Source: Patescibacteria group bacterium (GTDB lineage Bacteria > Patescibacteriota > Minisyncoccia > JACQLN01). Taken from it: a DNA stretch of 64,000 nt. The stretch spans positions 84,713 through 148,712 of the forward strand of contig JBBTRR010000006.1 of NCBI GenBank assembly GCA_038065095.1, read 5' to 3'. Positions 1-64,000 of this stretch are shown here, piece after piece. Position 1 is the stretch's first letter, and every line of letters starts with the position of its first letter. The notes beneath the pieces were generated by a model. That model did no database searches, was not told the DNA's origin, and saw only the letters and a program-made list of their open reading frames with translations. Both the position numbers and the translations under genes were made by a program.

Positions 1-534
1 AGCTAAAGCGGCGGCGGTAGGTTCATTTAAAATACGGCTAACTTTTAAGCCAGCAATTTCACCAGCTTCTTTGGTAGCTTTTCTTTGAGCATCGTTAAAA
101 TAAGCCGGAACAGTAATTACGGCTTCGGTAATTTTTTCGCCCAATCTGTCTTCGGCATCTTGTTTTAATTTTTGCAAAACCATAGCCGCAACTTCTTGAG
201 GTTTATACCAACGATCCTGCATTTTAACTTCCACCGAACCGTCACCTGCAGCACGGATTTCGTAAGGCAATAATTTTTTATCACGCTGGACCTCGGCATC
301 ATTAAAATTGCGCCCAATCAAACGCTTAACCGAAAAAAGAGTATTCTGACTATTTGTTACAGCTTGTCTTTTAGCGAGTATTCCAACCACTCTTTCACCA
401 CCTTTTTGTATAGCAGCAATAGAAGGAGTGGTTCTATTACCTTCTTTATTTTCTATAATTTTTGGCTCACCTGCCTCCACCACTGCCATAGCGGAATTAG
501 TTGTGCCTAAGTCTATTCCTAATATTTTTGCCAT
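1..534 (-). CDS. dnaK: Molecular chaperone DnaK (Hsp70), N-terminal 178 aa only; gene runs off window start
   Basis: Reverse-complement translation from ATG at 532-534 gives [38 protein letters not shown]...[30 protein letters not shown], canonical Hsp70 ATPase N-terminus; no stop before window edge; downstream of grpE in hrcA-grpE-dnaK order. Confidence 0.9.
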
Positions 535-672
535 TTTTTATGTTTATCGAGAAAATATTGTTACGAGCAGCATTATGGAGAAAACCCTTTTTTCCCTTTT
601 CACCCCTTCTCCCCTTTTCTCTAATATCGTCTGCGAGAAATAATATTTTCTTGAAAGTAGTTTGAAATTAAA

Positions 673-1110
673 TTATTTACCTATTTTTACTTTAGCCGGT
701 CTAATAACCAAACCATTTACTATGTAACCTTTTTGTAAAACTTCTATAACATGTCCCGATTCTCCTTCACCTTCTAACATTGCTTCGTGATATGTTGGAT
801 CAAATTCTTTATTTTGTGCTTCTATTTCTACAACTCCATTCTTTTTAAAAATATCTTCTATTAACTTTTTTACTCCCTGCCAACCCTCTGCCTCCTTGGC
901 AGCTTCTAACGCATCTACAAGTGGTAACATTTGTCTTATAAAACTCATCTTGGTGTAATCGGCAACTTCCTTGCCTTGTTCTTCCCAATCTTTCTTGGCA
1001 TTTATTAATTCCGCTTTAGCTCTTTTCCAACCATCTAAATATTCATCTCTTTCTTTTTGGGTTAATTCTAATTTTTCTTCTAAGTTGTTTTCTTTTTTTT
1101 CTATATCCAT
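673..1110 (-). CDS. grpE: Nucleotide exchange factor GrpE
   Basis: 145-aa ORF, coiled-coil N-term and GrpE-like C-terminal (FDPTYHEAM...VLQKGY) between hrcA and dnaK. Confidence 0.8.
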   Translation of the reverse strand: MDIEKKENNLEEKLELTQKERDEYLDGWKRAKAELINAKKDWEEQGKEVADYTKMSFIRQMLPLVDALEAAKEAEGWQGVKKLIEDIFKKNGVVEIEAQNKEFDPTYHEAMLEGEGESGHVIEVLQKGYIVNGLVIRPAKVKIGK

Positions 1111-1114
1111 ATAT

Positions 1115-1945
1115 TTAATGTTTTTGATTTAAAAGCTCACTAATATATTCAACCAAAGCCATATTGTGTTTATAATCCATTCTTTTTGGACCAATTATAG
1201 AAACAAAACCTTGTTTACCCTGAGTGGAATCGAAGGGTTCACCTTCTGGTAACTGATATTTTCCAGTAATTAAAGTAAATTCGTTTATTTCTTTTATAGG
1301 GTTTTCACTACCTATAAACACTTGAATCATTTCTTCCACCCCGTTAGAAGTCGCGCTCGCGATTTCATCGCGAGTCCTATGGACCGCGGCGCGGCTACTT
1401 CTAACGGGGTTCCAAAGTCCTTCAAAACAACTATCCATATTATCCATAAACGTCATAAGCTGGTTCATATTTTCAAAACTTTTAAATTCTGGCTCATCAA
1501 ATAAATTAGAAAAACCAAAACTATATGTATTTCCACCATCTGTGGTTCCTGTTACAGAAAGCTCGCGGGAAAGTTCGGAAGTTAGTTTAGATATTTCTTT
1601 TAATAAAGATTGTTCATCTGGCCAATTCTTTTTTAACGATTCTTTAACTTTTTGAGTTTCTTTTTGAGTTAGACCTGTTGCCGAAGTATTTAGCGTAGAC
1701 TTTTCAACCATATTTTCTTGTATATACAACCTGTATGCTTTATCTGTTGGGATGCGTCCAGCCGAAGTATGTGGACTAGATAAATAACCTTCTTTTTCTA
1801 ACTGATTCATTTCTTTACGAATCATAGGCGCCCCTATATCAAAACCACTCTTTTGAGAGAGAGATTTAGAACTAACAGGTTCGGCCATTTTGGTATGCTC
1901 TTCTATAACGGCCCAAAGAATATCTTTTTGGCGTTGGGAAATCAT
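1115..1945 (-). CDS. hrcA: Heat-inducible transcription repressor HrcA (carries an in-frame 71-72 nt palindromic insertion at 1339-1409)
   Basis: 276-aa ORF MISQRQKDILWAVIEEHTKMAEPVSSKSLSQK... typical HrcA wHTH N-terminus; CIRCE upstream; operon context with grpE-dnaK. Confidence 0.8.
   Translation of the reverse strand: MISQRQKDILWAVIEEHTKMAEPVSSKSLSQKSGFDIGAPMIRKEMNQLEKEGYLSSPHTSAGRIPTDKAYRLYIQENMVEKSTLNTSATGLTQKETQKVKESLKKNWPDEQSLLKEISKLTSELSRELSVTGTTDGGNTYSFGFSNLFDEPEFKSFENMNQLMTFMDNMDSCFEGLWNPVRSSRAAVHRTRDEIASATSNGVEEMIQVFIGSENPIKEINEFTLITGKYQLPEGEPFDSTQGKQGFVSIIGPKRMDYKHNMALVEYISELLNQKH
1339..1409. repeat. Palindromic element (family CCCCGTTAGA-TIR), copy A, inserted in-frame in hrcA
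   Basis: 13-bp perfect terminal inverted repeats ccccgttagaagt / acttctaacgggg enclosing GC-rich hairpins (ctcgcgatttcatcgcgag; ccgcggcgcgg); GC content far above flanks; encodes inserted peptide ~VRSSRAAVHRTRDEIASATSNGVE. Confidence 0.7.
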
Positions 1946-1969
1946 TGTTATTTAAACCAGTTTAGCGAA

Positions 1970-1996
1970 TTATCACTCCATAGTCAAGAGTGATAA
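1970..1996. promoter_or_regulatory. CIRCE operator (HrcA binding site) upstream of hrcA
   Basis: ttatcactc-N9-gagtgataa, one mismatch per half-site versus consensus TTAGCACTC-N9-GAGTGCTAA; located 25 nt upstream of hrcA start on minus strand. Confidence 0.75.
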
Positions 1997-2076
1997 CTTG
2001 ATTGACTTATAGCTATAGATATGTTACTATTAAACTATCGTAGTACCTAACAAAAACACAAAAAAAGGCGGCCCAT

Positions 2077-2304
2077 ATGCTAGAAGAAGCTACGTCGTTT
2101 GAAGAATTCAAAGGCAAAAGCTTTGAGGAAGTTTATAGAATGTACAAACGAGCTGATACGGCAAGAAGGGTTTTTGCTAGGATTATCCTGTTACAGATAG
2201 CCGTAACAGCCAAAGACCTAAAAATCGTGATGGAGATTTCCAACCCCCACTCTCCTTTGTATGCTTCGGCTAAAGAAAGGCTGGAACTACTGGAATCGAA
2301 ATGA
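2077..2304 (+). CDS. Hypothetical small protein (75 aa)
   Basis: ORF followed immediately by a strong intrinsic terminator; no recognizable family. Confidence 0.35.
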   Translation: MLEEATSFEEFKGKSFEEVYRMYKRADTARRVFARIILLQIAVTAKDLKIVMEISNPHSPLYASAKERLELLESK

Positions 2305-2340
2305 CCCCACCCCCCGACCAAATGGTCGGGGATTTTTTTT
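2305..2340 (+). terminator. Rho-independent terminator
   Basis: ccccgaccaaatggtcgggg stem-loop followed by tttttttt. Confidence 0.7.
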
Positions 2341-2428
2341 CTTGTTGACGATTTACCCTATAAATAATACTTTGTAACAGTTCAAAATAAGCTGTCCTTT
2401 TACAAACCTTTCTCGAGGAGAGTGCTCA

Positions 2429-2755
2429 ATGGCAATTATTGCGCAAGAAATGTTACAAGAAAAAAAACGCGAAAGGATTATGGCTATAGGCCTTTGTGCT
2501 GGATTATGGTTACTAGTAACATTTTTGGTTTACCATAACTTTGAAAACTTTAATCTTGATTCGGGTATTATCTTAATCTTGGCAACTTTGTATGTATATA
2601 TGAAATGCTACGATCTGTATAAAAAACCTGCAAAACTTGTGGCGTTACACGACTGTTCCGTAATGGGAGAAAAATTCCATATGGAAATCGGAAATGCTAA
2701 AGATCGTTGGAATTTCTGCCCGTGGTGTAGTGGAAAAATAACAATTGAAGAATGA
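2429..2755 (+). CDS. Hypothetical membrane protein with C-terminal zinc-ribbon-like Cys pairs (108 aa)
   Basis: Hydrophobic segment GLCAGLWLLVTFLVY; CSVMG...CPWCSG Cys pairs; followed by terminator. Confidence 0.4.
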   Translation: MAIIAQEMLQEKKRERIMAIGLCAGLWLLVTFLVYHNFENFNLDSGIILILATLYVYMKCYDLYKKPAKLVALHDCSVMGEKFHMEIGNAKDRWNFCPWCSGKITIEE

Positions 2756-2761
2756 TTTATG

Positions 2762-2795
2762 ATCCCCCGACCAAACGGTCGGGGATTTTATTTTA
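2762..2795 (+). terminator. Rho-independent terminator
   Basis: cccccgaccaaacggtcgggg hairpin + T-run; near-identical to terminator at 2305-2340. Confidence 0.65.
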
Positions 2796-2867
2796 TAAAG
2801 CCTTGTTTGACTAAAGAAGCATTAAACTGTAGCGTTATATAAAGTTCTTTCAAAAAAGGGGTGTGCT

Positions 2868-3098
2868 ATGCAGAAAAAAGAATTGCATACATTGTGCCGC
2901 TGTAGACACGCTATTGTGCCAAGCTTTTGCCGTTTTTGTAATAAGCAAATTTATATATTACAACCATTTTATAAAATACCTTGGTATATAGCTGTATACT
3001 TCTATGGGGGAATAATATCTTATCAAGACTTTTGTTCCGATCATCACTGCAAAGAATGCCACAATAAAAAAAATAGATCAACTCGGCCACTGCCCTAA
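2868..3098 (+). CDS. Hypothetical Cys-rich small protein (76 aa)
   Basis: ORF with multiple Cys pairs; low support. Confidence 0.2.
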   Translation: MQKKELHTLCRCRHAIVPSFCRFCNKQIYILQPFYKIPWYIAVYFYGGIISYQDFCSDHHCKECHNKKNRSTRPLP

Positions 3099-3243
3099 AT
3101 GCCAAGCTTTTGTAGTAGAAAAAAAGCTCAAAAAAACAAAATTGGTAATATGCCTGCGATAAAAATATATCTAACCACAAATCCCCAATAACTGGGGATT
3201 TTTTAATGTTTATCTATGAGCATAGTGAATAGCTATAAACATT

Positions 3244-3355
3244 AACCCCGTAAAAACTACTTAATTAAATAATTAAGTGCATATAAAAAGCCGTGGGCGA
3301 TTTCGCTGATAAAAATTTATTATTAAATATCCACGTTTGAGTTTTTGTACGGGGT
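3244..3355. repeat. Palindromic element related to the CCCCGTTAGA family (copy D) upstream of corA
   Basis: Terminal inverted repeats aaccccgtaaaaac / gtttttgtacggggt; internal ttaattaaataattaa palindrome; TIR start accccgt- matches copies A-C. Confidence 0.5.
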
Positions 3356-3361
3356 ATTTCT

Positions 3362-3372
3362 TGTTATAATCT
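3362..3372 (+). promoter_or_regulatory. Candidate extended -10 promoter for corA
   Basis: ttgttataat (TGnTATAAT-like) about 45 nt upstream of corA ATG. Confidence 0.3.
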
Positions 3373-3415
3373 AGTTATCTAAAAACTAATGAAGCTAACA
3401 CTTAAAAGCTATTAA

Positions 3416-4327
3416 ATGACTACTATAAAATCTCCCAATGTAACTTGGTTAGACATTAAAAATCCTTCACCTAAGGAACTGCGGTTTTTGGCCCAAAATT
3501 ATAATATCCATCCATTAATTATAAACGGGTTAGAAAAACCAACTATTCGTTCGCAAGCCGAAGACTATAATGGCTATATTTATTTAGTTTTACACTTCCC
3601 TATCTTTAATCCACAAAAACAAGTTTCAGAACCTGTAGAAATAGATTTTATAATTACGCCCGACACCTTAATCTCTGTGCGCTACGAAAACATAGAACCT
3701 TTGGATGAATTTTTAGAAAAGTGTAAATCATATAATGGTCATATAAAAAAAGAAGCTATGTCGCGTGGCGCTATATATTTTTTTTATTACTTGATCAAAG
3801 AAATATATGCTTTTTCTTTGCGCCAACTAGACCATATGGACGAAAATATAGATAAAATAGAAGAAGCTATATTTTCTGGCCATCATAAAGAAATGCTTTT
3901 AGCGCTTTCACTGGCCCGAAGCGATGTTTTAAATTTTTTGCGCACACTACGCCCACAAGGTACTGTTTTAGAAAGCTTACTAGCCCGAAGTGATTCTTTT
4001 GAACAAAAAGCTCGGCCATATTTAATTGACCTTTTGGGCGAACATCACCAAGTTATAAACCAAGCCGAAAACAACTGCGAAAGTATCGAAGGGTTACAAA
4101 CAACTAATTCTGCATTATTGGAACACAAAACAAATGAGGTTATGAAAGTTCTTACCATAATAACTTTCACCATTTTACCTCTTACGCTTATAGCAAACAT
4201 ATTTGGAATGTCTAGTAAAAACATCCCCCTAGTTGACCACCCACACTTTTTCAAGATAATGTTAATGGCGATGGCTACTACAGTGGCAGTTTCGTTTTCT
4301 ATTTTTAAATATAAAAAGTGGCTTTGA
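3416..4327 (+). CDS. corA: CorA-family magnesium/cobalt transporter
   Basis: 303 aa; two C-terminal TM helices with GMS motif (IFGMSSKN, variant of CorA GMN loop); typical CorA size and layout. Confidence 0.7.
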   Translation: MTTIKSPNVTWLDIKNPSPKELRFLAQNYNIHPLIINGLEKPTIRSQAEDYNGYIYLVLHFPIFNPQKQVSEPVEIDFIITPDTLISVRYENIEPLDEFLEKCKSYNGHIKKEAMSRGAIYFFYYLIKEIYAFSLRQLDHMDENIDKIEEAIFSGHHKEMLLALSLARSDVLNFLRTLRPQGTVLESLLARSDSFEQKARPYLIDLLGEHHQVINQAENNCESIEGLQTTNSALLEHKTNEVMKVLTIITFTILPLTLIANIFGMSSKNIPLVDHPHFFKIMLMAMATTVAVSFSIFKYKKWL

Positions 4328-4410
4328 GTTAGCTTCACTAGCTTTCAGCTTCGTTAGCTGGTTAGGTATAATCTCCTAAAAAGCTAAGGAAGCTAAAGAA
4401 GCTAAAAGCA
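4328..4410. repeat. PAL repeat (agctaacgaagct family), copy 1
   Basis: Long imperfect hairpin: tagctttcagcttcgttagct ... agctaaggaagctaaagaagcta; arms are reverse complements. Confidence 0.7.
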
Positions 4411-4412
4411 TA

Positions 4413-5807
4413 ATGCGTATATACAACACCCTTACCAGTAAAAAAGATGATTTAAAAATCCCGCCATCTGGCGAGATCAATTTATTTGTATGTGGCCCAA
4501 CTGTTTATGATTATAGTCATATCGGCCACGCCCGCACTTATATATTTTTTGATGCTTTAGTTAAGTTTATGCGTAAATATTTGAGTATAAAAATAAATTA
4601 CTTACAGAACATCACCAATATAGACGATAAAATAATAAATCGCTCCGCCGAAGAAAATAAAAATCCGCAAGAGCTGGCGGATTTTTTTGAAAAAGAATAT
4701 ATAACGGATATGAGCTCTCTTGGGGTAAGTGCTGTTAACACTTATGCTCCAGCCACAAAATATATTCCCGAAATAATTTCGCAAGTAGAGCGTTTAATTA
4801 AAAAAGGTTTTGCCTATGTGTCTGGCCCCTCGACTACGCTCGGGACAAGCAGTGTTTATTTTAATGTAAGAAAATTTCCAGAATATGGAAAGCTATCACA
4901 CCAAAAACTTGCGGATTTAAAAGAAGGAGTAAGAATTGATGTTGAGGTTGGTAAAAAATTCTTTGCCGACTTTGTTTTATGGAAAGTTGCTAAACCGAAT
5001 GAACCAACTTGGGATTCGCCTTGGGGCAAAGGCCGCCCTGGTTGGCACATAGAAGATACAGCTATAACCGAAAAACATTTCGGCTTGCGTTACAATATTC
5101 ATGGTGGCGGATTAGATTTAATTTTTCCTCACCACGAAGCCGAAATTGCCCAAATGGAAGCGATATCGGGCTTAAGCCCTTTAGCCGAAGTTTGGATTCA
5201 CACTGGAATGCTTTTGGTTGATGGCGAAAAAATGTCTAAAAGTTTGGGTAATTTTATAACCATACGAGAATTTATTAAAGAAAATTCACCACAAATCTTG
5301 CGTTATATGGTTTTATCTCAACACTACCGCACAGGTTTGGATTTTTCCAAAAAGACAGTTCAAATGGCAAGTTCTTCTATAAATAGAATTGCAGATTTTA
5401 AAATTCGCTTAAAAAGCATTAACGAGCAGTCTTCTAGTTTTCCTTGGGAAGATTTTGAAAAAACATTTTGGCACGAACTGGCCGACGACTTTAACACACC
5501 AAAAGCCCTAGCTTCTTTATTTGAACTTATTACAGAAACCAACAAACTAATTGATTCACACAACTTATCCCACAGCGATGCACAGAAAATCGTTGACTTT
5601 ATAGACAGGGTAAACGATATTTTAAACATACTACCCAAAGAAGAATCCATACCTGCAGAAATTACCGCCTTAGTAGCTGATCGTGAAAAAGCTCGCGCCA
5701 GTAAAGATTTTGAACTATCGGATAAACTTCGCAATCAAATAAAAGAATTAAACTGGGAAGTGGAAGATACTCCCCGTGGACCCAAAATATCAAAAATTAA
5801 AAACTAA
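4413..5807 (+). CDS. cysS: Cysteine--tRNA ligase
   Basis: 464 aa; HIGH motif (SHIGHARTY), KMSKS motif, class I aaRS CysRS layout. Confidence 0.9.
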   Translation: MRIYNTLTSKKDDLKIPPSGEINLFVCGPTVYDYSHIGHARTYIFFDALVKFMRKYLSIKINYLQNITNIDDKIINRSAEENKNPQELADFFEKEYITDMSSLGVSAVNTYAPATKYIPEIISQVERLIKKGFAYVSGPSTTLGTSSVYFNVRKFPEYGKLSHQKLADLKEGVRIDVEVGKKFFADFVLWKVAKPNEPTWDSPWGKGRPGWHIEDTAITEKHFGLRYNIHGGGLDLIFPHHEAEIAQMEAISGLSPLAEVWIHTGMLLVDGEKMSKSLGNFITIREFIKENSPQILRYMVLSQHYRTGLDFSKKTVQMASSSINRIADFKIRLKSINEQSSSFPWEDFEKTFWHELADDFNTPKALASLFELITETNKLIDSHNLSHSDAQKIVDFIDRVNDILNILPKEESIPAEITALVADREKARASKDFELSDKLRNQIKELNWEVEDTPRGPKISKIKN

Positions 5808-5875
5808 ATATTAAAATTTAAATTTTAAACTTTCAATTGTGATTTTGAATTTTACACTTTTATTTTTAAACTTGA

Positions 5876-7255
5876 ATGGCTTTTGACTCAATTACAAAAA
5901 CCGACATCAACACAGTTTCTATTGATAAACTCCCACCGCAATCCATAGAAGCCGAGGAATCGGTTTTAGGCGCTTTGTTAATGGACAAAGACGCTATTAT
6001 TCGTGTAGCGGATATTTTGCATCCAGAAGATTTTTATAAACGGTCTCATAATCTTATATATAACGCGATACTATTGTTATATGAAAAATCAGAACCAGTT
6101 GATGTTTTAAGTTTATCTAACCGCCTAAAAGAAGCCGGTCAACTTGAAAGCGTGGGCGGAACATCTTATTTAGCGGGCTTGGTTAATTCTGTGCCAACAG
6201 CTTCTAATGTTTTGCACTATGCCAAAATTGTTAGGCATAAAAAAATACTCCGCGATCTTTTATCGGCTTCACAAGATATTGCCCGATTAGGCTGGCAAGA
6301 AAACCAAGATATAGAACTTGTTTTAGACGAAGCCGAAAAAAGAATTTTTTCTATTGCGGAAAGATCTTTAAAACAAGATTTTATGCCTATTAGATCTGCA
6401 CTAGAAGATGCCTTTGAAAGAATAGATAAACTTCATAAGGGCGATGGCGCTTTGCGTGGAGTGCCTACTGGTTTTACCGATTTAGACCACTATTTAGCTG
6501 GCTTACAAAAATCAGATCTAGTTATTTTAGCAGCTCGCCCATCTTTAGGAAAAACTTCGCTGGCCTTAAATATTGCTAGTAATGTAGCCATAAAAGAAAA
6601 AACTCCTGTTGGTATTTTTTCTTTGGAAATGTCTAAGGAACAACTTGTAGATAGAATGTTAGCTTCGGAAGCCGGTGTAGATTTGTGGAGACTTCGCACT
6701 GGCCGATTAAGTATGGACGGCGAAGACAGTGATTTTTCTAGAATCCAAGAAGCTATGGGAATTTTAGCTGAAGCGCCTATTTTTATAGATGATGCCGCTT
6801 CCAGCAACATTATTCAAATGCGTACTATGGCCCGCAGATTGCAAGCTGAACATGGTTTAGGTTTAATTGTGGTTGATTACTTACAGTTGATGGAAGGCCG
6901 CAATAATAATGAAAGTCGCACACAAGAGATTAGCGAAATTTCACGCTCACTTAAAAATTTAGCCCGTGAACTTAATGTTCCGGTTTTGGCTTTATCTCAG
7001 CTTTCCCGTGCAGTAGAAACCAGAAGCCCCCAAATACCAAGGTTATCTGACTTGCGCGAATCGGGCTCTATAGAACAAGATGCCGATGTAGTTTTATTTA
7101 TTTATCGCGAAGATAGAGAAAAACCAAACACCGAAAAAAAGAATGTAGCCGAAATTCATATTGCCAAACACAGAAACGGTCCCACTGGTAAAGTAGATTT
7201 ATATTTTGACGCCGATAGAGTTCAGTTTAGAGATTTAGCTAAAAACATAGAATAG
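5876..7255 (+). CDS. dnaB: Replicative DNA helicase DnaB
   Basis: 459 aa; Walker A ARPSLGKTS, DnaB N-domain, RecA-like C-domain motifs. Confidence 0.9.
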   Translation: MAFDSITKTDINTVSIDKLPPQSIEAEESVLGALLMDKDAIIRVADILHPEDFYKRSHNLIYNAILLLYEKSEPVDVLSLSNRLKEAGQLESVGGTSYLAGLVNSVPTASNVLHYAKIVRHKKILRDLLSASQDIARLGWQENQDIELVLDEAEKRIFSIAERSLKQDFMPIRSALEDAFERIDKLHKGDGALRGVPTGFTDLDHYLAGLQKSDLVILAARPSLGKTSLALNIASNVAIKEKTPVGIFSLEMSKEQLVDRMLASEAGVDLWRLRTGRLSMDGEDSDFSRIQEAMGILAEAPIFIDDAASSNIIQMRTMARRLQAEHGLGLIVVDYLQLMEGRNNNESRTQEISEISRSLKNLARELNVPVLALSQLSRAVETRSPQIPRLSDLRESGSIEQDADVVLFIYREDREKPNTEKKNVAEIHIAKHRNGPTGKVDLYFDADRVQFRDLAKNIE

Positions 7256-7322
7256 CTTCGCTAGCTTTCAGCTTCTTTAGCTAGTTAGAAAAAACTAAAG
7301 AGCTAATGAAGCTAAAAGCTAT
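7256..7322. repeat. PAL repeat, copy 2
   Basis: tagcttcgctagctttcagcttctttagct...agctaatgaagctaaaagcta. Confidence 0.65.
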
Positions 7323-7331
7323 CCTCCTAAT

Positions 7332-7928
7332 TTGTTTCCCGCCCCTATCCAAAAACTTATTTCCCACTTTCAAAAATTACCCGGCATTGGCCCGCGCCAA
7401 GCCACTAAATTTGCTATGCGCTTAATTAAAATGACAGATAGCGAACTTAAGTTTATGGCGAGCGACATTTCTAGTTTAAAATCGTTTGTGGGCGAATGCA
7501 AAGAATGTTTTATGCTTTTTGATAAACCCACCAGTGGAATTTCACTTTGCCAATTTTGCCGAAACCCCAAACGCGATAAAAATAAAATCTGTGTAGTGGT
7601 AAACGATAACGATGCTTTAAGTATAGAAAAAACAAAAAATTTTGATGGCTTATATCACGTTTTAGGCGGACATGTTTCGCTTTTAGATAAAGAAGAAAAT
7701 AGAAACCTTAATTTACTTGCCTTAAAAAATAGAATCAAAAAAGAAACCGAAGTTATTTTAGCTTTAAACGCCAACGCCGAAGGCCAAGCTACAGTTTTAT
7801 ATTTAGAAAAATTTTTAGAAGGTATGGAACATAAAACTTCTCGCCTCGCTCAAGGTATGTCTACTGGTAGTGAAATAGAATATGCCGATGATCAAACTTT
7901 GATAAATGCTTTAAAGCACAGAAGATAA
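7332..7928 (+). CDS. recR: Recombination protein RecR
   Basis: 198 aa; HhH N-terminus (LPGIGPRQATKFAM), C4 zinc finger (C..C...C..C), Toprim domain. Confidence 0.9.
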   Translation: MFPAPIQKLISHFQKLPGIGPRQATKFAMRLIKMTDSELKFMASDISSLKSFVGECKECFMLFDKPTSGISLCQFCRNPKRDKNKICVVVNDNDALSIEKTKNFDGLYHVLGGHVSLLDKEENRNLNLLALKNRIKKETEVILALNANAEGQATVLYLEKFLEGMEHKTSRLAQGMSTGSEIEYADDQTLINALKHRR

Positions 7929-8050
7929 ACCAAAAAGAAAATCGGTTTGAGCGAACTCAAGGGGGATACAATTTTCTTAAAATGAGGGGGTTGAAAAACT
8001 TTCCCCCTTGGCGAGCAAAAACTGATTTTCTTTGGCAAAAAATCCCCGCT

Positions 8051-8386
8051 TTAGGCGGAGATTTTTGTAATTTCTAGTTCGGTAAAGTGTTGGCGATGGC
8101 CAGCTTTCTTTTTATAGCGTTTCTTGGCTCGGTATTTAAAAACTATTATCTTTCTGGTTCTGGCCTGTTTAGCTACTTTAGCCGAAACTTTAGCGCCTTC
8201 AACTACTGGAGTACCAATTTTTAAATCGGCATCACTCGCCACCATTAAAACACTATCAAAAACAACCTCACTGCCTTCTTCGGCATCAAGTTTTTCTACT
8301 CTTAATACATCGCCCTCGGCAACCCTGTATTGTTTACCTCCAGTTTTTATTACAGCAAATTTAGACATATTATAATTAAGAAACAA
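8051..8386 (-). CDS. rplU: 50S ribosomal protein L21
   Basis: 111 aa [22 protein letters not shown]..., canonical bL21. Confidence 0.85.
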
Positions 8387-8600
8387 AATAAAACATCGGT
8401 TTGAGCGACTTCATGGAGATGACCGATTCTACAATTGAGAGGACTCCATGAGGAGCGAGGACTGATGTTTTATGAACAACCCGATATTAACACATCTGAA
8501 TATAATAAGGAATACCCCTCGATTTTCTCGGGGTTCTTCCCTTACGGGAAGAAGAAAAGAGGCCTAAATCCTTGCGGTTTTAAGCCATTTCGCGGGAGTT

Positions 8601-8735
8601 TTATTTGTCTTCTTGCTGAATCTTCATCCGTTTCAGCAAGTGGTTCATTTTGATGCTCCCGTTGATAAAATATGGCATCAAAAATGCCCAATAGATAGCC
8701 ATGAGAGCTAAAGCAACTCTAGTTTCACCAGACAT
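8601..8735 (-). CDS. Candidate small membrane protein (44 aa) in rplU leader
   Basis: ATG preceded 7 nt upstream by AAGGAGG; hydrophobic MSGETRVALALMAIYWAFLMPYFINGSIK...; below ORF-track length cutoff. Confidence 0.25.
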   Translation of the reverse strand: MSGETRVALALMAIYWAFLMPYFINGSIKMNHLLKRMKIQQEDK

Positions 8736-8766
8736 AAAAACCTCCTTGTAGGTTAAAGAACTGTTT

Positions 8767-9828
8767 CTAAAGATCCTCATCTTTATCTGGACCGGTAAGA
8801 ACTAAAGTCTCTACACCCATTTTTTCACCCGTTATTCTTAACACGTCTTTATCAATTTTACCAAATTCTTTATAGGCTTGGTTATACATACTTACAGTAG
8901 TGCCTAAATTTTTTCCCATACGGCTCATATAGTCTTGGTAAGTTAAAAGATGTTTACTAAGTTCTTCTACTCTTTTAATTATTTCTTTAGCCGATTCTTC
9001 TATTTGTAAAGCTCTTAAGCCCTGCATAACGGTTTGTAAATAAGCCAAAAAAGAAGTTGGTGAAACAATAATAACCTTATACTTATTAGCCGCACGTTGA
9101 ATAAGGCTCTCGGTGTCTTCCTCTTGCAAAGCGCCAATCTTACTTACCAAAAGATCGTAATAAATAGCTTCGTGTGGAATAAACATAAAAGCAAAATCCA
9201 TAGTGCCTTGCCCTGGTTGTATATATTTAGAAGTTTCCTGAATACGCATTTTAAGATCGTTTACAAAAGCTTTTTCTAGCCGTGCACGTTCAACATCGTT
9301 TTTTTCTTCTACTAACCGGTTATAATTTTCTAAAGAAAACTTTGAATCCACCGGAATAATTTTATCTTTAACAAAAACTGCGGCGTCCACTATGGTGCCA
9401 TCTTTAAACGGATATTGCATTTGATAGCTGCCGGGTGGCAAAACATTTTTTAAAAGAGTTTCTAAATAATATTCGCCCAAGATTCCACGTTGTTTTGGAT
9501 TTTTTAAAATATCTTGAAGGCTTTTTAGCTGGTCGGCAAAATTAACCACCTGCCTATTAGTTTCGTCTAATTTGGTTAAGCGTTCGGTCACATCGCGTAC
9601 AATTTGAGCGGTTTGGCCAAACTGGTTTTGCATACTGCGATGCGACTCGCCTAATTTAGTATCCAAAACCTTAGAAACTTCATTTATTTGATTTTGAAGC
9701 ATTAAAAACAAACCTTGCTGGTCTTGTTGGGGTGCTTCCTCTGGTTTATTGCGACGAGACAAAACAAAAAATAAGGCGGCAAACCCCACAATCATAAGCA
9801 CGATTAAAATAATAAATTCAAAACTCAT
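8767..9828 (-). CDS. rmuC: DNA recombination protein RmuC
   Basis: 353 aa; N-terminal TM + coiled coil, C-terminal RmuC nuclease-like domain. Confidence 0.75.
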   Translation of the reverse strand: MSFEFIILIVLMIVGFAALFFVLSRRNKPEEAPQQDQQGLFLMLQNQINEVSKVLDTKLGESHRSMQNQFGQTAQIVRDVTERLTKLDETNRQVVNFADQLKSLQDILKNPKQRGILGEYYLETLLKNVLPPGSYQMQYPFKDGTIVDAAVFVKDKIIPVDSKFSLENYNRLVEEKNDVERARLEKAFVNDLKMRIQETSKYIQPGQGTMDFAFMFIPHEAIYYDLLVSKIGALQEEDTESLIQRAANKYKVIIVSPTSFLAYLQTVMQGLRALQIEESAKEIIKRVEELSKHLLTYQDYMSRMGKNLGTTVSMYNQAYKEFGKIDKDVLRITGEKMGVETLVLTGPDKDEDL

Positions 9829-9915
9829 ATACTAAATATAGAATGTCTAATAACTAATGTCTAATCAAACCCTAATATCTAATGGCTAACTTAGAAATTA
9901 GTAATTAGAAATTGG

Positions 9916-12699
9916 TCATTTTAGCAAACCTCGTTTGTGCATAAATATCCACTTGCTTAACTCTATCAAAATTAAATTTACAATTCCTGCGCAAATAATA
10001 ACAACCCATTCTAAAAACCCAATGGCTTGCAAACCCAAAAACCTACTTAATGGCGGTAAATAAATAGCTATAATTAAAACCAATAAACTAGCCAACACCG
10101 ATGCTAAAAAATATTTGTTGGCAAAAAACGAAACTTCCCAAAAAGTCTTTTTAAAACTTTTTACAGAAAAAGCCGAGAATATAGCAATCACTCCAAAGCC
10201 AGCAAAAACAATACTGCTAGCATAATTATAACTTTCAAACGAGTACCCAAAAAATAAAAACAGACCCATAAGCATGCCCGTGCTAGTTAGCCCAATTATT
10301 AACACTAAAAATTTAGCAAAGCTATCTAAAATAGATTTTTTGGTTTCTTGAGGTTTAAAGGTCATTATATCTTTCTCCGCCATATCAAGTGAAAGAGCAA
10401 TAAGAGAAGGTAAAACACCAATCAAATTAACCCACAAAATTTGAACAACCGTTATTAATAAAGGTAGTTTAAAAATTAAAGAAAAACTAATCAAAACTAT
10501 TTCTATCAAACTGATACTTAAAAGATAGGCTGTAACTTTTTTAATGTTTTCTAAAACAACTCTACTTTCTTTAATAGCTCTTATTAAAGAAGAGAAACTA
10601 TTTTCTAAAAGAATCACGCTAGAAACTTCTCTAGCTGAATCAGTCCCACTAGCCAAAGATATACCTATACTAGCCTTATAAATAAAAGAGGTATCATTAA
10701 CACCTTCTCCAATAGCTAAAACAGTATTACTCTGACTCTGCCAAGCTTCTACTATTTTATTTTTTTGTTCTGGAATTATCCTACTAAAAATATCTATATC
10801 TTTTACTCTTTGGTTAAAATCTTTAGTATCAATTAAATTAAGATCTTTACCCTCTAAAACTTCTGGATTTTTTTTACTTTTAGAAAAAAAATTAATTTCT
10901 TTAGCCACCAAACGAGCCGTGGCAGTATGGTCTCCTGTTACCATAACCGTTCTTATACCAGCACTATGACATAAAAACACAGAATCTTTTATGTTATTTT
11001 TTATACCATCTTTTAAGCCAATCAAACCCACTAAATTCAATTGAAAAACCGTATTTTGCAAAATTGTTTCCATATCTTTATTTTGTAAAGTATTTTTGTT
11101 CTCAATTTTTTTTGAACACACCGCTAAAACACTGTGTCCGCTACGTGCCAGAGCATCTATTGAATCTTTAATTGTGGCAACTTCAAAAGTACTGATACTT
11201 TCATATCTATTTAACACCTGAATTCTTTTTATATGACTCAATAAAACATCGGCGGCGCCAACAATAATAGCCCAGACTTCACCACTTTCATTCTCTCTAA
11301 AAGATATTCCAAATTTTCTTTGGCTATTAAAATAAACCTGTCCTAATTTTTTAAAACTCTTATTTAATTTTTTAAAATCCAAACCCGCTTTAAGAGCTTC
11401 GCAAACCAAAGCCTTATCTATAGCGCTACCTTTTAATATCCATTCAGTTGGTTCTTTATCTAAGTTTTCTATAACAACTTCGGAAGCTAATAAACCATAA
11501 GATAAAGATAAATTTCTATTAGCCAAATATTCTGGAGTTGAATCCATTTCTAATATTCCACCCCTTTTTTCTGGCGTAAGTATTTTGCTTATGTATATAT
11601 TACCTTCTGTTAATATTCCTGTTTTATCCGTTAAAATAACAGATGTTCTTCCAAGAATTTCTACCGCAGCTAAATTTTTAACTAAGCATCCTTCTTTTAA
11701 AATACGTCTAGCGCCAATAATTAATATAATAGTGACTGCACGGAATAAACTTTCGGGAATAATAGCAATTGCCATAACTACCACTATTAAGAACGTATTT
11801 TTAATATCCCAAACTAAAAAATAAGATAATAAGAAAGCTAGTAAACTAAAAAGAATAACTCCCAAACCTATATACTGATTTAACCTATATACTTTCTTTT
11901 CAAACGGAGTTCGATTTATTATTGTTCTTTTAGATAAATTATTTATTTTGCCTATTTCGGAATTATCCCCTATACCAAAAACTACAGCCTCGCCAGAACC
12001 ATCAATCACTGTTGTGCCAGCAAAAACGATATTGGTTTTTTGAGCTATATTTGTATTAATGGGTAATATATATGATAATTTATCAACTTCTTTAAGCCCA
12101 CAAGTTAATATACTTTCGTTAGTTTTAAGATTAAAACTATTTATAATTCTGGCGTCCGCTGGAATTTTATCCCCAAGTTTAATAAAAATTATATCACCGG
12201 GCACAACGTCGAAAGATGGTAAAAAAACATAATTTCCATCTCGCAACACTAAAGAGTTTTGAGTTTCTGATTTCTTTAAACTTTCCAAGATTTTTCTAAC
12301 ACTATATTCTTTAAAAAAACCTACTAAGCCACTAATAAAAGCAACTATTAAAATAACAATTGAATCTTTTTCATTATTCAAATAAAAAGTTACCCCAGCA
12401 CAAAAGATAAGGATTAGTACAAACGGGCTTACCAACTGACGTAAAAAAATCTGCCATAAAAACTTTGTTTTTTTATAACTAATTTTATTTAAACCAACTT
12501 TCTGCAATCTTTTTTCCGCTTCAACCGTGGACATCCCATCTCTTTTAGAATTTAGACGCAAAAAAACATCACCCAAAGGCAAGCTATGCCAAGGGATTTC
12601 TGTTAATAAAGATTGTTTTTTAGCGTTGTTATATGGTGGCATCATTATGATACTAGCACACCAAATATAACAAAAGATGTGGAATAAATGTGGTCCCAA
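9916..12699 (-). CDS. Cation-transporting P-type ATPase (P2-type, Ca/Mg-like)
   Basis: DKTGILTEG phosphorylation motif, MVTGDHTATA, GEGVNDT hinge variant, 10 predicted TM; true start probably an internal Met since the ORF 5' end overlaps tRNA-Glu. Confidence 0.8.
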   Translation of the reverse strand: MGPHLFHIFCYIWCASIIMMPPYNNAKKQSLLTEIPWHSLPLGDVFLRLNSKRDGMSTVEAEKRLQKVGLNKISYKKTKFLWQIFLRQLVSPFVLILIFCAGVTFYLNNEKDSIVILIVAFISGLVGFFKEYSVRKILESLKKSETQNSLVLRDGNYVFLPSFDVVPGDIIFIKLGDKIPADARIINSFNLKTNESILTCGLKEVDKLSYILPINTNIAQKTNIVFAGTTVIDGSGEAVVFGIGDNSEIGKINNLSKRTIINRTPFEKKVYRLNQYIGLGVILFSLLAFLLSYFLVWDIKNTFLIVVVMAIAIIPESLFRAVTIILIIGARRILKEGCLVKNLAAVEILGRTSVILTDKTGILTEGNIYISKILTPEKRGGILEMDSTPEYLANRNLSLSYGLLASEVVIENLDKEPTEWILKGSAIDKALVCEALKAGLDFKKLNKSFKKLGQVYFNSQRKFGISFRENESGEVWAIIVGAADVLLSHIKRIQVLNRYESISTFEVATIKDSIDALARSGHSVLAVCSKKIENKNTLQNKDMETILQNTVFQLNLVGLIGLKDGIKNNIKDSVFLCHSAGIRTVMVTGDHTATARLVAKEINFFSKSKKNPEVLEGKDLNLIDTKDFNQRVKDIDIFSRIIPEQKNKIVEAWQSQSNTVLAIGEGVNDTSFIYKASIGISLASGTDSAREVSSVILLENSFSSLIRAIKESRVVLENIKKVTAYLLSISLIEIVLISFSLIFKLPLLITVVQILWVNLIGVLPSLIALSLDMAEKDIMTFKPQETKKSILDSFAKFLVLIIGLTSTGMLMGLFLFFGYSFESYNYASSIVFAGFGVIAIFSAFSVKSFKKTFWEVSFFANKYFLASVLASLLVLIIAIYLPPLSRFLGLQAIGFLEWVVIICAGIVNLILIELSKWIFMHKRGLLK

Positions 12700-12765
12700 C
12701 GAGATTCGAACTCGTGTTTTCGCCGTGAGAGGGCGACGTCCTAAACCAGGCTAGACGATAGGACC
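12691..12765 (-). tRNA. tRNA-Glu (anticodon CTC)
   Basis: Reverse complement GGTCCTATCGTCTAGCCTGGTTTAGGACGTCGCCCTCTCACGGCGAAAACACGAGTTCGAATCTCGTTGGGACCA folds as cloverleaf with anticodon loop cTCTCAc. Confidence 0.8.
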
Positions 12766-12769
12766 TTAA

Positions 12770-12924
12770 AAATTTCTAATTTCCAATATCTAATTTCTAA
12801 ATAAATTCTAAATAATTTTTAAATTACAATCTTCCAAAAGATCAAAAGCTATTTAAAGCATAGTGATTTGAGATTTGTTTAGAGTTTAGTGCTTAGGATT
12901 TAGAGTTTGATTAGTAATTGGTAA
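12770..12924. repeat. TCTAAT/ATTAGA-rich repeat array (intergenic)
   Basis: Runs of tctaat / attaga units; same unit type at 9829-9915 and 17391-17504. Confidence 0.5.
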
Positions 12925-14187
12925 TTAGGTATTAGATATTGCTTCTACTATCTGCTCCATCTTAACCGAACGAGAACCTTTTATCAACACAACATCACCT
13001 TCCTGTAAAACTTTTTGGACTGCCTTATATGCTTCTTCCGAGGTTCTAAACCAGAACAAATTTTCGCCTAGCTTCTTTTTTTGTTTTTCGGCTTCTTCTT
13101 TGGCAAAAACCATTTCTTCGCCTACCAAAAATAAAACCTTAGCAACCTTAGAAGCGTCCTTACCAATCAAGCGATGAGCTTCTTCTGTATTAACGCCAAG
13201 TTCTTTCATACTACCCAAAACCGCAATCCACCTATTATTTTTAAATTTAGATAAAAGTTCTAAGGCCGCTTCACAAGCCACAGGCGAAGAATTGTAAGAA
13301 TCATCTATTACAATACTATTTTTAATTCCACCTAAAATTTGTAATCTATGTTCCGGCGATTTAAATTTTTCTAACGCTTTAGCCATATTTTTTAAAGATA
13401 TTTTAAAGACTCGTCCAACTGCTACAGCAGCCAACATAGCATAAAGAGTCGGTAATCCAATTGTTTTTAAAACCTTAAAATCTTCTATTTTACCTGAATC
13501 TCTATCTTCTATTTTAAACTCCATGCCAGAATCTTTAATTTCTGCTGGTTTTGTTGGAATATTATAAGAAAAACTGGAAAGTTGTATTTCCGCACCGGCT
13601 TGAAAACCATAATATAATCTTTGTCTGCCAGATGGCACCCGATCTCTTAACTCACGAACCGACATATCGTCGTAATTTAAAATAGCTAAGCCATTTGGTT
13701 TTAAACTTTTTAAAATATTAACCTTTTCACTTATATATTCGTCGCGTTCTAGAAAAAATTCTAAATGCACCGGCATTTCACCTATGGCGGTAACCACCGC
13801 TATATCGGAATTAATAAAAGAAGTTAAATAAGCAATATCGCCAGGCTTATCGGCAGCCATTTCTAAAATTAAAATCTCTGGATATTTATTATCTTTAGAA
13901 AAAATCAATTTTAAAGCGCCATATAAATTTTTTGCCCATAAGTAAACATTTTTTTGGGCATCTACACCACCAATTATTGTTAAGGGCACGCCTATTTCTG
14001 TATTTAAATTTTTTTCGTTGGCTCTAACTTTATTAGGGAAAGAATAATTTAAAACAGTTTTTATTGCCTCTTTAGCTGAAGACTTGCCAACCGAACCAGT
14101 AATAGCAATTACTTTGGGTTTATACTTGGCTAAGATAGCGATACTTAGTATACGAAGAATATATTGAATAATTTTGCGTTGAGACAT
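12925..14187 (-). CDS. murF: Mur ligase family protein, probably UDP-MurNAc-tripeptide--D-Ala-D-Ala ligase MurF
   Basis: 420 aa; ATP-binding GSVGKSS loop, Mur ligase middle/C domains; dcw cluster context. Confidence 0.6.
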   Translation of the reverse strand: MSQRKIIQYILRILSIAILAKYKPKVIAITGSVGKSSAKEAIKTVLNYSFPNKVRANEKNLNTEIGVPLTIIGGVDAQKNVYLWAKNLYGALKLIFSKDNKYPEILILEMAADKPGDIAYLTSFINSDIAVVTAIGEMPVHLEFFLERDEYISEKVNILKSLKPNGLAILNYDDMSVRELRDRVPSGRQRLYYGFQAGAEIQLSSFSYNIPTKPAEIKDSGMEFKIEDRDSGKIEDFKVLKTIGLPTLYAMLAAVAVGRVFKISLKNMAKALEKFKSPEHRLQILGGIKNSIVIDDSYNSSPVACEAALELLSKFKNNRWIAVLGSMKELGVNTEEAHRLIGKDASKVAKVLFLVGEEMVFAKEEAEKQKKKLGENLFWFRTSEEAYKAVQKVLQEGDVVLIKGSRSVKMEQIVEAISNT

Positions 14188-14258
14188 AAATAAAAAATAA
14201 AAGTGTGAAAATTAAAATGACAGATTAAAATTTAAAATTAAATTTTAATATTTAATAT

Positions 14259-16013
14259 TTAATTTTTGATATTGTTTTGTAAGGCTTCATCTGGTATCAC
14301 GTTTAAATAATGTAAAATATATTCCCCTACATTTTTAAACACAGGTGCGGCAGTGGATTCCGAAAACCTTGCTCCTTGAGGATTATCTAGCCTAATTAAC
14401 ATAACAAAAGCGGGATTATAAGCTGGGCTATAGCCTATGAACGTATGTATGGTTTTATCGCCGTAGCCTGCCGCGTTTGATGCAGATACCTGCGCTGTGC
14501 CTGTTTTACCAGCCACTGAATACCCAGGAATTCTAGCATATTTTCCACTGCCGTTTTCCACCACCCCCACTAACATCTTAGTTAAAGTTTCACTGGTTGA
14601 TTGTTTAATAACACGATGTCTTACTTCTTTTTTGTTTTCTAGAACCAATTTATTTTCACCAGTAGAATTATCTATTATTTTTTCTACAATATATGGCTTT
14701 AAAAGTTCACCACCATTAGCAATAGCAGCAATAGCCGTGGTCATAGCAATGGGAGTTACCGAAATACCTTGTCCAAACGAAGAAGTTAACCAATCAATCT
14801 CTACTCCGCTTTTTAAATTTCTAATATCTCCCCTAGCTTCACCCGACAACGTTATGCCAGTCTTTTCAGAAAAACCAAAATTATTAATATATTCACGCCA
14901 AACGCCTTGCGGTATCCGCCGTAAAACAAAAATAACACCAGTATTTAAAGATTTTTCTAAAACCTGTGCCATATTTTGTTCGCCCCAAGATTGAAGCGTA
15001 GAATTTCTTATGGTAAAACCATCCACATTAACTTCGCCCGAATCGTAATATTTAAGATCCGGCGAAACTACATTTATATCTAAAGCCGAAGCCATAGTTA
15101 TTGGCTTAAAAATAGAACCGGGTTCAAAAACAAGTTGTATGTTTGAATTTAAAAATTGCGAAACATTCTTAACTTCGTTATATTTATTTGGGTCAAAATT
15201 AGGTAGCGCTGTCATAGCTAGTATTGCGCCAGTTTTAGGATCCATAACAATACCACTAGCGCCTTCTGCGGAAAATTTTTCTAACGCAATTTTTAATTCT
15301 TTTTCTAATGTTCGTTGAATATTATAATCTATTGTTAAATACACATCGTTACCATTTATGGCTTTAGTAACTTGTGAAAGCGATAGCACTAAAGACCCTA
15401 AAGCTTTTTTAACTCCAGCCACATAGCCTAATTCGCCTTTTAATTCTTTATCAAAATAACCTTCCAAACCATATTGACCAGATCTAGACCCATCGCTTGA
15501 AACTGTCTTGGTAACAAAACCAATTGTTCTAGAAGCTAGATCGTTTAAAGGATAATACCTATCTTGAAAAGCTTTCCAATGAACACCTTTAAAACCTAGT
15601 GCTTTAATTTCTAAAATAGAATCTTTTTCAACCTTATCTTTTATTGGTTCGTAAGGATCATTTTCCTTATTAATTCTTTCTAGAATTATTTCTTTGTCCA
15701 CCTTTAAAAGTTCTGCTAACTTATTTGCAACTTCTTCTCTTTGTTCTAATGGAATATCCTTAGGGGCAACCCAAACATTATACCAAGTGCTAGTTAAAGC
15801 TACTGGTATAATGTTTTCCGAATTTTTTAAATAAATACTTCCCCTTTCTGGTAAAACCACATCTGCAATTCTTTGTTGCTGTCTAGCAGCTTCTTGATAA
15901 TCGGAACCTTTAAAAATTTGTAAATAAAAAAGCCGGCCTAGGGCCGATAAAAATAAAAAAATAAACAACGCCTCAATGAACAAAACTCGCTTCCTGTTTA
16001 TACTTCCTCCCAT
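14259..16013 (-). CDS. ftsI: Penicillin-binding protein 2 / FtsI-type transpeptidase
   Basis: 584 aa; N-terminal TM, SxxK (SIFKP), KTGTA motifs; dcw cluster. Confidence 0.8.
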   Translation of the reverse strand: MGGSINRKRVLFIEALFIFLFLSALGRLFYLQIFKGSDYQEAARQQQRIADVVLPERGSIYLKNSENIIPVALTSTWYNVWVAPKDIPLEQREEVANKLAELLKVDKEIILERINKENDPYEPIKDKVEKDSILEIKALGFKGVHWKAFQDRYYPLNDLASRTIGFVTKTVSSDGSRSGQYGLEGYFDKELKGELGYVAGVKKALGSLVLSLSQVTKAINGNDVYLTIDYNIQRTLEKELKIALEKFSAEGASGIVMDPKTGAILAMTALPNFDPNKYNEVKNVSQFLNSNIQLVFEPGSIFKPITMASALDINVVSPDLKYYDSGEVNVDGFTIRNSTLQSWGEQNMAQVLEKSLNTGVIFVLRRIPQGVWREYINNFGFSEKTGITLSGEARGDIRNLKSGVEIDWLTSSFGQGISVTPIAMTTAIAAIANGGELLKPYIVEKIIDNSTGENKLVLENKKEVRHRVIKQSTSETLTKMLVGVVENGSGKYARIPGYSVAGKTGTAQVSASNAAGYGDKTIHTFIGYSPAYNPAFVMLIRLDNPQGARFSESTAAPVFKNVGEYILHYLNVIPDEALQNNIKN

Positions 16014-16032
16014 TATATTCCTAAACTAACTT

Positions 16033-16353
16033 TTAATGCTTGATTTCGGCCAAAGATACAACAGCAGAAACTGCCTTATTAGAACGTATATCTATATAGC
16101 CGTTAGCCAAACTTATTTCCACCAATTTTAACCCAACAGCCGAAGCAGATAAAGCCTCAACCCCCTCGGTTTGGGCTAATTTCGTTAAAAGATTCCCATA
16201 CACTTCTTTAGCCTCTAATTGACGACGTGATAATTCGTCAATTTTAAAATCTAAAGAAGTAGCCAGGCCCGAAAATAAAATATAAACTACCAAAAATAAA
16301 AACAAAAAACCAGTTAAAATAACTTCTAGTTTGTTTATTAAAATATTTTTCAT
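16033..16353 (-). CDS. ftsL: Cell division protein FtsL-like (small bitopic)
   Basis: 106 aa, single N-terminal TM + coiled coil, located between rsmH and ftsI. Confidence 0.5.
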   Translation of the reverse strand: MKNILINKLEVILTGFLFLFLVVYILFSGLATSLDFKIDELSRRQLEAKEVYGNLLTKLAQTEGVEALSASAVGLKLVEISLANGYIDIRSNKAVSAVVSLAEIKH

Positions 16354-17390
16354 TTCTTTTTAATTGCTCTTAACTTCGCACTTCTTGATCTGGTATTTGC
16401 TGTTACTTCTTCTTCCGTAGCTATAACCGGTTTTTTTGTTAAAACAACTCCTTCGTTTAATTCTTTTTTCTCGTTAAAAAAGTTTTTTACTATTCTGTCC
16501 TCTAACGAATGAAACGATATAACAACTAAGCGCCCATTCGGCTTTAATATTTTCCAAGCACCTTCTAGCCCCTTTTTTATATTTTCTAATTCGTTATTAA
16601 CTGCAATTCGTAATGCTTGAAAAATTCTAGAATAGGTTTTAACTCTGTATCCCAAAACAACACCATCTATGACCATAACAAGCTCCTTGGTAGTTAAAAT
16701 CCTTCTGTGCTTTCTTGCTTCTGTAATGGCTTTCGCAATTTTTCTAGAATCCCTTTCCTCACCAAATTCTTTAAAAATTCTTTCCAGTTCATTTTCCGAC
16801 CAACCATTGACTATATCCGCGGCCGTTGTCCCACCTATCGAAGTCTCACTTCGATAGGAATAACGCATATCCAACGGTTCGTCTTTTGTATAAGAAAAAC
16901 CTCGGCCAGATTCATCTATATGAAAAGATCTAAACCCAAAATCAAACAACACACCATCAACACCATCCGGAAAATATTGTTTAGAAAAATTTTCTATTTC
17001 GGCAAAATTTTCATTTTCTAAAAACAATCTACCCTGAAAATCTTTTGAAAGACTTGCCCTGAGTTTATCGAAGGGTTCAGGCTCGATGCCAGACCAGCTA
17101 AGCCCCACTTCGCTCGAAGAACTACGAGGGACAAGCGGTTCGGACGCTTTTAAATACGCCGATCCGGTATCGAGTCTAAACCCTAAACTTGCCCTGAGCG
17201 ACTTGTCCCGAGCTTGATCGAGGGAAGTCGAAGGGTCTAAATCTATACCTAACAACCTACCTTCTGGCGATGTTAATTTTAAAATCTCTTGGGCATGCCC
17301 ACCCTCACCAAAAGTTGCATCTATAAAATCTTCATCTGGTTGCGGATTAAGATATTCAATAACTTCTTTTAAAAGGACTGGAATATGCAT
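16350..17390 (-). CDS. rsmH: 16S rRNA (cytosine1402-N4)-methyltransferase RsmH (MraW), with ~50-aa in-frame insertion
   Basis: 346 aa; MHIPVLLKEVIEYL..., SAM-binding motifs; internal segment LRASLGFRLDTGSAYLKASEPLVPRSSSSEVGLSWSGIEPEPFDKLRASLS encoded by short GC-rich repeats at 17036-17240. Confidence 0.8.
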   Translation of the reverse strand: MHIPVLLKEVIEYLNPQPDEDFIDATFGEGGHAQEILKLTSPEGRLLGIDLDPSTSLDQARDKSLRASLGFRLDTGSAYLKASEPLVPRSSSSEVGLSWSGIEPEPFDKLRASLSKDFQGRLFLENENFAEIENFSKQYFPDGVDGVLFDFGFRSFHIDESGRGFSYTKDEPLDMRYSYRSETSIGGTTAADIVNGWSENELERIFKEFGEERDSRKIAKAITEARKHRRILTTKELVMVIDGVVLGYRVKTYSRIFQALRIAVNNELENIKKGLEGAWKILKPNGRLVVISFHSLEDRIVKNFFNEKKELNEGVVLTKKPVIATEEEVTANTRSRSAKLRAIKKK

Positions 17391-17504
17391 ACCAATTTCT
17401 AAAATCTAATTTCTAATCAAATCCCAATGTCTAATGATTAAGTTTGAAATTAGATATTTAAAATTAGTCATTGATTAGATATTAGTAATTAGACATTAGT
17501 TATT
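17391..17504. repeat. TCTAAT/ATTAGA-rich inverted-repeat array
   Basis: caatgtctaatgattaag ... taattagacattagttatt inverted copies. Confidence 0.5.
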
Positions 17505-17960
17505 CTAGTAGATTCCCAACTCTCCCAACTTCTCTGCTATCTCTGGTGTCGCCTTTTCTGAATTCTTTTTATATTCATTCCAATTCTCCTCGTCCCAAAT
17601 TTCCAACCTATTAAACAAACCCGCTATAACTACATTCTTTTTTAAACTAGCAAAATCTTTTAAATAATCTGGAATCAAAACTCTCCCCAAAGAATCAATT
17701 TCAACATCGGTGGCGCCTGCCAACATCGTTCTTACAAAACTTCTGGTACCAGCTTGCCCTACTGGTAATTTTGAAAGCTTACTAGCAAGTTCTTCCCATT
17801 CTTTCATAGGATATAAAACCAAAGAATTATCCAAACTCTTTGTTAACACCGCCACCTCGCCAATCTTTTTCCTAAACTTAGCTGGCACCGCTAATCTTCT
17901 TTTGGCATCAATTGTATGGCGATATTCTCCGATGAACATGACGAGTTTTTGTTTATCCAC
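17505..17960 (-). CDS. mraZ: Transcriptional regulator MraZ
   Basis: 151 aa; tandem MraZ/SpoVT-AbrB repeats (DAKRRLAVP), first gene of dcw cluster. Confidence 0.85.
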   Translation of the reverse strand: MDKQKLVMFIGEYRHTIDAKRRLAVPAKFRKKIGEVAVLTKSLDNSLVLYPMKEWEELASKLSKLPVGQAGTRSFVRTMLAGATDVEIDSLGRVLIPDYLKDFASLKKNVVIAGLFNRLEIWDEENWNEYKKNSEKATPEIAEKLGELGIY

Positions 17961-18163
17961 TGTTTAGCTTACTTGTACACACTATTATCCACAATCTCCC
18001 ACTTCGTTAACCCTGTACTCCACATTTTAAACTTTAATTTACACGAACACAACAAGCACCTATTTATCCACAAAGTGGGAAACTAAAAACTCGCGCATAG
18101 AATGCGCGAGTTTTTATCCCTTTTCTTTCCCTTTTTAACCCCCTTAATCCCTTTTGTCTCCTG

Positions 18164-18234
18164 TGGACCTGGGGAGAATCGGACTCCCATCTGCCGGATG
18201 CAAACCGGCTGCTCTACCACTAAGCTACAGGCCC
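18164..18234 (-). tRNA. tRNA-Ala (anticodon TGC)
   Basis: GGGCCTGTAGCTTAGTGGTAGAGCAGCCGGTTTGCATCCGGCAGATGGGAGTCCGATTCTCCCCAGGTCCA; G3:U70 Ala identity pair present. Confidence 0.8.
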
Positions 18235-18277
18235 AATAGGCCTTAGCTTAGCATATTTACAAAATTTCTCAATTACT

Positions 18278-20683
18278 TTACTTACTAGGAACCCCTTTTG
18301 TCTCCTGTGCTTTAAGAGAACTTGGCGGGGTAGCTGGCTGTGGTGGCACGCCTAGTGCTGGCAAACCCTGTTCTAAATTCGCAATTATTTGAGCAATCAA
18401 TTTGTTATCCGGATTGGTGGACTTTAATATCTTAAAGTTTTCTAACGCTTCTTTTTTGGCGCCTGCCTTATCTTGTATCAAAGCCAAAAAATATCTGGCA
18501 TTAGCATAATTCGGATTCAACTTTAGTGCTTCTTCCAAAACCCCATTTGATTTAGCAACTAAATCTTTATCGGCCACAGCTTGCTGATTAAATAAACTAG
18601 ATTTAATCAAATACAACTGGCCTAATTGAGTTTTTATAAACGGATTGATTGGTTCTAACACCATAGCCTTCTCGTAACTTTGAATAGCTAAGTCTTCCGA
18701 ACCCTGCACTAATGGCACTAGGTTCCTGTAAGATTCACCCGCCTCTACCATTATATCTACATTATTAGAATCTAATCTGCCGGCTTGTTGAACCGCATTT
18801 ATTGTTCTTACGGTTAAGTTTTGAATCAGTGTTGATTCCTCTGCTTTGGGTTGTCGCTCTTGACCCGTGCGAGCATTAATTTCTGCAAAAACATCGTTTA
18901 ACTTTTGAAACAAAACTTGCGAAAGCACTCTAAAATATCTTACTTCGTACGGATTATCTATTATAGATGAATACACGCCATTTAAAACCTCATCTCTTTT
19001 TTCTGCCCCGAACGGAGTCGAGGGGTTACCATCATCTTTATTGGCTGACGCATTTGATAACATTACTGTTTTAGCAAAATTATTTTCTGCCAGCCATCTT
19101 CGTACAGAAAAATATAGCCCACCCAAAGTTGCCGTAAGCAAAACCAGCAAAACAAAAAATATAGCCAATGTTTTAGCCGAACCCTGCTGAAACCTGTAGC
19201 TCCACCCCATTTCTCCCGTTTCATCCCTTTTCGTCCCATTTAGAATAATTAATACTGGCAAAAACCAAAACATAAATTCTAGTGGTAAAGAGGTTGTATA
19301 AAAAAACTTAGTTGTAAGAATAAAAACCCAGCTGGCTAGTAAGCCAGTTTCGACTTCTGATGTCGTAACTCTCCGAAACGCATAACCCAAAAAGGTTAAA
19401 ATAAACACGAGAAGTGCTAATGTTCCAAAAAATCCTGTAGTAGTAGCCCAAGTAATTATTTCCGAAACAGAATCACTAAAGTTCACGCCCCAATAATTTG
19501 TTTGATTAAGCGAGGCATCCTTAAACTTGGCGTAAACATAAGGATAGGTTTCTAAACCCGAACCGAACACAGGTTTCTCTTTCAAATTTTTTGCCAAAAT
19601 ATCAAAGCTAGCCGAATACGAAGGATTTATTTCGCTAGGCAAATTTAAATCTTTAATTTGAGGTGCTGATATAAGCCACATCAAAACAGAAAATATAACT
19701 ACGCCCAAAGGTAGCAAAACTTTTTGTTGATAAGAACCCACCATTTCCCCCATTTGTTCCCCTTTCTTGAATCCCATAAGAATTAAAAACAAAGCCGAAG
19801 CAATCAAACCAATCCAGCCTACTCTGAAATCAACTATTATAGATACAACTAATTGAGAAACTAGAACCAAAGCCAAAGCAACTTTAATTTTTTTATCTAT
19901 TCGGCTTTGGATCAAGCACCATAGTAATGGCGAAACCGAAAGCACAAATAAGGCAAGAGCAAACGGGCTACCAACAGTGTTAAATAATCTTGATTTATAT
20001 ATATCCATCGGCAAAATATATACGCCAAAAAATTGTAGTAAAGCAAAAAATCCTGCCAAAAAAGAACTGGTTACCCATAAAATAACTGCAATATTAACAT
20101 CTTTCTTATTAAAATTTTGAAAAGCCACCAAGGCTATAGCTAGGTATGAAAGTATAGAAAGACCAGCCGAAGAATATCTGCCGGCATCGCCCAAAAAACT
20201 AACCCAAAAAGAACTAGAAAAAACAGAACCAAAAACAGCAGTTAGGATTACAAGCACCAACGGCCACAGAATAATATTTTTACGCCAAGATAATTTTCCG
20301 GAAGCCACTGTCTTACCAACCCACGAAACCAAACCAACCAAAGCCAAAGTAGAAAGTAAAAATTGCTTTGGCAAATTCAAAATATCGGAAGAACTGAAAA
20401 ACAAAAGCGGAGTTAAAAATATAGATGCATACACAGCTATTTTAGATAAAAAATCAAAAAACATTTCACCGCCACTTTTTTTGCCATCCCAAGGCTGGTC
20501 AGCCATGGGCTGATGAGGATTGGCTTCTATCATAGGTAGTGGGGAGACAGGCGGAAAGCTATACCCCATTTCCCCCTTTCTTCCCATTAACCCCTTTTCT
20601 TCTACTGGCGCAGAGACCTGCGCAAGCATAGCTTGCGCCTTTTTTTCTTCTAATTCTTTTAGTATATTTGGTGGAATTTCCAT
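18278..20683 (-). CDS. Polytopic membrane protein with O-antigen ligase (Wzy_C)-like core and C-terminal TPR repeats
   Basis: 801 aa; more than 10 TM helices, TPR-like C-terminal (YEKAMVLEPINPFIKTQLGQLYL, ALKLNPNYANARYFLALI). Confidence 0.6.
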   Translation of the reverse strand: MEIPPNILKELEEKKAQAMLAQVSAPVEEKGLMGRKGEMGYSFPPVSPLPMIEANPHQPMADQPWDGKKSGGEMFFDFLSKIAVYASIFLTPLLFFSSSDILNLPKQFLLSTLALVGLVSWVGKTVASGKLSWRKNIILWPLVLVILTAVFGSVFSSSFWVSFLGDAGRYSSAGLSILSYLAIALVAFQNFNKKDVNIAVILWVTSSFLAGFFALLQFFGVYILPMDIYKSRLFNTVGSPFALALFVLSVSPLLWCLIQSRIDKKIKVALALVLVSQLVVSIIVDFRVGWIGLIASALFLILMGFKKGEQMGEMVGSYQQKVLLPLGVVIFSVLMWLISAPQIKDLNLPSEINPSYSASFDILAKNLKEKPVFGSGLETYPYVYAKFKDASLNQTNYWGVNFSDSVSEIITWATTTGFFGTLALLVFILTFLGYAFRRVTTSEVETGLLASWVFILTTKFFYTTSLPLEFMFWFLPVLIILNGTKRDETGEMGWSYRFQQGSAKTLAIFFVLLVLLTATLGGLYFSVRRWLAENNFAKTVMLSNASANKDDGNPSTPFGAEKRDEVLNGVYSSIIDNPYEVRYFRVLSQVLFQKLNDVFAEINARTGQERQPKAEESTLIQNLTVRTINAVQQAGRLDSNNVDIMVEAGESYRNLVPLVQGSEDLAIQSYEKAMVLEPINPFIKTQLGQLYLIKSSLFNQQAVADKDLVAKSNGVLEEALKLNPNYANARYFLALIQDKAGAKKEALENFKILKSTNPDNKLIAQIIANLEQGLPALGVPPQPATPPSSLKAQETKGVPSK

Positions 20684-20747
20684 TGTTTTTTATTAAAATA
20701 GTTTAAATTTTACTTAATTATAGTATATCTTTACTTAATTATAGTAT

Positions 20748-20773
20748 ATCCGATATATATCGGATATACTATA
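20748..20773. promoter_or_regulatory. 26-bp perfect palindrome gtatatccgatatatatcggatatac upstream of the 801-aa membrane protein gene
   Basis: Perfect dyad; related dyad atatccgatacctctatcggatat at 33773-33796 upstream of the giant gene; preceded by 21-bp direct repeat tttacttaattatagtatatc x2. Confidence 0.45.
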
Positions 20774-21158
20774 TGATTAATTTTAGCATTAAATAAAAAA
20801 TACAGCATTGTGGATTAAATTTTGTCTTACAAAAACAGGCGTCAATAAATTAATGTCGCACAACGGCGACAATCTGTGAAAAAGAAATTGAATTTGGGGA
20901 TATTAATTAATCTCAAGGCTAAACCTTGGAACTTCTTTAAAGTTTAGCCTTGCTAAGAAAATTATGCAATGTCTTTTATAGTTTATTAAAAACCTAAAAC
21001 ATTACTAATTGTTAGTAATAAATTAATAAAACTATGCATAAAGATTACAAAACATTAATATAGTAGCTTTTGCTAATACGGCTATAGCCTCTAAAAAGAT
21101 CGTGCTGTATAATGTACCTATGCCTAAGAAAAATAATTACATCACATAGAATTTAGGT

Positions 21159-21809
21159 TTATCTATCCCAATTCCACTCTTTAAACCCTTTTCCTGCCTC
21201 TCCTTTTTCCCACTTAGCCCTTTCAATTATCTGCCCATTTTCTAACCGTACCGATCCTTGTTCTTTTAAACTTTTTCTAAACCAATCTTCTTCATCTTTG
21301 CGCCGATCTTTCTGGCGTTTTAGTTTATCTGCTACCGATAATATTCCTTCGCTTCCCATTTTATCTGTTAAAGATTTTTGCAGTTTATCTAGTAAATAAT
21401 TTAATTCTTTGGCACGAAGTTTTAGTTGTAAACAAATGGGCAAAATGGGATTAAGGGGATAAAACAATATTTTCTCCCATTCCCTTTTCTCCCATTTCCC
21501 CCCTTCCACCCCCTTTGCGGCGTAAACGCCGCGTAGTATATCCGTAAAATCTTCTTCTAGTTCTGCGTTAGACGCAACAGCGTAACCCAAAAATTGATAA
21601 TATTCGCGGGTTGAATTTCTTTTCCAACCCTCGGTTATATTTTGTTTTGTTGAACGAGCTGATCTTTCCATTTGATCTGAAAGGGCTAAAAGGGTTTTTG
21701 AATGGGAGAAAGTTTTTACATAATCTGCTAAAGCCATCTGCAACTCTTCAGCTTTTTTATAAACCAGCAACTCTCTATACCCATATAAACTTTTAGCTTG
21801 TTTGATCAT
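21159..21809 (-). CDS. Four-helix-bundle protein (TIGR02436 / 23S rRNA-IVS protein / Avd-like family) with C-terminal extension
   Basis: YRELLVYKKAEEL...DQMERSARSTKQNITEGWKR.S..E...FL..A..S..ELE pattern characteristic of the family. Confidence 0.6.
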   Translation of the reverse strand: MIKQAKSLYGYRELLVYKKAEELQMALADYVKTFSHSKTLLALSDQMERSARSTKQNITEGWKRNSTREYYQFLGYAVASNAELEEDFTDILRGVYAAKGVEGGKWEKREWEKILFYPLNPILPICLQLKLRAKELNYLLDKLQKSLTDKMGSEGILSVADKLKRQKDRRKDEEDWFRKSLKEQGSVRLENGQIIERAKWEKGEAGKGFKEWNWDR

Positions 21810-21816
21810 ATTTTTT

Positions 21817-22000
21817 TATTTCTTTCCCATTTTCACCCTTTTTTTCTATTCACCGTCTTTTATCCTCTCCTTTCTTCCTCTTTCTTCCCTTTTTATTTTT
21901 CCCATTTTCTCCCCTTATTCCCTTTTTTCTTCACCCCTTTCTTCCCCCTTTCCCAATCCCATTTCTCTTTATCCTGAGCCTGTCGAAGGACCTTTTCCAC
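21817..22000. repeat. Polypyrimidine (CT-rich) low-complexity tract
   Basis: About 185 bp almost entirely C/T with recurring cccattttctccc units. Confidence 0.7.
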
Positions 22001-22014
22001 CCCTTTTTCTTTTT

Positions 22015-23496
22015 TTATGGAGTTTCCGCTGGAGGTGTTACCGGTTCCTCGACCACAGCGACAGGTTCTTCTGCAGGCGGTGTTACCACAGGCTCTTCAA
22101 CCAGAGGCAGGATGGATTCCTCGGTTGTTGGAGGAATAATCTCTTCCACTGGGGATGCAACTGCTTCTGCGAGCGGAGCTACTGGTTCAATGGGTGTAAC
22201 AGGATTAATGGGTTCCAAAGGGGTTTCTGAAGGAGGTTGTGATGGGGTCAAAGGAGCAACTTCCTCTGCTCCTTTCTTCCTTGCAATAACCATCCAATCA
22301 AAAGTTCCGCCTTCATCAAAAGCATTTATTTCTTTAACTTCAAAACCAAATCTGGTTTTTTGGCTAACATATAACGGGCCGTTCAAACGGCTGGTTGGTG
22401 TTAAAATAACTTTTATATTTTCGGTTTCGGAAATAAGCGAAACAAAACTTTCATCAAATTTTATTTTAATTCCAGCCGATGCCAATCCAGTTTGAGCATC
22501 GACTGGTAACGTAACTAAAGTGGCCGATCCCGAAGCTATAACTTCATCTCGGCTGGATGTTATGCCAAAAGTTTTAAAATTAACATCGGTTTCGGTTTCG
22601 TCTTTCTTTATTAACTTGGTGGTTTCAGCTAAAGCCGCATTAGCCCAATCGCCTATTGTTGACGCAATCGAAGCAAGCGTGGATTTGGCAACCGTGATTG
22701 CATTATTAATAAAACCCGAAGGCACAGGAGCTTCGCTCCCACTTGGGAGCGAAGCTCCCAAGTTAACGGCCTCTAAATTGGCAACCCTAGTTTTAATATC
22801 TTCTATTTGAACTTGTTGCGCCTTCACACCAGCTAATATAAACGAAGAGAGTTTGTATATATCTACGCCTTTACCATCTATACTTAGAACTTCGGCTGGA
22901 GCTTCTTCTGCTATTAAACCCAATCTCTTGGGATTAGCAGAGTCTTCTATACCATAGTGATAAGTGGCCACATTAGCAGATTTAATTTTTTCCAGAATGT
23001 TTTTTTCTTCTTCGCCTGTTAAATATTGTATATCTATTTTGGAACTACGCGTAGATATATTTACAAAAGCCGTGGCAGCGATATCTCCCACAACCGAAAG
23101 TTTATAGCTTGGAGTAGATGTACCGATACCAACACGGCCAGCCGATGTAACCACAAAAGAAGTTTCTTCGGAATCATTAACCTGCAGTTTCGCGGTGGGC
23201 GTGGTAGTACCGATGCCGACGTTGCCACTCATATTTATATAAGTGTTATGCGCAAAAATATCGTTGCCCACAAAGTTGTGCGTATCTTCCACTTCAATAT
23301 CGTAAACTTGTTCGCGGCCAACGGGTTTAATAGCCACAATTTCGTCCCAAAACACGTCGCTCTCTGTTACATCAACACGACCAGATAAACCACCATTTTT
23401 ATGCAAATCTAAAACACCTTTTTTGGGTACGGCAATAAACTCGCCGACTTTAATCTGCGATATTTTTTTCCATTTAGTTTTTTCTTTGATTGGCAT
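22015..23496 (-). CDS. Intein C-terminal half (Int-C, ~84 aa) fused to C-extein: GIGTTTP-repeat / S74-chaperone-like / Pro-Glu-rich tail protein
   Basis: N-terminus KWKKISQIKVGEFIAVPKKG...DVFWDEIVAIKPVGREQVYDIEVEDTHNFVGNDIFAHN|T matches mini-intein blocks F/G (cf. Ssp DnaB mini-intein DIYWDSIVSI...VFDLTVPGPHNFVANDIIVHNS); extein continues NVGIGTTTPTAKL repeats seen in the giant ORF. Confidence 0.7.
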   Translation of the reverse strand: MPIKEKTKWKKISQIKVGEFIAVPKKGVLDLHKNGGLSGRVDVTESDVFWDEIVAIKPVGREQVYDIEVEDTHNFVGNDIFAHNTYINMSGNVGIGTTTPTAKLQVNDSEETSFVVTSAGRVGIGTSTPSYKLSVVGDIAATAFVNISTRSSKIDIQYLTGEEEKNILEKIKSANVATYHYGIEDSANPKRLGLIAEEAPAEVLSIDGKGVDIYKLSSFILAGVKAQQVQIEDIKTRVANLEAVNLGASLPSGSEAPVPSGFINNAITVAKSTLASIASTIGDWANAALAETTKLIKKDETETDVNFKTFGITSSRDEVIASGSATLVTLPVDAQTGLASAGIKIKFDESFVSLISETENIKVILTPTSRLNGPLYVSQKTRFGFEVKEINAFDEGGTFDWMVIARKKGAEEVAPLTPSQPPSETPLEPINPVTPIEPVAPLAEAVASPVEEIIPPTTEESILPLVEEPVVTPPAEEPVAVVEEPVTPPAETP

Positions 23497-23533
23497 ATTT
23501 TTTATAATTATTTTTTTCTTTTTGCTAGTCTTT

Positions 23534-23577
23534 AAGGTCAGACCTTTTTCTTAACGGGCATATTAAGGTCAGACCTT
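23534..23577. repeat. Paired palindrome aaggtcagacctt-N18-aaggtcagacctt (cassette boundary, copy 1)
   Basis: Two 13-bp near-perfect palindromes flanking tttcttaacgggcatatt; near-identical copy at 26270-26313. Confidence 0.7.
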
Positions 23578-23647
23578 GGAACTTAATATTTTTATTTTTC
23601 GCCCCATTGGGACGCGAATCTCGGCAGAAATATCGGCACTGGGGCGT

Positions 23648-24085
23648 TCAACGTCGGGACTGGGACGGCTCATACCACTTCTGCCACGACTTTTCCAAAC
23701 GAAATATCTTTGTTCTAGCTTCGCTGTAACGCCGAACCAAATCATCAACTAACTCCACATCAATTTTGTCGCCATAAATTCCCTTGGCCTGTTCCAAATA
23801 TACCACCATTTTATTGCACCCCACCAAAATCCGCTCTAGCATACTGATAGAATTTTCGTGATTACCAAAACGAGTGGAATGAGCTGAAGCCAAAGCCATC
23901 GGCAAACCCAAAGCACACTTCACTAATTCTTCCACAAATGGGCATTTAATTTTAGCCAGTCCAGCGCTAATATCTTTAACCACGATCACCGAGGCTTCCA
24001 AAGTTTTTTGATACACTTCCAAATCCCGGAAGCTCCTGACCGGTTTTTTTACAGAATAAGTTTTTTGAGAATTATAGTTTATCAT
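23648..24085 (-). CDS. Four-helix-bundle protein (TIGR02436 / Avd-like family)
   Basis: 145 aa; FRDLEVYQKTLEASV... signature start of the family; higher GC than surroundings. Confidence 0.6.
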   Translation of the reverse strand: MINYNSQKTYSVKKPVRSFRDLEVYQKTLEASVIVVKDISAGLAKIKCPFVEELVKCALGLPMALASAHSTRFGNHENSISMLERILVGCNKMVVYLEQAKGIYGDKIDVELVDDLVRRYSEARTKIFRLEKSWQKWYEPSQSRR

Positions 24086-24099
24086 TTTTTTCGCATTAT

Positions 24100-25518
24100 C
24101 TAAACTATCTTTAATTTATTTTCTCTCGGAATCTCAAACGCCATACCCTTATTTTTTAAATAAACTTTTTTCTTTTTGCGATCCGATATTTTTTTAACCA
24201 CATGCAACGGATAAAATTCAAAATAATCTTTTTCATCAAACCAGCCGCACTTAAATTCATATAATCGCAAACCGGTCAGACGCGACAAGGCCAAAGCATA
24301 CCACTCCAATTGTTCAATTGGCTTTTCTTTGGCGGCGTTGGGTTTGTAATCAAGAATATGAATCTGGCCGTTTCTAATTTGAAGCAAGTCTATGTGGCCA
24401 GTGAGCAATCTTGGCACCCCAGCGCCGACTTTGTCTTCTGCCGGCCTTGTGGCCGTCTCATTGCCGATGTTTTCCGAATCTGTCCCTTGTTGCTCAACGC
24501 CAAGTTCAACCTCGGGAACGGGACGATCCCAAATCTTAAAATTCAACACATTTTCCATATGTTCAATATCTTCTTTTCTAATATACACCGGCACTTCCGA
24601 AGCTACAGTAACCGAATCATTGGCCACCATAAACATCTGCAAGCGGTCGTGCCTAGCTTTATTATCGCTCACGCCCTGCAAAACAAACTCGGCCAAGCGG
24701 TTGGCATAATTTTGTTTTGAATGCACAATCATTTGAGCTTTGCTAAATTTAGTTTTAACTTCCGACATCCGCCCGCCTTCCTGAAAATATTGATGCGGGG
24801 TTTCAGCCGAAACCGCGTCTAAATAATCTTTTAATGGTTCAAAATTTCGGTTTTTAAATTCCTGCAAAGCTAATGCTATTTTGGGCCGATGGTAACGAAA
24901 GCGATACAACTGCCGATGCGCCATGGTTACGGTTTCTATAGTTTTTTCAGGCGAACACATTTTTGTGGCGTAAGGCCTCAATCTGGAATAACGGCACAAC
25001 TCGGCATATTCTTCTACCCAGCCCGATAACGTAGAGGCGCCGGGGTTAACGCCAAATTTTTGGTTTAACGCGCGGCAAGTAGCTTCCAAAGTGTGGCCGA
25101 GATTGTAAATAGTTAAACCCGCCATAATTACATTCACCGGAAACTTTTTTCCTTTTACAAATTGAGCGGTGAACACACGAGAACAAGCGTGACACAAATA
25201 TAATTGAACGGTTTCAAATTTCTTTTTTCTAACCCCGCGTTTTACAAAATCCGTAGATGAACAATAAGGGCAACGCTCGGCGATTCGGGATTCCCCCATC
25301 CCAGTGCCGAGCGCCCCGCTCCCGATATTGCCTTTATGTTGAATTGCAGAAACTTCCGATGTTGCTTCTGAAAAAACTTCGGCATCGGGTCGTGCCAAAA
25401 GGCCTGCCTTTTCAATATCGGCACAGGGGCGTTCAACCTCGGGAGCGGGTCGACTAAATTTATTCATAATTTTTCCTAATAAGTTTTTCATGACAAGTAA
25501 ATTAACAATCATTGACAC
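24100..25518 (-). CDS. Zinc-ribbon + PD-(D/E)XK-like nuclease (candidate free-standing homing endonuclease of the cassette)
   Basis: 472 aa; CPYCSS...CHACS zinc ribbon; C-terminal GHIDLLQIRNGQIHILDYKP...EQLEWYAL consistent with D..(D/E)xK nuclease core; ~50% GC versus ~35% flanks; truncated duplicate of its 5' end (MSRPSPDVERPSADI) at 23571-23673. Confidence 0.5.
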   Translation of the reverse strand: MSMIVNLLVMKNLLGKIMNKFSRPAPEVERPCADIEKAGLLARPDAEVFSEATSEVSAIQHKGNIGSGALGTGMGESRIAERCPYCSSTDFVKRGVRKKKFETVQLYLCHACSRVFTAQFVKGKKFPVNVIMAGLTIYNLGHTLEATCRALNQKFGVNPGASTLSGWVEEYAELCRYSRLRPYATKMCSPEKTIETVTMAHRQLYRFRYHRPKIALALQEFKNRNFEPLKDYLDAVSAETPHQYFQEGGRMSEVKTKFSKAQMIVHSKQNYANRLAEFVLQGVSDNKARHDRLQMFMVANDSVTVASEVPVYIRKEDIEHMENVLNFKIWDRPVPEVELGVEQQGTDSENIGNETATRPAEDKVGAGVPRLLTGHIDLLQIRNGQIHILDYKPNAAKEKPIEQLEWYALALSRLTGLRLYEFKCGWFDEKDYFEFYPLHVVKKISDRKKKKVYLKNKGMAFEIPRENKLKIV

Positions 25519-25564
25519 AACTTACATATTTGACATTACCGTTAAATAGATTATCATTGTATTT

Positions 25565-25819
25565 ATGAAAATGGCTACCAAAAACAACATTGGCGGAGCT
25601 ATCGTTATCAAGCAGAAAGTTAGGTTTGGCAAACCCTGTATTAAGGGAACTAGAATTGCTATTGCCGATATCTTGAACCTTTTGAAAGCCGGTTATGCTA
25701 TTGAGGAAATTCCAGAACAATACCCCAACATAACCACCGAAGATGTGCGCTTGGCTTTGCGCTACGCCGCGAGGACAATGGCCAAAGAAGAAATTCTGGA
25801 AGTTGCTCCCGTGCAGTAG
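25565..25819 (+). CDS. DUF433-family protein (putative antitoxin-like)
   Basis: 84 aa; GKPCIKGTRIAIADILNLLKAGYAIEEIPEQYPNITTEDVRLALRYA matches DUF433 signature. Confidence 0.7.
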   Translation: MKMATKNNIGGAIVIKQKVRFGKPCIKGTRIAIADILNLLKAGYAIEEIPEQYPNITTEDVRLALRYAARTMAKEEILEVAPVQ

Positions 25820-25843
25820 AGTCAAACCGATTCTATTTACTAT

Positions 25844-26203
25844 ATGCTCAAAATTTTTGCCGACGAGTGCATTAACACCGACCTTGTTTTGACTATTAAG
25901 AATAGTGGTTTTTATGTTCTCTCCACCAAAGAAGCTGGGCTTACTGGCGCCAGTGATGAAGAAGTTTTTGATTTTGCTATCGAAAAAGACTTGGTTATTC
26001 TTACTGCCGATCGCGGTTTCGGCGATATCTTTCGTTTCAATATTGGAAATAGCCGTGGTGTCATTGTTGTTCTGGTAGATCAGATGACGCGAGAAGAAAT
26101 TATTAATGTAACTGTGGGGTTTTTTAATTTTATTAAGAAATCTGGAATTGAAGGCAAACTGGCTATTATCGGCAAAAACAAAATCAGAATTGTTGGACGA
26201 TAA
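25844..26203 (+). CDS. DUF5615-family (PIN-like) protein, putative toxin partner of DUF433
   Basis: 119 aa; MLKIFADECI...GASDEEVFDFAIEKDLVILTADRGF typical of DUF5615; adjacent to DUF433 gene. Confidence 0.65.
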   Translation: MLKIFADECINTDLVLTIKNSGFYVLSTKEAGLTGASDEEVFDFAIEKDLVILTADRGFGDIFRFNIGNSRGVIVVLVDQMTREEIINVTVGFFNFIKKSGIEGKLAIIGKNKIRIVGR

Positions 26204-26269
26204 ATATTGGAAATATATTTGGGGTTTACCCACGACCTCCGCCGGAAACGGTGGGGGGTCTATTTTTTC

Positions 26270-26313
26270 AAGGTCAAACCTTTTACTTAACGGGCATATT
26301 AAGGTTTGACCTT
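26270..26313. repeat. Paired palindrome aaggtcaaacctt-N18-aaggtttgacctt (cassette boundary, copy 2)
   Basis: Same architecture and spacer (ttaacgggcatatt) as 23534-23577, direct orientation. Confidence 0.7.
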
Positions 26314-26461
26314 TTTCTATACCTTTTTGGTCTTGTTTCATATCACGACTAAGCGTGATCAAAATCTCACGAGTTTCGGAAATATAAGCACTACCACCGC
26401 CAGCCGTGATACAGATTCCACTGTTTTTTAACTTAATTTTATAAAAAATATTTTTCATATT

Positions 26462-29400
26462 CTAAGAATTATCACTGACAATTTCGGCAAAGTCCCCGCG
26501 CGACAAAAAGACCAGTTTCACAAGGTAAGGATGATTCGCGGTGGTTCTGATTTTTCGCCCCGACTTTGTTACAAGTTCAAAAACTTCCTGCACGCCCATA
26601 TCCATTAAACCATTTACTCGGGCATATTTTACGCAACCAGTTTTTTCATCCAAAGACATCACTTCATCGCCCGCCAAAATATCTTTAATCGCGACTTCAT
26701 CGTATTCAAATTCCCCCTCAAGGTCAGACCTTGGGAATTTTGGTTTTAAGGTCTGACCTTTTTCTTTCGGATGTTTGCGTCTCCTGCGAAGGCGTGTATC
26801 CCCAGTTACGCACTGCGCCACAATGTTCACATTGCCCCCTAAACTGGCGTTACCAAGCGTTATATTGCCCGTAGCATCAACCACCATAGAAGGCGCGGCG
26901 GCGGGGGCGTTCGTTACATTTAAAACATTATTGATATTCTGAATACCCTTAACCAAAATCGGCACCAAGCCAGTAGTGTTTAACGACTTCATTCCATCTG
27001 CATCGGTAGCGATAAGTTTAGGAATTAAAGCTTCTACTTCTTGAGCAATAAAACCAAGACTCTTTGTTGTGCCATCATTTTCATAATTCCAATTGTAAAG
27101 AACTGGTCTTAAGTCCATTACCGTAGCTAGTCCATAATTTATGTCTTCAATATTTTTCTTTAATCTAACATCCGAAGAACAAGCTATTGTTCCGCCAGTG
27201 GCTAAAGTACAACCTGTGGTGTTCACATCAGTGAACTTTGCGATGGTTACTCCGGTACCAGTGCCTTTAACTTCTAGTGGAGCACCGGGATTCGTCGTCC
27301 CGATGCCGACGTTGCCGTTTTGGTCTATCCTCATCGCTGCATTCTGCACACCGTCTTTGTATGTTAAAAATCTAAAGACGCCAGAATCCGCATCAGCCAC
27401 ACTTGGCTGATTTGCTTCAATCTTTGCTATTAAATTCGCCCCGTTATAGAACCTGATGGTACCCAAATCTTCATCGGCGTTATTCCTCGAGCCTTTTAAT
27501 TGTAAAATTGAAGCGCCTAATCCGCTTCTTTCGATGGTGATGCCCTGTGCGTCCGTGGCTCCATAAATATGCAATTGGTTTCCCGGCCCCGTCGTCCCGA
27601 TGCCGACGCTTCCATCTTCTACCCACAGAGTGCTTCCGCTTGCTCCCCTCACCTCCAGCGTGGATGTGGCTATCAGCGAAGATGTGGTAGTCGTGCCCAT
27701 AGCATACAAGCCATCCATAGTTACATTGCCGTCCACTGCCAAAAGATTCCCGGGTGTCGTCGTCCCGATGCCGACGTTGCCGTTTACAACTAACTTCTGG
27801 TCAAAAGTCGCATCCCCCACATCAACATAAAGACCTCCTGAAGTGATATTTAAACCTCCTGTGCCTAAAGAAAGACCGCCATCAAATGTAGAAGTTGCTG
27901 TTCCGCTATTCTTTATTATTGTAGAAACATTAAGTATCGGAGTAGAAAATATGGTTGAAGCATTCAAATTGGGTAGAGTAGATGTAGCAGAACTAGCAGA
28001 AGTTAATTTTCCGCTAAATAATGAATCACCCGTAACATTTAAAGCATTGGCTGATAATCCTCCTGTGGCAAATATACCTCCTCCCGCAAATGTAGATGTA
28101 GCCGTGCCAGAGTTTTTAAGTATTGTAGAAACTTCTAAGGTTGGGGTTGTTAGTATAGTGGAAACATTTAATTGAGGGGCGGTTGATGTGGAAGCTCCCG
28201 TTAGAGTGAGTTTGCCACTGGATAAAATATCTCCTCCTGTAATGGTAAGCCCTGTGGCTGAACTTAGTCCGCCAGTAGTTAGTATGTTAATACCTCCAGT
28301 AAATGTAGAGGTGGCAGATTCTGTTACATCTAACGCTCCAGCGAATGTGTTGTTAGTGGTAGATGTGGCAGTAAGAAAAGAAATTTTTGTTTGACCTTCC
28401 ACGGTTAGTTCACCAATATTGGCATTGCCTTGAACGGATAAGAGACTGCCGGGTGTAGAAGTTCCAAATCCAACTTTTTCTTTAAATACTGCCAGCACAT
28501 TGCCACCAGTGTAAGCCGAGCTTCTGACTTCCAATGTAGAGGTGGCAATGAGAGAAGAGGAGGTGGAGGTGGCTTGGGTGTAGAGAGAATCAAAGTTTCC
28601 AGAACCGTTCACATCCAGGAGATTCCCGGGTGTCGTCGTCCCGATGCCGACGTTGCCGTTTACAACTAACTTCTGGTCAAAAGTCGCATCCCCCACATCA
28701 ACATAAAGACCTCCTGAAGTGATATTTAAACCTCCTGTGCCTAAAGAAAGACCGCCATCAAATGTAGAAGTTGCTGTTCCGCTATTCTTTATTATTGTAG
28801 AAACATTAAGTATCGGAGTAGAAAATATGGTTGAAGCATTCAAATTGGGTAGAGTAGATGTAGCAGAACTAGCAGAAGTTAATTTTCCGCTAAATAATGA
28901 ATCACCCGTAACATTTAAAGCATTGGCTGATAATCCTCCTGTGGCAAATATACCTCCTCCCGCAAATGTAGATGTAGCCGTGCCAGAGTTTTTAAGTATT
29001 GTAGAAACTTCTAAGGTTGGGGTTGTTAGTATAGTGGAAACATTTAATTGAGGGGCGGTTGATGTGGAAGCTCCCGTTAGAGTGAGTTTGCCACTGGATA
29101 AAATATCTCCTCCTGTAATGGTAAGCCCTGTGGCTGAACTTAGTCCGCCAGTAGTTAGTATGTTAATACCTCCAGTAAATGTAGAGGTGGCAGATTCTGT
29201 TACATCTAACGCTCCAGCGAATGTGTTGTTAGTGGTAGATGTGGCAGTAAGAAAAGAAATTTTTGTTTGACCTTCCACGGTTAGTTCACCAATATTGGCA
29301 TTGCCTTGAACGGATAAGAGACTGCCGGGTGTAGAAGTTCCAAATCCAACTTTTTCTTTAAATACTGCCAGCACATTGCCACCAGTGTAAGCCGAGCTTC

Positions 29401-32400
29401 TGACTTCCAATGTAGAGGTGGCAATGAGAGAAGAGGAGGTGGAGGTGGCTTGGGTGTAGAGAGAATCAAAGTTTCCAGAACCGTTCACATCCAGGAGATT
29501 ACCGGGCGTTGTCGTCCCGATGCCGACGTTGCCGTTAGGATCAAAAGTCAGTCTGGCGTTTCCTCCTATAGGGTCTCCTCCTTTAGTAGTGCTTTGATAT
29601 ATAATAAAATCCCCATATTGCTGATAACTCATAGCGAAACCATAATTTCTCACAGCAGCAGTTGTGTCACTGCTTTTCATTCTAAATGTTGGAGAAATAC
29701 CAGTTGATAAACCACTAATAGTTAACCCTTTTGTATTGGTTCCAGTTGCGACTTCAAGAGTATCTGCTGGTGCCGTCGTGCCGATGCCGACGTTGCCGCC
29801 AGAACTTATACGCATAGCTTCAGCAGTGCTGGCTCCGTTTGCTCTAGTAGCAAAAGCCAAATATCCAGCATAATTGTTATCTGTACCGTTTTCTTTAGCT
29901 CCTAATATATAGGCAAAAGGAGTATCTGTTGTTCCGGTATACTTACCTCCAAAAATGATTTTACCACCACTATCAATATGCATTGATCCATCCTCCTGAA
30001 TAGATAATTGTCCAGTAAAAGGATTGTTTGAATTCCCGCTATATGAAGGACCAGTAATTTCTAATACAGTTGCTCTAACTGTAGATGGCGTGGATGTACC
30101 GACCTGTAAAAGCGTCCCCGGGTCCGTCGTCCCGATGCCGAGATTACCGTTAGAATCTATTCTCATTCTTTCAGTCCAGCTGGTCAGCCGATCGTTGGCG
30201 CTGCCAAAGGAGAGACTGCCGTCAGTGGAAGAGGCATACCAGTGTTTTAGATCAGCGGCGGCATCAGTGTCAGACAGCATTAGTTGGGCAGAGCCAGTGG
30301 AAGCAAGTTGCAATAATTTAGCGGGAGTGGTGGTGCCAAGGCCCACATTGCCCGATATTATGACATTGCCGTCAGCCACTGTGGTGGTGTCGTAAGAACT
30401 GCCCACAGCTAACCCGCCCGAGACTGAAAGTTTGGCTCCAGGTGAAATCTCGCCTATGCCGACATTGCCTTCGGTAACTGCAAGGTAGGTGTTGCCATAG
30501 ACGCTTAGGTAGCCAGATGGGTTATACATACCAATGCCAACAGAGCCTCCGTTGGTTACTACAAAGTTGTATGTGCCTACAGAGTTAACTACGCTTAATA
30601 AATCCTTTGTTGAGTTTGAATTGTCGTTAGATATGGTGAGCGTGCTTGATGGAGTTGAACTTCCCATGCCAACCCTGCCATTCCATGTAACCAAATCATT
30701 ACCCGTAGTTCCCCTAACCTCTAACGTGCTTGTTGCAATTAGTGATGATGTTGTAGTTGTACCCATTGCGTAGAAATTATCTACCGATGCATCACCATCT
30801 ACTGCGAGTTTAGTACCTGGGGTGGTTGTGCCAATGCCGAAGTTGCCGAATATCCAAGAATTGTTGGTGCTGGTTGAAGTGAAGTAGTCGGCTGATACGA
30901 AGCCGTCAAATATGCCTGCGCCTTGGACTGCGAGTCTGGCGCCTGGAGTTGTTGTTCCAAGTCCAATCGCTCCGTTAAAGAAAGAAGCCGTGGTTGATGT
31001 GCTTGTTAGGAAAGCAGTTTTGAGTTGCCCTTCTACAGTAAGCTCTCCAATGTTGGCATTGCCGTGGACAGAGAGGAGGCTTCCTGGAGTGGATGTTCCA
31101 AATCCAACTTTATCTTTGAATACTGCAAATACATTTCCACCAGTGTAAGCCGAGCTTCGGACTTCTAAGGTGGAGGTGGCGATGAGAGATGATGTAGTTG
31201 TAGTAGCTTGGATGTATTGATTACCTTTAATCGTGGAATCTCCTTCAACTGCAAATCTAGTGCCGGGAGTGGTGGTGCCAATTCCCATTGATCCCATTAT
31301 CCAACTTGTTAGAGATGATGTGGATGTGAAGTAATTAGCCGAGACGAAGCCATCAAATATGCCTGCGCCTTGGACTGCGAGTTTAGCACCGGGAGTAGTG
31401 GTTCCAAATCCAACACTTCCTGTAAAAGATGAATTAGCTAAAGATGTAAGAGTGAGTTTGCCACTTGATAAAATGTCTCCCCCCGTAATGGTGAGCCCCA
31501 TTGAACTCGCCAAACCAGCAGCTTCAATACCTCCATCAGCTGTTGTTGTGGCGTTGTTTTTAAATTTTAAAGTCCCGGTGAATATTGAATTGCCTTCCAC
31601 CACCAAATTGTTTTGTATGTTGGCGTCGCCGTGGACAGACAGAAGTGTGCCGGGAGTATCTGTGGCTATGCCAACTCTGCCATCCCACACCATAAAATCT
31701 TTGCCTGATTGTCCGCGAACTTCTAGTGTGGATGTGGCGATGAGAGATGAGGTTGTTGTAGTGGCTTGAATATATAAACCTCCTTTGAATGAACCGCTAC
31801 CCTTTGCGTCAAATGCGACTCCAGGTGTGGTTGTGCCAATGCCGAAGTTGCCGAATATCCAGCTGGAGTTTGTGGATGTGCTGGTGAAATAGTCGGCTGA
31901 TACGAATCCTTCTATAATAGAAGCACCTTTTACTGCGAGTTTAGAGCCAGGCGTAGTAGTGCCCAAACCCAAAGCCCCATTGAACCAGTTAGTGTTAGTG
32001 CTGGTTGATGTGAAGTAATCAGCGCTGACAAATCCTTCCGATAATACCCCCCCTTTGATTCCCATTTGTGCCCCCGGGGTTGTGCTTCCAATTCCCATTT
32101 GACCCATTATCCAACTTGTTAGAGATGATGTAGATGTAAAGTAATTAGCACTGACGAAACCGTCAAATATTCCTGAACCTTTAACACCTAGGGCTGATCC
32201 GGGTGTTGATGTGCCCAGACCCAGATTAAGGCCAAACGATGTGGCGCCCGAGATAGTTAAGTCTCCAGTAATGGTGGTGTTGCCTGTTATGGATGTTGTG
32301 CCTGTGATGTTAGAAGCTCCTATTACTGATAGGCCATTTGATAGGATTGATATTCCTCTGCCAAATTTAGCTTCGTATGCTGTAACTTCGAATGGGCCTT

Positions 32401-33712
32401 TGAATGTGCTTGATGCGTTTACTGTCATTTTGTCAGAACCTGAATCACCTAGAGAGATTTCTTTGCCTGCCACAGAGAAATTACCAGATATTCCGAGGTC
32501 ACTCATACTGGCTCCTCCTGTAACACCAAGAGAATTAAGTTGAGTGTTGCCACTTACTGTGAGGCCACCTTCTTTTATTTGTGCACGTTGGGCAGCGATA
32601 AAACCTGTAGCGTCTAAATCGCCTTTTAACGTGAGCCGGCCGATGATAGATGAATTGCCAATAACGTCTAGGCCGTTAGATATTACAGCTTTGCCGTTTA
32701 CAAAAAGATCTTTGGCCAGCGAAACATAATCGGTAAACTGGGCAGTGCCATTTATTAACGCGGTGCCATCTAGCACTAAAGATTTTAAAATTTCCGCGCC
32801 GCCGCCCAATGTTATTTTATTTGAAGTTACTGCACCATTGCCGGTTATCAACTGCAAATCAAAACTGCCGGCAGTTAAACCGTCCAAAAAATCAGCCGAT
32901 AAATTAGGCACAGTTGTATTAGAATCAACTTCAAATGGTGCAACACCTTGTGGTGCAAAACTTCTTAACTGTCCTTGAGTTTCTATATTGCCAGCAATAG
33001 AAATATCACCGCCTTTATTTAAAAGCAAAACTTCGTTAGCGTGTGTACCTGGTGCGTGGCCATCTAAAGTTAAAGCGTTATCAACTAAATTTTTAAAAGC
33101 GCCATAAATAGCATTCGCAAATTTTAAATTAAAACCACCCAAAATAAAACCTAAAACTAAAATACTAACAATGGACATCTCGGCCCATTGCACCGCACCT
33201 CGGCCATAAGATTTAGCTTTAGAAGTTAGAGGTTGGAAAGTAGGGACTGAGGGTTTTAAATTAGGAAAAGCAAAACTTGGAACTAATTTTTCTTCGTTTG
33301 AAATTTGAAAATTTGAACTTTGTAATTTATTTGTAATTTGTGAATTGGAATTTGTAATTTTCTGCTGATATATTTCTTCCAACTCATCCAATTCTTTTTT
33401 AACATCTACAACCAAATTTTCTTCAACCCTTTTCACCTCTTTTGTTTCACCCCTTTCTCCCATTTCTGGCATACTGGCCAATGTAACCAAAGGGGCGAAA
33501 TGGGAAACAACGGGAGAAATATTTTGTTGAGGTAAAATAATTTGCTGATGACTCTGTAAATATTCCACCAAAGCACTTTTTGAAATTGCCCAATTACGCC
33601 CAAACTTTTTTCCAGCGATTCTACTTTTTCTAACAAGCAAACTCAAATACTCCGCGCTATACGGAGTCTCTTTTGCAATTTGGCTTATTAAAATAAAATC
33701 GTTTTTTTTCAT
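26462..33712 (-). CDS. Giant (2416 aa) repetitive cell-envelope/fibre-like protein: HTH-like N-term, TM anchor, GIGTTTPG beta-helix-like repeats, S74 intramolecular-chaperone domain, C-terminal intein N-half (Int-N)
   Basis: N-term FILISQIAKETPYSAEYLSLLVRKSRIAG (HTH-like), TM WAEMSIVSILVLGFILGGF; dozens of GxGTTTPG repeats; CSSDVRLKKNIEDINYGLATVMDLRPVLYNW...LGFIAQEVEALIP = peptidase S74/endosialidase chaperone signature; terminal CVTGDTRL...VAIKDILAGDEVMSLDE...TTANHPYL = intein blocks A/B. Confidence 0.8.
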   Translation of the reverse strand: MKKNDFILISQIAKETPYSAEYLSLLVRKSRIAGKKFGRNWAISKSALVEYLQSHQQIILPQQNISPVVSHFAPLVTLASMPEMGERGETKEVKRVEENLVVDVKKELDELEEIYQQKITNSNSQITNKLQSSNFQISNEEKLVPSFAFPNLKPSVPTFQPLTSKAKSYGRGAVQWAEMSIVSILVLGFILGGFNLKFANAIYGAFKNLVDNALTLDGHAPGTHANEVLLLNKGGDISIAGNIETQGQLRSFAPQGVAPFEVDSNTTVPNLSADFLDGLTAGSFDLQLITGNGAVTSNKITLGGGAEILKSLVLDGTALINGTAQFTDYVSLAKDLFVNGKAVISNGLDVIGNSSIIGRLTLKGDLDATGFIAAQRAQIKEGGLTVSGNTQLNSLGVTGGASMSDLGISGNFSVAGKEISLGDSGSDKMTVNASSTFKGPFEVTAYEAKFGRGISILSNGLSVIGASNITGTTSITGNTTITGDLTISGATSFGLNLGLGTSTPGSALGVKGSGIFDGFVSANYFTSTSSLTSWIMGQMGIGSTTPGAQMGIKGGVLSEGFVSADYFTSTSTNTNWFNGALGLGTTTPGSKLAVKGASIIEGFVSADYFTSTSTNSSWIFGNFGIGTTTPGVAFDAKGSGSFKGGLYIQATTTTSSLIATSTLEVRGQSGKDFMVWDGRVGIATDTPGTLLSVHGDANIQNNLVVEGNSIFTGTLKFKNNATTTADGGIEAAGLASSMGLTITGGDILSSGKLTLTSLANSSFTGSVGFGTTTPGAKLAVQGAGIFDGFVSANYFTSTSSLTSWIMGSMGIGTTTPGTRFAVEGDSTIKGNQYIQATTTTSSLIATSTLEVRSSAYTGGNVFAVFKDKVGFGTSTPGSLLSVHGNANIGELTVEGQLKTAFLTSTSTTASFFNGAIGLGTTTPGARLAVQGAGIFDGFVSADYFTSTSTNNSWIFGNFGIGTTTPGTKLAVDGDASVDNFYAMGTTTTSSLIATSTLEVRGTTGNDLVTWNGRVGMGSSTPSSTLTISNDNSNSTKDLLSVVNSVGTYNFVVTNGGSVGIGMYNPSGYLSVYGNTYLAVTEGNVGIGEISPGAKLSVSGGLAVGSSYDTTTVADGNVIISGNVGLGTTTPAKLLQLASTGSAQLMLSDTDAAADLKHWYASSTDGSLSFGSANDRLTSWTERMRIDSNGNLGIGTTDPGTLLQVGTSTPSTVRATVLEITGPSYSGNSNNPFTGQLSIQEDGSMHIDSGGKIIFGGKYTGTTDTPFAYILGAKENGTDNNYAGYLAFATRANGASTAEAMRISSGGNVGIGTTAPADTLEVATGTNTKGLTISGLSTGISPTFRMKSSDTTAAVRNYGFAMSYQQYGDFIIYQSTTKGGDPIGGNARLTFDPNGNVGIGTTTPGNLLDVNGSGNFDSLYTQATSTSSSLIATSTLEVRSSAYTGGNVLAVFKEKVGFGTSTPGSLLSVQGNANIGELTVEGQTKISFLTATSTTNNTFAGALDVTESATSTFTGGINILTTGGLSSATGLTITGGDILSSGKLTLTGASTSTAPQLNVSTILTTPTLEVSTILKNSGTATSTFAGGGIFATGGLSANALNVTGDSLFSGKLTSASSATSTLPNLNASTIFSTPILNVSTIIKNSGTATSTFDGGLSLGTGGLNITSGGLYVDVGDATFDQKLVVNGNVGIGTTTPGNLLDVNGSGNFDSLYTQATSTSSSLIATSTLEVRSSAYTGGNVLAVFKEKVGFGTSTPGSLLSVQGNANIGELTVEGQTKISFLTATSTTNNTFAGALDVTESATSTFTGGINILTTGGLSSATGLTITGGDILSSGKLTLTGASTSTAPQLNVSTILTTPTLEVSTILKNSGTATSTFAGGGIFATGGLSANALNVTGDSLFSGKLTSASSATSTLPNLNASTIFSTPILNVSTIIKNSGTATSTFDGGLSLGTGGLNITSGGLYVDVGDATFDQKLVVNGNVGIGTTTPGNLLAVDGNVTMDGLYAMGTTTTSSLIATSTLEVRGASGSTLWVEDGSVGIGTTGPGNQLHIYGATDAQGITIERSGLGASILQLKGSRNNADEDLGTIRFYNGANLIAKIEANQPSVADADSGVFRFLTYKDGVQNAAMRIDQNGNVGIGTTNPGAPLEVKGTGTGVTIAKFTDVNTTGCTLATGGTIACSSDVRLKKNIEDINYGLATVMDLRPVLYNWNYENDGTTKSLGFIAQEVEALIPKLIATDADGMKSLNTTGLVPILVKGIQNINNVLNVTNAPAAAPSMVVDATGNITLGNASLGGNVNIVAQCVTGDTRLRRRRKHPKEKGQTLKPKFPRSDLEGEFEYDEVAIKDILAGDEVMSLDEKTGCVKYARVNGLMDMGVQEVFELVTKSGRKIRTTANHPYLVKLVFLSRGDFAEIVSDNS
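26720..26760. repeat. Paired palindrome aaggtcagacctt-N15-aaggtctgacctt lying in-frame inside the Int-N coding sequence
   Basis: Encodes EKGQTLKPKFPRSDLEGEF loop inserted between intein block A (CVTGDTRL) and VAIKDI. Confidence 0.65.
27748..29499. repeat. Exact tandem duplication, 2 x 876 bp, inside the giant CDS
   Basis: Sequences 27748-28623 and 28624-29499 are identical (ORF-track duplicates 27843..28175 = 28719..29051 etc.); third diverged copy follows. Confidence 0.9.
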
Positions 33713-33717
33713 GAAAA

Positions 33718-33752
33718 AACCCTGCTTCCGCTTTCGCAGAAACAGGGTGCTT
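33718..33752 (-). promoter_or_regulatory. Stable hairpin + T-run abutting the giant gene start codon (attenuator/terminator-like)
   Basis: Minus strand: ccctgtttctgcgaaagcggaagcaggg tttttt c ATG; no SD between hairpin and ATG. Confidence 0.4.
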
Positions 33753-33907
33753 AGTTAAAGGCATATCCGATACCTCTATCGGATATATCCAGTATATCAT
33801 ATATATCGTATATCAATAGGCTAAATGGGGATAAGTTACACCTCAAAACCTTAAGCTTTAAATCCTCTTTCAAGCCCATTTGTTACCCTTTTTATTTCAA
33901 ATTCCAA

Positions 33908-33945
33908 AAGGTCAGACCTTGGGGCTGCTCTTAAGGTCAGACCTT
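33908..33945. repeat. Paired palindrome aaggtcagacctt-N12-aaggtcagacctt in giant-gene/MerR divergent promoter region
   Basis: Two perfect copies of the 13-bp palindrome. Confidence 0.7.
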
Positions 33946-34087
33946 AAGATTTAAAATTTTACATTTTAATTTTTTAATTTTTATTTTAATCCCCTGTGGT
34001 GGATAACCTCTATTGTTGCTTCTAAGTTTAAATACTAAACTATAGATACATTGATATAAAAAGTTTAGTAAACATTAATATACATAT

Positions 34088-34312
34088 ATGTCTTTTGGTA
34101 GAAAATATCTAAGCATTAAACAAGCCGCCGCGGTTATTGGCGTAACCCCGCTAACTTTGCGCAACTGGGACAGGGACGGCAAACTTAGCCCATATCGCAA
34201 TCCTATAAACAATTACCGCTATTATCGTGTAGATCAAATAGAAGCATTCTTGCGAGCTATGGAAGGCTCTAGAGAAAAAGGAAATAGAAAAATAAGGTTT
34301 ATGGACATCTAA
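34088..34312 (+). CDS. MerR/excisionase-type HTH DNA-binding protein (74 aa), divergent from giant gene
   Basis: LSIKQAAAVIGVTPLTLRNWDRDGKLSPYR...YRYY matches MerR-type HTH (HTH_17) pattern. Confidence 0.6.
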   Translation: MSFGRKYLSIKQAAAVIGVTPLTLRNWDRDGKLSPYRNPINNYRYYRVDQIEAFLRAMEGSREKGNRKIRFMDI

Positions 34313-34401
34313 CAAAATTCCCCTCTCTCACACAACGGAGGGGAATTTTAATTTACAAAACACAACTTACAAATTACAAACAATTTATAAACAAACAAAA
34401 A

Positions 34402-34749
34402 CTAACTAACTTTATTTAATATCGCAGAAAATATATTTCTTAACTCTATACTCTCTTGAAATAAATTTTGAATTGCTTCTGAATAATCTTTGTTTGATTC
34501 CTCTAGTAACTCTAACCAGTATGATGTTTCTTTAGATTCTTTTCTAGCAATTTTTATTTTATATGCTAAATCTTTTTTACTTAGCTTTTCATTAGCTTCC
34601 CTATAGTTAGCTCCTACTGAACCTGCAGAACGAACACATTGTCTAACGAGTTCATTGTTTATAGAATTTTTTGGTAATTTTTGACAAAGCTTAATTACTT
34701 CTCTTGTGAATTCTAAAGTTCTTTGTTCTAAATCGCGAAATTTTTTCAT
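34402..34749 (-). CDS. Four-helix-bundle protein (TIGR02436 / Avd-like family)
   Basis: MKKFRDLEQRTLEFTREVIKLCQKLP...VRQCVRSAGSVGANYREA...KDLAYKIKIARKESKETSYWLELL; ORF-track start at 34836 overlaps tRNA so internal Met at 34749 used. Confidence 0.6.
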   Translation of the reverse strand: MKKFRDLEQRTLEFTREVIKLCQKLPKNSINNELVRQCVRSAGSVGANYREANEKLSKKDLAYKIKIARKESKETSYWLELLEESNKDYSEAIQNLFQESIELRNIFSAILNKVS

Positions 34750-34800
34750 AACCCTTTTTGTGTTTTGTTTGTAATTTGTTTTTTGTGCTTTGAATATTTG

Positions 34801-34984
34801 TGGACGGTACAGGATTTGAACCTGTGACCTTTGCAACTTGCCCCGTTAGATATTTTTGTGCGCGATGCAGGATTTGAACCTGCGACCTTTGCAATGTGAA
34901 TGCACTGCTCTACCACTGAGCTAATCGCGCATGATATCTAACGGGGTGAAAATGCAGCGTTCTACCATTGAACTAATCGCCCTC
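34801..34984 (-). other. Interrupted tRNA-Val-like gene: 5' half (34948-34984) and 3' half (34801-34840) separated by a CCCCGTTAGA-TIR element (34841-34947, copy C) that carries the intact tRNA-Val
   Basis: 5' half GGGCGATTAGTTCAATGGTAGAACGCTGCATTTTCAC and 3' half CAAGTTGCAAAGGTCACAGGTTCAAATCCTGTACCGTCCA are ~85% identical to the corresponding halves of the nested tRNA-Val; element termini ccccgttagatat / atatctaacgggg. Confidence 0.55.
34859..34930 (-). tRNA. tRNA-Val (anticodon CAC), nested inside a palindromic element
   Basis: GCGCGATTAGCTCAGTGGTAGAGCAGTGCATTCACATTGCAAAGGTCGCAGGTTCAAATCCTGCATCGCGCA; clean cloverleaf, anticodon loop tTCACAt. Confidence 0.75.
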
Positions 34985-34999
34985 CTATTTTTCTGCCTT

Positions 35000-35485
35000 C
35001 TAAATTCTAGCCACTAACTTACCTATTTTATCTATAACTTTTCTATGAGGATATTCTAATATATCGTGAACAAATCTGTCGAACATTCCATAACGATATT
35101 TAAATTCATCTGTACCTAAAATTACATATCGCAATTCTGTGCCAAGTTCTTCTTCTACTGTTTTTATAAAACTAATAAATTTTTTAAAATCTATATCGTC
35201 CCCTACCACCATAATATCTGCTCGCGCATCGGATATATTTAAAAATGTGCCGGTGATTATAGCTAATTTTATTTTACCAATTCTAACAAGCCCGCGCTCT
35301 ATTTTGGGAAAAGATGGCGGAGATATTTTTAAAACTAAATTTTTAAGATCGTCTAAATATGGCCAGCCTTGATTAAGCTGATAATATTTTTCTGCATGAT
35401 TAATATTCCTCTTTAGAGTTTTGGATTTATTTTTCTTCTTTGCAGAAATTTTCTTACTTGCTTTTCTTATGTGTTTTTTTACCAT
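35000..35485 (-). CDS. Hypothetical protein (161 aa), Lys-rich N-terminus
   Basis: ORF only; overlaps upstream wHTH-like ORF by 32 nt suggesting operon. Confidence 0.35.
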   Translation of the reverse strand: MVKKHIRKASKKISAKKKNKSKTLKRNINHAEKYYQLNQGWPYLDDLKNLVLKISPPSFPKIERGLVRIGKIKLAIITGTFLNISDARADIMVVGDDIDFKKFISFIKTVEEELGTELRYVILGTDEFKYRYGMFDRFVHDILEYPHRKVIDKIGKLVARI

Positions 35486-35723
35486 TGCCGTTTATTTTTT
35501 TTAATATGCCCGATTTAGTAAAAAACAAAATAAGTTTTTCTGCTTCTCTTTTTTTGATGCCTGTTCTTTTCACAATATCTTTCATTGAAAGAATAAGCTG
35601 CGGATGCTGTAAAAAAAGCTTTAAAAGCTTAGCCTTTACACCAAATAACTGCTCTAGAATGTTATTACTATTTAATGCCATTTTGATTTTTAATTGTGTA
35701 TAGTATAGCAACATAGGTGGCAT
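35454..35723 (-). CDS. Small winged-helix-like DNA-binding protein (89 aa), hypothetical
   Basis: LKLFLQHPQLILSMKDIVKRTGIKKREAEKLILFFTKSGILKK resembles wHTH regulators. Confidence 0.35.
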   Translation of the reverse strand: MPPMLLYYTQLKIKMALNSNNILEQLFGVKAKLLKLFLQHPQLILSMKDIVKRTGIKKREAEKLILFFTKSGILKKINGNGKKTHKKSK

Positions 35724-35759
35724 TGTAAAGTTAAGTAAAATACGCCTATAATACTTTAT

Positions 35760-37616
35760 ATGCAGGGTTCTAATTTCTACCCCGAAGAACTAACTATCCT
35801 AGATAAAACAAATCTTGGCTCAAGTTATGCCGAGACTTTTGTTTTTGTGCCTTCTAATAAAGACGAATCTCAACTAGGCAGTCTTTTTATAGTAGCTGAA
35901 GCTTCTTCTAATAAACCAAAAAAAGAAAATGCCGAACTTATAAGCGAGATGACTACCGTAATAAAAAATGAGTATTATCAAAATACTTTAGTTACACCAA
36001 TGTCAGCCTTAAAATTTTCTTTAAAAAGAGTTAATAGTCTTTTAACTAGTAAAAAAAATTGGGTAAACACAGCTTCCGCTTTAAAACTCAAAATACTTAT
36101 AGTCTCGCTTAAAGAAAATAAATTGCATATTGCCCGACTAGGTGATGCTACTGCTTTTGTTTTAAGAAATGGCAACCTTCAATCTATAGTTGCTGGTTCT
36201 AATAATCAAAATTCCAGTAATTTTTCTTTTGAAAATATTATAAGCGGAGAACTTCTACCAAACGATCACGTATTATTAGCCACCAACCAAATTTATAAAA
36301 TTGATGAAAAAGAAATAGCTAAAAAGTTACAAGAAAAGATAATAGCAAGTTATCTTTCTAAAAATAACGGTGGTATAAAAAGTTTGGCACTGATAAGCCT
36401 GCATCCCGTTAAAGACGGCAAACCGTCTTTAACGCAAACCCCTTCTTTGCCCTCACTCATATCCATAAATAATACAGAAGCCAACATACCCGATAACAAT
36501 GCACCAGAAAGAAATGTATCTAAAATATTTAAACTTGGTATTGTAATAACTATTTTAATTGTAGCAATTTCTTCTATAACCATCGTATCTATTAAAATAA
36601 AAAACGAAACATCACAAAACAAAAAGGAAGCCGAGCAATTATTACAAGAAGTATCCGATATAAAGACCAAAATAAACGACCTACTGGCTACCAATAACGA
36701 AACCGAAGCTAACGAACTTTTAGTTTCTGCTCAAGCCAAACTAAACCGCTTAGCCCAGCTCGATTATTTTAAAACAACCCGCTCTACTTTGGCTGTGGAC
36801 ATAAATAAAATTTATAAAGAATTAAGCAAAGAAGAAAACATAAACAAAATAAATAAAGTTTTTGATTTAGAAAATAATTCTGTAAGTTTTGAACCGACCA
36901 AAATTGCTTTGGGTAAAAATAAAATATTTGTACTAAGTGGTGAAAACTTTTATAAATTTGATTTTAATAAAGCCGAAGGTGTTTTTGATTCTATAGAAAA
37001 AGGCAGCCAGCTAGTTGCATCCTTATTAAAACCAGAAGATCCTAATTCACAACTTCTTATAACCCAAGATAAGATAATGGAAGAAAAAGGAGATTCCGAA
37101 AATAAAACTTATTGGATACGACCCGAAAATTTTCCCGCCATAAAAGATGTAGCGATTTATAGTAATTCTTTCTATCTCTTGAGTGAAGATGGCTTAATTT
37201 ATAAACTGCCATTTACTGTATCATCAACCACGGATATTATCTTTAATGAAACTGAGTTATGGACTAAAAAAAACCTAACCCCTAGTGGTGAGTCACTAAT
37301 CACTAATCTCGCCGTTGAAGGTTCAGTTTTTGGATTATCCAATAAAAATACTTTAGTAGAACTTATAAATGGCGATATTAAAAATAAAAAGGTTTTCTTG
37401 GAAAACATAAGCCAAATTTTTACTTCGCCTTCGCATAAAAATATATATCTTTTAAGCCAAGACGATGGCTTAATAATAGTTTTAGATAAAGACTTAAACA
37501 TTAAAAAAAGACTTAACCACAACGAACTTGTCAGGGCTAAGTCTTTTATTGTTAATTCTCAAGAAAGAATTATATATTTTCTAAAAGGTAAAACAGTCTA
37601 CAGCTTTGAAATCTAG
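35760..37616 (+). CDS. Hypothetical bitopic membrane protein (618 aa)
   Basis: Central TM IVITILIVAISSITIVSI; no confident family assignment. Confidence 0.45.
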   Translation: MQGSNFYPEELTILDKTNLGSSYAETFVFVPSNKDESQLGSLFIVAEASSNKPKKENAELISEMTTVIKNEYYQNTLVTPMSALKFSLKRVNSLLTSKKNWVNTASALKLKILIVSLKENKLHIARLGDATAFVLRNGNLQSIVAGSNNQNSSNFSFENIISGELLPNDHVLLATNQIYKIDEKEIAKKLQEKIIASYLSKNNGGIKSLALISLHPVKDGKPSLTQTPSLPSLISINNTEANIPDNNAPERNVSKIFKLGIVITILIVAISSITIVSIKIKNETSQNKKEAEQLLQEVSDIKTKINDLLATNNETEANELLVSAQAKLNRLAQLDYFKTTRSTLAVDINKIYKELSKEENINKINKVFDLENNSVSFEPTKIALGKNKIFVLSGENFYKFDFNKAEGVFDSIEKGSQLVASLLKPEDPNSQLLITQDKIMEEKGDSENKTYWIRPENFPAIKDVAIYSNSFYLLSEDGLIYKLPFTVSSTTDIIFNETELWTKKNLTPSGESLITNLAVEGSVFGLSNKNTLVELINGDIKNKKVFLENISQIFTSPSHKNIYLLSQDDGLIIVLDKDLNIKKRLNHNELVRAKSFIVNSQERIIYFLKGKTVYSFEI

Positions 37617-37691
37617 CTTTCAGCTTCATTAGCTTCTTTAGTTTTTAGGAATTTCCTAAACCAGCTAAAGAAGCTAACAAGCTAACGAAGC
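37617..37691. repeat. PAL repeat, copy 3
   Basis: tagctttcagcttcattagcttctttagtttttaggaatttcctaaaccagctaaagaagctaacaagctaacgaagct; central ttaggaatttcctaa dyad. Confidence 0.7.
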
Positions 37692-38096
37692 TTATTTGAT
37701 TTCTGCCTTTGCACCTGCTTCTTCTAATTTCTTCTTCATTTCTTCGGCTTCGGCTTCGGCCACGCCTGTTTTTATAACCTTAGGCGCACCATCAACTAAA
37801 TCTTTGGCTTCTTTAAGACCAAGGCTAGTAAGTTCTCGCACAACTTTAATAACCGCAATTTTTTGCACACCAGCTTCTTTTAATTCAACATCAAAAGTTG
37901 ACTTTTCCTCCGCCGCGTTTGACGCGGTTCCACTATTACCACCACTCATTGCAACTGGAGCGGCAGCCGACACGCCAAACTTAACTTCTAAAACTTTAAC
38001 CAACTCGGCTAATTCCATTACATTCATTTTTTCTACAGTTTCTACCAAATTTTTAAACTTGGCAGGAATTTCTACATTGTTTTTTATTTCTTCCAT
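37692..38096 (-). CDS. rplL: 50S ribosomal protein L7/L12
   Basis: 134 aa; ...[22 protein letters not shown]... and C-terminal [40 protein letters not shown]. Confidence 0.9.
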
Positions 38097-38188
38097 ATTA
38101 TTTTTATTTTAGCTTTCAGCTTTTAGCTTCACTAGCTTTTAGAATTTACTAACTAGCTAATGAAGCTAACAGCTAACGAAGCTGATTT
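38097..38188. repeat. PAL repeat, copy 4
   Basis: tagctttcagcttttagcttcactagct...agctaatgaagctaacagctaacgaagct. Confidence 0.7.
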
Positions 38189-38710
38189 TTATTTTTTACT
38201 AATTCCATCTAACACTCTCGCAAACCCACTCACCGGCGACATCAAAAGCTGAACAACTTGTGAAAGTAAAACCTCTCTTGTTGGTAATTGAGCCAAACTT
38301 ATAACTGCATTCTTTAACATCTTCTCCCCCATTAAGAACCCGCCCAGTATTGCTAATTTCTTTGTTTGCAGAGAAAACTTATAAACAATTTTTGCCATAA
38401 CTGCATCTAATTCGCCACTTGTGGTAGACGAACCACTTGTGGTGAGCGGAGCCGAACCATAAACTATTGCAACTGAATTTTTATGGTCCGAGAAATCCAT
38501 TTCCTCTCTACCTGATTTCTTAAAAGCAAAAGTTAAAAGAGATTTTTTAAGCGCTTTAAACTTTATACCTTCTTTTTTTAGATCTTTCTTTAAAGCTATA
38601 ATTTCGCCCATATTTAAAGCAGAAAAATCAACAAAAAGAATACTGGCATTATTTTTTAATATATCGGCTAACTCTTCTACTAACTTTATTTTTTGAGCTT
38701 TTGTTAACAT
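38189..38710 (-). CDS. rplJ: 50S ribosomal protein L10
   Basis: 173 aa; MLTKAQKIKLVEELADILKNNASILFVDFSALNMGEIIALKKDLKKEGIKFKALKKSLL typical uL10. Confidence 0.85.
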   Translation of the reverse strand: MLTKAQKIKLVEELADILKNNASILFVDFSALNMGEIIALKKDLKKEGIKFKALKKSLLTFAFKKSGREEMDFSDHKNSVAIVYGSAPLTTSGSSTTSGELDAVMAKIVYKFSLQTKKLAILGGFLMGEKMLKNAVISLAQLPTREVLLSQVVQLLMSPVSGFARVLDGISKK

Positions 38711-38894
38711 AATAATAAGTTTTCGCTAATATACTAATTTGCACGAATATAGCTAATAAAAACGCTCCGCAGCTTGCGGAGCGAAAAAACCCATAAGTAA
38801 AGGTTTTTGTTCGCTCGACGGGACTTAACTTTAACGCCCGTTTTCTACGCAAACTTAAGGTGTTGCAATACTAGCACAAGGGACTAAAGCAGGT

Positions 38895-38987
38895 CAAGAT
38901 TAGCTGCATTAGCTTCATTAGCTTGTTAGCTGGTTAGGAAATTCCTAAAAACTAAAGAAGCTGAAAGCTAACGAAGCTAATTATAAG
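38895..38987. repeat. PAL repeat, copy 5
   Basis: ttagctgcattagcttcattagcttgttagctggttaggaaattcctaaaaactaaagaagctgaaagctaacgaagctaa. Confidence 0.7.
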
Positions 38988-41900
38988 CTATTCTCTAAAC
39001 CCCGTACCGGCAGGAATTAATCGGCCTACTATAACATTTTCCTTTAAGCCTCTTAAGCCATCTTCTTTAGCTTCAATAGCAGCATTTATTAAACTACGAG
39101 CTGTTTCTTGGAATGACGCGGCGGAAAGGAAACTTTCTGTAGTTAATGACACCTTAGTTATACCCAACAATAATTGTTCATATGTAGCCTTTTTCATCTT
39201 TCCCCCCCCTTGCCCCGAGCTTGTCGAGGGATTTTTATCCACCTTGTCCAACTTGGCATTTTCAGACCAAACCTGCCATTTCTCGGAAACTTCACCTGGT
39301 AAAAGCTTGGTATCACCTGGATCTAAAATTCTTACGCGTGACAACATTTGTCGCGCAATAACTTCTAAATATTTTTCGTTAATAGAAGCGCCTTGAGTAA
39401 CATAAATAGTCTCAACTTCTTTTACAATGTAACGCTCCACAGCTTCTTGCCCAGCTAAAGCGAATAAATCTTGTAGGTTTAAATTACCTTCCGAAATTTG
39501 CGAGCCCTTAGCAATCAAATCGCCTTTTTCAACAAATACACTCACATTCACCGGTAAACTATATTCTTTAATATCATCTTTGCCAGATTTTGTTTCAACT
39601 CTAATTTTAATTATTTTTTGATTACCCTGCGAAGAAACTTCTTCTACCTTGCCATCGTATTCCGAAATTATAGCCTGTCCCTTTGGCGGACGAACCTCAA
39701 AAACTTCTTCTACACGAGGCAAACCCTGTGTAATGTCGGAAACTCCAGCCACACCTCCAACATGAAAAGTTCTCATGGTAAGCTGTGTGCCTGGTTCACC
39801 AATAGCTTGAGCCGTTACAATACCCACCGCCTCACCCATTTTTACCAAAGAGTTTGAACCAAGATCGTAACCAAAACATTTAGCACAAATTCCTTTAATA
39901 CTTTTACACCTTAAGACTGAACGTAATTTAAGTTGTTTAAGTTCGGCATCATCAATTTTTTTAGCTTGATCACGATTAACAAGTTCGTTCTTTTTTACAA
40001 TAACTTTACCAGAAGAATTTTTTATATCTTCGGCCACCGCGCGTCCCAAAGCCCTCTCACCCAAAGACATTTTAATATCATCACCATCTTCCTTATATTT
40101 AATTACGCCTTCGGTGTCGCCACAATCATCTTCGCGCACCACAACATCTTGGGCTACATCCACCAAACGACGAGTTAAATAACCAGCCGCCGCAGTCTTT
40201 AAAGCAGTGTCGGTTGTACCTTTTCTAGCACCGTGCGTAGAAATAAAATATTCCAAAACATTAAAACCTTCTTTAAACGATGGGATAATTGGCAGTTCGA
40301 TGGTTTCTCCAGCGGGGTTAATAACCACACCTTTCATACCAGCCATCTGAGTTAACTGACTAATGTTACCACGCGAACCCGAATCAAAAATCATAAATAC
40401 TGGGTTCGCTTTATGCATTGTTGGCGGAACTAATTTAGCAATTTGTTCTTTGGTTTTATGCCAAACAGAGATAGATTTTGATTTTCTTTCTTCCAAAGTT
40501 AAAAGACCGTGCATAAAGTGTTCACGAATTTTTTCTACCTCCTTCATAGCCACCGCTATAATAGCTTCCTTTTCTTCTGGAACTATAATATCGTTCATGC
40601 CCCAAGAAATTCCACTGCGTGTTGAATAATCAAAACCAAGATCTTTAATATCGTCCAACATTTTAACAACTTCTGGTTGAGGAAAATTCTGAATAACCTC
40701 GCTGGTTAGTTTAACCAACTTTTTACGGTTCATTGTTTCGTTAATATAAGGAACTTCTTTTGGTAAAATTTTATTAAACAAAATTCTACCAACCGATGTT
40801 TCCATAAATTCTCCACCAGATTTGGCAAATCTAACTTTTATTTTTGCGCGTAAATCTACTTCGTTAAAATCGTAAGCTAAAATAGCCTCATTAGCCGAAC
40901 CAAATGTTTTACCTGCCCCTTTTAATCCCGTTCCACCCTTTTCTCCCGTTTCCCCCTCTGATGTCATCCAGTAAATTCCAAGAACCATATCTTTTTGCGG
41001 ATCCACAATAGCTTCGCCGGTAGAAGGTTTTAACAAGTTTTTAGACGAAAGCATTATTTCCTTAGCTTCTTTTTGAGCTATATCGGAAAGTGGCAAGTGC
41101 ACGGCCATTTGGTCGCCGTCAAAATCGGCATTAAAAGCTTGGCACACCAAAGGATGAACTTGGATAGCAGAACCCTCGATCAATATAGGTTGAAAAGCCT
41201 GAATACCTAAACGGTGCAATGTTGGCGCGCGGTTAAGCAAAATAACTCTATCGGCAATTACTTCTTCTAAAGATTCCCAAACAATATCAACCTCGTCTTC
41301 TATTAAGCGTGAAGCGTTACGGATATTGGAAGCCACTTCTTTTTGGTAAATAAGTTTATGAATAACAAATGGTTTAAAAATTTCTAAAGCCATTCTCTTA
41401 GGTAACCCAGCTTGATGAAGTTTCAAACCAGGACCCACCACAATAACCGAACGACCAGAATAATCCACGCGTTTACCCAAAAGGTTTTGACGGAATCGGC
41501 CTTGCTTACCTTTCAACATATCGGCGAGAGATTTGAGAGCGCGCTTACCACCACCAGCCGTAGTCGCTGTAGGTTCACTGCCACGATGTGCCGAATTATC
41601 TATTAGCGCATCCACCGCTTCCTGCAACATTCTTTTTTCGTTTCTAACAATAACTTCTGGAGATTTGAGTTCTATAAGTTTCTTTAAACGATTATTACGG
41701 TTAATAACACGCCTGTATAAATCATTAACATCAGAAGTAGCATATCTACCACCATCTAATGGAACCATTGGGCGTAAATCTGGCGGAATAACAGGTAGAA
41801 CCGAAATAAACATCCACTCTGGGCGAAGTTTATTTCTACTTAAAGATTCAACCAGCCTTAAACGACGCAATATTTTCTTTTTATCGCCGGTTTCGTCTAT

Positions 41901-42632
41901 GTCTCCTAATTTCTTTAAAACTTCATTCTTAAGTGCTTCTAAATCCATTTGTTCAAAAATTCTTCTAACAGCCTCGGCGCCAATATCAGCTTTAAAAACT
42001 TCGCCATATTTTACCGAAAGATCATAATATTGAGCTTCGGAAATAACCTGAAATTTTTTAATTTTATTTAACTCATCTACCGCAGTATCACGTAACGATT
42101 TAAGTTCACGCTGACCGCCTTTAGTTGTTTGAAGTTTTAATTTGGTTTTATATTCTTTCTCTATTTCGGATAAAACATTTAAGCGAGCTTCTTCATCTAC
42201 TTCTATTATTATATAAGCTGCAAAATAAATTACTTTTTCTAATTCTTGAACACCCAGATTAAGCAATAAACCCATTTTTGATGGTAAACCGCGTAAAAAC
42301 CAAATATGGCTAACCGGCGCCGCCAAAGTTATATGCCCCATTCTTTCACGCCTAACAATGGCCCGAGTTACCTCTACTCCGCATTTATCGCAAACAATAC
42401 CCTTATATCTTATACGGCGATATTTTCCGCAATAACATTCCCAATCTTTGGTAGGGCCAAAAATCGCTTCCGAAAATAAACCTTCTTTTTCGGGTTTTTG
42501 GGTGCGGTAATTTATGGTTTCTGGTTTTATAACTTCGCCATAAGACCAGCCCAAAATATCGTCGGGCGAAGCCAAACGTATTCTTATAGCTTTAAAATCT
42601 TTTAAATTTGGTGGAATGGATGTTTTTGGCAT
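38988..42632 (-). CDS. rpoC: DNA-directed RNA polymerase subunit beta'
   Basis: 1214 aa; NADFDGD catalytic motif, zinc-binding CGKYRRIRYKGIVCDKCGVEV, full beta' domain order. Confidence 0.95.
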   Translation of the reverse strand: MPKTSIPPNLKDFKAIRIRLASPDDILGWSYGEVIKPETINYRTQKPEKEGLFSEAIFGPTKDWECYCGKYRRIRYKGIVCDKCGVEVTRAIVRRERMGHITLAAPVSHIWFLRGLPSKMGLLLNLGVQELEKVIYFAAYIIIEVDEEARLNVLSEIEKEYKTKLKLQTTKGGQRELKSLRDTAVDELNKIKKFQVISEAQYYDLSVKYGEVFKADIGAEAVRRIFEQMDLEALKNEVLKKLGDIDETGDKKKILRRLRLVESLSRNKLRPEWMFISVLPVIPPDLRPMVPLDGGRYATSDVNDLYRRVINRNNRLKKLIELKSPEVIVRNEKRMLQEAVDALIDNSAHRGSEPTATTAGGGKRALKSLADMLKGKQGRFRQNLLGKRVDYSGRSVIVVGPGLKLHQAGLPKRMALEIFKPFVIHKLIYQKEVASNIRNASRLIEDEVDIVWESLEEVIADRVILLNRAPTLHRLGIQAFQPILIEGSAIQVHPLVCQAFNADFDGDQMAVHLPLSDIAQKEAKEIMLSSKNLLKPSTGEAIVDPQKDMVLGIYWMTSEGETGEKGGTGLKGAGKTFGSANEAILAYDFNEVDLRAKIKVRFAKSGGEFMETSVGRILFNKILPKEVPYINETMNRKKLVKLTSEVIQNFPQPEVVKMLDDIKDLGFDYSTRSGISWGMNDIIVPEEKEAIIAVAMKEVEKIREHFMHGLLTLEERKSKSISVWHKTKEQIAKLVPPTMHKANPVFMIFDSGSRGNISQLTQMAGMKGVVINPAGETIELPIIPSFKEGFNVLEYFISTHGARKGTTDTALKTAAAGYLTRRLVDVAQDVVVREDDCGDTEGVIKYKEDGDDIKMSLGERALGRAVAEDIKNSSGKVIVKKNELVNRDQAKKIDDAELKQLKLRSVLRCKSIKGICAKCFGYDLGSNSLVKMGEAVGIVTAQAIGEPGTQLTMRTFHVGGVAGVSDITQGLPRVEEVFEVRPPKGQAIISEYDGKVEEVSSQGNQKIIKIRVETKSGKDDIKEYSLPVNVSVFVEKGDLIAKGSQISEGNLNLQDLFALAGQEAVERYIVKEVETIYVTQGASINEKYLEVIARQMLSRVRILDPGDTKLLPGEVSEKWQVWSENAKLDKVDKNPSTSSGQGGGKMKKATYEQLLLGITKVSLTTESFLSAASFQETARSLINAAIEAKEDGLRGLKENVIVGRLIPAGTGFRE

Positions 42633-42719
42633 GTGTTAGCTTTTAGCTTTCAGCTTCTTTAGTTTTTAGGTCTAACCTAACAAGCTAATGAAGCTAACGA
42701 AGCTAATTTTTACAGGCTT
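42633..42719. repeat. PAL repeat, copy 6 (between rpoB and rpoC)
   Basis: ttagcttttagctttcagcttctttagtttttaggtctaacctaacaagctaatgaagctaacgaagctaa. Confidence 0.7.
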
Positions 42720-45700
42720 TTAACTTTCTATTTTGAATTCTTCTTTTATATTTTCTCTAATTTCACTGGGCGGGAGGACCTCTTCCCCGATAAGTTCTAC
42801 GTTAAGCCCCAAGCCTTTCATTTCATTTACCAAAACAAAAAATGAAGCTGGAATATTAGGAGTTCTAATTGTCTCTCCCTTAATAATACTTTCGTAAGCA
42901 TAACCACGGCCAACCACATCGTCCGATTTAATCGTTAACATTTCCTGCAAAATATTGGCAGCGCCATAACCTTCCAAAGCCCAAACTTCCATTTCTCCAA
43001 ACCTCTGACCACCAAATTGAGCTTTACCGCCCAAAGGTTGTTGAGTAATAAGCGAGTATGGCCCAATAGAACGCATATGCAACTTGTCTTCAACCAAGTG
43101 GTTAAGTTTCATCATATAAATAATTCCCACTGTAACTGTTTGAGAAAACCTTTCGCCTGTTTTACCATCGTGTAAAACTACTTTACCATCTTCGGGTAAA
43201 CCAGCCTCTTTAAGTTCGGCTCTAATTTCGTCTTCAGTAGCGCCCGCCAAAGCTGGCGTAGCCGCCCTTATGCCTTTGGCTTTCATAGCCCAACCCAAAT
43301 GAGTTTCTAAAATTTGACCAATGTTCATACGACTAGCCACACCTAATGGATTTAAAATAATATCTACACTTCGGCCATCTTCCATATACGGCATTTCTTC
43401 TTCTGGTAAAATCATAGAAATAACACCTTTGTTGCCGTGTCTACCGGCTAATTTATCGCCTACTGAAACTTTTCTGTATTCTGCAACTTCTACTTGAATT
43501 GTTTTTATAACGCCAGCCGGAAGTTTATGACCTTTATCACGTTCAAAAATTTTAATACCAACTATTCTACCCATTTTGCCGTGGGGTAAATGCAACGAGG
43601 CGTCTTTAACATCGCGAGCTTTTTCACCAAATATGGCACGCAATAATCTTTCTTCGGCGGTAAGATCGGCTTCACCTTTAGGAGAAATCTTGCCCACTAA
43701 AATATCGCCTTGACCCACTTCGGCACCAATGCGCACAATACCTTCTTCGTCTAAATCTTTTAATTTTTCTTCGGAAACATTGGGAATATCGGGCGTAGTA
43801 ATTTCTGGTCCAAGTTTTGTTTCGCGCACATCTATAGAATAACTTTCAATGTGAATGGAGGAAAAAATATCTTGCTGTACAATTTTTTCCGAAAGTATAA
43901 TAGCGTCTTCAAAGTTTCCGCCACGCCAACTCATAAAAGCTACTGTTAAATTTTGACCCAAAGCCAAAGCGCCATCTTCGGTAGAAATACCATCAGCTAA
44001 AACTTCGCCTTTTTTAAACTTGGCTCCTTTGGACAGGCGAGGAAATTGGTTTAAAGAAGTATATTGGTTGGAACGCACAAAATTATGCAAATTATATTCT
44101 ACTATTTCGCCACCGCCCTTAACTGTTTCGGTATGAATAATTTTAAGCTCACCCCGCATCTTATCCTTAACCGACTTTACATATTTAACCTTAATTCTTT
44201 TACCATCTACAGCTTCAATTTCTCCGTCTTCTTCAGCTAAAATTACATAACCCGAATCCTGCACAGCTCTTTCTTCGGCGCCGGTGCCAACCAAAGGCAC
44301 TTGCGGTTTTACACAAGGCACAGCTTGGCGTTGCATATTAGAACCCATCAAAGCACGGTTAGCATCGTCATGCTCCAAGAAAGGAATAAGCGAGGTGGCG
44401 ATACTAATAATTTGTTGAGGTGAAACATCCATCAACTGAACTTTATTTTTTTCAACTAACGTCGGTTCGGTCAAATGGCGAACCTGAACAAGTTCGTCTA
44501 AAAAATTACCTTCGGCATTAACCTTAACTCCGCCGTGAGCAATATAATATTGCTCTTCGTCTAAAGCGTTAAGATATTTTATTTCGTCGGTTATTTTTCC
44601 ATTTTTAATAACCCTGTATGGAGTTTCTATAAATCCAAATTCATTTAATCTGGCATACGAAGCAAAATATTCTACCAAACCAATGTTTGGCCCTTCTGGT
44701 GTTTCAATAGGACAAATTCTGCCGTAGTGCGAAGTATGCACATCGCGAACTTCAAAACCAGCTCTTTCGCGAGCCAAACCCCCAGGCCCTAATGCGGAAA
44801 GACGGCGCTTGTGTTCCAATTCCGCCAAAGGATTTACTTGATCCATAAACTGCGACAACTGCGAAGAAGCAAAAAATTCTTTTACTACCGCAATAAGCGG
44901 GCGGGCGTTTATAAGCTGGGCTGGTGTAATTGTAGTTACATCCAGCGTAGACATTCTGTCTTTAGCAATTCTTTCTAAACGTGCAAAACCTAATCTTAAT
45001 CTTTGCTGAACCAACTCGCCCATAGCGCGAACTCGGCGATTGCCTAAATGGTCAATGTCGTCGGCTTTAGGAGGTTGTTCGTTATTTAATTTTATTATTT
45101 GAGAAATAATAGCTACCAAATCTGCTATATGCAAAACTCTGTCGCTGGAATTTTTATTTAAATCTTTTTCTTTAAGAAAAGATTTATGCTTGGCATCTTC
45201 TCCATCTCTTATAGCTTGTAATCTTTGTTCCATTTTCCATCGGCCAACTTCGGACAGATCGTATCTAGAACTACCAAACATAGCGTCTATTAAACTCTTG
45301 GCATTTTCGGCGGTAGCCATATCGCCTGGGCGAATACGTTTATATACCTCTATGTAAGCATCGCTCTGATTCTTTGCAATGTCTTTAGCTAAGGTATTTT
45401 TTATATAAGAAACATCAACCGATGTATCGTGCTTTTTAAAAGCATTTATTATATCTTCATCCTCTACCAAACCAAAAATTCTAAACAAAGAAGAGACAGG
45501 GACTTTACGTTTCCTATCTATTTTTACAGAAATTATTCCATCAAAATCAGTTTCAAATTCTAACCAAGCGCCTCGGTTAGGTATAATCTTAGCGCCAAAT
45601 TGATTTTTATTTTTTGGATTTTGAACAGTAAAGAAAACACCCGAAGAACGTATCAACTGCGAAACAATAACCCTCTCTACGCCGTTAATAATAAAGGTGC

Positions 45701-46055
45701 CACGAGAAGTCATTAAAGGAAAATCACCCAAGTAAATTTCTTGTTCCTTTATTTCGCCAGTATGTTTATTTTTTAATCTAGCTTTTAATCTTAGGGGAGC
45801 TTCGTAAGAAGTAAGATGTTCTCTGGACTGGTCTTGAGAATATTTTGGTTCATCAAAATAGTAGTCGCCAAAAGAAAGCTCTAAATTGCTTCCGGTATAA
45901 TCTTCTATAGGAGAAACTTCTTGAAATATTTCGGCAAGCCCCTTACTCAAAAACCATTTATATGAGTTTATTTGAACCTCTAAAAGGTTGGGTAGCGGGA
46001 ATGGTTTGTACTTATACGAGGAGAAGATTTTTTTCTTCATAAATATTTTTTCCAA
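42720..46055 (-). CDS. rpoB: DNA-directed RNA polymerase subunit beta
   Basis: 1111 aa; conserved beta motifs ([19 protein letters not shown], rifampicin-cluster region), full length. Confidence 0.95.
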
Positions 46056-46259
46056 TATTACCTATTTACAAAACCAAAAAACAGACACAAAAAATCCCAA
46101 CACCCATTGGGTTTATCAAGGTGTGTCTATTAACACTCTCTGCTTTTTGACGCGAGAGCCGAATAATTCATTTATATTTCTCTCCCACAGCTATTAGACT
46201 GCGGGTATTTCGATGTTCTGCAAAAACTTGCAAAACTCCCAAGATTTAATATCAATACC

Positions 46260-46289
46260 AGTATAATCTGTAAAGTGCTTACGAGTCAA
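46260..46289 (-). promoter_or_regulatory. Candidate sigma70-type promoter for rpoB-rpoC-rplJ-rplL
   Basis: Minus strand TTGACT-N18-TATACT about 200 nt upstream of rpoB start, overlapping 3' end of ftsW. Confidence 0.35.
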
Positions 46290-47406
46290 GTAGCACCATA
46301 TCCCTATCGGATCCTTTATAGTATATCCTTGCCTTCATAGCTTGAACTATACCCACGCCAACACACAAACTTACCAAATTAGAGCCCCCGTTTGAAACAA
46401 AAGACAAAGGAATACCTGTAATAGGCAAAAAACCTAGGTTTGCACCTATATTTATAACAAAATGAGTGCTTAAAACAACAACTATACCTGCTATAAACAG
46501 CTTAGAAAAGTTATCCGAAGCTAATAATATATTCCTATAAAACCTATAGAATATTATAAACCAACCCAACATAAGTGTGCCTATACCCAAAAGACCAAGT
46601 TCTTCGCCTATGGCAGCAAATATAAAATCAGTCTCATATTCGGGTAAAAACCCAAGGCGTGTTTCGGTGCCCCTACCTATACCCTTACCAAATAGCCCTC
46701 CGGAACCTATAGCTATCATAGCTTGCCTACTTTGATAAGAACCTCCCAAAGGGTCTCTGTCTGGATAAATAAAACTAGTTATTCTATTTTTTTGGTAATC
46801 GGCTAAACCATAATTCCACATAGCGAGCATAGCTATTAAAACTAAAAACACTATCGCCAGCACCTGTTGTGTTTTAATTCCAGCGAGTAGTATCATGCCA
46901 AACCACAAAACCAAAAGTATAACTGCCGAACCTAAGTCTGGATGTATAAGCACTAGCCCGGCTGGAATGCCAGCATATAAAAAAGAAATAATTATATTTT
47001 TCCACCTATGAAGCTCTATAAAACGGGAAGAAAAATATTTTGCTAAAACTGCAACTAAAATAATCTTAACCAGCTCCACTGGTTCAAAATTAAAAACACC
47101 AAACCTAAACCAACTGGTTACCCCTCTAACTTTAGCTCCAATAGCAAAAAGAATAAAAAGTAAAACTAAGCCGAAAGCGTAAATAGCAATTGTAAAAAAA
47201 GAGTTTTCTTTTAATATTCTCCAATCAAAAAAACTTAAAGCTAAAATTAATATAAATCCAAACGAACCAAAAATTAACTGACGCCAAAAAATCTGACGAC
47301 TTTCGGCGCTACCATAAAAAATTAAAAGTCCCATTACAAAAACCAAAGCCAGAGCACCTAGTAATACCCAATCTAAACGTTTTAAGTGAGAAAATAAACC
47401 TATCAT
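46279..47406 (-). CDS. ftsW: SEDS-family peptidoglycan polymerase FtsW/RodA
   Basis: 375 aa, ~10 TM, conserved SEDS motifs (FLPEYETDFIFAAIGEELG). Confidence 0.8.
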   Translation of the reverse strand: MIGLFSHLKRLDWVLLGALALVFVMGLLIFYGSAESRQIFWRQLIFGSFGFILILALSFFDWRILKENSFFTIAIYAFGLVLLFILFAIGAKVRGVTSWFRFGVFNFEPVELVKIILVAVLAKYFSSRFIELHRWKNIIISFLYAGIPAGLVLIHPDLGSAVILLVLWFGMILLAGIKTQQVLAIVFLVLIAMLAMWNYGLADYQKNRITSFIYPDRDPLGGSYQSRQAMIAIGSGGLFGKGIGRGTETRLGFLPEYETDFIFAAIGEELGLLGIGTLMLGWFIIFYRFYRNILLASDNFSKLFIAGIVVVLSTHFVINIGANLGFLPITGIPLSFVSNGGSNLVSLCVGVGIVQAMKARIYYKGSDRDMVLLDS

Positions 47407-47409
47407 AGG

Positions 47410-48201
47410 TCATATAAGTCCCATAGGACCTATTTTTTCTTGTGCGGCTTCGCGGTATTTACAAAAATCACAATCTTCACCAGTTTCTGGAATAGTTGGA
47501 GACATTAAGCATTTATGTAGATCTAAAATAACTTGTTCTATCCAATTATCATTGCCTTGGTAAGCTAAAACAGAAATATCAAACTCTAATTTAGAATCAA
47601 AAGCTTCGGCATCGGTCTTACCATTACAATAAACAAAATAAGCGGTATTGCTAACATTAAAATTGTTCCGCCTAAAAAGCCATTGGTAAATCTCTACCTG
47701 TCTTTTATAACCTATTTGCCAATCGGCATCTAAATTAACATCGCCATCTTTAGAAGTTGCTTTGTAATCAACAATAATAAACTCGCCCTTGGTATTTACC
47801 CAAACATCGTCCACGCCACCAGTTATAAACAAATTTGTTTTTGGATGCAAATATGTAATACCTCCGCTTAGCGCATCACGCCAATCATCCATTTGTGTGT
47901 GATTAAGCGGAACTGCTTCTATATTATAGCTTTTCATTAAAGGGTGTGCCGTGCCTTGGGCGCGATGAACATCAAACTCTTTTTTTAAAAGTTTATCCAC
48001 AGCGCTGTTTAAGCTAAACGGATACCCTGGCGGTTGGCTCACGCCCAAACGCCTATCTAAATAAAAACAGCGAGAGCAATTTAAAAACAAATCTATTTTA
48101 GAACGGCTTAAGCGAAAAGGTTGGGTTGATTTGGGATCAAATAAATTTCTAGCTCTTTTGGGATTATAGTATTTGGACATAACAGAAACTATAAAACACA
48201 A
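47410..48201 (-). CDS. PD-(D/E)XK nuclease-superfamily protein with Cas4-like Cys cluster
   Basis: 263 aa; N-terminal C.RC and C-terminal CDFCKY cysteines (Fe-S-like), GGVDDVW...FIIVDYKATS matching D..(D/E)xK. Confidence 0.5.
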   Translation of the reverse strand: MCFIVSVMSKYYNPKRARNLFDPKSTQPFRLSRSKIDLFLNCSRCFYLDRRLGVSQPPGYPFSLNSAVDKLLKKEFDVHRAQGTAHPLMKSYNIEAVPLNHTQMDDWRDALSGGITYLHPKTNLFITGGVDDVWVNTKGEFIIVDYKATSKDGDVNLDADWQIGYKRQVEIYQWLFRRNNFNVSNTAYFVYCNGKTDAEAFDSKLEFDISVLAYQGNDNWIEQVILDLHKCLMSPTIPETGEDCDFCKYREAAQEKIGPMGLI

Positions 48202-48291
48202 AAGAACAAATTACAAACAGTTACCAAAAAACAATAAACAAAGTCTAGTTCTTGTGTTTTTTATTATTGTGTTTTATTTGTAATTTGTATA

Positions 48292-49356
48292 TTGTGCTTT
48301 GTAATTTATAATATCATTATGCGTCTTTTGATATATATTCTAATAATATTGTCGGCAGTAACTTTTTTTGTTTACAAACAAGAAAGTAATCTTCCCCTTT
48401 CTCCTGTTTCGCCCCCTTCCACCCCTTTGTATAAAACAGCCACATCTACACCAAATAATACTGCTTCCACAACTTCAACACCCCTTTCTCCCATTACCCC
48501 CATTTCTCCCTCTTTGATTAAACCCAAATCTCAACCGGTTTTAGATAAAAAAGCTATAGATTTAATCCAACAAAAAATAAACGAAACCCCTCCCGCACCC
48601 CTTCCTCCCATTTCTGCCCCTTTGACTCAATCTGCCCTGCCACCCAGACTAAGCCAACAAGTGCTTTACGACAAAGCTGTTTCACGCGTGGTTAACTTTT
48701 TTTGCGAATACAATAACGGAGTAGAAACAGCTTCGGGTGTAATAATAAGTTCTAATGGCTATATTTTAACCAACGCTCATGTGGCCGAAGCCTTTGTTAA
48801 TCAAAACTACGAATGTAAAATCCGCCAAGGCTCACCAGCCCGAAACATCGGCTACGCCAAAATTGTTATGTTTCCAAAAGCTTACACGAGTTCCGGCGGA
48901 AACAGTTGGGAAGGACACGCCAACGATGTTTCTATTTGGAAATTTACTCGTTCTGCAAACAGTGACGAAGCCTTGCCCAAAGAATTTCCATACTATTCTA
49001 TAGATCCAAATTATTTGCCTAAAAAAGATCAACCACTTGCCACCTTCAGTTATCCTGGTGAACTTTTAGGCTACGAAATATTGTTAAAAAGTTTAAATAT
49101 GCTTTTTGGCGAAACAATAGTTAACGATTTTAATGCCGACTTTATTGCTTCGGGAATGAGCTTGTCTTCGCAATCAGGTTCCTCGGGTGGAATCTTGGTT
49201 GATATTTATACCAATAATTTTGCCGGTTTAATTTTTGGAGTTACCACCGACACCTCTATAAACCAACGCAAACTTTTTTCTCTTTCCCCTTACGCGGTTA
49301 ACCAAGTGGTTAAAAATGAAACAGGTTTTAACTTGGTGGATTTCCTAAATCAATAA
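48292..49356 (+). CDS. Trypsin-like (S1) serine protease with N-terminal TM and Pro/Ser/Thr-rich linker
   Basis: 354 aa; catalytic His motif LTNAHVAE, Asp (ANDVSIW), Ser motif QSGSSGGILVD. Confidence 0.7.
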   Translation: MCFVIYNIIMRLLIYILIILSAVTFFVYKQESNLPLSPVSPPSTPLYKTATSTPNNTASTTSTPLSPITPISPSLIKPKSQPVLDKKAIDLIQQKINETPPAPLPPISAPLTQSALPPRLSQQVLYDKAVSRVVNFFCEYNNGVETASGVIISSNGYILTNAHVAEAFVNQNYECKIRQGSPARNIGYAKIVMFPKAYTSSGGNSWEGHANDVSIWKFTRSANSDEALPKEFPYYSIDPNYLPKKDQPLATFSYPGELLGYEILLKSLNMLFGETIVNDFNADFIASGMSLSSQSGSSGGILVDIYTNNFAGLIFGVTTDTSINQRKLFSLSPYAVNQVVKNETGFNLVDFLNQ

Positions 49357-49432
49357 ACTAGTGCAATTAACCAAGGCTAAACCTTGGAGAAATTCGTTAT
49401 ATAATTCTAAGATTCTCCTAAACTTTTAACGT

Positions 49433-49458
49433 ATCACGAGCTTACGATCGTAAGCTCG
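49433..49458. promoter_or_regulatory. 26-bp perfect palindrome cacgagcttacgatcgtaagctcgtg upstream of 49510 gene
   Basis: Perfect dyad; partner dyad cttgagcttacgatcgtaagctcaag at 50084-50109 immediately downstream of the same gene. Confidence 0.5.
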
Positions 49459-49509
49459 TGATACTCTCATGATACAATTACGATAATTGGTGATTAAATA
49501 AAATGAGTT

Positions 49510-50082
49510 ATGTCTAATTTTGGAAAGAAAATAAAAAGATTAGGTCCCAATCAACAAAAAACATTGCTACTAATTTTTGCGGGCATAGGCTTAAGTTTTG
49601 CCAGAACCCCCAAACAATACTTCCGAATTTTGCGAGAAATACCAAAGGAATGGAAGGAAATTAATAAAAGATCTCTAGAAAGAGTTATTTATAATCTCTA
49701 CCAATCCAAACTTATCCGCGAACACGCCAATCCCGATGGTTCTTTAACTATGGTACTTACCGATAAAGGTAAGCAAAAGGTTATCACTTTTAATATAGAC
49801 AATATGGAAATAAAGAAACCTAAGGTCTGGGATAAAAAGTGGCGAATAGTATTGTTTGATATTCCAGAAAAGAAAAGGCAAGCTAGGGATGTGTTAAGAG
49901 AAGCCTTAAAAAGAATGAATTTTTATGAATATCAAAAAAGTGTTTTTATTCATCCTTATCCCTGCCAAGATGAAATAGATTATATAGTTGAATATTACGA
50001 AATCAGGCAATACGTGAGAATAGTTACTGCTACGGAGCTGGATAATGAGATACACTTAAGGAAGATATTCAACGTGTCTTGA
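49510..50082 (+). CDS. wHTH + Cas2-like-fold protein (PaaX-like regulator architecture), hypothetical
   Basis: 190 aa; N-terminal wHTH-like; C-terminal WRIVLFDIPEKKRQARDVLREALKRMNFYEYQKSVFIHP resembles Cas2/PaaX C-domain; no CRISPR array seen. Confidence 0.4.
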   Translation: MSNFGKKIKRLGPNQQKTLLLIFAGIGLSFARTPKQYFRILREIPKEWKEINKRSLERVIYNLYQSKLIREHANPDGSLTMVLTDKGKQKVITFNIDNMEIKKPKVWDKKWRIVLFDIPEKKRQARDVLREALKRMNFYEYQKSVFIHPYPCQDEIDYIVEYYEIRQYVRIVTATELDNEIHLRKIFNVS

Positions 50083-50083
50083 G

Positions 50084-50109
50084 CTTACGATCGTAAGCTC
50101 AAGACACTG
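50084..50109. promoter_or_regulatory. 26-bp perfect palindrome cttgagcttacgatcgtaagctcaag (partner of 49433-49458)
   Basis: Shares 20-bp core gagcttacgatcgtaagctc with upstream copy. Confidence 0.5.
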
Positions 50110-50218
50110 ATATGTATATATTAATTACATATCAATAACTGACTTTAAAATAAAATATTGGCGTTACGTAGTACCAGTGATACAATTAAAACAATTATTA
50201 ACTAGCAACTATAAATAA

Positions 50219-53200
50219 ATGTCTTTAGAAAATAATGCCGAAAAATCTAAAAACTCTTTAGGTGATGCTCTATCGCCAGAAGCCTTGGAAGGAATGCAAG
50301 AACAGGCAGAAACTAACTTGAAAGCAAAATTAGAAGAACTAAGAATGGCGGTAGAAGAAGATATAAACGCAACAAAAGAAGAAACAGGAGTTTTTAATTT
50401 TAAGGCATATCCCGAATATCTACGAATTCGATTTGGTCTCGATTCACTTTTAAGAGAAATAACGAACGGAACCCCTTCGGACGAAAATTTAAAAAGATAT
50501 TCGGAAGAATATAAAGAACTATCTAAACAACTTGTATCTGCCATAGAAAAAATTGAATCCGTAAGAGCAGAAAGTACCTCTCCGTCAACCGAGGTTAAAG
50601 CAGATAATCCAGAAATCGTTACACCCGAACCTCCAACCGAAACCGAACCCCCTGCTCAAACCCAAGAACCTGCAAAAGAAAAAAAGGCTCCTATGGTTCG
50701 GGAAACAAGAGATAAAGAAATAATAGAAAAAGTAGAAGCAGAATCTAAAGAAAAACAAATAGAACAGCTATCTTTAGCGATTGAAAGATTACACGACCAA
50801 AGATCTAAACTAGAAAGTATTTTAGCCAAACCAGATTTATCTGCAGATAAGAGAGGGTTGATTGGAAGAGCTATAAAAGAAACTGAACAACTATCAGAAA
50901 AAGCAAGTACACTAAAAAAGGATGAGGTCGTAAATCAAAACGAAATTGAAAGGCTTTGGGCTAGAGTTGAAAAAAACTTCGATATAATATCTGCTGAAAT
51001 AAATGAAATAACGATCCCACCAGAAAACTTGCCAATAGAATCATCGCCCGAAGGAGATCGTATGACTCAAGAGCTGGAACAGAGATTACGAGAAGCAAAA
51101 GAACCAGCAGAAAAAATGGATATAGACCTAGGAGAAAAAGCACCTAATAGGTTTGAGGTTTCCGAAGAAGCAAAAAGTTTAATTACCGAAATGGAACAAA
51201 CCAAAGACAAGCTAGACAAAATATTGCTTGAGGATTTTGATATACCTTCGGATCTTGGTGAACAATTAAATACCGAACAACGCAGATTAGGTGGTTTGAT
51301 TGAATTCCTTGCTAAAGATAATAGCCAAACTCTTTTAGATAAAGCTAGAGAGGAAATTAAAATTGCGCAAAAAGCTATTGAAAAGTACAAAGCGCAACCA
51401 GCAGAAAAAATGGATTTAAATCTTGAGGTAAAAGAACTCCTTTCTCCTCCCCCGCTTTTTGAGATTACTCCAGAAGAAAAAAGACACGAAGAAAGGCTTA
51501 AACTTCAACAGTTAGTTAACGAAGCTTTCAAGCTGTACCAAGAAAATTTAAACACTAGAGACAGCGGTGATCCTAAAAAAGCTTCCGATGATTTAGTTAG
51601 AGAAGCTGTTAGCTATTTGATTGATAAAGCAGTTGCCAATGGAATTTTAGAATCTAAAGAAGCTGTAACAGAACTTAAAAGAAAAATAATTGAATCGCAA
51701 GGGTCAAAAGAAGATGAGATTAGGGATAATACACCTTTTGATAAAGCAAACTTTCCACTTTTAGCAGAAGAAGAAGCGCATAATGAGAATGAAAATAGAG
51801 ATGCCAGTAAATCGGCTAAAGGAGAAATTCCAAAAGAATTAATAAAACCAAAACTTGAAGAAAAAGAACCTTCAACTCAAGAATTATCCCCAGAAGAAAA
51901 AACTAAGGCTAAAGAAATAGCTAAAGAGCTTTTTAAGTTACATCAAGAATTGTCTCAAAATGAAAAAACAGATACGGATATGTTTTTTGTTTCCAATGAA
52001 ATAGACAAAAAAGTGAAAGAAATGGCTCCTGACAATGAAAAACTCCAAAGTGAAATCCTCCAGGAATTACTTAATATGCTCGATCATCGAGAAGACGTAG
52101 AAAGTGAAAATAGGAGCGCTAACTTTTCTGAAGGAGAAATTCCGAAAGAAGTTATAGATGCACTTAATAAAGTAGAAACCATAGAAGACGTAGAAAAACT
52201 ACCCGAAGAAACTAAAGAAAAAATGGCTAAAGGTTTTGAAACTTGGGACTTAAGGGTAGACGCATTTAAAGATAAGCAGTGGTCCAACATATTCAGAGGC
52301 GTTTCTAAGTTGTTTAAAGAAGGTGGCGATGAAAATCGCTTGTTTGTAAATATAAAAAATAGCTTCTTACGTAGCCGCGAAAAATCAAAAGAGAAAATAG
52401 AAAATATTACCGACGGAAAAATGGCCAAAGCCACAAGCGCATTTATGTTAGCTGGAAATGTTTTACGTTATGGCAGAGGCATAATGGACGCCACGGGAAT
52501 GAGTGTGGTTAACCCGTTAAAATGGGTTACTTGGGGTTCTATGGCTTTATCTAGATTCGGCGAAGGCGTAAAAGAATTAGGCGCGGAACAAGCAACAAAA
52601 GAAAGCTTGCTAGACCAAGAAGAAGCTTTTGCTCAGGCTATTAAAATATATGAAAAAGCTGGTGGAACTTACAGCACAGAAGAAGGTGGTAAAGGTACCA
52701 CTAGAACAGCCTTAAAAACTGCTTACTACCAAGATGTTCCAAAAGATTTAATAAGGCGTTTAGAATCTAGAACTCCCGACGAAAAAAGAACAACACTGGA
52801 AAAGTTTTCCGAAAATTTAATGAATTTTCGTGTAGAAAAATCTATAAGAAACACCCAAAAAAAATTAGAAGAAATAGAAAAAAGTTCCTTAACCGAAGCA
52901 GAAAAAGAACAAAAAAGAACCGAGGTTATTAAAAAATATGAAACACTCTTAAGAGACTACGACAGAATAATAGACGAAAACGGACAAATAAATATACTAG
53001 CCATGGTCGGCAAAAGAATGGAAAGTATAAGTAAATATGTTGTTACAGCTATGACGCTAGAAACCTTAGCCGAACTTCCTTTTGCCGTTGAAAAAATGTG
53101 GGATCACGCCTCGCAAATTTTAGGTCAGCACACTGAAGCCGATACCGCTGCCGCTTTTCAAGCACTTGAATCTCAAATAGGTATAAATTCCGCAGACGGG

Positions 53201-54397
53201 TTAGATAAAACTGAAATTTTACAAGTAACTAAAGCAATAAAAGATCTTGAAGGTGCTGGATATTCAGATCAAGCTGAATCAGTTAGAGAACATTATGCAC
53301 CTATAATGGCGGAGATATTAGGACAAAGCTCAAACACAACAACAACCGAAGTTCCAACTGGCTTAACCAAAACAGAAGTTGAAGAAACTATAAAAACAAT
53401 AAACAACCTTAAAACTTCCGAGCCTGAAAGAGCTAAAGGATTATTAGAATTTTATGCCAATAGTAAAGTTGAAGGCTCTAACTTACCTTTTAAAGATTTT
53501 GTCGAACATCCAGAAAAATTACAAGATATTAAGGTTGGTGCTGTTATTGGAGAAGCGTTAAAACCTTTCCGTTTTGAAAACCCAATAGCTGGCAATCAAG
53601 ATTCTATTTGGTTCTCTACCGAACAAAGTTTTAGAATGAATCCAGATCGCTTTGGTTACGATGCTTCTAAAGATGGTTCTGTAAACGAATGGGCTAAACA
53701 CAAAACTGCCGAAGCCCTTAAAGAATTAGCCGATAAAAAATTCGGCGGTAAAATGCCCGACCTTGTTCACGATGGCGACAAAGTTATTGTGGAAATAGAC
53801 ACCGATGGCAAAGCTCACGTAAATTTTGAAAATTCTTCTGGCATGCCTGCTGGCAATTTACCAGAAAAACCTGCTTTAGAAATTGGAAAACCAGAAACAC
53901 AATCTGTTGAACAAGCTTGGCAAAATGCACCCACAGATTCCCGCGATGCTATTGTGCGCCAATTTATTACCAAAGAAATGGCCACGCCAGAATATCAAGC
54001 TGGAAATTTTCCTAAGCCAAACGCAGAAAGAATAGAAACTTATGCCAAAATGTTTAGAGGTGAATGGGATAAAATAGACACCCCAGAAAAACTAGCTCAA
54101 TCTTTATTTGAATTTGATAATAGAGTTAAAGAATATACTGCTTTAATCTTGGGAGGTAAATTCGATAAAAATATTGATCCTGTATCTTTCCAACAACTTA
54201 AAGCAAATATATTTCCTATTGAAGGCAAAAGTGGAAAATTATATTTTACTCAATTTGTAGACGAAGGCAAATGGCAATTATTCCAACAAGATGCCCAAGG
54301 CATTACTAAACAACTAGACCGCAAAAAAGGATTCCTTGGAGGCAAAACACAGGTGTTTGATACCATGCATGTTAGAAAGTTTTTGAGAGGTCACTAA
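50219..54397 (+). CDS. Large (1392 aa) Glu/Lys-rich coiled-coil protein with globular C-terminal half, function unknown
   Basis: N-terminal ~750 aa strongly charged heptad-like; no TM/signal peptide evident. Confidence 0.5.
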   Translation: MSLENNAEKSKNSLGDALSPEALEGMQEQAETNLKAKLEELRMAVEEDINATKEETGVFNFKAYPEYLRIRFGLDSLLREITNGTPSDENLKRYSEEYKELSKQLVSAIEKIESVRAESTSPSTEVKADNPEIVTPEPPTETEPPAQTQEPAKEKKAPMVRETRDKEIIEKVEAESKEKQIEQLSLAIERLHDQRSKLESILAKPDLSADKRGLIGRAIKETEQLSEKASTLKKDEVVNQNEIERLWARVEKNFDIISAEINEITIPPENLPIESSPEGDRMTQELEQRLREAKEPAEKMDIDLGEKAPNRFEVSEEAKSLITEMEQTKDKLDKILLEDFDIPSDLGEQLNTEQRRLGGLIEFLAKDNSQTLLDKAREEIKIAQKAIEKYKAQPAEKMDLNLEVKELLSPPPLFEITPEEKRHEERLKLQQLVNEAFKLYQENLNTRDSGDPKKASDDLVREAVSYLIDKAVANGILESKEAVTELKRKIIESQGSKEDEIRDNTPFDKANFPLLAEEEAHNENENRDASKSAKGEIPKELIKPKLEEKEPSTQELSPEEKTKAKEIAKELFKLHQELSQNEKTDTDMFFVSNEIDKKVKEMAPDNEKLQSEILQELLNMLDHREDVESENRSANFSEGEIPKEVIDALNKVETIEDVEKLPEETKEKMAKGFETWDLRVDAFKDKQWSNIFRGVSKLFKEGGDENRLFVNIKNSFLRSREKSKEKIENITDGKMAKATSAFMLAGNVLRYGRGIMDATGMSVVNPLKWVTWGSMALSRFGEGVKELGAEQATKESLLDQEEAFAQAIKIYEKAGGTYSTEEGGKGTTRTALKTAYYQDVPKDLIRRLESRTPDEKRTTLEKFSENLMNFRVEKSIRNTQKKLEEIEKSSLTEAEKEQKRTEVIKKYETLLRDYDRIIDENGQINILAMVGKRMESISKYVVTAMTLETLAELPFAVEKMWDHASQILGQHTEADTAAAFQALESQIGINSADGLDKTEILQVTKAIKDLEGAGYSDQAESVREHYAPIMAEILGQSSNTTTTEVPTGLTKTEVEETIKTINNLKTSEPERAKGLLEFYANSKVEGSNLPFKDFVEHPEKLQDIKVGAVIGEALKPFRFENPIAGNQDSIWFSTEQSFRMNPDRFGYDASKDGSVNEWAKHKTAEALKELADKKFGGKMPDLVHDGDKVIVEIDTDGKAHVNFENSSGMPAGNLPEKPALEIGKPETQSVEQAWQNAPTDSRDAIVRQFITKEMATPEYQAGNFPKPNAERIETYAKMFRGEWDKIDTPEKLAQSLFEFDNRVKEYTALILGGKFDKNIDPVSFQQLKANIFPIEGKSGKLYFTQFVDEGKWQLFQQDAQGITKQLDRKKGFLGGKTQVFDTMHVRKFLRGH

Positions 54398-54402
54398 TTA
54401 AA

Positions 54403-54465
54403 AAGGATCGTCCTTTTTAATGTTTGGATTAAAATAGACCCCCACACTCTTTGAGTGTGGGGGTT
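54403..54465 (+). terminator. Tandem rho-independent terminators
   Basis: aaaaaggatcgtccttttt and cccccacactctttgagtgtggggg hairpins with T-rich tails. Confidence 0.6.
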
Positions 54466-54478
54466 GTTCTGCAAGTTG

Positions 54479-54964
54479 TTATCTCCAAAAAAATCCTTTC
54501 CGTTGCTTTCCAGCGGAGCTGGCGACTTTTTTGTCGCTGATATTAGCCACCGCTTTGTGATCATCGAAGGCCTCGCGGAGAAGCTGAAGCTCACTCTCGG
54601 TAAAATCGGATTTTTGAGCAGTAATCTTGACGACCTGCTCAATCTTCTTCAGCTCGCCTACGGAAACCATGGACTTCTGAACATTGGACATCGCAATGCG
54701 CATGACCCTGACCGAATCGGCCAATGTTTTGGCCTGATTCATCAATTCCGCTTGCACATCGGTCCGGAGAATACTGTCGGCCTTGGATGCCGCCAAGACC
54801 AAACTGTCCTGCCTTGCGATGAGAAGGCTGTCTCCATGGAGCATATCCTGATAGACCAACTGCAGATCCACCGACAGATCAGGCGGAGTCCTGATGATGG
54901 CTACCAAAGCCAGTAAAATCGCTACCCCACTGATGATCCAGTTCGCATAAGCTTTCATAATCAA
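54479..54964 (-). CDS. Hypothetical membrane-anchored protein (161 aa) in higher-GC segment
   Basis: N-terminal TM WIISGVAILLALVAII; ~50% GC; opposite-strand ORF 54455..54916 considered less protein-like. Confidence 0.4.
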   Translation of the reverse strand: MIMKAYANWIISGVAILLALVAIIRTPPDLSVDLQLVYQDMLHGDSLLIARQDSLVLAASKADSILRTDVQAELMNQAKTLADSVRVMRIAMSNVQKSMVSVGELKKIEQVVKITAQKSDFTESELQLLREAFDDHKAVANISDKKVASSAGKQRKGFFWR

Positions 54965-55109
54965 ATCCTTTCTGTAAAGTTAGAAAGCAAACTACATGAT
55001 TTTTTAGAACTGTCTGTAGTATAGCACATAGCCTATATCTATGTCAAGCCAGCTTAACTAGCCAATAAACAACCCGCTCCAGTACTAGACCAAAACAGGA
55101 TTGCGTAAA

Positions 55110-55568
55110 CTAAGGTTCTACCCTACTTCTTTTTTCCCATATATAACTGATAAAAGAACTTGTATCAGGAGGCGTAGCAACAGAATCAGGTGGGATCACA
55201 GGTAATTTTTTGCTTATAGTATCGGGCTTAGAAACACCCGAAACTACGGCGAGAGATTTTTCATTTTTGGATTTATCTACAACCACCTTTTTATTAGCAA
55301 GCAATTCTAAACGCAACTTACTATTCTCTGCTTTCAAAAAAATGTTATCGCGAGTCAAGTTAAAAATAGAATCACGCAAAGATAAAATAAATATTTCTTG
55401 CGTTTTAAACATCTCATCCATAAGCTTATACTCTGTATTTATTGAATCAGCCAAAGCCACAGCTTCATCCAACTTCAATTCCAAATCCTTAACCTTGGAA
55501 TCAAGGTCATTGCACGATACTACAAGAGCAAACAGGAAAATGAAACCAAAAACTTTTAGCACTTCCAT
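55110..55568 (-). CDS. Putative lipoprotein with coiled coil (152 aa)
   Basis: Signal peptide + lipobox LVVSC. Confidence 0.45.
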   Translation of the reverse strand: MEVLKVFGFIFLFALVVSCNDLDSKVKDLELKLDEAVALADSINTEYKLMDEMFKTQEIFILSLRDSIFNLTRDNIFLKAENSKLRLELLANKKVVVDKSKNEKSLAVVSGVSKPDTISKKLPVIPPDSVATPPDTSSFISYIWEKRSRVEP

Positions 55569-55729
55569 GGTAATTCTCCTTGTTTAAGTTAGATTAGAAA
55601 GGACTAATCAGTTTTTAGCACAATAAAATAACTTAGTCAAACGTAACTATAAACCACGATCGTGAATAGAGTTACTAATAATTTGGTTTAGAAATATAAA
55701 ACAGGCACGTGTTTATGTGCCTGTTAAAA

Positions 55730-56083
55730 CTACTTCTCTTGTAGCCTTTCCCGAAGCTCCCTCACCTTTTTTGCTTCAGGAGATTCGGCTTTCGTTTTTG
55801 AAACACCAGAATCCTCACCAACCATAACAGATATCGTAGCTGTTTTATGGCTAGAAAGAAAATAGTAAACAGTGAGTATGCCTGTCAAAAAAAGACAGAC
55901 AACAACCGCAATTAGAATATGCGTTATGTTGTAACTCACTACAACCACTTTCTTTTTGATTCTGGGTTTTTTCAGGAGAGCTTCCAAATCCCTTTTGCTT
56001 TCCTCAAAAAAATCTTCCAAAGGCTTTAGGGAATTTGAATCATCCTTGTTCTTCCTTGAAATTCTTTCAAAAATTCCTCCCAT
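55730..56083 (-). CDS. Hypothetical membrane protein (117 aa)
   Basis: Single TM ILIAVVVCLFLTGILTVYYFL. Confidence 0.35.
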   Translation of the reverse strand: MGGIFERISRKNKDDSNSLKPLEDFFEESKRDLEALLKKPRIKKKVVVVSYNITHILIAVVVCLFLTGILTVYYFLSSHKTATISVMVGEDSGVSKTKAESPEAKKVRELRERLQEK

Positions 56084-56098
56084 GGTAAACCATCCTGT

Positions 56099-56497
56099 TT
56101 ATGTGGTACTCACAGGAGTTTCCTGACGACTAGGTTCGCCATTCCTGCTCGGCAAAGTCGCCGACGTCTGAAGAGGAGTAGTAACTTCTCTTGCACCAGT
56201 GCCAGCTTCTATGGGCAATATCTTTGTGCCGCTACTAATCGCAAGATCCACAGTTGCATTCATAGCTTCAAAAGACGATTCTTCATCTAGTTGCCTTTGT
56301 TGCTCTTGCATATAGCGCACGTACTGATAAATATATACGATCATTCGCATATGAAGTTCTAGTGTTTTAAGAACGATACGCCGAAAAGTACGAGACGCTC
56401 CCGTAGCTTCTTTGCCTTCCTCATCTAACTTGCCCATCAAACTATCGGCAGACATTTTCATCTGATCGAAGTTTTCCTGACTCTTCTTTGATGCCAT
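56099..56497 (-). CDS. Hypothetical protein (132 aa)
   Basis: ORF only. Confidence 0.3.
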   Translation of the reverse strand: MASKKSQENFDQMKMSADSLMGKLDEEGKEATGASRTFRRIVLKTLELHMRMIVYIYQYVRYMQEQQRQLDEESSFEAMNATVDLAISSGTKILPIEAGTGAREVTTPLQTSATLPSRNGEPSRQETPVSTT

Positions 56498-56632
56498 TCC
56501 TGACTCCTTTGTGAGGGAAATAAAGTAATATATTAAAAGTGCTAAGTATAATATTAAAACATAAACAAAAAAAGGTCAACTAGGCATTGTGGTTCAATAC
56601 CTTGGCTGACCTTTTCTGATTTTAACAGCAAA

Positions 56633-56660
56633 CCCCACATATAAAATTTATATGTGGGGT
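56633..56660 (-). terminator. Hairpin terminator downstream of 5S rRNA
   Basis: ccccacatataaaatttatatgtgggg perfect hairpin followed by T-rich tail on minus strand. Confidence 0.5.
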
Positions 56661-56683
56661 AAAAAACTCCGTTTCAAAAAATT

Positions 56684-56795
56684 GGGCACTGACCTACTCT
56701 TCCAGACCATCAAGGATCTAGTACCATTGGCGCTAATGCGTTTCACTTCTCTGTTCGAAATGGGAAGAGGTGGGACCACATTGCTCAAAGCACCC
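56684..56795 (-). rRNA. 5S ribosomal RNA
   Basis: Minus-strand GGGTGCTTTGAGCAATGTGGTCCCACCTCTTCCCATTTCGAACAGAGAAGTGAAACGCATTAGCGCCAATGGTACTAG... matches 5S consensus (CCCATGCCGAACTCAGAAGTGAAACGCCGTAGCGCCGATGGTAGT); flanked by inverted repeat ccgtttcaaaaaatt/aatttttgaaacgg. Confidence 0.85.
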
Positions 56796-56935
56796 AAATT
56801 TTTGAAACGGAGCCTTCGTCTTTTAGAAGTAAGTTGCCAAAAGACAACCTACTTCTAAAAATGAAGTATAAAAACTGAATAACATTTAAAACGACATCAC
56901 AAAATCTTTAATCACAAACCCTTCTTCGCCCAGTA

Positions 56936-56967
56936 ACGTACATTCGTATGCGTTACTGGGCTACGAA
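56936..56967. other. Hairpin cccagtaacg-loop-cgttactggg 3' of 23S; near-identical copy 5' of 23S at 61750-61782
   Basis: 10-bp perfect stem, 12-nt loop tacattcgtatg; both copies flank the 23S gene. Confidence 0.5.
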
Positions 56968-57275
56968 GGGCAAGTTGCGATCTTAGTGCTTTCGTGAACA
57001 TGCTCGATTAGTACTCCTCGACTGAACACCTTACGGTGCTTACATCTAGAGCCTATCAACCTAGTCATCTTCTAGGGAGCTACGAGATCTAATCTTGAGG
57101 GAGGCTTCGCGCTTATATGCTTTCAGCGCTTATCCCGTCCGAACGCCGCTACTCAGCACTGCCACTGACGTGACAACTGATACACGGGAGGTTCGTTCCT
57201 TCCGGTCCTCTCGTACTAGGAAGAACTCCTCTCAAATCTCTACGCCTGCAGCAGATAAGGACCAACCTGTCTCAC

Positions 57276-57960
57276 GCATGTTAATCACCTATTACTAAGT
57301 GCATGGACTATACCACCCTCTCTATTTTAGAGAGGACCGACGTGTTAGCCTTCCAGTTTTAATTGGAAAACTCCGTTCTTGGCTAAAACCAAGAACAAGT
57401 CTCTACGGGGTCAATGTACGTACTTTGCGTTTCTTAGAATAATTTAATTCTCTGTAAGAATCTACTAATTTTAGTAGTAGTCTAAAATCTTTTTCTGTTT
57501 CTATCTTTGATTTTAAATCAATTATTTTAAGCATTAACTCAACTTGTTTATTTTTAAGAATTACAAATGGTTTAATGTAGATTAAAAATTCTTTTACATC
57601 ATCAATACGATTAATAACATATTCAAGAATTCCATCTTTTCTAATACGCAAATTACCACAACCAATCAGAGAACAAACTTCTTCGAACTTAGTTTTTCCT
57701 TTGGCCGATTGAAAGAAAACTATATACAAAGCTATTTGATAACCAAAACGATAACTCGTATTTGGTTTAGCTCGAACATAGATACTTCCATCGCCATCTA
57801 AAAAACCAGCGATATAAGCTTTTTTGATTGGTGAAAGTAATTTAAACATACACGACTTCCCTCGGTATTATCCTAACACACGACAGGTTAAATGTGCATT
57901 AGGACTTCACCGATATGAGTCGATTTGTGCATCTCAACATCGCTGTTGAGAGCCGCCTTC
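57276..57960 (-). mobile_element. Group I intron in 23S rRNA (approx. E. coli position ~2593, PTC-proximal) encoding a LAGLIDADG endonuclease
   Basis: Exons ...GGGTTCAAACCGTC | intron | GTGAGACAGG... match E. coli GGGUUUAGAACGUCGUGAGACAG; boundaries +/- a few nt. Confidence 0.7.
57403..57849 (-). CDS. LAGLIDADG homing endonuclease (intron-encoded)
   Basis: 148 aa; KKAYIAGFLDGDGSIYV LAGLIDADG motif. Confidence 0.8.
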   Translation of the reverse strand: MFKLLSPIKKAYIAGFLDGDGSIYVRAKPNTSYRFGYQIALYIVFFQSAKGKTKFEEVCSLIGCGNLRIRKDGILEYVINRIDDVKEFLIYIKPFVILKNKQVELMLKIIDLKSKIETEKDFRLLLKLVDSYRELNYSKKRKVRTLTP

Positions 57961-58620
57961 TGACGGTTTGAACCCAGCTCGCGTACCTTTTTAATGGGCG
58001 AACAGCCCAACCCTTGGAAGCTTCTCCACCTCCAGGATAAGGTGAGCCGACATCGAGGTGCCGAACAGTGTCGTCGATATGGACTCTTGGACACTACCAG
58101 CCTGTTATCCCCGGGGTAACTTTTATCAGTTGATCTCTGCGTTGTTCTAATACAGCGCATCGGTTCACTAACTTCCACTTTCGTGCTTGCGCGGCTCTTT
58201 GGCCTTGCAATCAAGCTGGCTTGTGCGTTTACACTATCGCGCCGATTTCCATCCGGCGCTAGCCAACCTTAATAAACTCCTCCGTTACTTTTTAGGAGGA
58301 AAGCGCCCCACTTAAACTGCCCGCCAGGCACTGTCTTTCACTGGTTTAGAGTGAAGTTAGTTTTAGTAATCTCTAAGGATGGTATCTCACTGACGACTCC
58401 ATTCCGACCAAAATCGAAACTTCAAAGTCTCCCATCTATGCTGCGCAAAAAGATCGCTAAAACAATACCAAGCTGCAGTAAAGCTCCCGGGGTCTTTCCG
58501 TCTTGCTGCAGGTACCCGGCATCTTTACCGGAATTGCCCGTTCATCGGGCTTTTCGTTGAGACAGTCCCCCAGTCATTACGCCTTTCGTGCGCGTGGGAA
58601 CTTACCCCACAAGGTATTTC

Positions 58621-59330
58621 GCTTAATTTTGTTATTCTCTTATTCCGTCTCTTGAATAAGAACTCTTGTTGTCGCCAACAAGTTCGGACTATATCTTCTC
58701 CGATCTAAAGCGGAGTCTAGCGTGTAGTCTCTGAGGATTCTAAAAATTGAGATTTCTTTTTTCTATTCATTTTTTCAATCAATTCAGCTATTTCTTTTGC
58801 TCCATTCAGACTTAAGTGTTCACCTTTCGCAATTTTATAAATTGCGATTTTAAATAAATCGAAATCCTTTTTTTTAAAAGTCTTCAATTTATTTATTTCG
58901 AAGAAAGGTATAATTTTTTCTTGTAAATCTTTAATGGAACGTATACAAAATCGGTAAATATTTTCTTTGTGATTATCGTGTCTACGATTCACAAATATAT
59001 TTCCACATTTAAAATATTTTTTAAATATTTTTAGTGCCGGCAAACTTTTTTCTCCTTGAGTTATTACAAACTCCGGAAAAATTTGCCAACCATTTTTTGT
59101 AGTTTTATTCCTAATAAAACTTACAGAAAAACAACCTTCTCCATCGGTAAACCCTGTAATCCAACTCTCAATCTTTAGCCTTTCCTGCTGATTGTCTGCA
59201 CCGAATACTTTTTCACTATGTTTTAATTCCATTTTTCTATGGAATAATTATACCATAGTAGTATCGGATTCTTAAGGATTCTATCCACAGATATTCCAGC
59301 ATATAGCTAGATTTTACTAAGGCAGCTCAC
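58621..59330 (-). mobile_element. Group I intron in 23S rRNA at approx. E. coli position 1917 (helix 69) encoding a LAGLIDADG endonuclease
   Basis: Exons ...CCTAAGGTAG | intron | CGAAATACCTTGTGGGGTAAGTTCC... match E. coli CCUAAGGUAG/CGAAAUUCCUUGUCGGGUAAGUUCC. Confidence 0.75.
58717..59232 (-). CDS. LAGLIDADG homing endonuclease (intron-encoded)
   Basis: 171 aa; WITGFTDGEGCFSVSF motif. Confidence 0.8.
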   Translation of the reverse strand: MELKHSEKVFGADNQQERLKIESWITGFTDGEGCFSVSFIRNKTTKNGWQIFPEFVITQGEKSLPALKIFKKYFKCGNIFVNRRHDNHKENIYRFCIRSIKDLQEKIIPFFEINKLKTFKKKDFDLFKIAIYKIAKGEHLSLNGAKEIAELIEKMNRKKKSQFLESSETTR

Positions 59331-60627
59331 CTACCTTAGGACAATTATAGTTATTGCCGTCGTTCATCGGTGCTTCGGGACTTAGCATATCAGGCGAACC
59401 CAACACACCTCATCCGTTAACATCCCGACACTGGACAGGCGTCAGCCCCTATACATCCTCTTACGAGTTAGCAGGGACCTGTGTTTTAGATAAACAGTTG
59501 CCAGGGGGTCGTTTGCTGCGGCCTCGCTTTCGCGAGGCAGGCCTTTTTGCGAACTTACGGCCGTTCTTTTGCCGAGTTCCTTAACGAAAATTCACCCGTT
59601 CGCCTTCGTCTACTCGACGTGCCTACCTGTTTCGGTTTTAGTACGGTCGTTTGCGACTTAATCTTAGAAGCTTTTCTAGAAAGATGGCTTTGTAAAATTG
59701 ACTTCCCCGAAGGAAAATCTTTGTTAGTATCTGCAGTTTGCTATTAAAAGCAGGGCTCCGGTTTTTCCAGGAACCAACCTTTGATACTAAAGCGTTAAAT
59801 TCAATAATACGCTCTACATACTCATCTTCGTCACTTCATCGAAATCGCAAACGGCAAATGAATATTAACATTTCATCCATCCCCGAGATCCGTACATTGG
59901 ATCTACAAGTTAGGACCGGCTAACCCTTGGTTGATTTACATTGCCAAGGAAACCTTAGGCTTTCGGCGATCCGATTTCTCATCGGATTTGCGATTACTAG
60001 GGCCAACATTCTCTCTTCCTAACGCTCCAGCTGTCCTCACGGATCAACCTTCACAGCGGTTAGGAATGCTCTTCTACCACGCCCTCCAACCGAAGTTGGA
60101 GGGCATTCGCACGTTCGGTATTAGACTTAGCCCCGTTAAATCTTCGGCGCATTCTCCCGTAGTAGAGTGGTGAGTTGTTACACACTCTTTAAAGGATGGC
60201 TACCTCTAAGCCAACCTTCCACCTGTTTAAGGAAGAACACAGCCTTTTCCACTTAGTCTAAATTTAGGGACCTTACATGGCGATCAGGATTCTTCTCCTC
60301 TCGACTATGGAGCTTAGCCCCCACAGTCTAACTGCCTTGATACTCACCGTGGTATTCGGAGTTTGTTTGGAACAGATAACTTGCGTCACCCAATCCCATT
60401 CAGTGCTCTACCCCCACGGCTAATTACAAAGCGCTAGTCCTAAAACTATTTCGAAGAGAACCAGCTATTACCAGGCTCGATAAGCTTTTCACTTCTACCC
60501 ACAGTTCATCCCCCAGTGTTGCGCGACTGGTGAGTACGGACCTCCACTCTCCTTTCGGAGAGCTTCATCCTGACCATGGGTAGCTCGCTCTGGCTTCGGG
60601 TCTTATGCACACCACCTTCAAACTAGC

Positions 60628-60702
60628 TTCTTAGCTGATTAGCTTCAAAAGCTTGTTAGGAAAATTCCTAAAAAGCTAAAAGCTAACGAAGCTAAAAAGC
60701 TG
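60628..60702. repeat. PAL repeat, copy 7, forming an intervening sequence in 23S helix 25
   Basis: Inserted right after GGGAAACCGAGTCTTAATAGGGCG where helix 25 lies; sequence ...tagcttcttagctgattagcttcaaaagcttgttaggaaaattcctaaaaagctaaaagctaacgaagctaaaaagct. Confidence 0.65.
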
Positions 60703-60990
60703 ATTTGTACGCCCTATTAAGACTCGGTTTCCCTATGCTTGCGTCTAACAAAAGACTTAAGCAAGCGATGTACATAAAGTCGTTGGCTCATTCTCCAAGA
60801 GGCACACCATCACCCACCACTGCACAGCAGTGGAAGCTCCAATATACAATAAACAAATTCCAAACATATTTTGTTTGTTATTTGTAATTTGTGTTTTGAA
60901 ATTTCCAGTGCTGTGCACTGGTAAGGGCTATGATTCTTTGTAGGTAATTGATTTCAGGTACTATTTCACCGCCCTTCCGGGCTACTTTTA

Positions 60991-61021
<31 letters not shown>

Positions 61022-61689
61022 ATCTCAAAAGGTATTTAGCTTTGGGAGTATAGTCCTCCCGGTTTCACCCGAAGTTGTCGTTCCTCGGGCTACTCAGGAA
61101 TGGATAAGAACTAAGAGTTAATTTTCGCTTACAGGACTATCACCTTTTATAGTTGCCCTTTCCAGGAGCATTCTGCTAACTAAAACTTGTGTCCTTGCTT
61201 ACGCATAATCCATCCTACAACCCCAACCGTTCAATATAGAAATACTGCCCGATTGGTTTGAGCTGCTCCCTGTTCGCTCGCCGCTACTAAGGGAATAAAT
61301 TAAACAGTCATTGCTTTAGCCTACTAACCCCCTAGACTACGTGTGCCTAGGAAGTTAGTTTGCTAAAGATGAGTTGTTAATCTGACATATCTTTTCCTCT
61401 GCTTACTGAAATGTTTTACTTCGGCAGGTTCCCTTCTTGGAGTTACCAACCTCCAAGACAATCTCGGTTCACGAGACTAGATTTCTCCATTCGGAAATCC
61501 CCGGATCAAAACTTGCTACACAGCTCCCCGAGGCTTATCGCAGTTACGCCACGTCCTTCATCGGCCTTTTGAGTCAAGGCATCCACCAATTACCCTTAAG
61601 TTCACGAAAGCACTAAGACCACAAAATGGCCCGTGCTTTCCCTCTTTCCTACATAATCGCACTTTTCAAGTGATTAAAAATTCTATTCC

Positions 61690-61750
61690 GAGCTTCTAGA
61701 AATTTTGCTTTTTTGATTTTTAGGAATTTCCTAACAAGCTAAAAGCTAAC
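61690..61750. repeat. PAL repeat, copy 8 (partial) in 23S leader
   Basis: tttttaggaatttcctaacaagctaaaagctaac. Confidence 0.5.
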
Positions 61751-61910
61751 CCGGTAACGTACATTCGTATGCGTTACTGGGCTAATAACTAAAAGCTATT
61801 TGTATGATGCCGTTTACATGTTATTCAGTTGTTAATGTTCAAACGCTTATGATTTTATTCGTATCATTCGTATACATTCGTAGATTGGTATCGATATGCC
61901 GAAGGCATTA

Positions 61911-61938
61911 AAAAAATCCCGTGAAGCGGGATCGTTTA
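61911..61938 (-). terminator. Rho-independent terminator (minus strand) upstream of 23S leader
   Basis: Minus strand gatcccgcttcacgggat + ttttttt; second hairpin atgccttcggcat follows. Confidence 0.55.
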
Positions 61939-62019
61939 CAAACCGACTAAAACAGGACACGATCTCATTCGCTTCTATGTTTTAAATGGTATTTTTTTAA
62001 CGTCATAAACGTAAAGCCA

Positions 62020-62048
62020 TTATATTCTTTATATTATGTAGCGTCAAC
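62020..62048 (-). promoter_or_regulatory. Candidate sigma70-type promoter on minus strand
   Basis: Minus strand TTGACG-N17-TATAAT (plus-strand attata at 62020-62025, cgtcaa at 62043-62048). Confidence 0.4.
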
Positions 62049-62117
62049 CCCGTTAGAAACAGCCCGCCCCTAGGCCCTTTGGGCGCGCAAAGCGCGGGCG
62101 TGGTTTCTAACGGGGTC
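62047..62117. repeat. Palindromic element, CCCCGTTAGA-TIR family, copy B
   Basis: accccgttagaaac ... gtttctaacggggt 14-bp TIRs enclosing GC-rich hairpin gggcgcgcaaagcgcgggc. Confidence 0.7.
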
Positions 62118-62196
62118 AAGCAAAATTCAAATAAAAAAAGTGCAAAAACAAGGTGCACAAGGTTGACGAATCAAGGTTTTTAGAGTATTTTTGTAT

Positions 62197-62270
62197 AGCG
62201 GGGTGGAGCAATGGTAGCTTGCCAGGCTCATAACCTGGAGGTTCCCGGTTCGAGTCCGGGTCCCGCAACC
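62197..62270 (+). tRNA. tRNA-Met (anticodon CAT; initiator versus elongator not resolved)
   Basis: AGCGGGGTGGAGCAATGGTAGCTTGCCAGGCTCATAACCTGGAGGTTCCCGGTTCGAGTCCGGGTCCCGCAACC; anticodon loop cTCATAa; position 1-72 mismatch. Confidence 0.7.
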
Positions 62271-62420
62271 GCGAAAAATGCGCAGACGCATCTCGCGGCT
62301 TGCCCCGAAGAAATTCATAACTCATTTTCGGGGCAAGCTTTTGAGCGAGCCACGAGATAAAACAACTTCCTTTATACAAAGGGGGTTGTTTTATTTTTCG
62401 TGGCAGATTAATGTAATTAT

Positions 62421-62681
62421 ATGTTCTACTATGTTTATATTCTAGAAAGTCAGCTAGATGGAACTTGGTATACTGGTTTTACAAAAAACATAAAGCAGAG
62501 AATTATGCATCATAATTCTGGAAAAGGAGGAAAAACCACTAGACAAAAGAAGGATTGGAAAATAATTTATTGTGAAGCATATCTAAACAAAGAAGATGCA
62601 TTTGGAAGAGAAAAATTCCTAAAAGGAGGATCTGGAAAAAAATATCTTAAAAAACAACTTAAAAATTACCTAGCGACGTGA
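62421..62681 (+). CDS. GIY-YIG nuclease-domain protein (86 aa)
   Basis: YVYILESQLDGTWYTGFTKNIKQRIMHHNSGKG = GIY-x10-YTG + R..HN motifs. Confidence 0.75.
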   Translation: MFYYVYILESQLDGTWYTGFTKNIKQRIMHHNSGKGGKTTRQKKDWKIIYCEAYLNKEDAFGREKFLKGGSGKKYLKKQLKNYLAT

Positions 62682-62685
62682 GATT

Positions 62686-62710
62686 CCGGGTCCCGCAACC
62701 GCGAAAAATA
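62686..62710 (+). repeat. Direct repeat of tRNA-Met 3' end (tccgggtcccgcaaccgcgaaaaat), second copy
   Basis: Identical 25-mer at 62254-62278 (tRNA 3' end) and 62686-62710, bracketing the GIY-YIG gene. Confidence 0.8.
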
Positions 62711-62740
62711 AAACACCCTTTTAAGGGTGTTTTATTTTGG
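62706..62740. terminator. Bidirectional rho-independent terminator
   Basis: aaaacaccctt ttaa gggtgtttt with A-run before and T-run after. Confidence 0.65.
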
Positions 62741-63038
62741 TTTTTTCAAGCGTAGCAATGATTCTTTCTGTAATCATCAAATTGGAAAATTTACTTTGAA
62801 TGAAATTGAGTATGTACACCTGTTTATTCTCATCCATAATTTCTTCCCAGGGATTGAACTTAAGATGTAATTCAATCTCAAAAGGATCATCGATTGTGAG
62901 ACGGTCGAGGTTAACAAGAACACATTTAATCTCCAAAGATCGATCCGTAACCAAATAATTCCTATCATCATTATGAATAAGGAGAAACTCATTTCCCAAT
63001 TCTGCTATGGGATAAGCTATGTCTGATAGTGATAACAT
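62721..63038 (-). CDS. Hypothetical protein (105 aa)
   Basis: ORF only; tandem with 63051..63962. Confidence 0.35.
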   Translation of the reverse strand: MLSLSDIAYPIAELGNEFLLIHNDDRNYLVTDRSLEIKCVLVNLDRLTIDDPFEIELHLKFNPWEEIMDENKQVYILNFIQSKFSNLMITERIIATLEKTKIKHP

Positions 63039-63050
63039 AAAAATACTAAT

Positions 63051-63962
63051 CTAGTACAAAACTAATTCGACGTGCGAATCTGGGTTTTCTTTTTTAAACT
63101 TCTCAAAAATTCTCTTTATTCTAAAAAGTTCCACTCTATTTAATCCATTTTTGGCAGAAATATGTATAGATTCTATGTCATCAAGGTTCAGTCCCCCATG
63201 ATATTGAGCTTCATTGTAATTATAAGGATTTATAGGCATTCTAGTATTTACTTTAGAACCATCAACAATGCTTTCTATCTGGCCTGGAAATAATCCCACC
63301 AAATGAGGCCTGGCGGCAGGCGTGGGAGGAACATTGGAATAACAATAAAGAAGAGAATCCTGAAAAGTTATCGTCGCTTTTCTCAAAGCAATTTCTTTCT
63401 TGATTTTAATACTAACAGCACCATAGCGAGCAACATTATTTGGAGGTGGTACTTTTCCCTCAGAATTCATTTCCCCATTTTCTCCATCACTAAAATATCC
63501 ATAAATTGGCCGCTTCTCCTTATCGTGTAAAATATCATCTTCAAAACCAAACATTATATGTTCTTTAATAGATCTCGAACTTGGTGAGCAAAATGCTCCG
63601 CTTTTATAAGTTTCGAACTGAGATTTAAAGCGATGATCCTCTAAAAGAATCTGTTTTAAAACATGTACATTAACCGCCGTAAAAAAATCCGAGTTACCAA
63701 TGAGAGACTCAATTTTTTCTTGTACAAGCTTCTTTAGGTCGTCTACAGGTATTCCTCTTTCTTCTGCTAATCTTTTAAATTCAGATTCTTTTATTACTTC
63801 ACTATCCAAAATATTTTTTTTAATAGTATCCATAAGTTCGGGATTACCTTCAATCTGAAAATCATCCCAGCCCTCAAAATATTGGGAGTCCACCTCTGAA
63901 ATACTTTCTTGAGACTGTTCAGTCTCTGTTATATTTCTAGTTATACCTTCGCGAGAAAACAT
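63051..63962 (-). CDS. Hypothetical protein (303 aa)
   Basis: ORF only; no family recognized. Confidence 0.4.
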   Translation of the reverse strand: MFSREGITRNITETEQSQESISEVDSQYFEGWDDFQIEGNPELMDTIKKNILDSEVIKESEFKRLAEERGIPVDDLKKLVQEKIESLIGNSDFFTAVNVHVLKQILLEDHRFKSQFETYKSGAFCSPSSRSIKEHIMFGFEDDILHDKEKRPIYGYFSDGENGEMNSEGKVPPPNNVARYGAVSIKIKKEIALRKATITFQDSLLYCYSNVPPTPAARPHLVGLFPGQIESIVDGSKVNTRMPINPYNYNEAQYHGGLNLDDIESIHISAKNGLNRVELFRIKRIFEKFKKENPDSHVELVLY

Positions 63963-64000
63963 AAATTTAGCTAGATTTCATAAGATTATTTCTGGTTTTT

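Follow-up and report, generated by a model that had tools for sequence, protein, structure and literature searches.

Among described systems, the closest to the locus considered here are the fractured genes of Dassa, London, Stoddard, Schueler-Furman and Pietrokovski (2009; PMC2677866), in which a gene is broken within an intein into a co-oriented pair of ORFs and a free-standing nuclease gene lies between the halves. Their host is a phage-type enzyme of DNA metabolism, the nuclease is of the GIY-YIG, HNH or Vsr-like (EDxHD) type, and the break falls at the canonical endonuclease site; RNA hairpins occur at two places, around the start of the nuclease gene and ahead of the C-terminal part, and the nuclease may be fused in frame or lost. 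The cyanobacterial split DnaE inteins, gp41-1, NrdJ-1 and IMPDH-1 share class-1 chemistry (Cys1, HN) and consist of two separately translated halves; their canonical split follows block N4 and leaves an IntC of about 35–40 aa, and the dnaE halves lie at distant places in the genome. A natural split at a non-canonical position is found in AceL-TerL and GOS-TerL, where it falls some 25 residues behind the N-terminus (summarised in PMC11766414). Finally, restriction-enzyme-like nuclease folds tied to self-splicing elements are represented by I-Ssp6803I and the Vsr-like EDxHD family (I-Bth0305I; PMC3239194).

The arrangement analysed here lies in a 64-kb stretch of DNA from an uncultured CPR (Patescibacteria) bacterium of groundwater (GCA_038065095.1, JBBTRR010000006.1:84713-148712; hereafter the window) and shares with fractured genes the co-oriented ORF pair, the break within an intein and the nuclease gene between the halves, whereas its host is a chromosomal giant surface fibre. 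In our reading, to which we assign a probability of roughly 0.7, one giant fibre gene is split by an intein, the two products would be trans-spliced, and a selfish homing-type nuclease module occupies the break. The locus would then count as a fractured gene as Dassa et al. use the term, a nuclease module having colonised the fibre-gene intein. All ORFs were found where the earlier note, made from the sequence alone, had placed them, and 15 contigs, which come from several Hainich groundwater samples, show the same arrangement, assembled identically and independently. Its features are as follows.

34088–34312, plus strand: MerR/HTH_17 DNA-binding protein, 74 aa (PF00376, 40.9 bits), divergent from the giant gene
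33908–33945, no strand: hairpin copy 1, in the intergenic stretch that separates the divergent giant and MerR-type genes
26813–33712, minus strand: N-extein, giant fibre piece 1 (aa 1–2300; ORF call, PF13884 and PHROG matches)
27014–27175, minus strand: S74 intramolecular-chaperone-like module 1 (giant aa 2180–2233; PF13884, 53.5 bits against a cut-off of 22, E 3e-14)
26462–26812, minus strand: IntN, end of the 2416-aa ORF (Pfam profile 9–71; TIGR01445; 1mi8 alignment)
26720–26760, no strand: hairpin copy 2 (13-bp perfect stem, 15-nt loop)
26270–26313, no strand: hairpin copy 3 (13-bp stem, 18-nt loop; z -6.1)
25844–26203, plus strand: DUF5615/PIN-like putative toxin, 119 aa (PF18480, E 4.3e-20)
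25565–25819, plus strand: DUF433 putative antitoxin, 84 aa (PF04255, E 1.3e-21)
24100–25518, minus strand: predicted nuclease gene (PDDEXK_1 and IS1/IS1595 Zn-ribbon profiles)
25294–25449, minus strand: long inverted repeat in the nuclease 5' region (arms 25449–25413 and 25330–25294), covering the internal ATG at 25302
23648–24085, minus strand: gene for a 145-aa helical protein, the constant neighbour 3' of the nuclease
23629–23670, no strand: copy B of a 42-nt GC-rich repeat, overlapping the 3' end of the 145-aa gene
23534–23577, no strand: hairpin copy 4, 38–81 nt upstream of the IntC start codon
23245–23496, minus strand: IntC (84 aa), start of the 493-aa ORF (Pfam profile 72–155; TIGR01443)
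22015–23244, minus strand: C-extein (ORF, Pfam and PHROG matches; colinear with the intein-less fibres of loci L053 and L068)

The two co-oriented genes would encode a single giant cell-surface fibre protein, of which the first piece (2416 aa) ends in IntN and the second (493 aa) opens with IntC, followed by Thr+1 and the distal fibre. After translation the intein halves would dock and rebuild the HINT fold, and trans-splicing would join …NVNIVAQ to TYINMSGNVGIGTT… with release of both halves. The nuclease and its four-helix-bundle partner may represent a selfish, homing-type and presumably mobile DNA element, specialised on the 3' region of GNVGIGT-repeat fibre genes, that entered the intein in a subset of lineages. 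The N-extein starts with an HTH-like N-terminus, continues with GNVGIGTT repeats and carries its S74 chaperone-like module near the end, and its last 379 aa match the C-termini of many phage tail-fibre PHROGs. The C-extein begins with Thr+1 (TYINMSGNVGIGTTTP) and contains a second S74-like module (22897–23049), a C-terminal domain and a Pro/Glu/Thr-rich tail; S74 modules are present in both exteins.

IntN covers the initial ~99 residues of a class-1 mini-intein and runs from Cys1 (CVTGDT, giant aa 2301) over an R-rich variable loop to block B (TTANHPYLVK), after which come a 17-aa non-conserved tail and the stop. IntC opens with an 8-aa leader; block N4 (WKKISQIKVGEFIAVP), the loop of the canonical site and block F come next, and block G closes it with AHN, so that the C-terminal junction, VYDIEVEDTHNFVGNDIFAHN followed by T, presents blocks F/G, His-Asn and then the Thr+1 nucleophile. 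The Pfam Intein_splicing profile matches giant aa 2339–2398 over its positions 9–71 (24.6 bits, under the cut-off of 35.8) and aa 3–84 of the 493-aa ORF over positions 72–155 (50.8 bits, over that cut-off); the two matches abut at positions 71/72 and are thus complementary halves. TIGR01443 (intein_Cterm) scores 34.6 bits against a cut-off of 15.6 for the C-half, whereas TIGR01445 (intein_Nterm) reaches 21.8 bits for the N-half, below its cut-off of 24.5; that the N-half stays under both curated cut-offs weighs against our explanation. When concatenated, IntN and IntC give a colinear alignment to the Ssp DnaB mini-intein 1mi8 (E 1.8e-20), and DnaB mini-inteins are the best structural-sequence relatives of the joined halves. 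The earlier assignment of complementary, Ssp DnaB-type halves to the two ORFs is thereby sustained, and judged from these matches the ORFs carry the predicted halves of one class-1 mini-intein. No further intein halves were found in the 64 kb.

The position of the split had been described as exactly that at which homing endonucleases sit, and this has to be revised. In the 1mi8 alignment the break point lies right behind block B (HPYLVK / EKTKWKK), between blocks B and N4 and some 25 residues ahead of the canonical endonuclease site, whose loop (PKKGVLDLHKNGGLSGRVDVTE) falls within IntC. The locus differs in this respect from the fractured genes and from the DnaE, gp41-1, NrdJ-1 and IMPDH-1 inteins, compared with which its IntC is longer (84 aa, including N4) and the +1 residue is Thr. 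Like the TerL inteins it has its split at a non-canonical position, but at a different one, in the middle of the connection between N-lobe and C-lobe. No characterised natural split intein with a B/N4 break was found in the literature searched, and a position unlike that of every characterised natural split intein, which may affect how efficiently the halves reassemble, is a second point against the main explanation.

The arrangement is not confined to one genome. In a survey of 80 GTDB loci seeded on the nuclease, both intein halves flank the nuclease module in 19, and five more loci are cut by contig ends; the same intein family, split at the same point and with homologues of the nuclease and the 145-aa protein in between, occurs in at least 19 other CPR species. 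Three loci (L007, L009 and L010) show the order IntN, nuclease, 145-aa protein and IntC on the same strand, with identities of 48–63% for the nuclease and 40–53% for the 145-aa protein. Because the same split, nuclease and 145-aa protein recur in these species, the recent local invasion by one composite cassette suggested earlier is contradicted. Block A (C[VIL]xGDT) is conserved in the homologues and block B (RTTxNHP[YF]L) in 20 loci, with an early stop 4–19 aa behind it in 12 loci besides the present one; all IntC ORFs keep W.KVS.L..G..IAVP … VYDIEVEGTHNF..N.IFAHN/T, and AHNT is invariant in 20 loci. With dN/dS at ~0.22 for IntN (13 pairs) and ~0.19 for IntC (30 pairs), at a dS near saturation, both halves are under purifying selection. 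As among the fractured genes, the nuclease is fused in frame to IntN at some loci (P0238/L030, L039, L047 and L051), and it is lost from the second split of L091, a multi-piece gene with a middle piece of IntC, extein and IntN. Contiguous relatives of the intein family carry an in-frame NYN-domain insert at profile position 76/77, in the same gap.

Unbroken counterparts were also found. Intein-less fibre ORFs at L053 (41% identity over 284 columns) and at L068 (34%) run uninterrupted through the predicted spliced junction, and these homologues hold both S74 modules in one ORF. The earlier note had proposed to look for an uninterrupted allele in related genomes; other CPR genomes do have unbroken fibre genes colinear with the predicted product, and the description as a fractured gene stands: co-oriented complementary halves, a nuclease gene between them and an unbroken gene elsewhere.

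The nuclease itself departs from those of described fractured genes. It matches PDDEXK_1 (PF12705; 26.3 bits, cut-off 22) and, at aa 83–118, the IS1/IS1595 Zn ribbon (30.7 bits, cut-off 28), and is predicted to combine this Zn ribbon, a conserved middle region and a Cas4/RecB-type PD-(D/E)XK core (GHIDL…LDYKPN…EQL…Y). The conserved core starts at about aa 73 (ATG 25302) behind a variable N-terminal leader, and the motif GHID…LDYK…EQL is invariant in 20 homologues. The family comprises 1739 protein clusters (56–77% identity) from many CPR classes, with 301 relatives in GTDB species representatives; PDB yielded no relative except a Zn ribbon, and the structure model is poor (pLDDT 52). The Zn-ribbon/PD-(D/E)XK part of the earlier assignment therefore holds, whereas its Vsr-like (EDxHD) part was rejected, since no Vsr-type family matched at E <= 0.01 in Pfam or NCBIfam. 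In comparison with I-Ssp6803I and the EDxHD enzymes, the Cas4/RecB-type match, the added Zn ribbon and a constant four-helix-bundle neighbour are distinctive.

That neighbour, the 145-aa gene, lies directly 3' of the nuclease in ~75 of the 80 loci, and the pair is highly conserved; no such constant partner accompanies the fractured-gene nucleases. The protein shares the F.DL.VYQK start of the 23S rRNA IVP/TIGR02436 family, the fold class of DGR Avd. The window copy has no profile match of its own in Pfam or NCBIfam, even at E <= 1; among its homologues, 18 of 25 match PF05635 weakly (best E 1.3e-5). A divergent member of this four-helix-bundle family is predicted, in line with the earlier Avd/S23-like label. 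Canonical members of the IVP/TIGR02436 family flank the locus at 21159–21809 and 34402–34836. A DGR was considered and rejected, there being no reverse-transcriptase family match among the ORFs scanned between 21 and 36 kb.

Several further elements are additions specific to this lineage, namely the DUF433/DUF5615 pair and four hairpins. The sequence AAGGTCWGACCTT occurs only as four pairs, all within this locus (16 strand-hits against 0.46 expected). Copy 2 lies in frame within the IntN variable loop, where it codes KEKGQTLKPKFPRSDLE; copy 3 is flanked by the IntN stop and the end of the toxin-antitoxin pair and shows compensatory changes that keep the stem while breaking each palindrome. What had been called near-identical 45-bp paired palindromes are hairpins with 13-bp stems and one compensatory change; copies 3 and 4 form a long similar pair (47 nt, 89% identical). 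They may mark cassette ends or serve as MerR operators, and are absent from related loci; hairpins around the beginning of the nuclease gene and ahead of the gene's C-terminal part are a likeness to the fractured genes. The 74-aa MerR-type protein, proposed as a regulator, does have an HTH domain and fits HTH_17/excisionase-type domains equally well. The DUF433 and DUF5615 genes, found antisense as described, are adjacent, small and a putative type II toxin-antitoxin pair, with a PIN_10 match (26.3 bits, cut-off 26.2) and a sigma-70-like promoter at 25530–25557 (score 11/12) for DUF433. They are absent from the split loci L007, L009, L010, L091 and L092, inspected gene by gene, where other small genes are found; Bro-N, HicAB, PemK-like, MNT/HEPN or NYN genes take their place in other loci. 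The addiction module is therefore a local extra and not an integral part of the cassette, whose conserved genes are those of the nuclease and the helical protein alone, and extra cargo of this kind (toxin-antitoxin, Bro-N, IVP genes) is a difference from the fractured genes. GC content between the intein halves (0.39–0.46) exceeds the genome background, as noted earlier, but not that of the fibre gene itself. Copy A of the 42-nt repeat (25414–25455) forms part of the long inverted repeat at the start of the nuclease gene, for which RNA folding gives -66 kcal/mol (z -2.6); copies A and B are 86% identical, which bears out the reported duplicate of the nuclease 5' end. Short GC-rich elements coding GN[IV]G[TS]G[TA], similar to the fibre repeats, recur on either strand in both the leader and the variable loop of the nuclease and on the 3' side of its partner gene.

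Because the nuclease module also accompanies fibre genes that have no intein, an intein-homing endonuclease is only one reading of it. The pair could instead be a dedicated accessory of GNVGIGT-repeat fibre genes, cutting repeat DNA for recombination or cassette exchange, or acting in regulation; its place within the intein of some lineages would be incidental to a fixed position at the distal end of fibre loci. Unlike the fractured-gene nucleases, the module also lies beside intein-free genes of the host family: 58 of the 80 loci have no intein, a figure that suits host function or fibre targeting as well as intein homing, and where at least 2 kb of upstream sequence is available, 43 of 48 loci have a GNVGIGT fibre gene ahead of the module on its own strand and none has one on the opposite strand. 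The conserved adjacency of the two genes, the fibre-like coding elements and the lack of any relative in 2.9 million viral contigs point the same way. On the other hand, only about one third of loci carry the GN[IV]GTG motif and no target site was identified, the 64-kb window shows no sign of cassettes or silent fibre copies, and the module has traits of a selfish element: an invariant PD-(D/E)XK motif in a family spanning many classes, two copies in one MAG (L011 and L013), several frameshifted copies (some frameshifts may be long-read assembly errors) and variable neighbouring cargo. We regard the accessory role as unlikely, and selfish homing as the better account.

Decay of the locus is very improbable. 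The insertion would then have destroyed the mini-intein, leaving a truncated giant with a dead IntN tail and, in place of trans-splicing, a 493-aa ORF that is unexpressed or an independent small fibre. The sub-threshold IntN scores, the hairpin within IntN coding sequence and the absence of a clear Shine-Dalgarno sequence upstream of the IntC ATG would fit, as would an N-extein that already ends, like a finished phage fibre, in a complete S74 module; this autoproteolytic chaperone-like module just upstream of IntN also makes the gain from further ligation doubtful in our own explanation. Nevertheless, intact ORFs with Cys1, TxxH, block F, HN and Thr+1 are kept in ~20 species at dN/dS ~0.2 in both halves, the R-rich loop housing the hairpin varies throughout the intein family, and the two S74 modules share one ORF in intein-less homologues.

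It is scarcely credible that the Hint halves are BIL or pretoxin-HINT domains that cleave off the distal fibre segment instead of ligating it: large, variable, repeat-rich surface proteins are the typical context of such domains, C-exteins differ between loci and a weak PT-HINT match exists (E 0.0075), yet the full set of splicing motifs is present, with penultimate His, terminal Asn and invariant +1 Thr, the nearest relatives are DnaB mini-inteins, and the spliced product is colinear with unbroken homologues.

Taken as a fibre gene split by an intein around a nuclease module, the locus is a widespread, so far undescribed variant of the fractured-gene arrangement. A further-reaching possibility, which we consider a long shot, is that the nuclease and four-helix-bundle pair form a fibre-dedicated DNA-cutting module acting on GNVGIGT-coding repeats, with split inteins adding exchange at the protein level. 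If so, the nuclease module would drive recombination or exchange of distal fibre segments, while related split inteins, three-piece genes and diverse C-exteins would allow alternative distal modules to be ligated onto one giant shaft. This would constitute a previously unknown diversification system for the host-contact fibres of episymbiotic CPR bacteria.

The locus belongs to a large family, so far undescribed, of fractured fibre genes in Patescibacteria (CPR), a fractured gene being one broken within an intein with a free-standing nuclease between its halves, and the core of the interpretation given in an earlier note, made from the sequence alone, is right. The ORFs of that note are borne out, with their coordinates and strands, by the ORF listing.

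Features of the fibre locus (window coordinates; ORFs from the ORF listing, domains from Pfam/NCBIfam, Intein_splicing from Pfam)
33712->26462, minus strand: giant fibre ORF, 2416 aa, with Peptidase_S74 at aa 2180-2233 and Intein_splicing at aa 2339-2398 (profile 9-71)
23496->22015, minus strand: ORF of 493 aa bearing the intein C-half, with Intein_splicing at aa 3-84 (profile 72-155) and a second S74-like module
25518->24100, minus strand: nuclease ORF, 472 aa, between the intein halves and on the same strand, with an IS1/IS1595-type Zn ribbon at aa 83-118 and PDDEXK_1 at aa 326-414
24085->23648, minus strand: helical-protein ORF, 145 aa, between the intein halves and on the same strand
25565-25819, plus strand: DUF433 ORF, 84 aa
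25844-26203, plus strand: DUF5615/PIN-like ORF, 119 aa
34088-34312, plus strand: MerR/HTH_17-domain ORF, 74 aa, divergent from the giant gene

The window comes from the chromosome of a Hainich groundwater CPR bacterium, and the identical 493-aa protein with the same neighbours is found in 15 contigs from several samples. One flank of the locus carries mraZ, rsmH, ftsI and murE, while rpoB, rpoC, ftsW, dnaB and cysS lie elsewhere in the window. A 318-aa ORF (26458-25502), antisense to the DUF433/DUF5615 pair (TA pair), was treated as spurious, having no family match and being uncalled by the source annotations. The promoter scan performed at chance level (10 found, 10.1 expected), and the only convincing promoter and terminator are those of the TA pair. 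Canonical 23S-rRNA-IVP/TIGR02436 four-helix-bundle genes stand on both sides of the fibre locus (21159-21809 and 34402-34836, both minus), the latter 22 nt from a tRNA-Val (34858-34930), and such genes again adjoin the gene of the intein C-half in related loci of other genomes (L007:7130-7717; L092:4263-4628). A second PDDEXK_1 protein (263 aa, E 3.6e-12; 47410-48201, minus), unrelated to the nuclease of the locus, adjoins ftsW, and two further ORFs, of 1392 aa (50219-54397, plus) and 618 aa (35760-37616, plus), are without a Pfam match at E <= 0.001.

The two Intein_splicing matches abut exactly, at profile position 71/72, and the N-half (IntN) joined to the C-half (IntC) aligns colinearly to the Ssp DnaB mini-intein of structure 1mi8 (E 1.8e-20), as proposed for complementary DnaB-type halves in the two ORFs; the 64-kb window yielded no further intein halves. 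We infer trans-splicing at the locus, the predicted junction of which would read ...GGNVNIVAQ-TYINMSGNVGIGTTTPTAK. According to the 1mi8 alignment, the break point falls between HPYLVK and EKTKWKKISQIKVGEFIAVP, with HRFLTID and GWKRLDELSLKEHIALP as DnaB counterparts, and thus between block B and block N4. The split had been placed exactly at the homing-endonuclease site, which is wrong for canonical inteins, since the loop left by endonuclease deletion in the DnaB mini-intein corresponds to PKKGVLDLHKNGGLSGRVDVTE, inside IntC. The same gap is the point (profile 76/77) at which contiguous relatives found in protein searches (P0059, P0071, P0110) carry an in-frame NYN domain. NYN (PF01936) was observed in frame between blocks B and N4 in the contiguous same-family inteins P0059, P0071, P0105, P0110 and P0117 and at L027:917-2356, and a free-standing NYN gene of 166 aa adjoins the nuclease in locus L019. 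No link between inteins and NYN domains was found in open-access full text, and no description of a natural split between blocks B and N4 in the literature searched.

The uninterrupted allele that the earlier note asked for was found with a 320-aa junction query (the final 160 residues of the N-extein plus the initial 160 of the C-extein), which spans single intein-less ORFs in L053 (41% identity, 284 columns) and L068 (34%). In both ORFs the domain order is a first S74 module, a linker, a GN[IV]G[IV]GT repeat and a second S74 module, and the 2416-aa and 493-aa ORFs are parts of one gene. Both S74 modules have matches at the very C-terminus of many phage tail-fibre families, so that the N-extein alone resembles a complete fibre with a terminal chaperone. 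Some fibres are encoded in at least three pieces by one intein family: in L091 (742-2807) the end of the nuclease gene and the helical-protein gene are followed by an ORF that combines IntC, a 97-aa extein and IntN, and then by an ORF starting with IntC, the second break being without an intervening gene; similar middle pieces are P0003-P0006 and also P0008. The giant gene itself holds a tandem duplication (27734-29537, minus; period 876 nt, about 917-928 nt, 99.7% identity) that repeats a 292-aa fibre block. In two assemblies of the same population (L002 and L003) this region is joined differently and the giant ORF is broken, which is either misassembly or real strain variation. By eye, aa 1-55 of the giant protein (33550-33712) seem to form an HTH-like start resembling the excisionase/HTH_17 type of the divergent 74-aa gene.

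When a virtual precursor (N-flank, IntN, IntC and C-flank) was used as query, 126 proteins were returned, nearly all spanning one query half only. Many of them, Patescibacteria 'tail fiber domain' proteins with S74, terminate a few residues past TTANHPYL, and many others begin about 10-25 residues ahead of W.KVS.L..G..IAVP. On the long contigs of L007 (Zambryskibacteria), L009 and L010, IntN, nuclease, 145-aa homologue and IntC follow each other in the order and on the strand of the window, the nuclease homologues being 48-63% and the 145-aa homologues 40-53% identical to those of the window; synteny of L007 extends downstream to an IVP-type gene and then a TPR protein. A scan of GTDB, limited to one genome per species and seeded with the nuclease alignment, gave 301 relatives and returned 80 loci, 79 of them from MAGs whose label is a CPR/Patescibacteria lineage or unclassified bacteria. 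With HMMs built for this analysis, both intein halves were found around the module of nuclease and helical protein in 19 of the 80 loci, and one half at a contig end in 5 more. Intein-bearing loci keep block B, IntN stops 4-19 residues past HPYL in 12 cases, and in four loci (L030, equivalent to P0238, L039, L047 and L051) it reads in frame into the nuclease. All IntC in these loci keep VYDIEVEGTHNF..N.IFAHN, followed by Thr. Median dN/dS (Nei-Gojobori) is 0.22 for IntN (13 pairs) and 0.19 for IntC (30 pairs), with high dS. A one-off local invasion is contradicted by the recurrence of both the split and the intervening module in those 19 loci of other species, and the split arrangement is a family trait rather than a local accident.

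The Zn-ribbon/PD-(D/E)XK-like nuclease described between the halves is recovered by its profiles (IS1/IS1595 ribbon and PDDEXK_1) and belongs to a family of 1739 clusters at E < 1e-5, the best 120 being 56-77% identical. The Zn-ribbon cysteines and the motif LLTGHID...LDYKPN...EQL.WYA are invariant among the homologues aligned. An AlphaFold2 model from a 20-sequence alignment reached a mean pLDDT of 52, and a Foldseek search of the PDB with this low-confidence model returned no hit under E 0.4, with several PD-(D/E)XK enzymes among the weak ones; a profile search of PDB sequences returned a Zn-ribbon resemblance to Rpb9 only. DNA cutting is a presumed activity. Since some homologues share an MKxxLxKI... 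N-terminus upstream of M73, the leader ahead of this residue may be translated. The 145-aa protein is encoded directly downstream on the same strand in about 75 of the 80 loci. Its four-helix-bundle label stands in part: the window protein alone has no profile hit, and weak matches to 23S_rRNA_IVP are seen in 18 of 25 homologues (best E 1.3e-5), which points to a divergent four-helix-bundle/IVP-type protein. Both domains of the antisense DUF433/DUF5615 pair were matched within the insert, as described, and among the loci compared this pair occurs in the window only; at other loci its place is taken by Bro-N, canonical IVP, HicAB-, PemK-, MNT/HEPN-like or PIN genes, or free-standing NYN.

As regards repeats, AAGGTCWGACCTT occurs only as four pairs, all within the fibre locus, each forming a hairpin with a 13-bp stem (RNA fold). 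The near-identical paired palindromes reported earlier are real, copies 3 and 4 being 89% identical over 47 nt and bracketing the TA pair, nuclease and helical-protein gene; their reading as operators is less favoured, because two changes in copy 3 (26270-26313) preserve the stem and break each individual palindrome, which speaks for a hairpin rather than a pair of operator sites. Copy 2 is in frame, inside an R-rich loop of IntN that is variable family-wide. No paired AAGGTCWGACCTT hairpins were found in L007, L009 or L010, and hairpins as conserved module ends were therefore dropped. The duplicate of the nuclease 5' end corresponds to a 42-nt GC-rich repeat (86% identity), one copy of which lies in the nuclease ORF, in its 5' region, and the other at the 3' end of the 145-aa gene; the former is part of a long inverted repeat extending over an internal ATG. 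Short GC-rich elements, which read GN[IV]G[TS]G[TA] on one strand and RPxA[DE][IV] on the other, occupy the nuclease leader, the nuclease variable loop and the module 3' flank in about one third of loci (25294-25455, 24504-24526 and 23629-23670 in the window), and they are similar to the fibre gene's GNVGIGT repeat code.

The module goes with fibre genes also where the intein is missing, as in 58 of the 80 loci; in 17 of these, inspected ORF by ORF, it usually comes after a complete fibre gene whose tail is rich in Pro/Thr/Glu. Among the 48 loci having at least 2 kb of upstream sequence, an upstream ORF with GNVGIGT repeats is present on the same strand in 43 and on the opposite strand in none. 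One MAG (Yanofskybacteria MGKI01) holds two module copies (L011 and L013), both with a small PemK-like gene and a fibre gene ahead of them. Several copies are frameshifted, some possibly through long-read errors, and no nuclease relatives were found among the 2.9 million viral contigs of IMG/VR. This linkage, together with the multiple copies, the frameshifts and the lack of viral relatives, fits a selfish element of the homing type, specialised on fibre genes at their distal end, and leaves room for a module with a host function. A defence system was rejected as a reading, PADLOC assigning none and giving only a 44-residue Cas4-like motif in the nuclease and an HTH match in the MerR-type protein. 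A phage or prophage origin was rejected likewise: the fibre has only the S74 terminal module in common with phage fibres, no relative of the nuclease was found in IMG/VR, and rpoB/C, ftsW, dnaB, cysS and the dcw cluster all lie in the window. A diversity-generating retroelement (DGR) was dismissed, as no reverse-transcriptase family was matched by the ORFs scanned (21-36 kb).

The nearest parallel is the fractured genes described by Dassa et al. 2009 (PMC2677866), where the halves of phage-type DNA-metabolism genes carry split inteins and enclose a free-standing endonuclease (GIY-YIG, HNH or Vsr-like), with hairpins upstream of the endonuclease. The architecture is common to both, and the evolutionary intermediates predicted there, in-frame fusion and nuclease loss, are present among the CPR loci. 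In contrast, host protein, organism, nuclease family, constant partner gene and split position all differ, and the CPR module, unlike the nucleases of fractured genes, also adjoins intein-less genes. No report of inteins in CPR fibre proteins was found in open-access full text.

Fractured genes, until now a few phage-type DNA-metabolism enzymes from ocean metagenomes, are thereby widened to include chromosomes across a huge bacterial radiation and a structural surface protein. A natural intein split point between blocks B and N4 is added, and two nuclease types are joined to inteins, namely the in-frame NYN domain and, together with its helical partner, the Zn-ribbon/PD-(D/E)XK protein. To protein engineering, the family offers dozens of diverged natural split inteins with unusual fragments (about 100 and 84 residues, Thr+1), which may be orthogonal to existing ones. 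Finally, the nuclease module is linked in a near-obligate and co-oriented manner with the distal end of giant fibre genes, the products of which are likely host-attachment organelles of episymbiotic CPR bacteria, and this link points to a mobile or recombinational process, now made testable, acting on the host-contacting part of the cell.

Follow-up and report, generated by a model that had tools for sequence, protein, structure and literature searches.

Organization of the giant fibre gene

We analysed a stretch of 64,000 nucleotides (the window), a SPAdes-style short-read metagenome contig from a groundwater Patescibacteria bacterium, and focused on a giant gene on its reverse strand (Table 1). 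The identical protein is deposited as MEK7629544.1, a 'tail fiber domain-containing protein' from a Patescibacteria MAG. In translation, an HTH-like segment (aa 7–52) is followed by one TM helix (aa ~179–206) and by a Thr/Gly/Ser-rich fibre part of ~2,000 aa with 23 GxGTTxP motifs; the distal end consists of a Peptidase_S74 domain and the N-terminal half of an intein. The S74 domain is matched by PF13884 (E = 3e-14; score 53.5 bits, cut-off 22), and SSDVRLK at aa 2179–2185 constitutes its catalytic-type Ser...Lys motif, SDxxxK as defined for the S74 chaperone in PMC10769870. PHROG tail-fibre families match the protein with E = 3e-30 and 3e-25, and phmmer searches of the PDB returned the Bdellovibrio MAT (mosaic adhesive trimer) fibre Bd2133 (8ond_A) over aa 1146–1352 (E = 8.7e-6), with weaker matches to 8oml (E = 3e-3) and to the long-tail-fibre tip 6f45 (E = 4e-3). 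The Pfam, PDB and PHROG matches bear out the first-pass annotation, which had taken this for a gene of the surface-fibre type. The predicted gene product is a membrane-anchored, tail-fibre-like protein related to the Bdellovibrio MAT fibres; its fold is presumably a trimeric, β-helical fibre, and it may be displayed at the cell surface.

The gene is 'fractured' by a predicted split intein, which is also kept in the sister strain L002. The N-terminal half (Cys1 with a TxxH block) matches positions 9–71 of the 155 in PF14890 (Intein_splicing) and has DnaB intein matches in the PDB, and the C-terminal half, which opens the downstream ORF, matches positions 72–155 of 155 (E = 2e-13). Its closing ...FAHN is followed by Thr+1 and then by a GNVGIGTTTP motif (23203–23226). 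Between the halves, ORF 24100–25518 matches PDDEXK_1 (E = 8.7e-6; score 26.3 bits, cut-off 22). This arrangement resembles the fractured genes with naturally split inteins described in 2009 (PMC2677866) in that (i) blocks A and B close the upstream ORF, (ii) the downstream ORF opens with blocks F and G followed by the +1 nucleophile, and (iii) a nuclease ORF lies between the halves. It differs from them in its host gene, which encodes a structural fibre instead of a DNA-metabolism enzyme, in its host, a CPR bacterium instead of a phage, and in its 2.9-kb insert, which additionally holds a 145-aa ORF and, in the opposite orientation, a PIN/DUF433 pair; splicing of the two halves is predicted from sequence.

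Table 1 Features of the fibre locus, in gene orientation (window coordinates)
Feature	Position	Strand	Details and evidence
Giant fibre gene	26462..33712	(-)	2416 aa; ORF list, translation, Pfam, motif list
Older diverged partial copy, first part of module	30990..31216	(-)	78 % nt; repeat family D2
23-mer copy, 3 mismatches, NGNLGIGTTDPG	30126..30148	(-)	left crossover of the 615-nt strain indel lies at its core
23-mer copy, 1 mismatch, GGNVGIGTTAPA	29775..29797	(-)	motif search
615-nt segment (205 codons), here but not in L002	29511..30125	(-)	BLASTN, joint alignment
Motif copy M3, entry into copy A, encodes NGNVGIGTTTPGN	29496..29536	(-)	three-way alignment
Module copy A, proximal	28620..29495	(-)	876 nt, aa 1406–1697; identical to 27744–28619
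Motif copy M2, duplication junction, hybrid	28620..28660	(-)	three-way alignment
Module copy B, distal	27744..28619	(-)	876 nt, aa 1698–1989; exact identity
Motif copy M1, exit from copy B into distal cassette	27744..27784	(-)	three-way alignment; joint strain alignment
Distal cassette including S74 domain	26894..27734	(-)	BLASTN, joint alignment with L002
23-mer copy, 2 mismatches, DGSVGIGTTGPG	27591..27613	(-)	three sister scaffolds restart here after N gap
Exact 23-mer, encodes NGNVGIGTTNPG	27294..27316	(-)	aa ~2132–2143; immediately before S74 domain
Peptidase_S74 intramolecular-chaperone domain	27014..27175	(-)	aa 2180–2233; Pfam
N-terminal intein half	26465..26812	(-)	aa 2301–2416; block A CVTGDT, block B TTANH; ends at gene stop codon
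C-terminal intein half	23245..23496	(-)	first 84 aa of ORF 22015–23496, ending ...NDIFAHN

An in-frame tandem duplication in the distal half of the gene

Comparison of the window with itself at an offset of 876 nt revealed that 27744–28624 equals 28620–29500 exactly, an unbroken match of 881 nt that gives a perfect 876-nt period across 27744–29500 in the distal half of the gene. Tandem Repeats Finder, with a longest period of 500, did not list this repeat. The duplication is in frame (876 = 3 × 292), with aa 1406–1697 identical to aa 1698–1989, so that the perfect 2 × 876-bp tandem duplication and the two identical 292-codon modules reported earlier are both confirmed, the boundaries lying within 4 nt of those first given. 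The module alone has no Pfam or PDB match, and an AlphaFold2 monomer model built from a 6-sequence alignment reached a mean pLDDT of 44 and a pTM of 0.22; because this model is uninformative, we infer the structural autonomy of the module from homology alone.

Strain L002, from another well (H41), is 97–98 % identical to the strain of the window; its gene is 98.0 % identical over gene nt 1–3587 (BLASTN of the two genes) and contains a single module copy, which is 94.6–95.3 % identical to the window module. Module number therefore varies between strains, from one in L002 to two in the window, as the suggested potential for length variation would have it. The absence of any difference between the two copies, set against 4.7–5.4 % between strains for the same module, indicates that the duplication took place long after the nearest strain had split off and upholds its earlier description as very recent. 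Among more distant homologues, the module occurs once in P0003 (86 % aa identity, in a protein otherwise 46–52 % identical), once in P0005 (60 % identity) and as two diverged copies in P0002 (43–45 %), and a nested 68-aa sub-repeat is found twice or once depending on the homologue. The diverged partial copy upstream of the module (Table 1) indicates that the gene also grew by earlier duplications.

Recurrence of the capping-loop motif

The giant protein contains 23 matches to motifs of the G[IFLVM][GA]..P type, usually followed by xxxL.V, which agree with the capping-loop consensus V-G-G/N-pi-x-x-P-x-x-x-L (PMC10769870); over 116 other loci, the motif consensus is GNVGIGTTSPGAKLxV. At the nucleotide level, the 23-mer GTCGTCCCGATGCCGACGTTGCC occurs exactly at four sites (27294, 27759, 28635 and 29511), two of which belong to the duplication copies. 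Near-copies within the gene start at 29775 (1 mismatch), 27591 (2) and 30126 (3), and an eighth site, with 2 mismatches, starts at 23204 in the next ORF downstream (22015–23496) and so is not part of the giant ORF. Shuffled sequence yielded 0 matches to the 23-mer, and the probability that one GNVGIGT peptide draws these codons under the window's own codon usage is p = 8e-7, which places the recurrence far beyond chance. The dispersed motif noted in the first-pass annotation is thus substantiated only in part, and the count of at least eight exact copies was too high, since four are exact.

At least 120 stretches of other genomes contain the same 23-mer, as do at least 120 viral contigs, and its synonymous positions are, unexpectedly, conserved between bacteria, archaea and viruses. 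Given this distribution, the exactness of the motif does not merely reflect homogenisation within the gene. Seven motif copies in the C-terminal half (aa 1192, 1309, 1397, 1689, 1981, 2037 and 2136) are codon-identical, which points to some homogenisation or shared descent within the gene.

Rearrangement joints at the motif core

Three-way alignment of the motif copies that bound the modules showed that M3 differs from M1 and M2 at 29501, 29507 and 29510. M2, the copy at the duplication junction, combines two contexts into a hybrid: its left flank on the plus strand, up to 28624, corresponds to the context of M3, and its sequence from 28620 rightwards to that of M1. The two contexts overlap by 5 nt (AGATT), located 10 nt from a 26-nt exact core. 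Because identity at the apparent crossover is confined to these 5 nt, replication slippage would be as possible a mechanism as RecA-mediated exchange.

Two further joints separate the window from L002. The 615-nt segment carries the core TCGGCATCGGGACGAC at both ends, and the crossover of the indel falls inside this 16-nt shared core. The alternative distal cassette of L002 starts directly after the same core, and the distal cassette of the window is without nucleotide similarity to the matching ~1,160 nt of L002. All three rearrangement joints (3/3), the hybrid junction, the 615-nt indel crossover and the cassette start, thus lie at the motif core, from which we conclude that recombination at the motif reshapes the gene; the role of the motif copies as rearrangement substrates, proposed from the window sequence, is supported. 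In L111, a 582-nt tandem repeat at 99.7 % has units beginning at the motif, and L183 is similar.

Assembly evidence and alternative explanations

We consider it probable that the window records a genuine and recent in-frame duplication of the 292-residue module, generated by out-of-register pairing of motif copies through unequal exchange or slippage. The number and the identity of the copies call for more caution. Where an exact repeat exceeds the read length, both of its copies are taken from a single graph edge, and the count of 'two copies' and the '100 % identity' are then in part products of the assembly: with de Bruijn graphs built from short reads, two copies are what the shortest path through a tandem loop yields, irrespective of the true number (at least two), and the assembler may have imposed the 'perfect' identity. 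A duplication that is real but whose two perfect copies are an assembly convention, standing for three or more copies, for a mixture of 1-, 2- and 3-copy alleles or for collapsed differing copies, is therefore a possibility that we entertain, with some doubt. Four sister scaffolds (L004–L007, wells H51 and H52) have 100-N gaps at the repeat, and sister assemblies break inside it, in two scaffolds exactly 55 nt into the repeat; together with the SPAdes-style contig names, this break points to k-mer graph assembly, and it is the behaviour expected of an assembly graph when the loop is truly present in the reads. L003, of the same strain, has a single module copy, while in L363 (contig_4645) the first unit runs into more unit sequence and not into the downstream flank. 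The contig name and the indel errors of L363 point to a long-read assembly; its end is noisy and not colinear, jumping from unit offset 846 to ~158. These assemblies suggest that copy number may vary within the population. Recombination is frequent between tandem repeats of ~0.9 kb. Repeats are a documented source of assembly errors (PMC6868369). Against a purely conventional copy number, the identical two-copy protein was assembled in three contigs, the protein's 90 % cluster contains neither a clean version with one copy (2124 aa) nor one with three (2708 aa), and L003 is an indel-rich contig of low coverage (k-mer coverage 1.65) that may simply have missed the junction.

The one-copy contig and the N gaps would also fit a one-copy genome whose junction is a chimeric path between motif copies that share sequence, as would a junction-specific 25-mer that, in the set of loci retrieved, occurs in the window and in its twin L001 alone; at small k, the assembly could be led astray by the 26-nt exact core. 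We nevertheless regard such an artefact as improbable, since motif contexts have exact cores of no more than 26 nt in common, which is shorter than the final k of 55 deduced from 55-nt overlaps, and such cores create no false edge at that k. Moreover, with one copy in the genome the graph would be linear and free of breaks, yet breaks occur at the repeat boundaries in scaffolds from two wells; the junction keeps the reading frame and is a clean hybrid, and L363 continues into unit sequence after its first unit. An old duplication held identical by continuing gene conversion (concerted evolution) might draw on the codon-identical motif copies described above, but it is very unlikely: the module is single in L002, P0003 and P0005, older internal copies are down to 78 % identity and show no homogenisation, and identity between the modules ends sharply, exactly one period apart and at motif copies, which indicates a duplication event and not patchy conversion. 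That the locus is a programmed phase- or antigenic-variation switch (a contingency locus), turned on and off or swapped by a dedicated recombinase, we find scarcely credible. Only a general analogy with repeat-rich adhesins and a PD-(D/E)XK nuclease gene 1 kb downstream speak for it; the nuclease, however, sits inside the split intein and is better explained as a candidate homing-type endonuclease. With a length divisible by three, the unit preserves the frame, Tandem Repeats Finder reported no short simple-sequence array in the gene, no such tract was seen close by, and the neighbouring genes with Pfam calls include no invertase, integrase or other recombinase. On these grounds, the on/off switching implied by the initial comparison with phase-variable adhesins is unsupported.

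Discussion

For the favoured reading, a recent duplication by mispairing, the following course may be proposed. Two copies of the capping-loop coding motif (...AACGGCAACGTCGGCATCGGGACGAC...) 876 nt apart would have paired out of register, by unequal homologous exchange or by replication slippage, and the outcome would be a hybrid junction motif and a duplicate of all the sequence that separated the pair. A structural sub-domain starts at the motif, so the product keeps its reading frame and would be expected to fold into a longer fibre. It is also at these motif copies that related strains gained or lost other segments and exchanged the distal tip cassette.

Among the closest known systems are the MAT fibres of Bdellovibrio bacteriovorus and the S74-type tail fibres or spikes of phages (Caulton et al. 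2024, PMC10769870). Shared features are the C-terminal Peptidase_S74 chaperone with its SDxxxK-type motif, the repeated capping-loop motif of the V-G-x-G-T-x-x-P-x-x-x-L type, a conserved proximal and a variable distal part and, for the MAT fibres, direct similarity to the β-helix part of Bd2133 (8ond, E = 9e-6). In contrast to MAT proteins, the giant protein is ~2.4 times longer, has an exact module duplication and a gene broken by a split intein, and begins with an HTH-like cytoplasmic N-terminus and one TM helix in place of a signal peptide and a ~130-aa β-rich domain; its host is a Patescibacteria (CPR) cell, and its trimeric fold and surface display are predicted.

Surface proteins of the streptococcal Alp/Rib/alpha-C family and the yeast FLO adhesins vary in length via intragenic tandem repeats. 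The fibre gene has in common with them in-frame, head-to-tail, near-identical DNA repeats in a gene for a surface protein, a copy number that differs between strains and an expected origin in unequal recombination or slippage; it differs in having two copies of a long (876-nt) composite module instead of an array, in that copy-number variation within a population is here a possibility, and in lacking any known connection to immune or host pressure. The tail-fibre genes of the T-even phages are reportedly mosaic, recombining at short conserved motifs (Tetart et al. 1998, J Mol Biol). There, as here, short conserved islands in diverged fibre genes are crossovers that swap or add adhesin segments, whereas the motif and the protein family are different, the gene is cellular and the nucleotide sequence of the motif is common to bacteria, archaea and viruses.

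Motif-based recombination is an ordinary way for such fibre genes to alter their length and exchange parts, and the gene would evolve as a string of cassettes with recombination-prone linkers between them. Two perfect 876-nt repeats should recombine far more easily than copies of the 26-nt core, so the locus would be expected to expand and contract readily, and the resulting fibre length may in turn affect function.

The fibre gene carries an exact tandem duplication framed by motif copies

We compared the window with itself directly at an offset of 876 nt, as Tandem Repeats Finder with its period limit of 500 is blind to a repeat of this length. The comparison yielded a single uninterrupted exact run of 881 nt (27744–28624 identical to 28620–29500), and the perfect 876-nt period spans 27744–29500 inside the giant fibre gene, the ORF 26462–33712 (−) of 2416 aa. 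The tandem duplication claimed in the first-pass annotation is borne out, its coordinates lying within 4 nt of ours. The reading frame is kept, and residues 1406–1697 recur as residues 1698–1989 with no residue differing.

Three motif copies, M3, M2 and M1, mark the entry, the junction and the exit of the duplication. M2 is a hybrid that matches the context of M3 on one side and that of M1 on the other. M1 and M3 have a 26-nt exact core in common and differ at 3 positions of a 41-nt alignment; the crossover appears to lie in the 5-nt stretch AGATT, 10 nt off the core. This position fits an exchange that began in the core and whose mismatches were then repaired towards one parent, and it fits replication slippage equally well. 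Identity breaks off sharply at both ends, one period apart, which argues for a single duplication event rather than for patchy gene conversion.

Nested in the module is a 68-aa sub-repeat (aa 1555–1690; window ~28640–29050 and the copy 876 nt lower; alignment A1) with the sequences TGASTSTAPQLNVSTIL...GKL and TSASSATSTLPNLNASTIF...QKL. The window's protein and the homologues P0001 and P0003 have two copies of it and P0002 and P0005 one, so that length varies at this smaller scale too.

The 23-mer GTCGTCCCGATGCCGACGTTGCC occurs exactly at four sites (27294, 27759, 28635 and 29511), two of which are the duplicated pair, and with 1–3 mismatches at three more sites in the gene (29775, 27591 and 30126). 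An eighth copy with 2 mismatches lies at 23204, in the next large ORF. No copies are expected by chance. Of the earlier statement that the motif recurs exactly at least eight times along the gene, the recurrence beyond chance therefore stands; the exact copies number four, and the eighth copy is outside the gene. The codons GTC, ATC, GGG and ACG of the 23-mer are rare in this genome of ~36% GC, and from codon usage the probability of the canonical encoding for one GNVGIGT peptide is 8e-7.

Features of the giant fibre gene and the adjoining insert (window coordinates unless residues are given)
Feature	Position	Strand	Remarks
M3 motif copy	29496–29536		frames duplication
M2 motif copy	28620–28660		hybrid junction
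M1 motif copy	27744–27784		frames duplication
HTH-like segment	N-terminus of giant protein
Single hydrophobic helix	aa ~179–206
Thr/Gly/Ser-rich region	about 2,000 residues		23 copies of GxGTTxPxxxLxV motif
Peptidase_S74 intramolecular-chaperone domain	SSDVRLK at aa 2179–2185, ~27158–27178		E = 3e-14
N-terminal intein half	C-terminal end of giant protein, 26465–26812	−	CVTGDT...TTANH, ends 2416-aa ORF
C-intein half	23245–23496	−	...VGNDIFAHN then T, begins ORF 22015–23496
Insert between intein halves	23497–26464
Zinc-ribbon and PD-(D/E)XK nuclease ORF	24100–25518	−	472 aa
145-aa ORF	23648–24085	−
DUF433/PIN_10 (DUF5615) pair	25565–25819, 25844–26203	+	toxin-antitoxin-like
Palindromic box pair	33908–33945		upstream of giant gene
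Palindromic box pair	26720–26760		in frame, inside N-intein part of giant gene
Palindromic box pair	26270–26313		just after giant gene's stop
Palindromic box pair	23534–23577		just upstream of C-intein ORF

The giant protein resembles MAT and S74 tail fibres in sequence

The deposited protein is named 'tail fiber domain-containing protein' and comes from a Patescibacteria MAG. Searches of the whole protein matched phage tail-fibre PHROGs (E = 3e-30) and, among solved structures, the beta-helical part of the Bdellovibrio MAT fibre Bd2133 (8ond, E = 9e-6); Pfam and PDB sequence searches gave no match for the duplicated module itself. In MAT fibres the motif forms 'capping loops' at the edges of trimeric beta-helix sub-domains (PMC10769870), and by homology it would mark sub-domain boundaries in the giant protein. 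An AlphaFold2 monomer of the module, built from an alignment of 6 sequences, reached a pLDDT of 44, too low to be of use. The protein would work like MAT and S74 tail-fibre-like fibres, near which its sequence places it, and it differs from them in anchoring and size. No paper on the motif's peptide string, or on S74 or tail-fibre proteins of CPR/Patescibacteria, turned up in the literature library searched.

The fibre region has a GC content of 0.42–0.47 against ~0.35. Near the edge of this region, ~1.1 kb beyond the start of the giant gene, a 43-nt stretch (34794–34836) is 86% identical to the 3′ half (34852–34894) of tRNA-Val 34858–34930, at a distance of 58 nt; it is the remnant of a tRNA or else a second tRNA that escaped detection. 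Genes of the 23S_rRNA_IVP family (PF05635, four-helix-bundle) lie on both sides of the fibre locus, at 21159–21809 (−) and 34402–34749 (−), and a further one follows the giant gene of P0003 in a related MAG (L364, 8662–9252). On this contig (GCA_030697855.1, JAUYOU010000050.1) the fibre paralogues P0007 and P0003 stand in tandem with a PemK toxin gene between them; an association with toxin-antitoxin genes may be common for the fibre genes of these organisms.

Assembly breaks place the repeat loop in the reads of two wells

A 117-kb SPAdes-style contig assembled from groundwater of the Hainich aquifer (well H52, 0.1 µm fraction; ENA analysis ERZ1292617, Hain_H52_01um_R3) matches the window. 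In a de Bruijn contig each 55-mer is necessarily present in the reads, and the motif contexts share at most 26 nt exactly, which is too short for a false edge at k = 55. The identical two-copy protein was assembled in three contigs. Other assemblies of the same strain break within the repeat: L005 and L006 (well H51) contain gene nt 1–4267, 100 N and nt 6105–7251, breaking off exactly 55 nt past the start of the repeat; L007 (well H52, 0.2 µm fraction) contains nt 1–5079, 100 N and nt 6105–7251; and L004 (well H52) contains nt 1–5079, 100 N and nt 5901–7251, with a 55-nt overlap between its flanks. Breaks of this kind would be missing from the linear graph of a one-copy genome, and the loop is therefore present in the reads of two wells. 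A further contig, L363, runs after the first unit into further unit sequence and not into the downstream flank, with a noisy end that is not colinear; its name (contig_4645) and its indel errors point to a long-read assembly. By contig naming and error profile the data set ERZ1286166 likewise appears to be based on long reads. A single module copy is found in L003, which has a k-mer coverage of 1.65 and many homopolymer deletions. Among the loci fetched, the junction 25-mer GACACCCGGGAATCTCCTGGATGTG is present only in the window and its twin L001.

We conclude that the module duplication exists. When a unit in a tandem loop is truly present two or more times, the shortest walk always passes it twice, and one graph edge supplied both unit copies, so that 'exactly two' and '100% identical' are assembly-dependent values. 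A population of mixed module copy number is possible. For databases this calls for caution, as the deposited length of 2416 aa depends on the assembler's walk round a loop.

Strain differences map to canonical motif copies

A 97–98% identical strain from well H41 (L002) has the same gene neighbourhood and matches the window's gene at 98.0% identity, indel-free, across gene nt 1–3587. Further on it lacks 615 nt, and the joint alignment switches from upstream to downstream context inside the shared core TCGGCATCGGGACGAC. It carries a single module copy (94.6–95.3% identity), and its distal cassette is wholly different, beginning directly after the same core. All three mapped joints lie in the distal half, each at a canonical motif copy; between the strains the proximal half is colinear, and its 14 motif copies use other codons. 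These natural variants support the earlier proposal of recombination and length variation at the repeats. The two copies differ at 0 sites, as against 41–48 differences per unit between strains; the duplication is thus much younger than the strain split, in agreement with the very recent duplication that was one of the two origins proposed earlier, with the value of 0 being subject to the one-edge assembly.

Older internal duplications were gauged from nucleotide repeat families, and more distant homologues were compared for the module. P0003 contains the module once at 86% aa identity in a protein that is elsewhere 46–52% identical; at the DNA level the module is 77% identical and only its downstream motif is near-canonical, which makes this exchange old and uninformative about mechanism. 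P0005 has one module copy (60%), P0002 has two diverged copies (43–45%), and the window itself contains an older partial copy (78%) at 30990–31216. A few of the 355 other motif-carrying loci show a similar duplication, such as a 582-nt tandem repeat of 99.7% identity in L111, whose units start at the motif.

The motif encoding is conserved at the nucleotide level

The exact 23-mer GGCAACGTCGGCATCGGGACGAC, which encodes GNVGIGTT, occurs in tail-fibre-like genes in at least 120 stretches of GTDB species genomes and also in at least 120 IMG/VR viral contigs. The GTDB matches listed include many Patescibacteria as well as Gammaproteobacteria, Acidobacteriota, Elusimicrobia, Omnitrophica, Planctomycetes, DPANN archaea and methanogens. 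Among the matches listed, copies per locus reach 16, and GC is below 0.45 at 44/120 genome loci and 67/120 viral loci. The flanking nucleotides show no conservation, and recent transfer of long segments is therefore not the source of these copies. Given this wide distribution, the dispersed repeats of the giant gene are local instances of a family-wide word and not merely a product of homogenisation within the gene.

The motif loci comprised genome (L008–L127), viral (L128–L247 and L248–L362) and metagenome (L365–L484) sets, and we took unbiased samples of all synonymous encodings of GNVGIGTT from viral and metagenome contigs. The viral sample held 187 distinct encodings among 244 instances, 5 of them the exact canonical word; in the metagenome sample this word was the commonest version (31/198 instances, in 13/120 contigs). 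We determined the expectation from codon usage stratified by flank GC3, for instances with clean flanks (203 viral, 162 metagenome). The exact word was seen 3 times against 0.008 expected in the viral and 27 times against 0.05 in the metagenome sample, and encodings with at most 2 non-canonical codons 33 times against 1.3 and 58 times against 4.3, respectively. In the viral sample GC3 is higher in the motif (0.39) than in the flanks (0.26; p = 3e-9), and AAC, GTC, ATC and ACG are each enriched 1.7- to 3-fold relative to the same amino acids in the flanks. Such conservation at the nucleotide level is unexpected.

A split intein fractures the gene

A split intein leaves the giant gene 'fractured': the gene ends in intein blocks A and B, and blocks F and G open ORF 22015–23496, in whose extein a further GNVGIGTTTP motif and a second domain of Peptidase_S74-like type follow. 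L002 shares this arrangement, which is reminiscent of the fractured genes in Dassa et al. 2009; unlike in those cases, the host gene here is a structural fibre in a CPR bacterium. The nuclease ORF of the insert is possibly a homing endonuclease. Read-through from the giant gene into ORF 25502–26458 (318 aa, same frame) was considered and rejected, as this ORF has no family match and runs antisense to the DUF433/PIN_10 genes; it is probably spurious. An alternative genetic code behind the stop after the N-intein was likewise discarded, as TGA, TAG and TAA all terminate long ORFs in the window. Other family members cut themselves at the Ser of the S74 domain; self-cleavage of this kind in the giant protein would detach all residues beyond aa ~2179, the N-intein and any trans-spliced C-extein among them, which makes the role of the spliced part puzzling.

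The palindromic box AAGGTC[A/T]GACCTT is confined to four sites of the window (8 boxes against 0.07 expected), with two boxes per site, 25–31 nt apart. The boxes could be operators that co-regulate both gene halves, with a small HTH_17/MerR gene located at 34088–34312, or they could form a small palindromic element that is mobile. L002 carries a different insert at the box site within the N-intein (26720–26760).

Discussion

In the mechanism that we consider most likely, two motif copies 876 nt apart would pair out of register, and unequal exchange or slippage would double the intervening module. The product would be in frame and probably a longer fibre, because the motif is taken to open a structural sub-domain. 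Tandem repeats are unstable, and two 876-nt repeats are a much better substrate than the motif, so that further expansion and contraction are expected. The first-pass analogy to phase-variable adhesins was not supported: we found no sign of on/off phase variation, as the frame is kept, the gene has no short repeat array and there is no invertase among its neighbours with Pfam calls. The evolutionary behaviour of the gene matches that of surface proteins with length-variable intragenic repeats and of phage tail-fibre genes with motif-mediated mosaicism.

Two accounts of the conserved encoding have to be weighed. The excess of canonical codons over stratified expectation and the joints at canonical copies raise the idea, which we consider doubtful, that the 23-mer is a nucleotide-level recombination linker of tail-fibre-like genes in bacteria, archaea and viruses at any GC, kept by or for recombination; second-order selection, concerted evolution or GC-biased conversion would be the routes of its conservation. 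In the candidate alternative, selection on translation or mRNA at the capping loop conserves the word. If the linker reading is true, these points could serve for duplication, deletion and exchange of fibre modules, both inside one genome and from one genome to another, and the window's duplication would be a fresh example. Recombination-driven conservation would explain the mosaicism of a very widespread fibre family and would point to a design rule for engineered fibres of this kind.

A life attached to other cells is assumed for Patescibacteria (CPR), whose attachment structures are, to our knowledge, almost unstudied. At this locus, one of the largest CPR genes encodes a tail-fibre/MAT-type fibre. 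Natural strains from a single aquifer show that the fibre gene changes by duplicated, deleted and swapped modules at a short conserved motif, and the locus (27.7–29.6 kb of the window) offers a concrete way to test how fibre length and tip vary among CPR populations.
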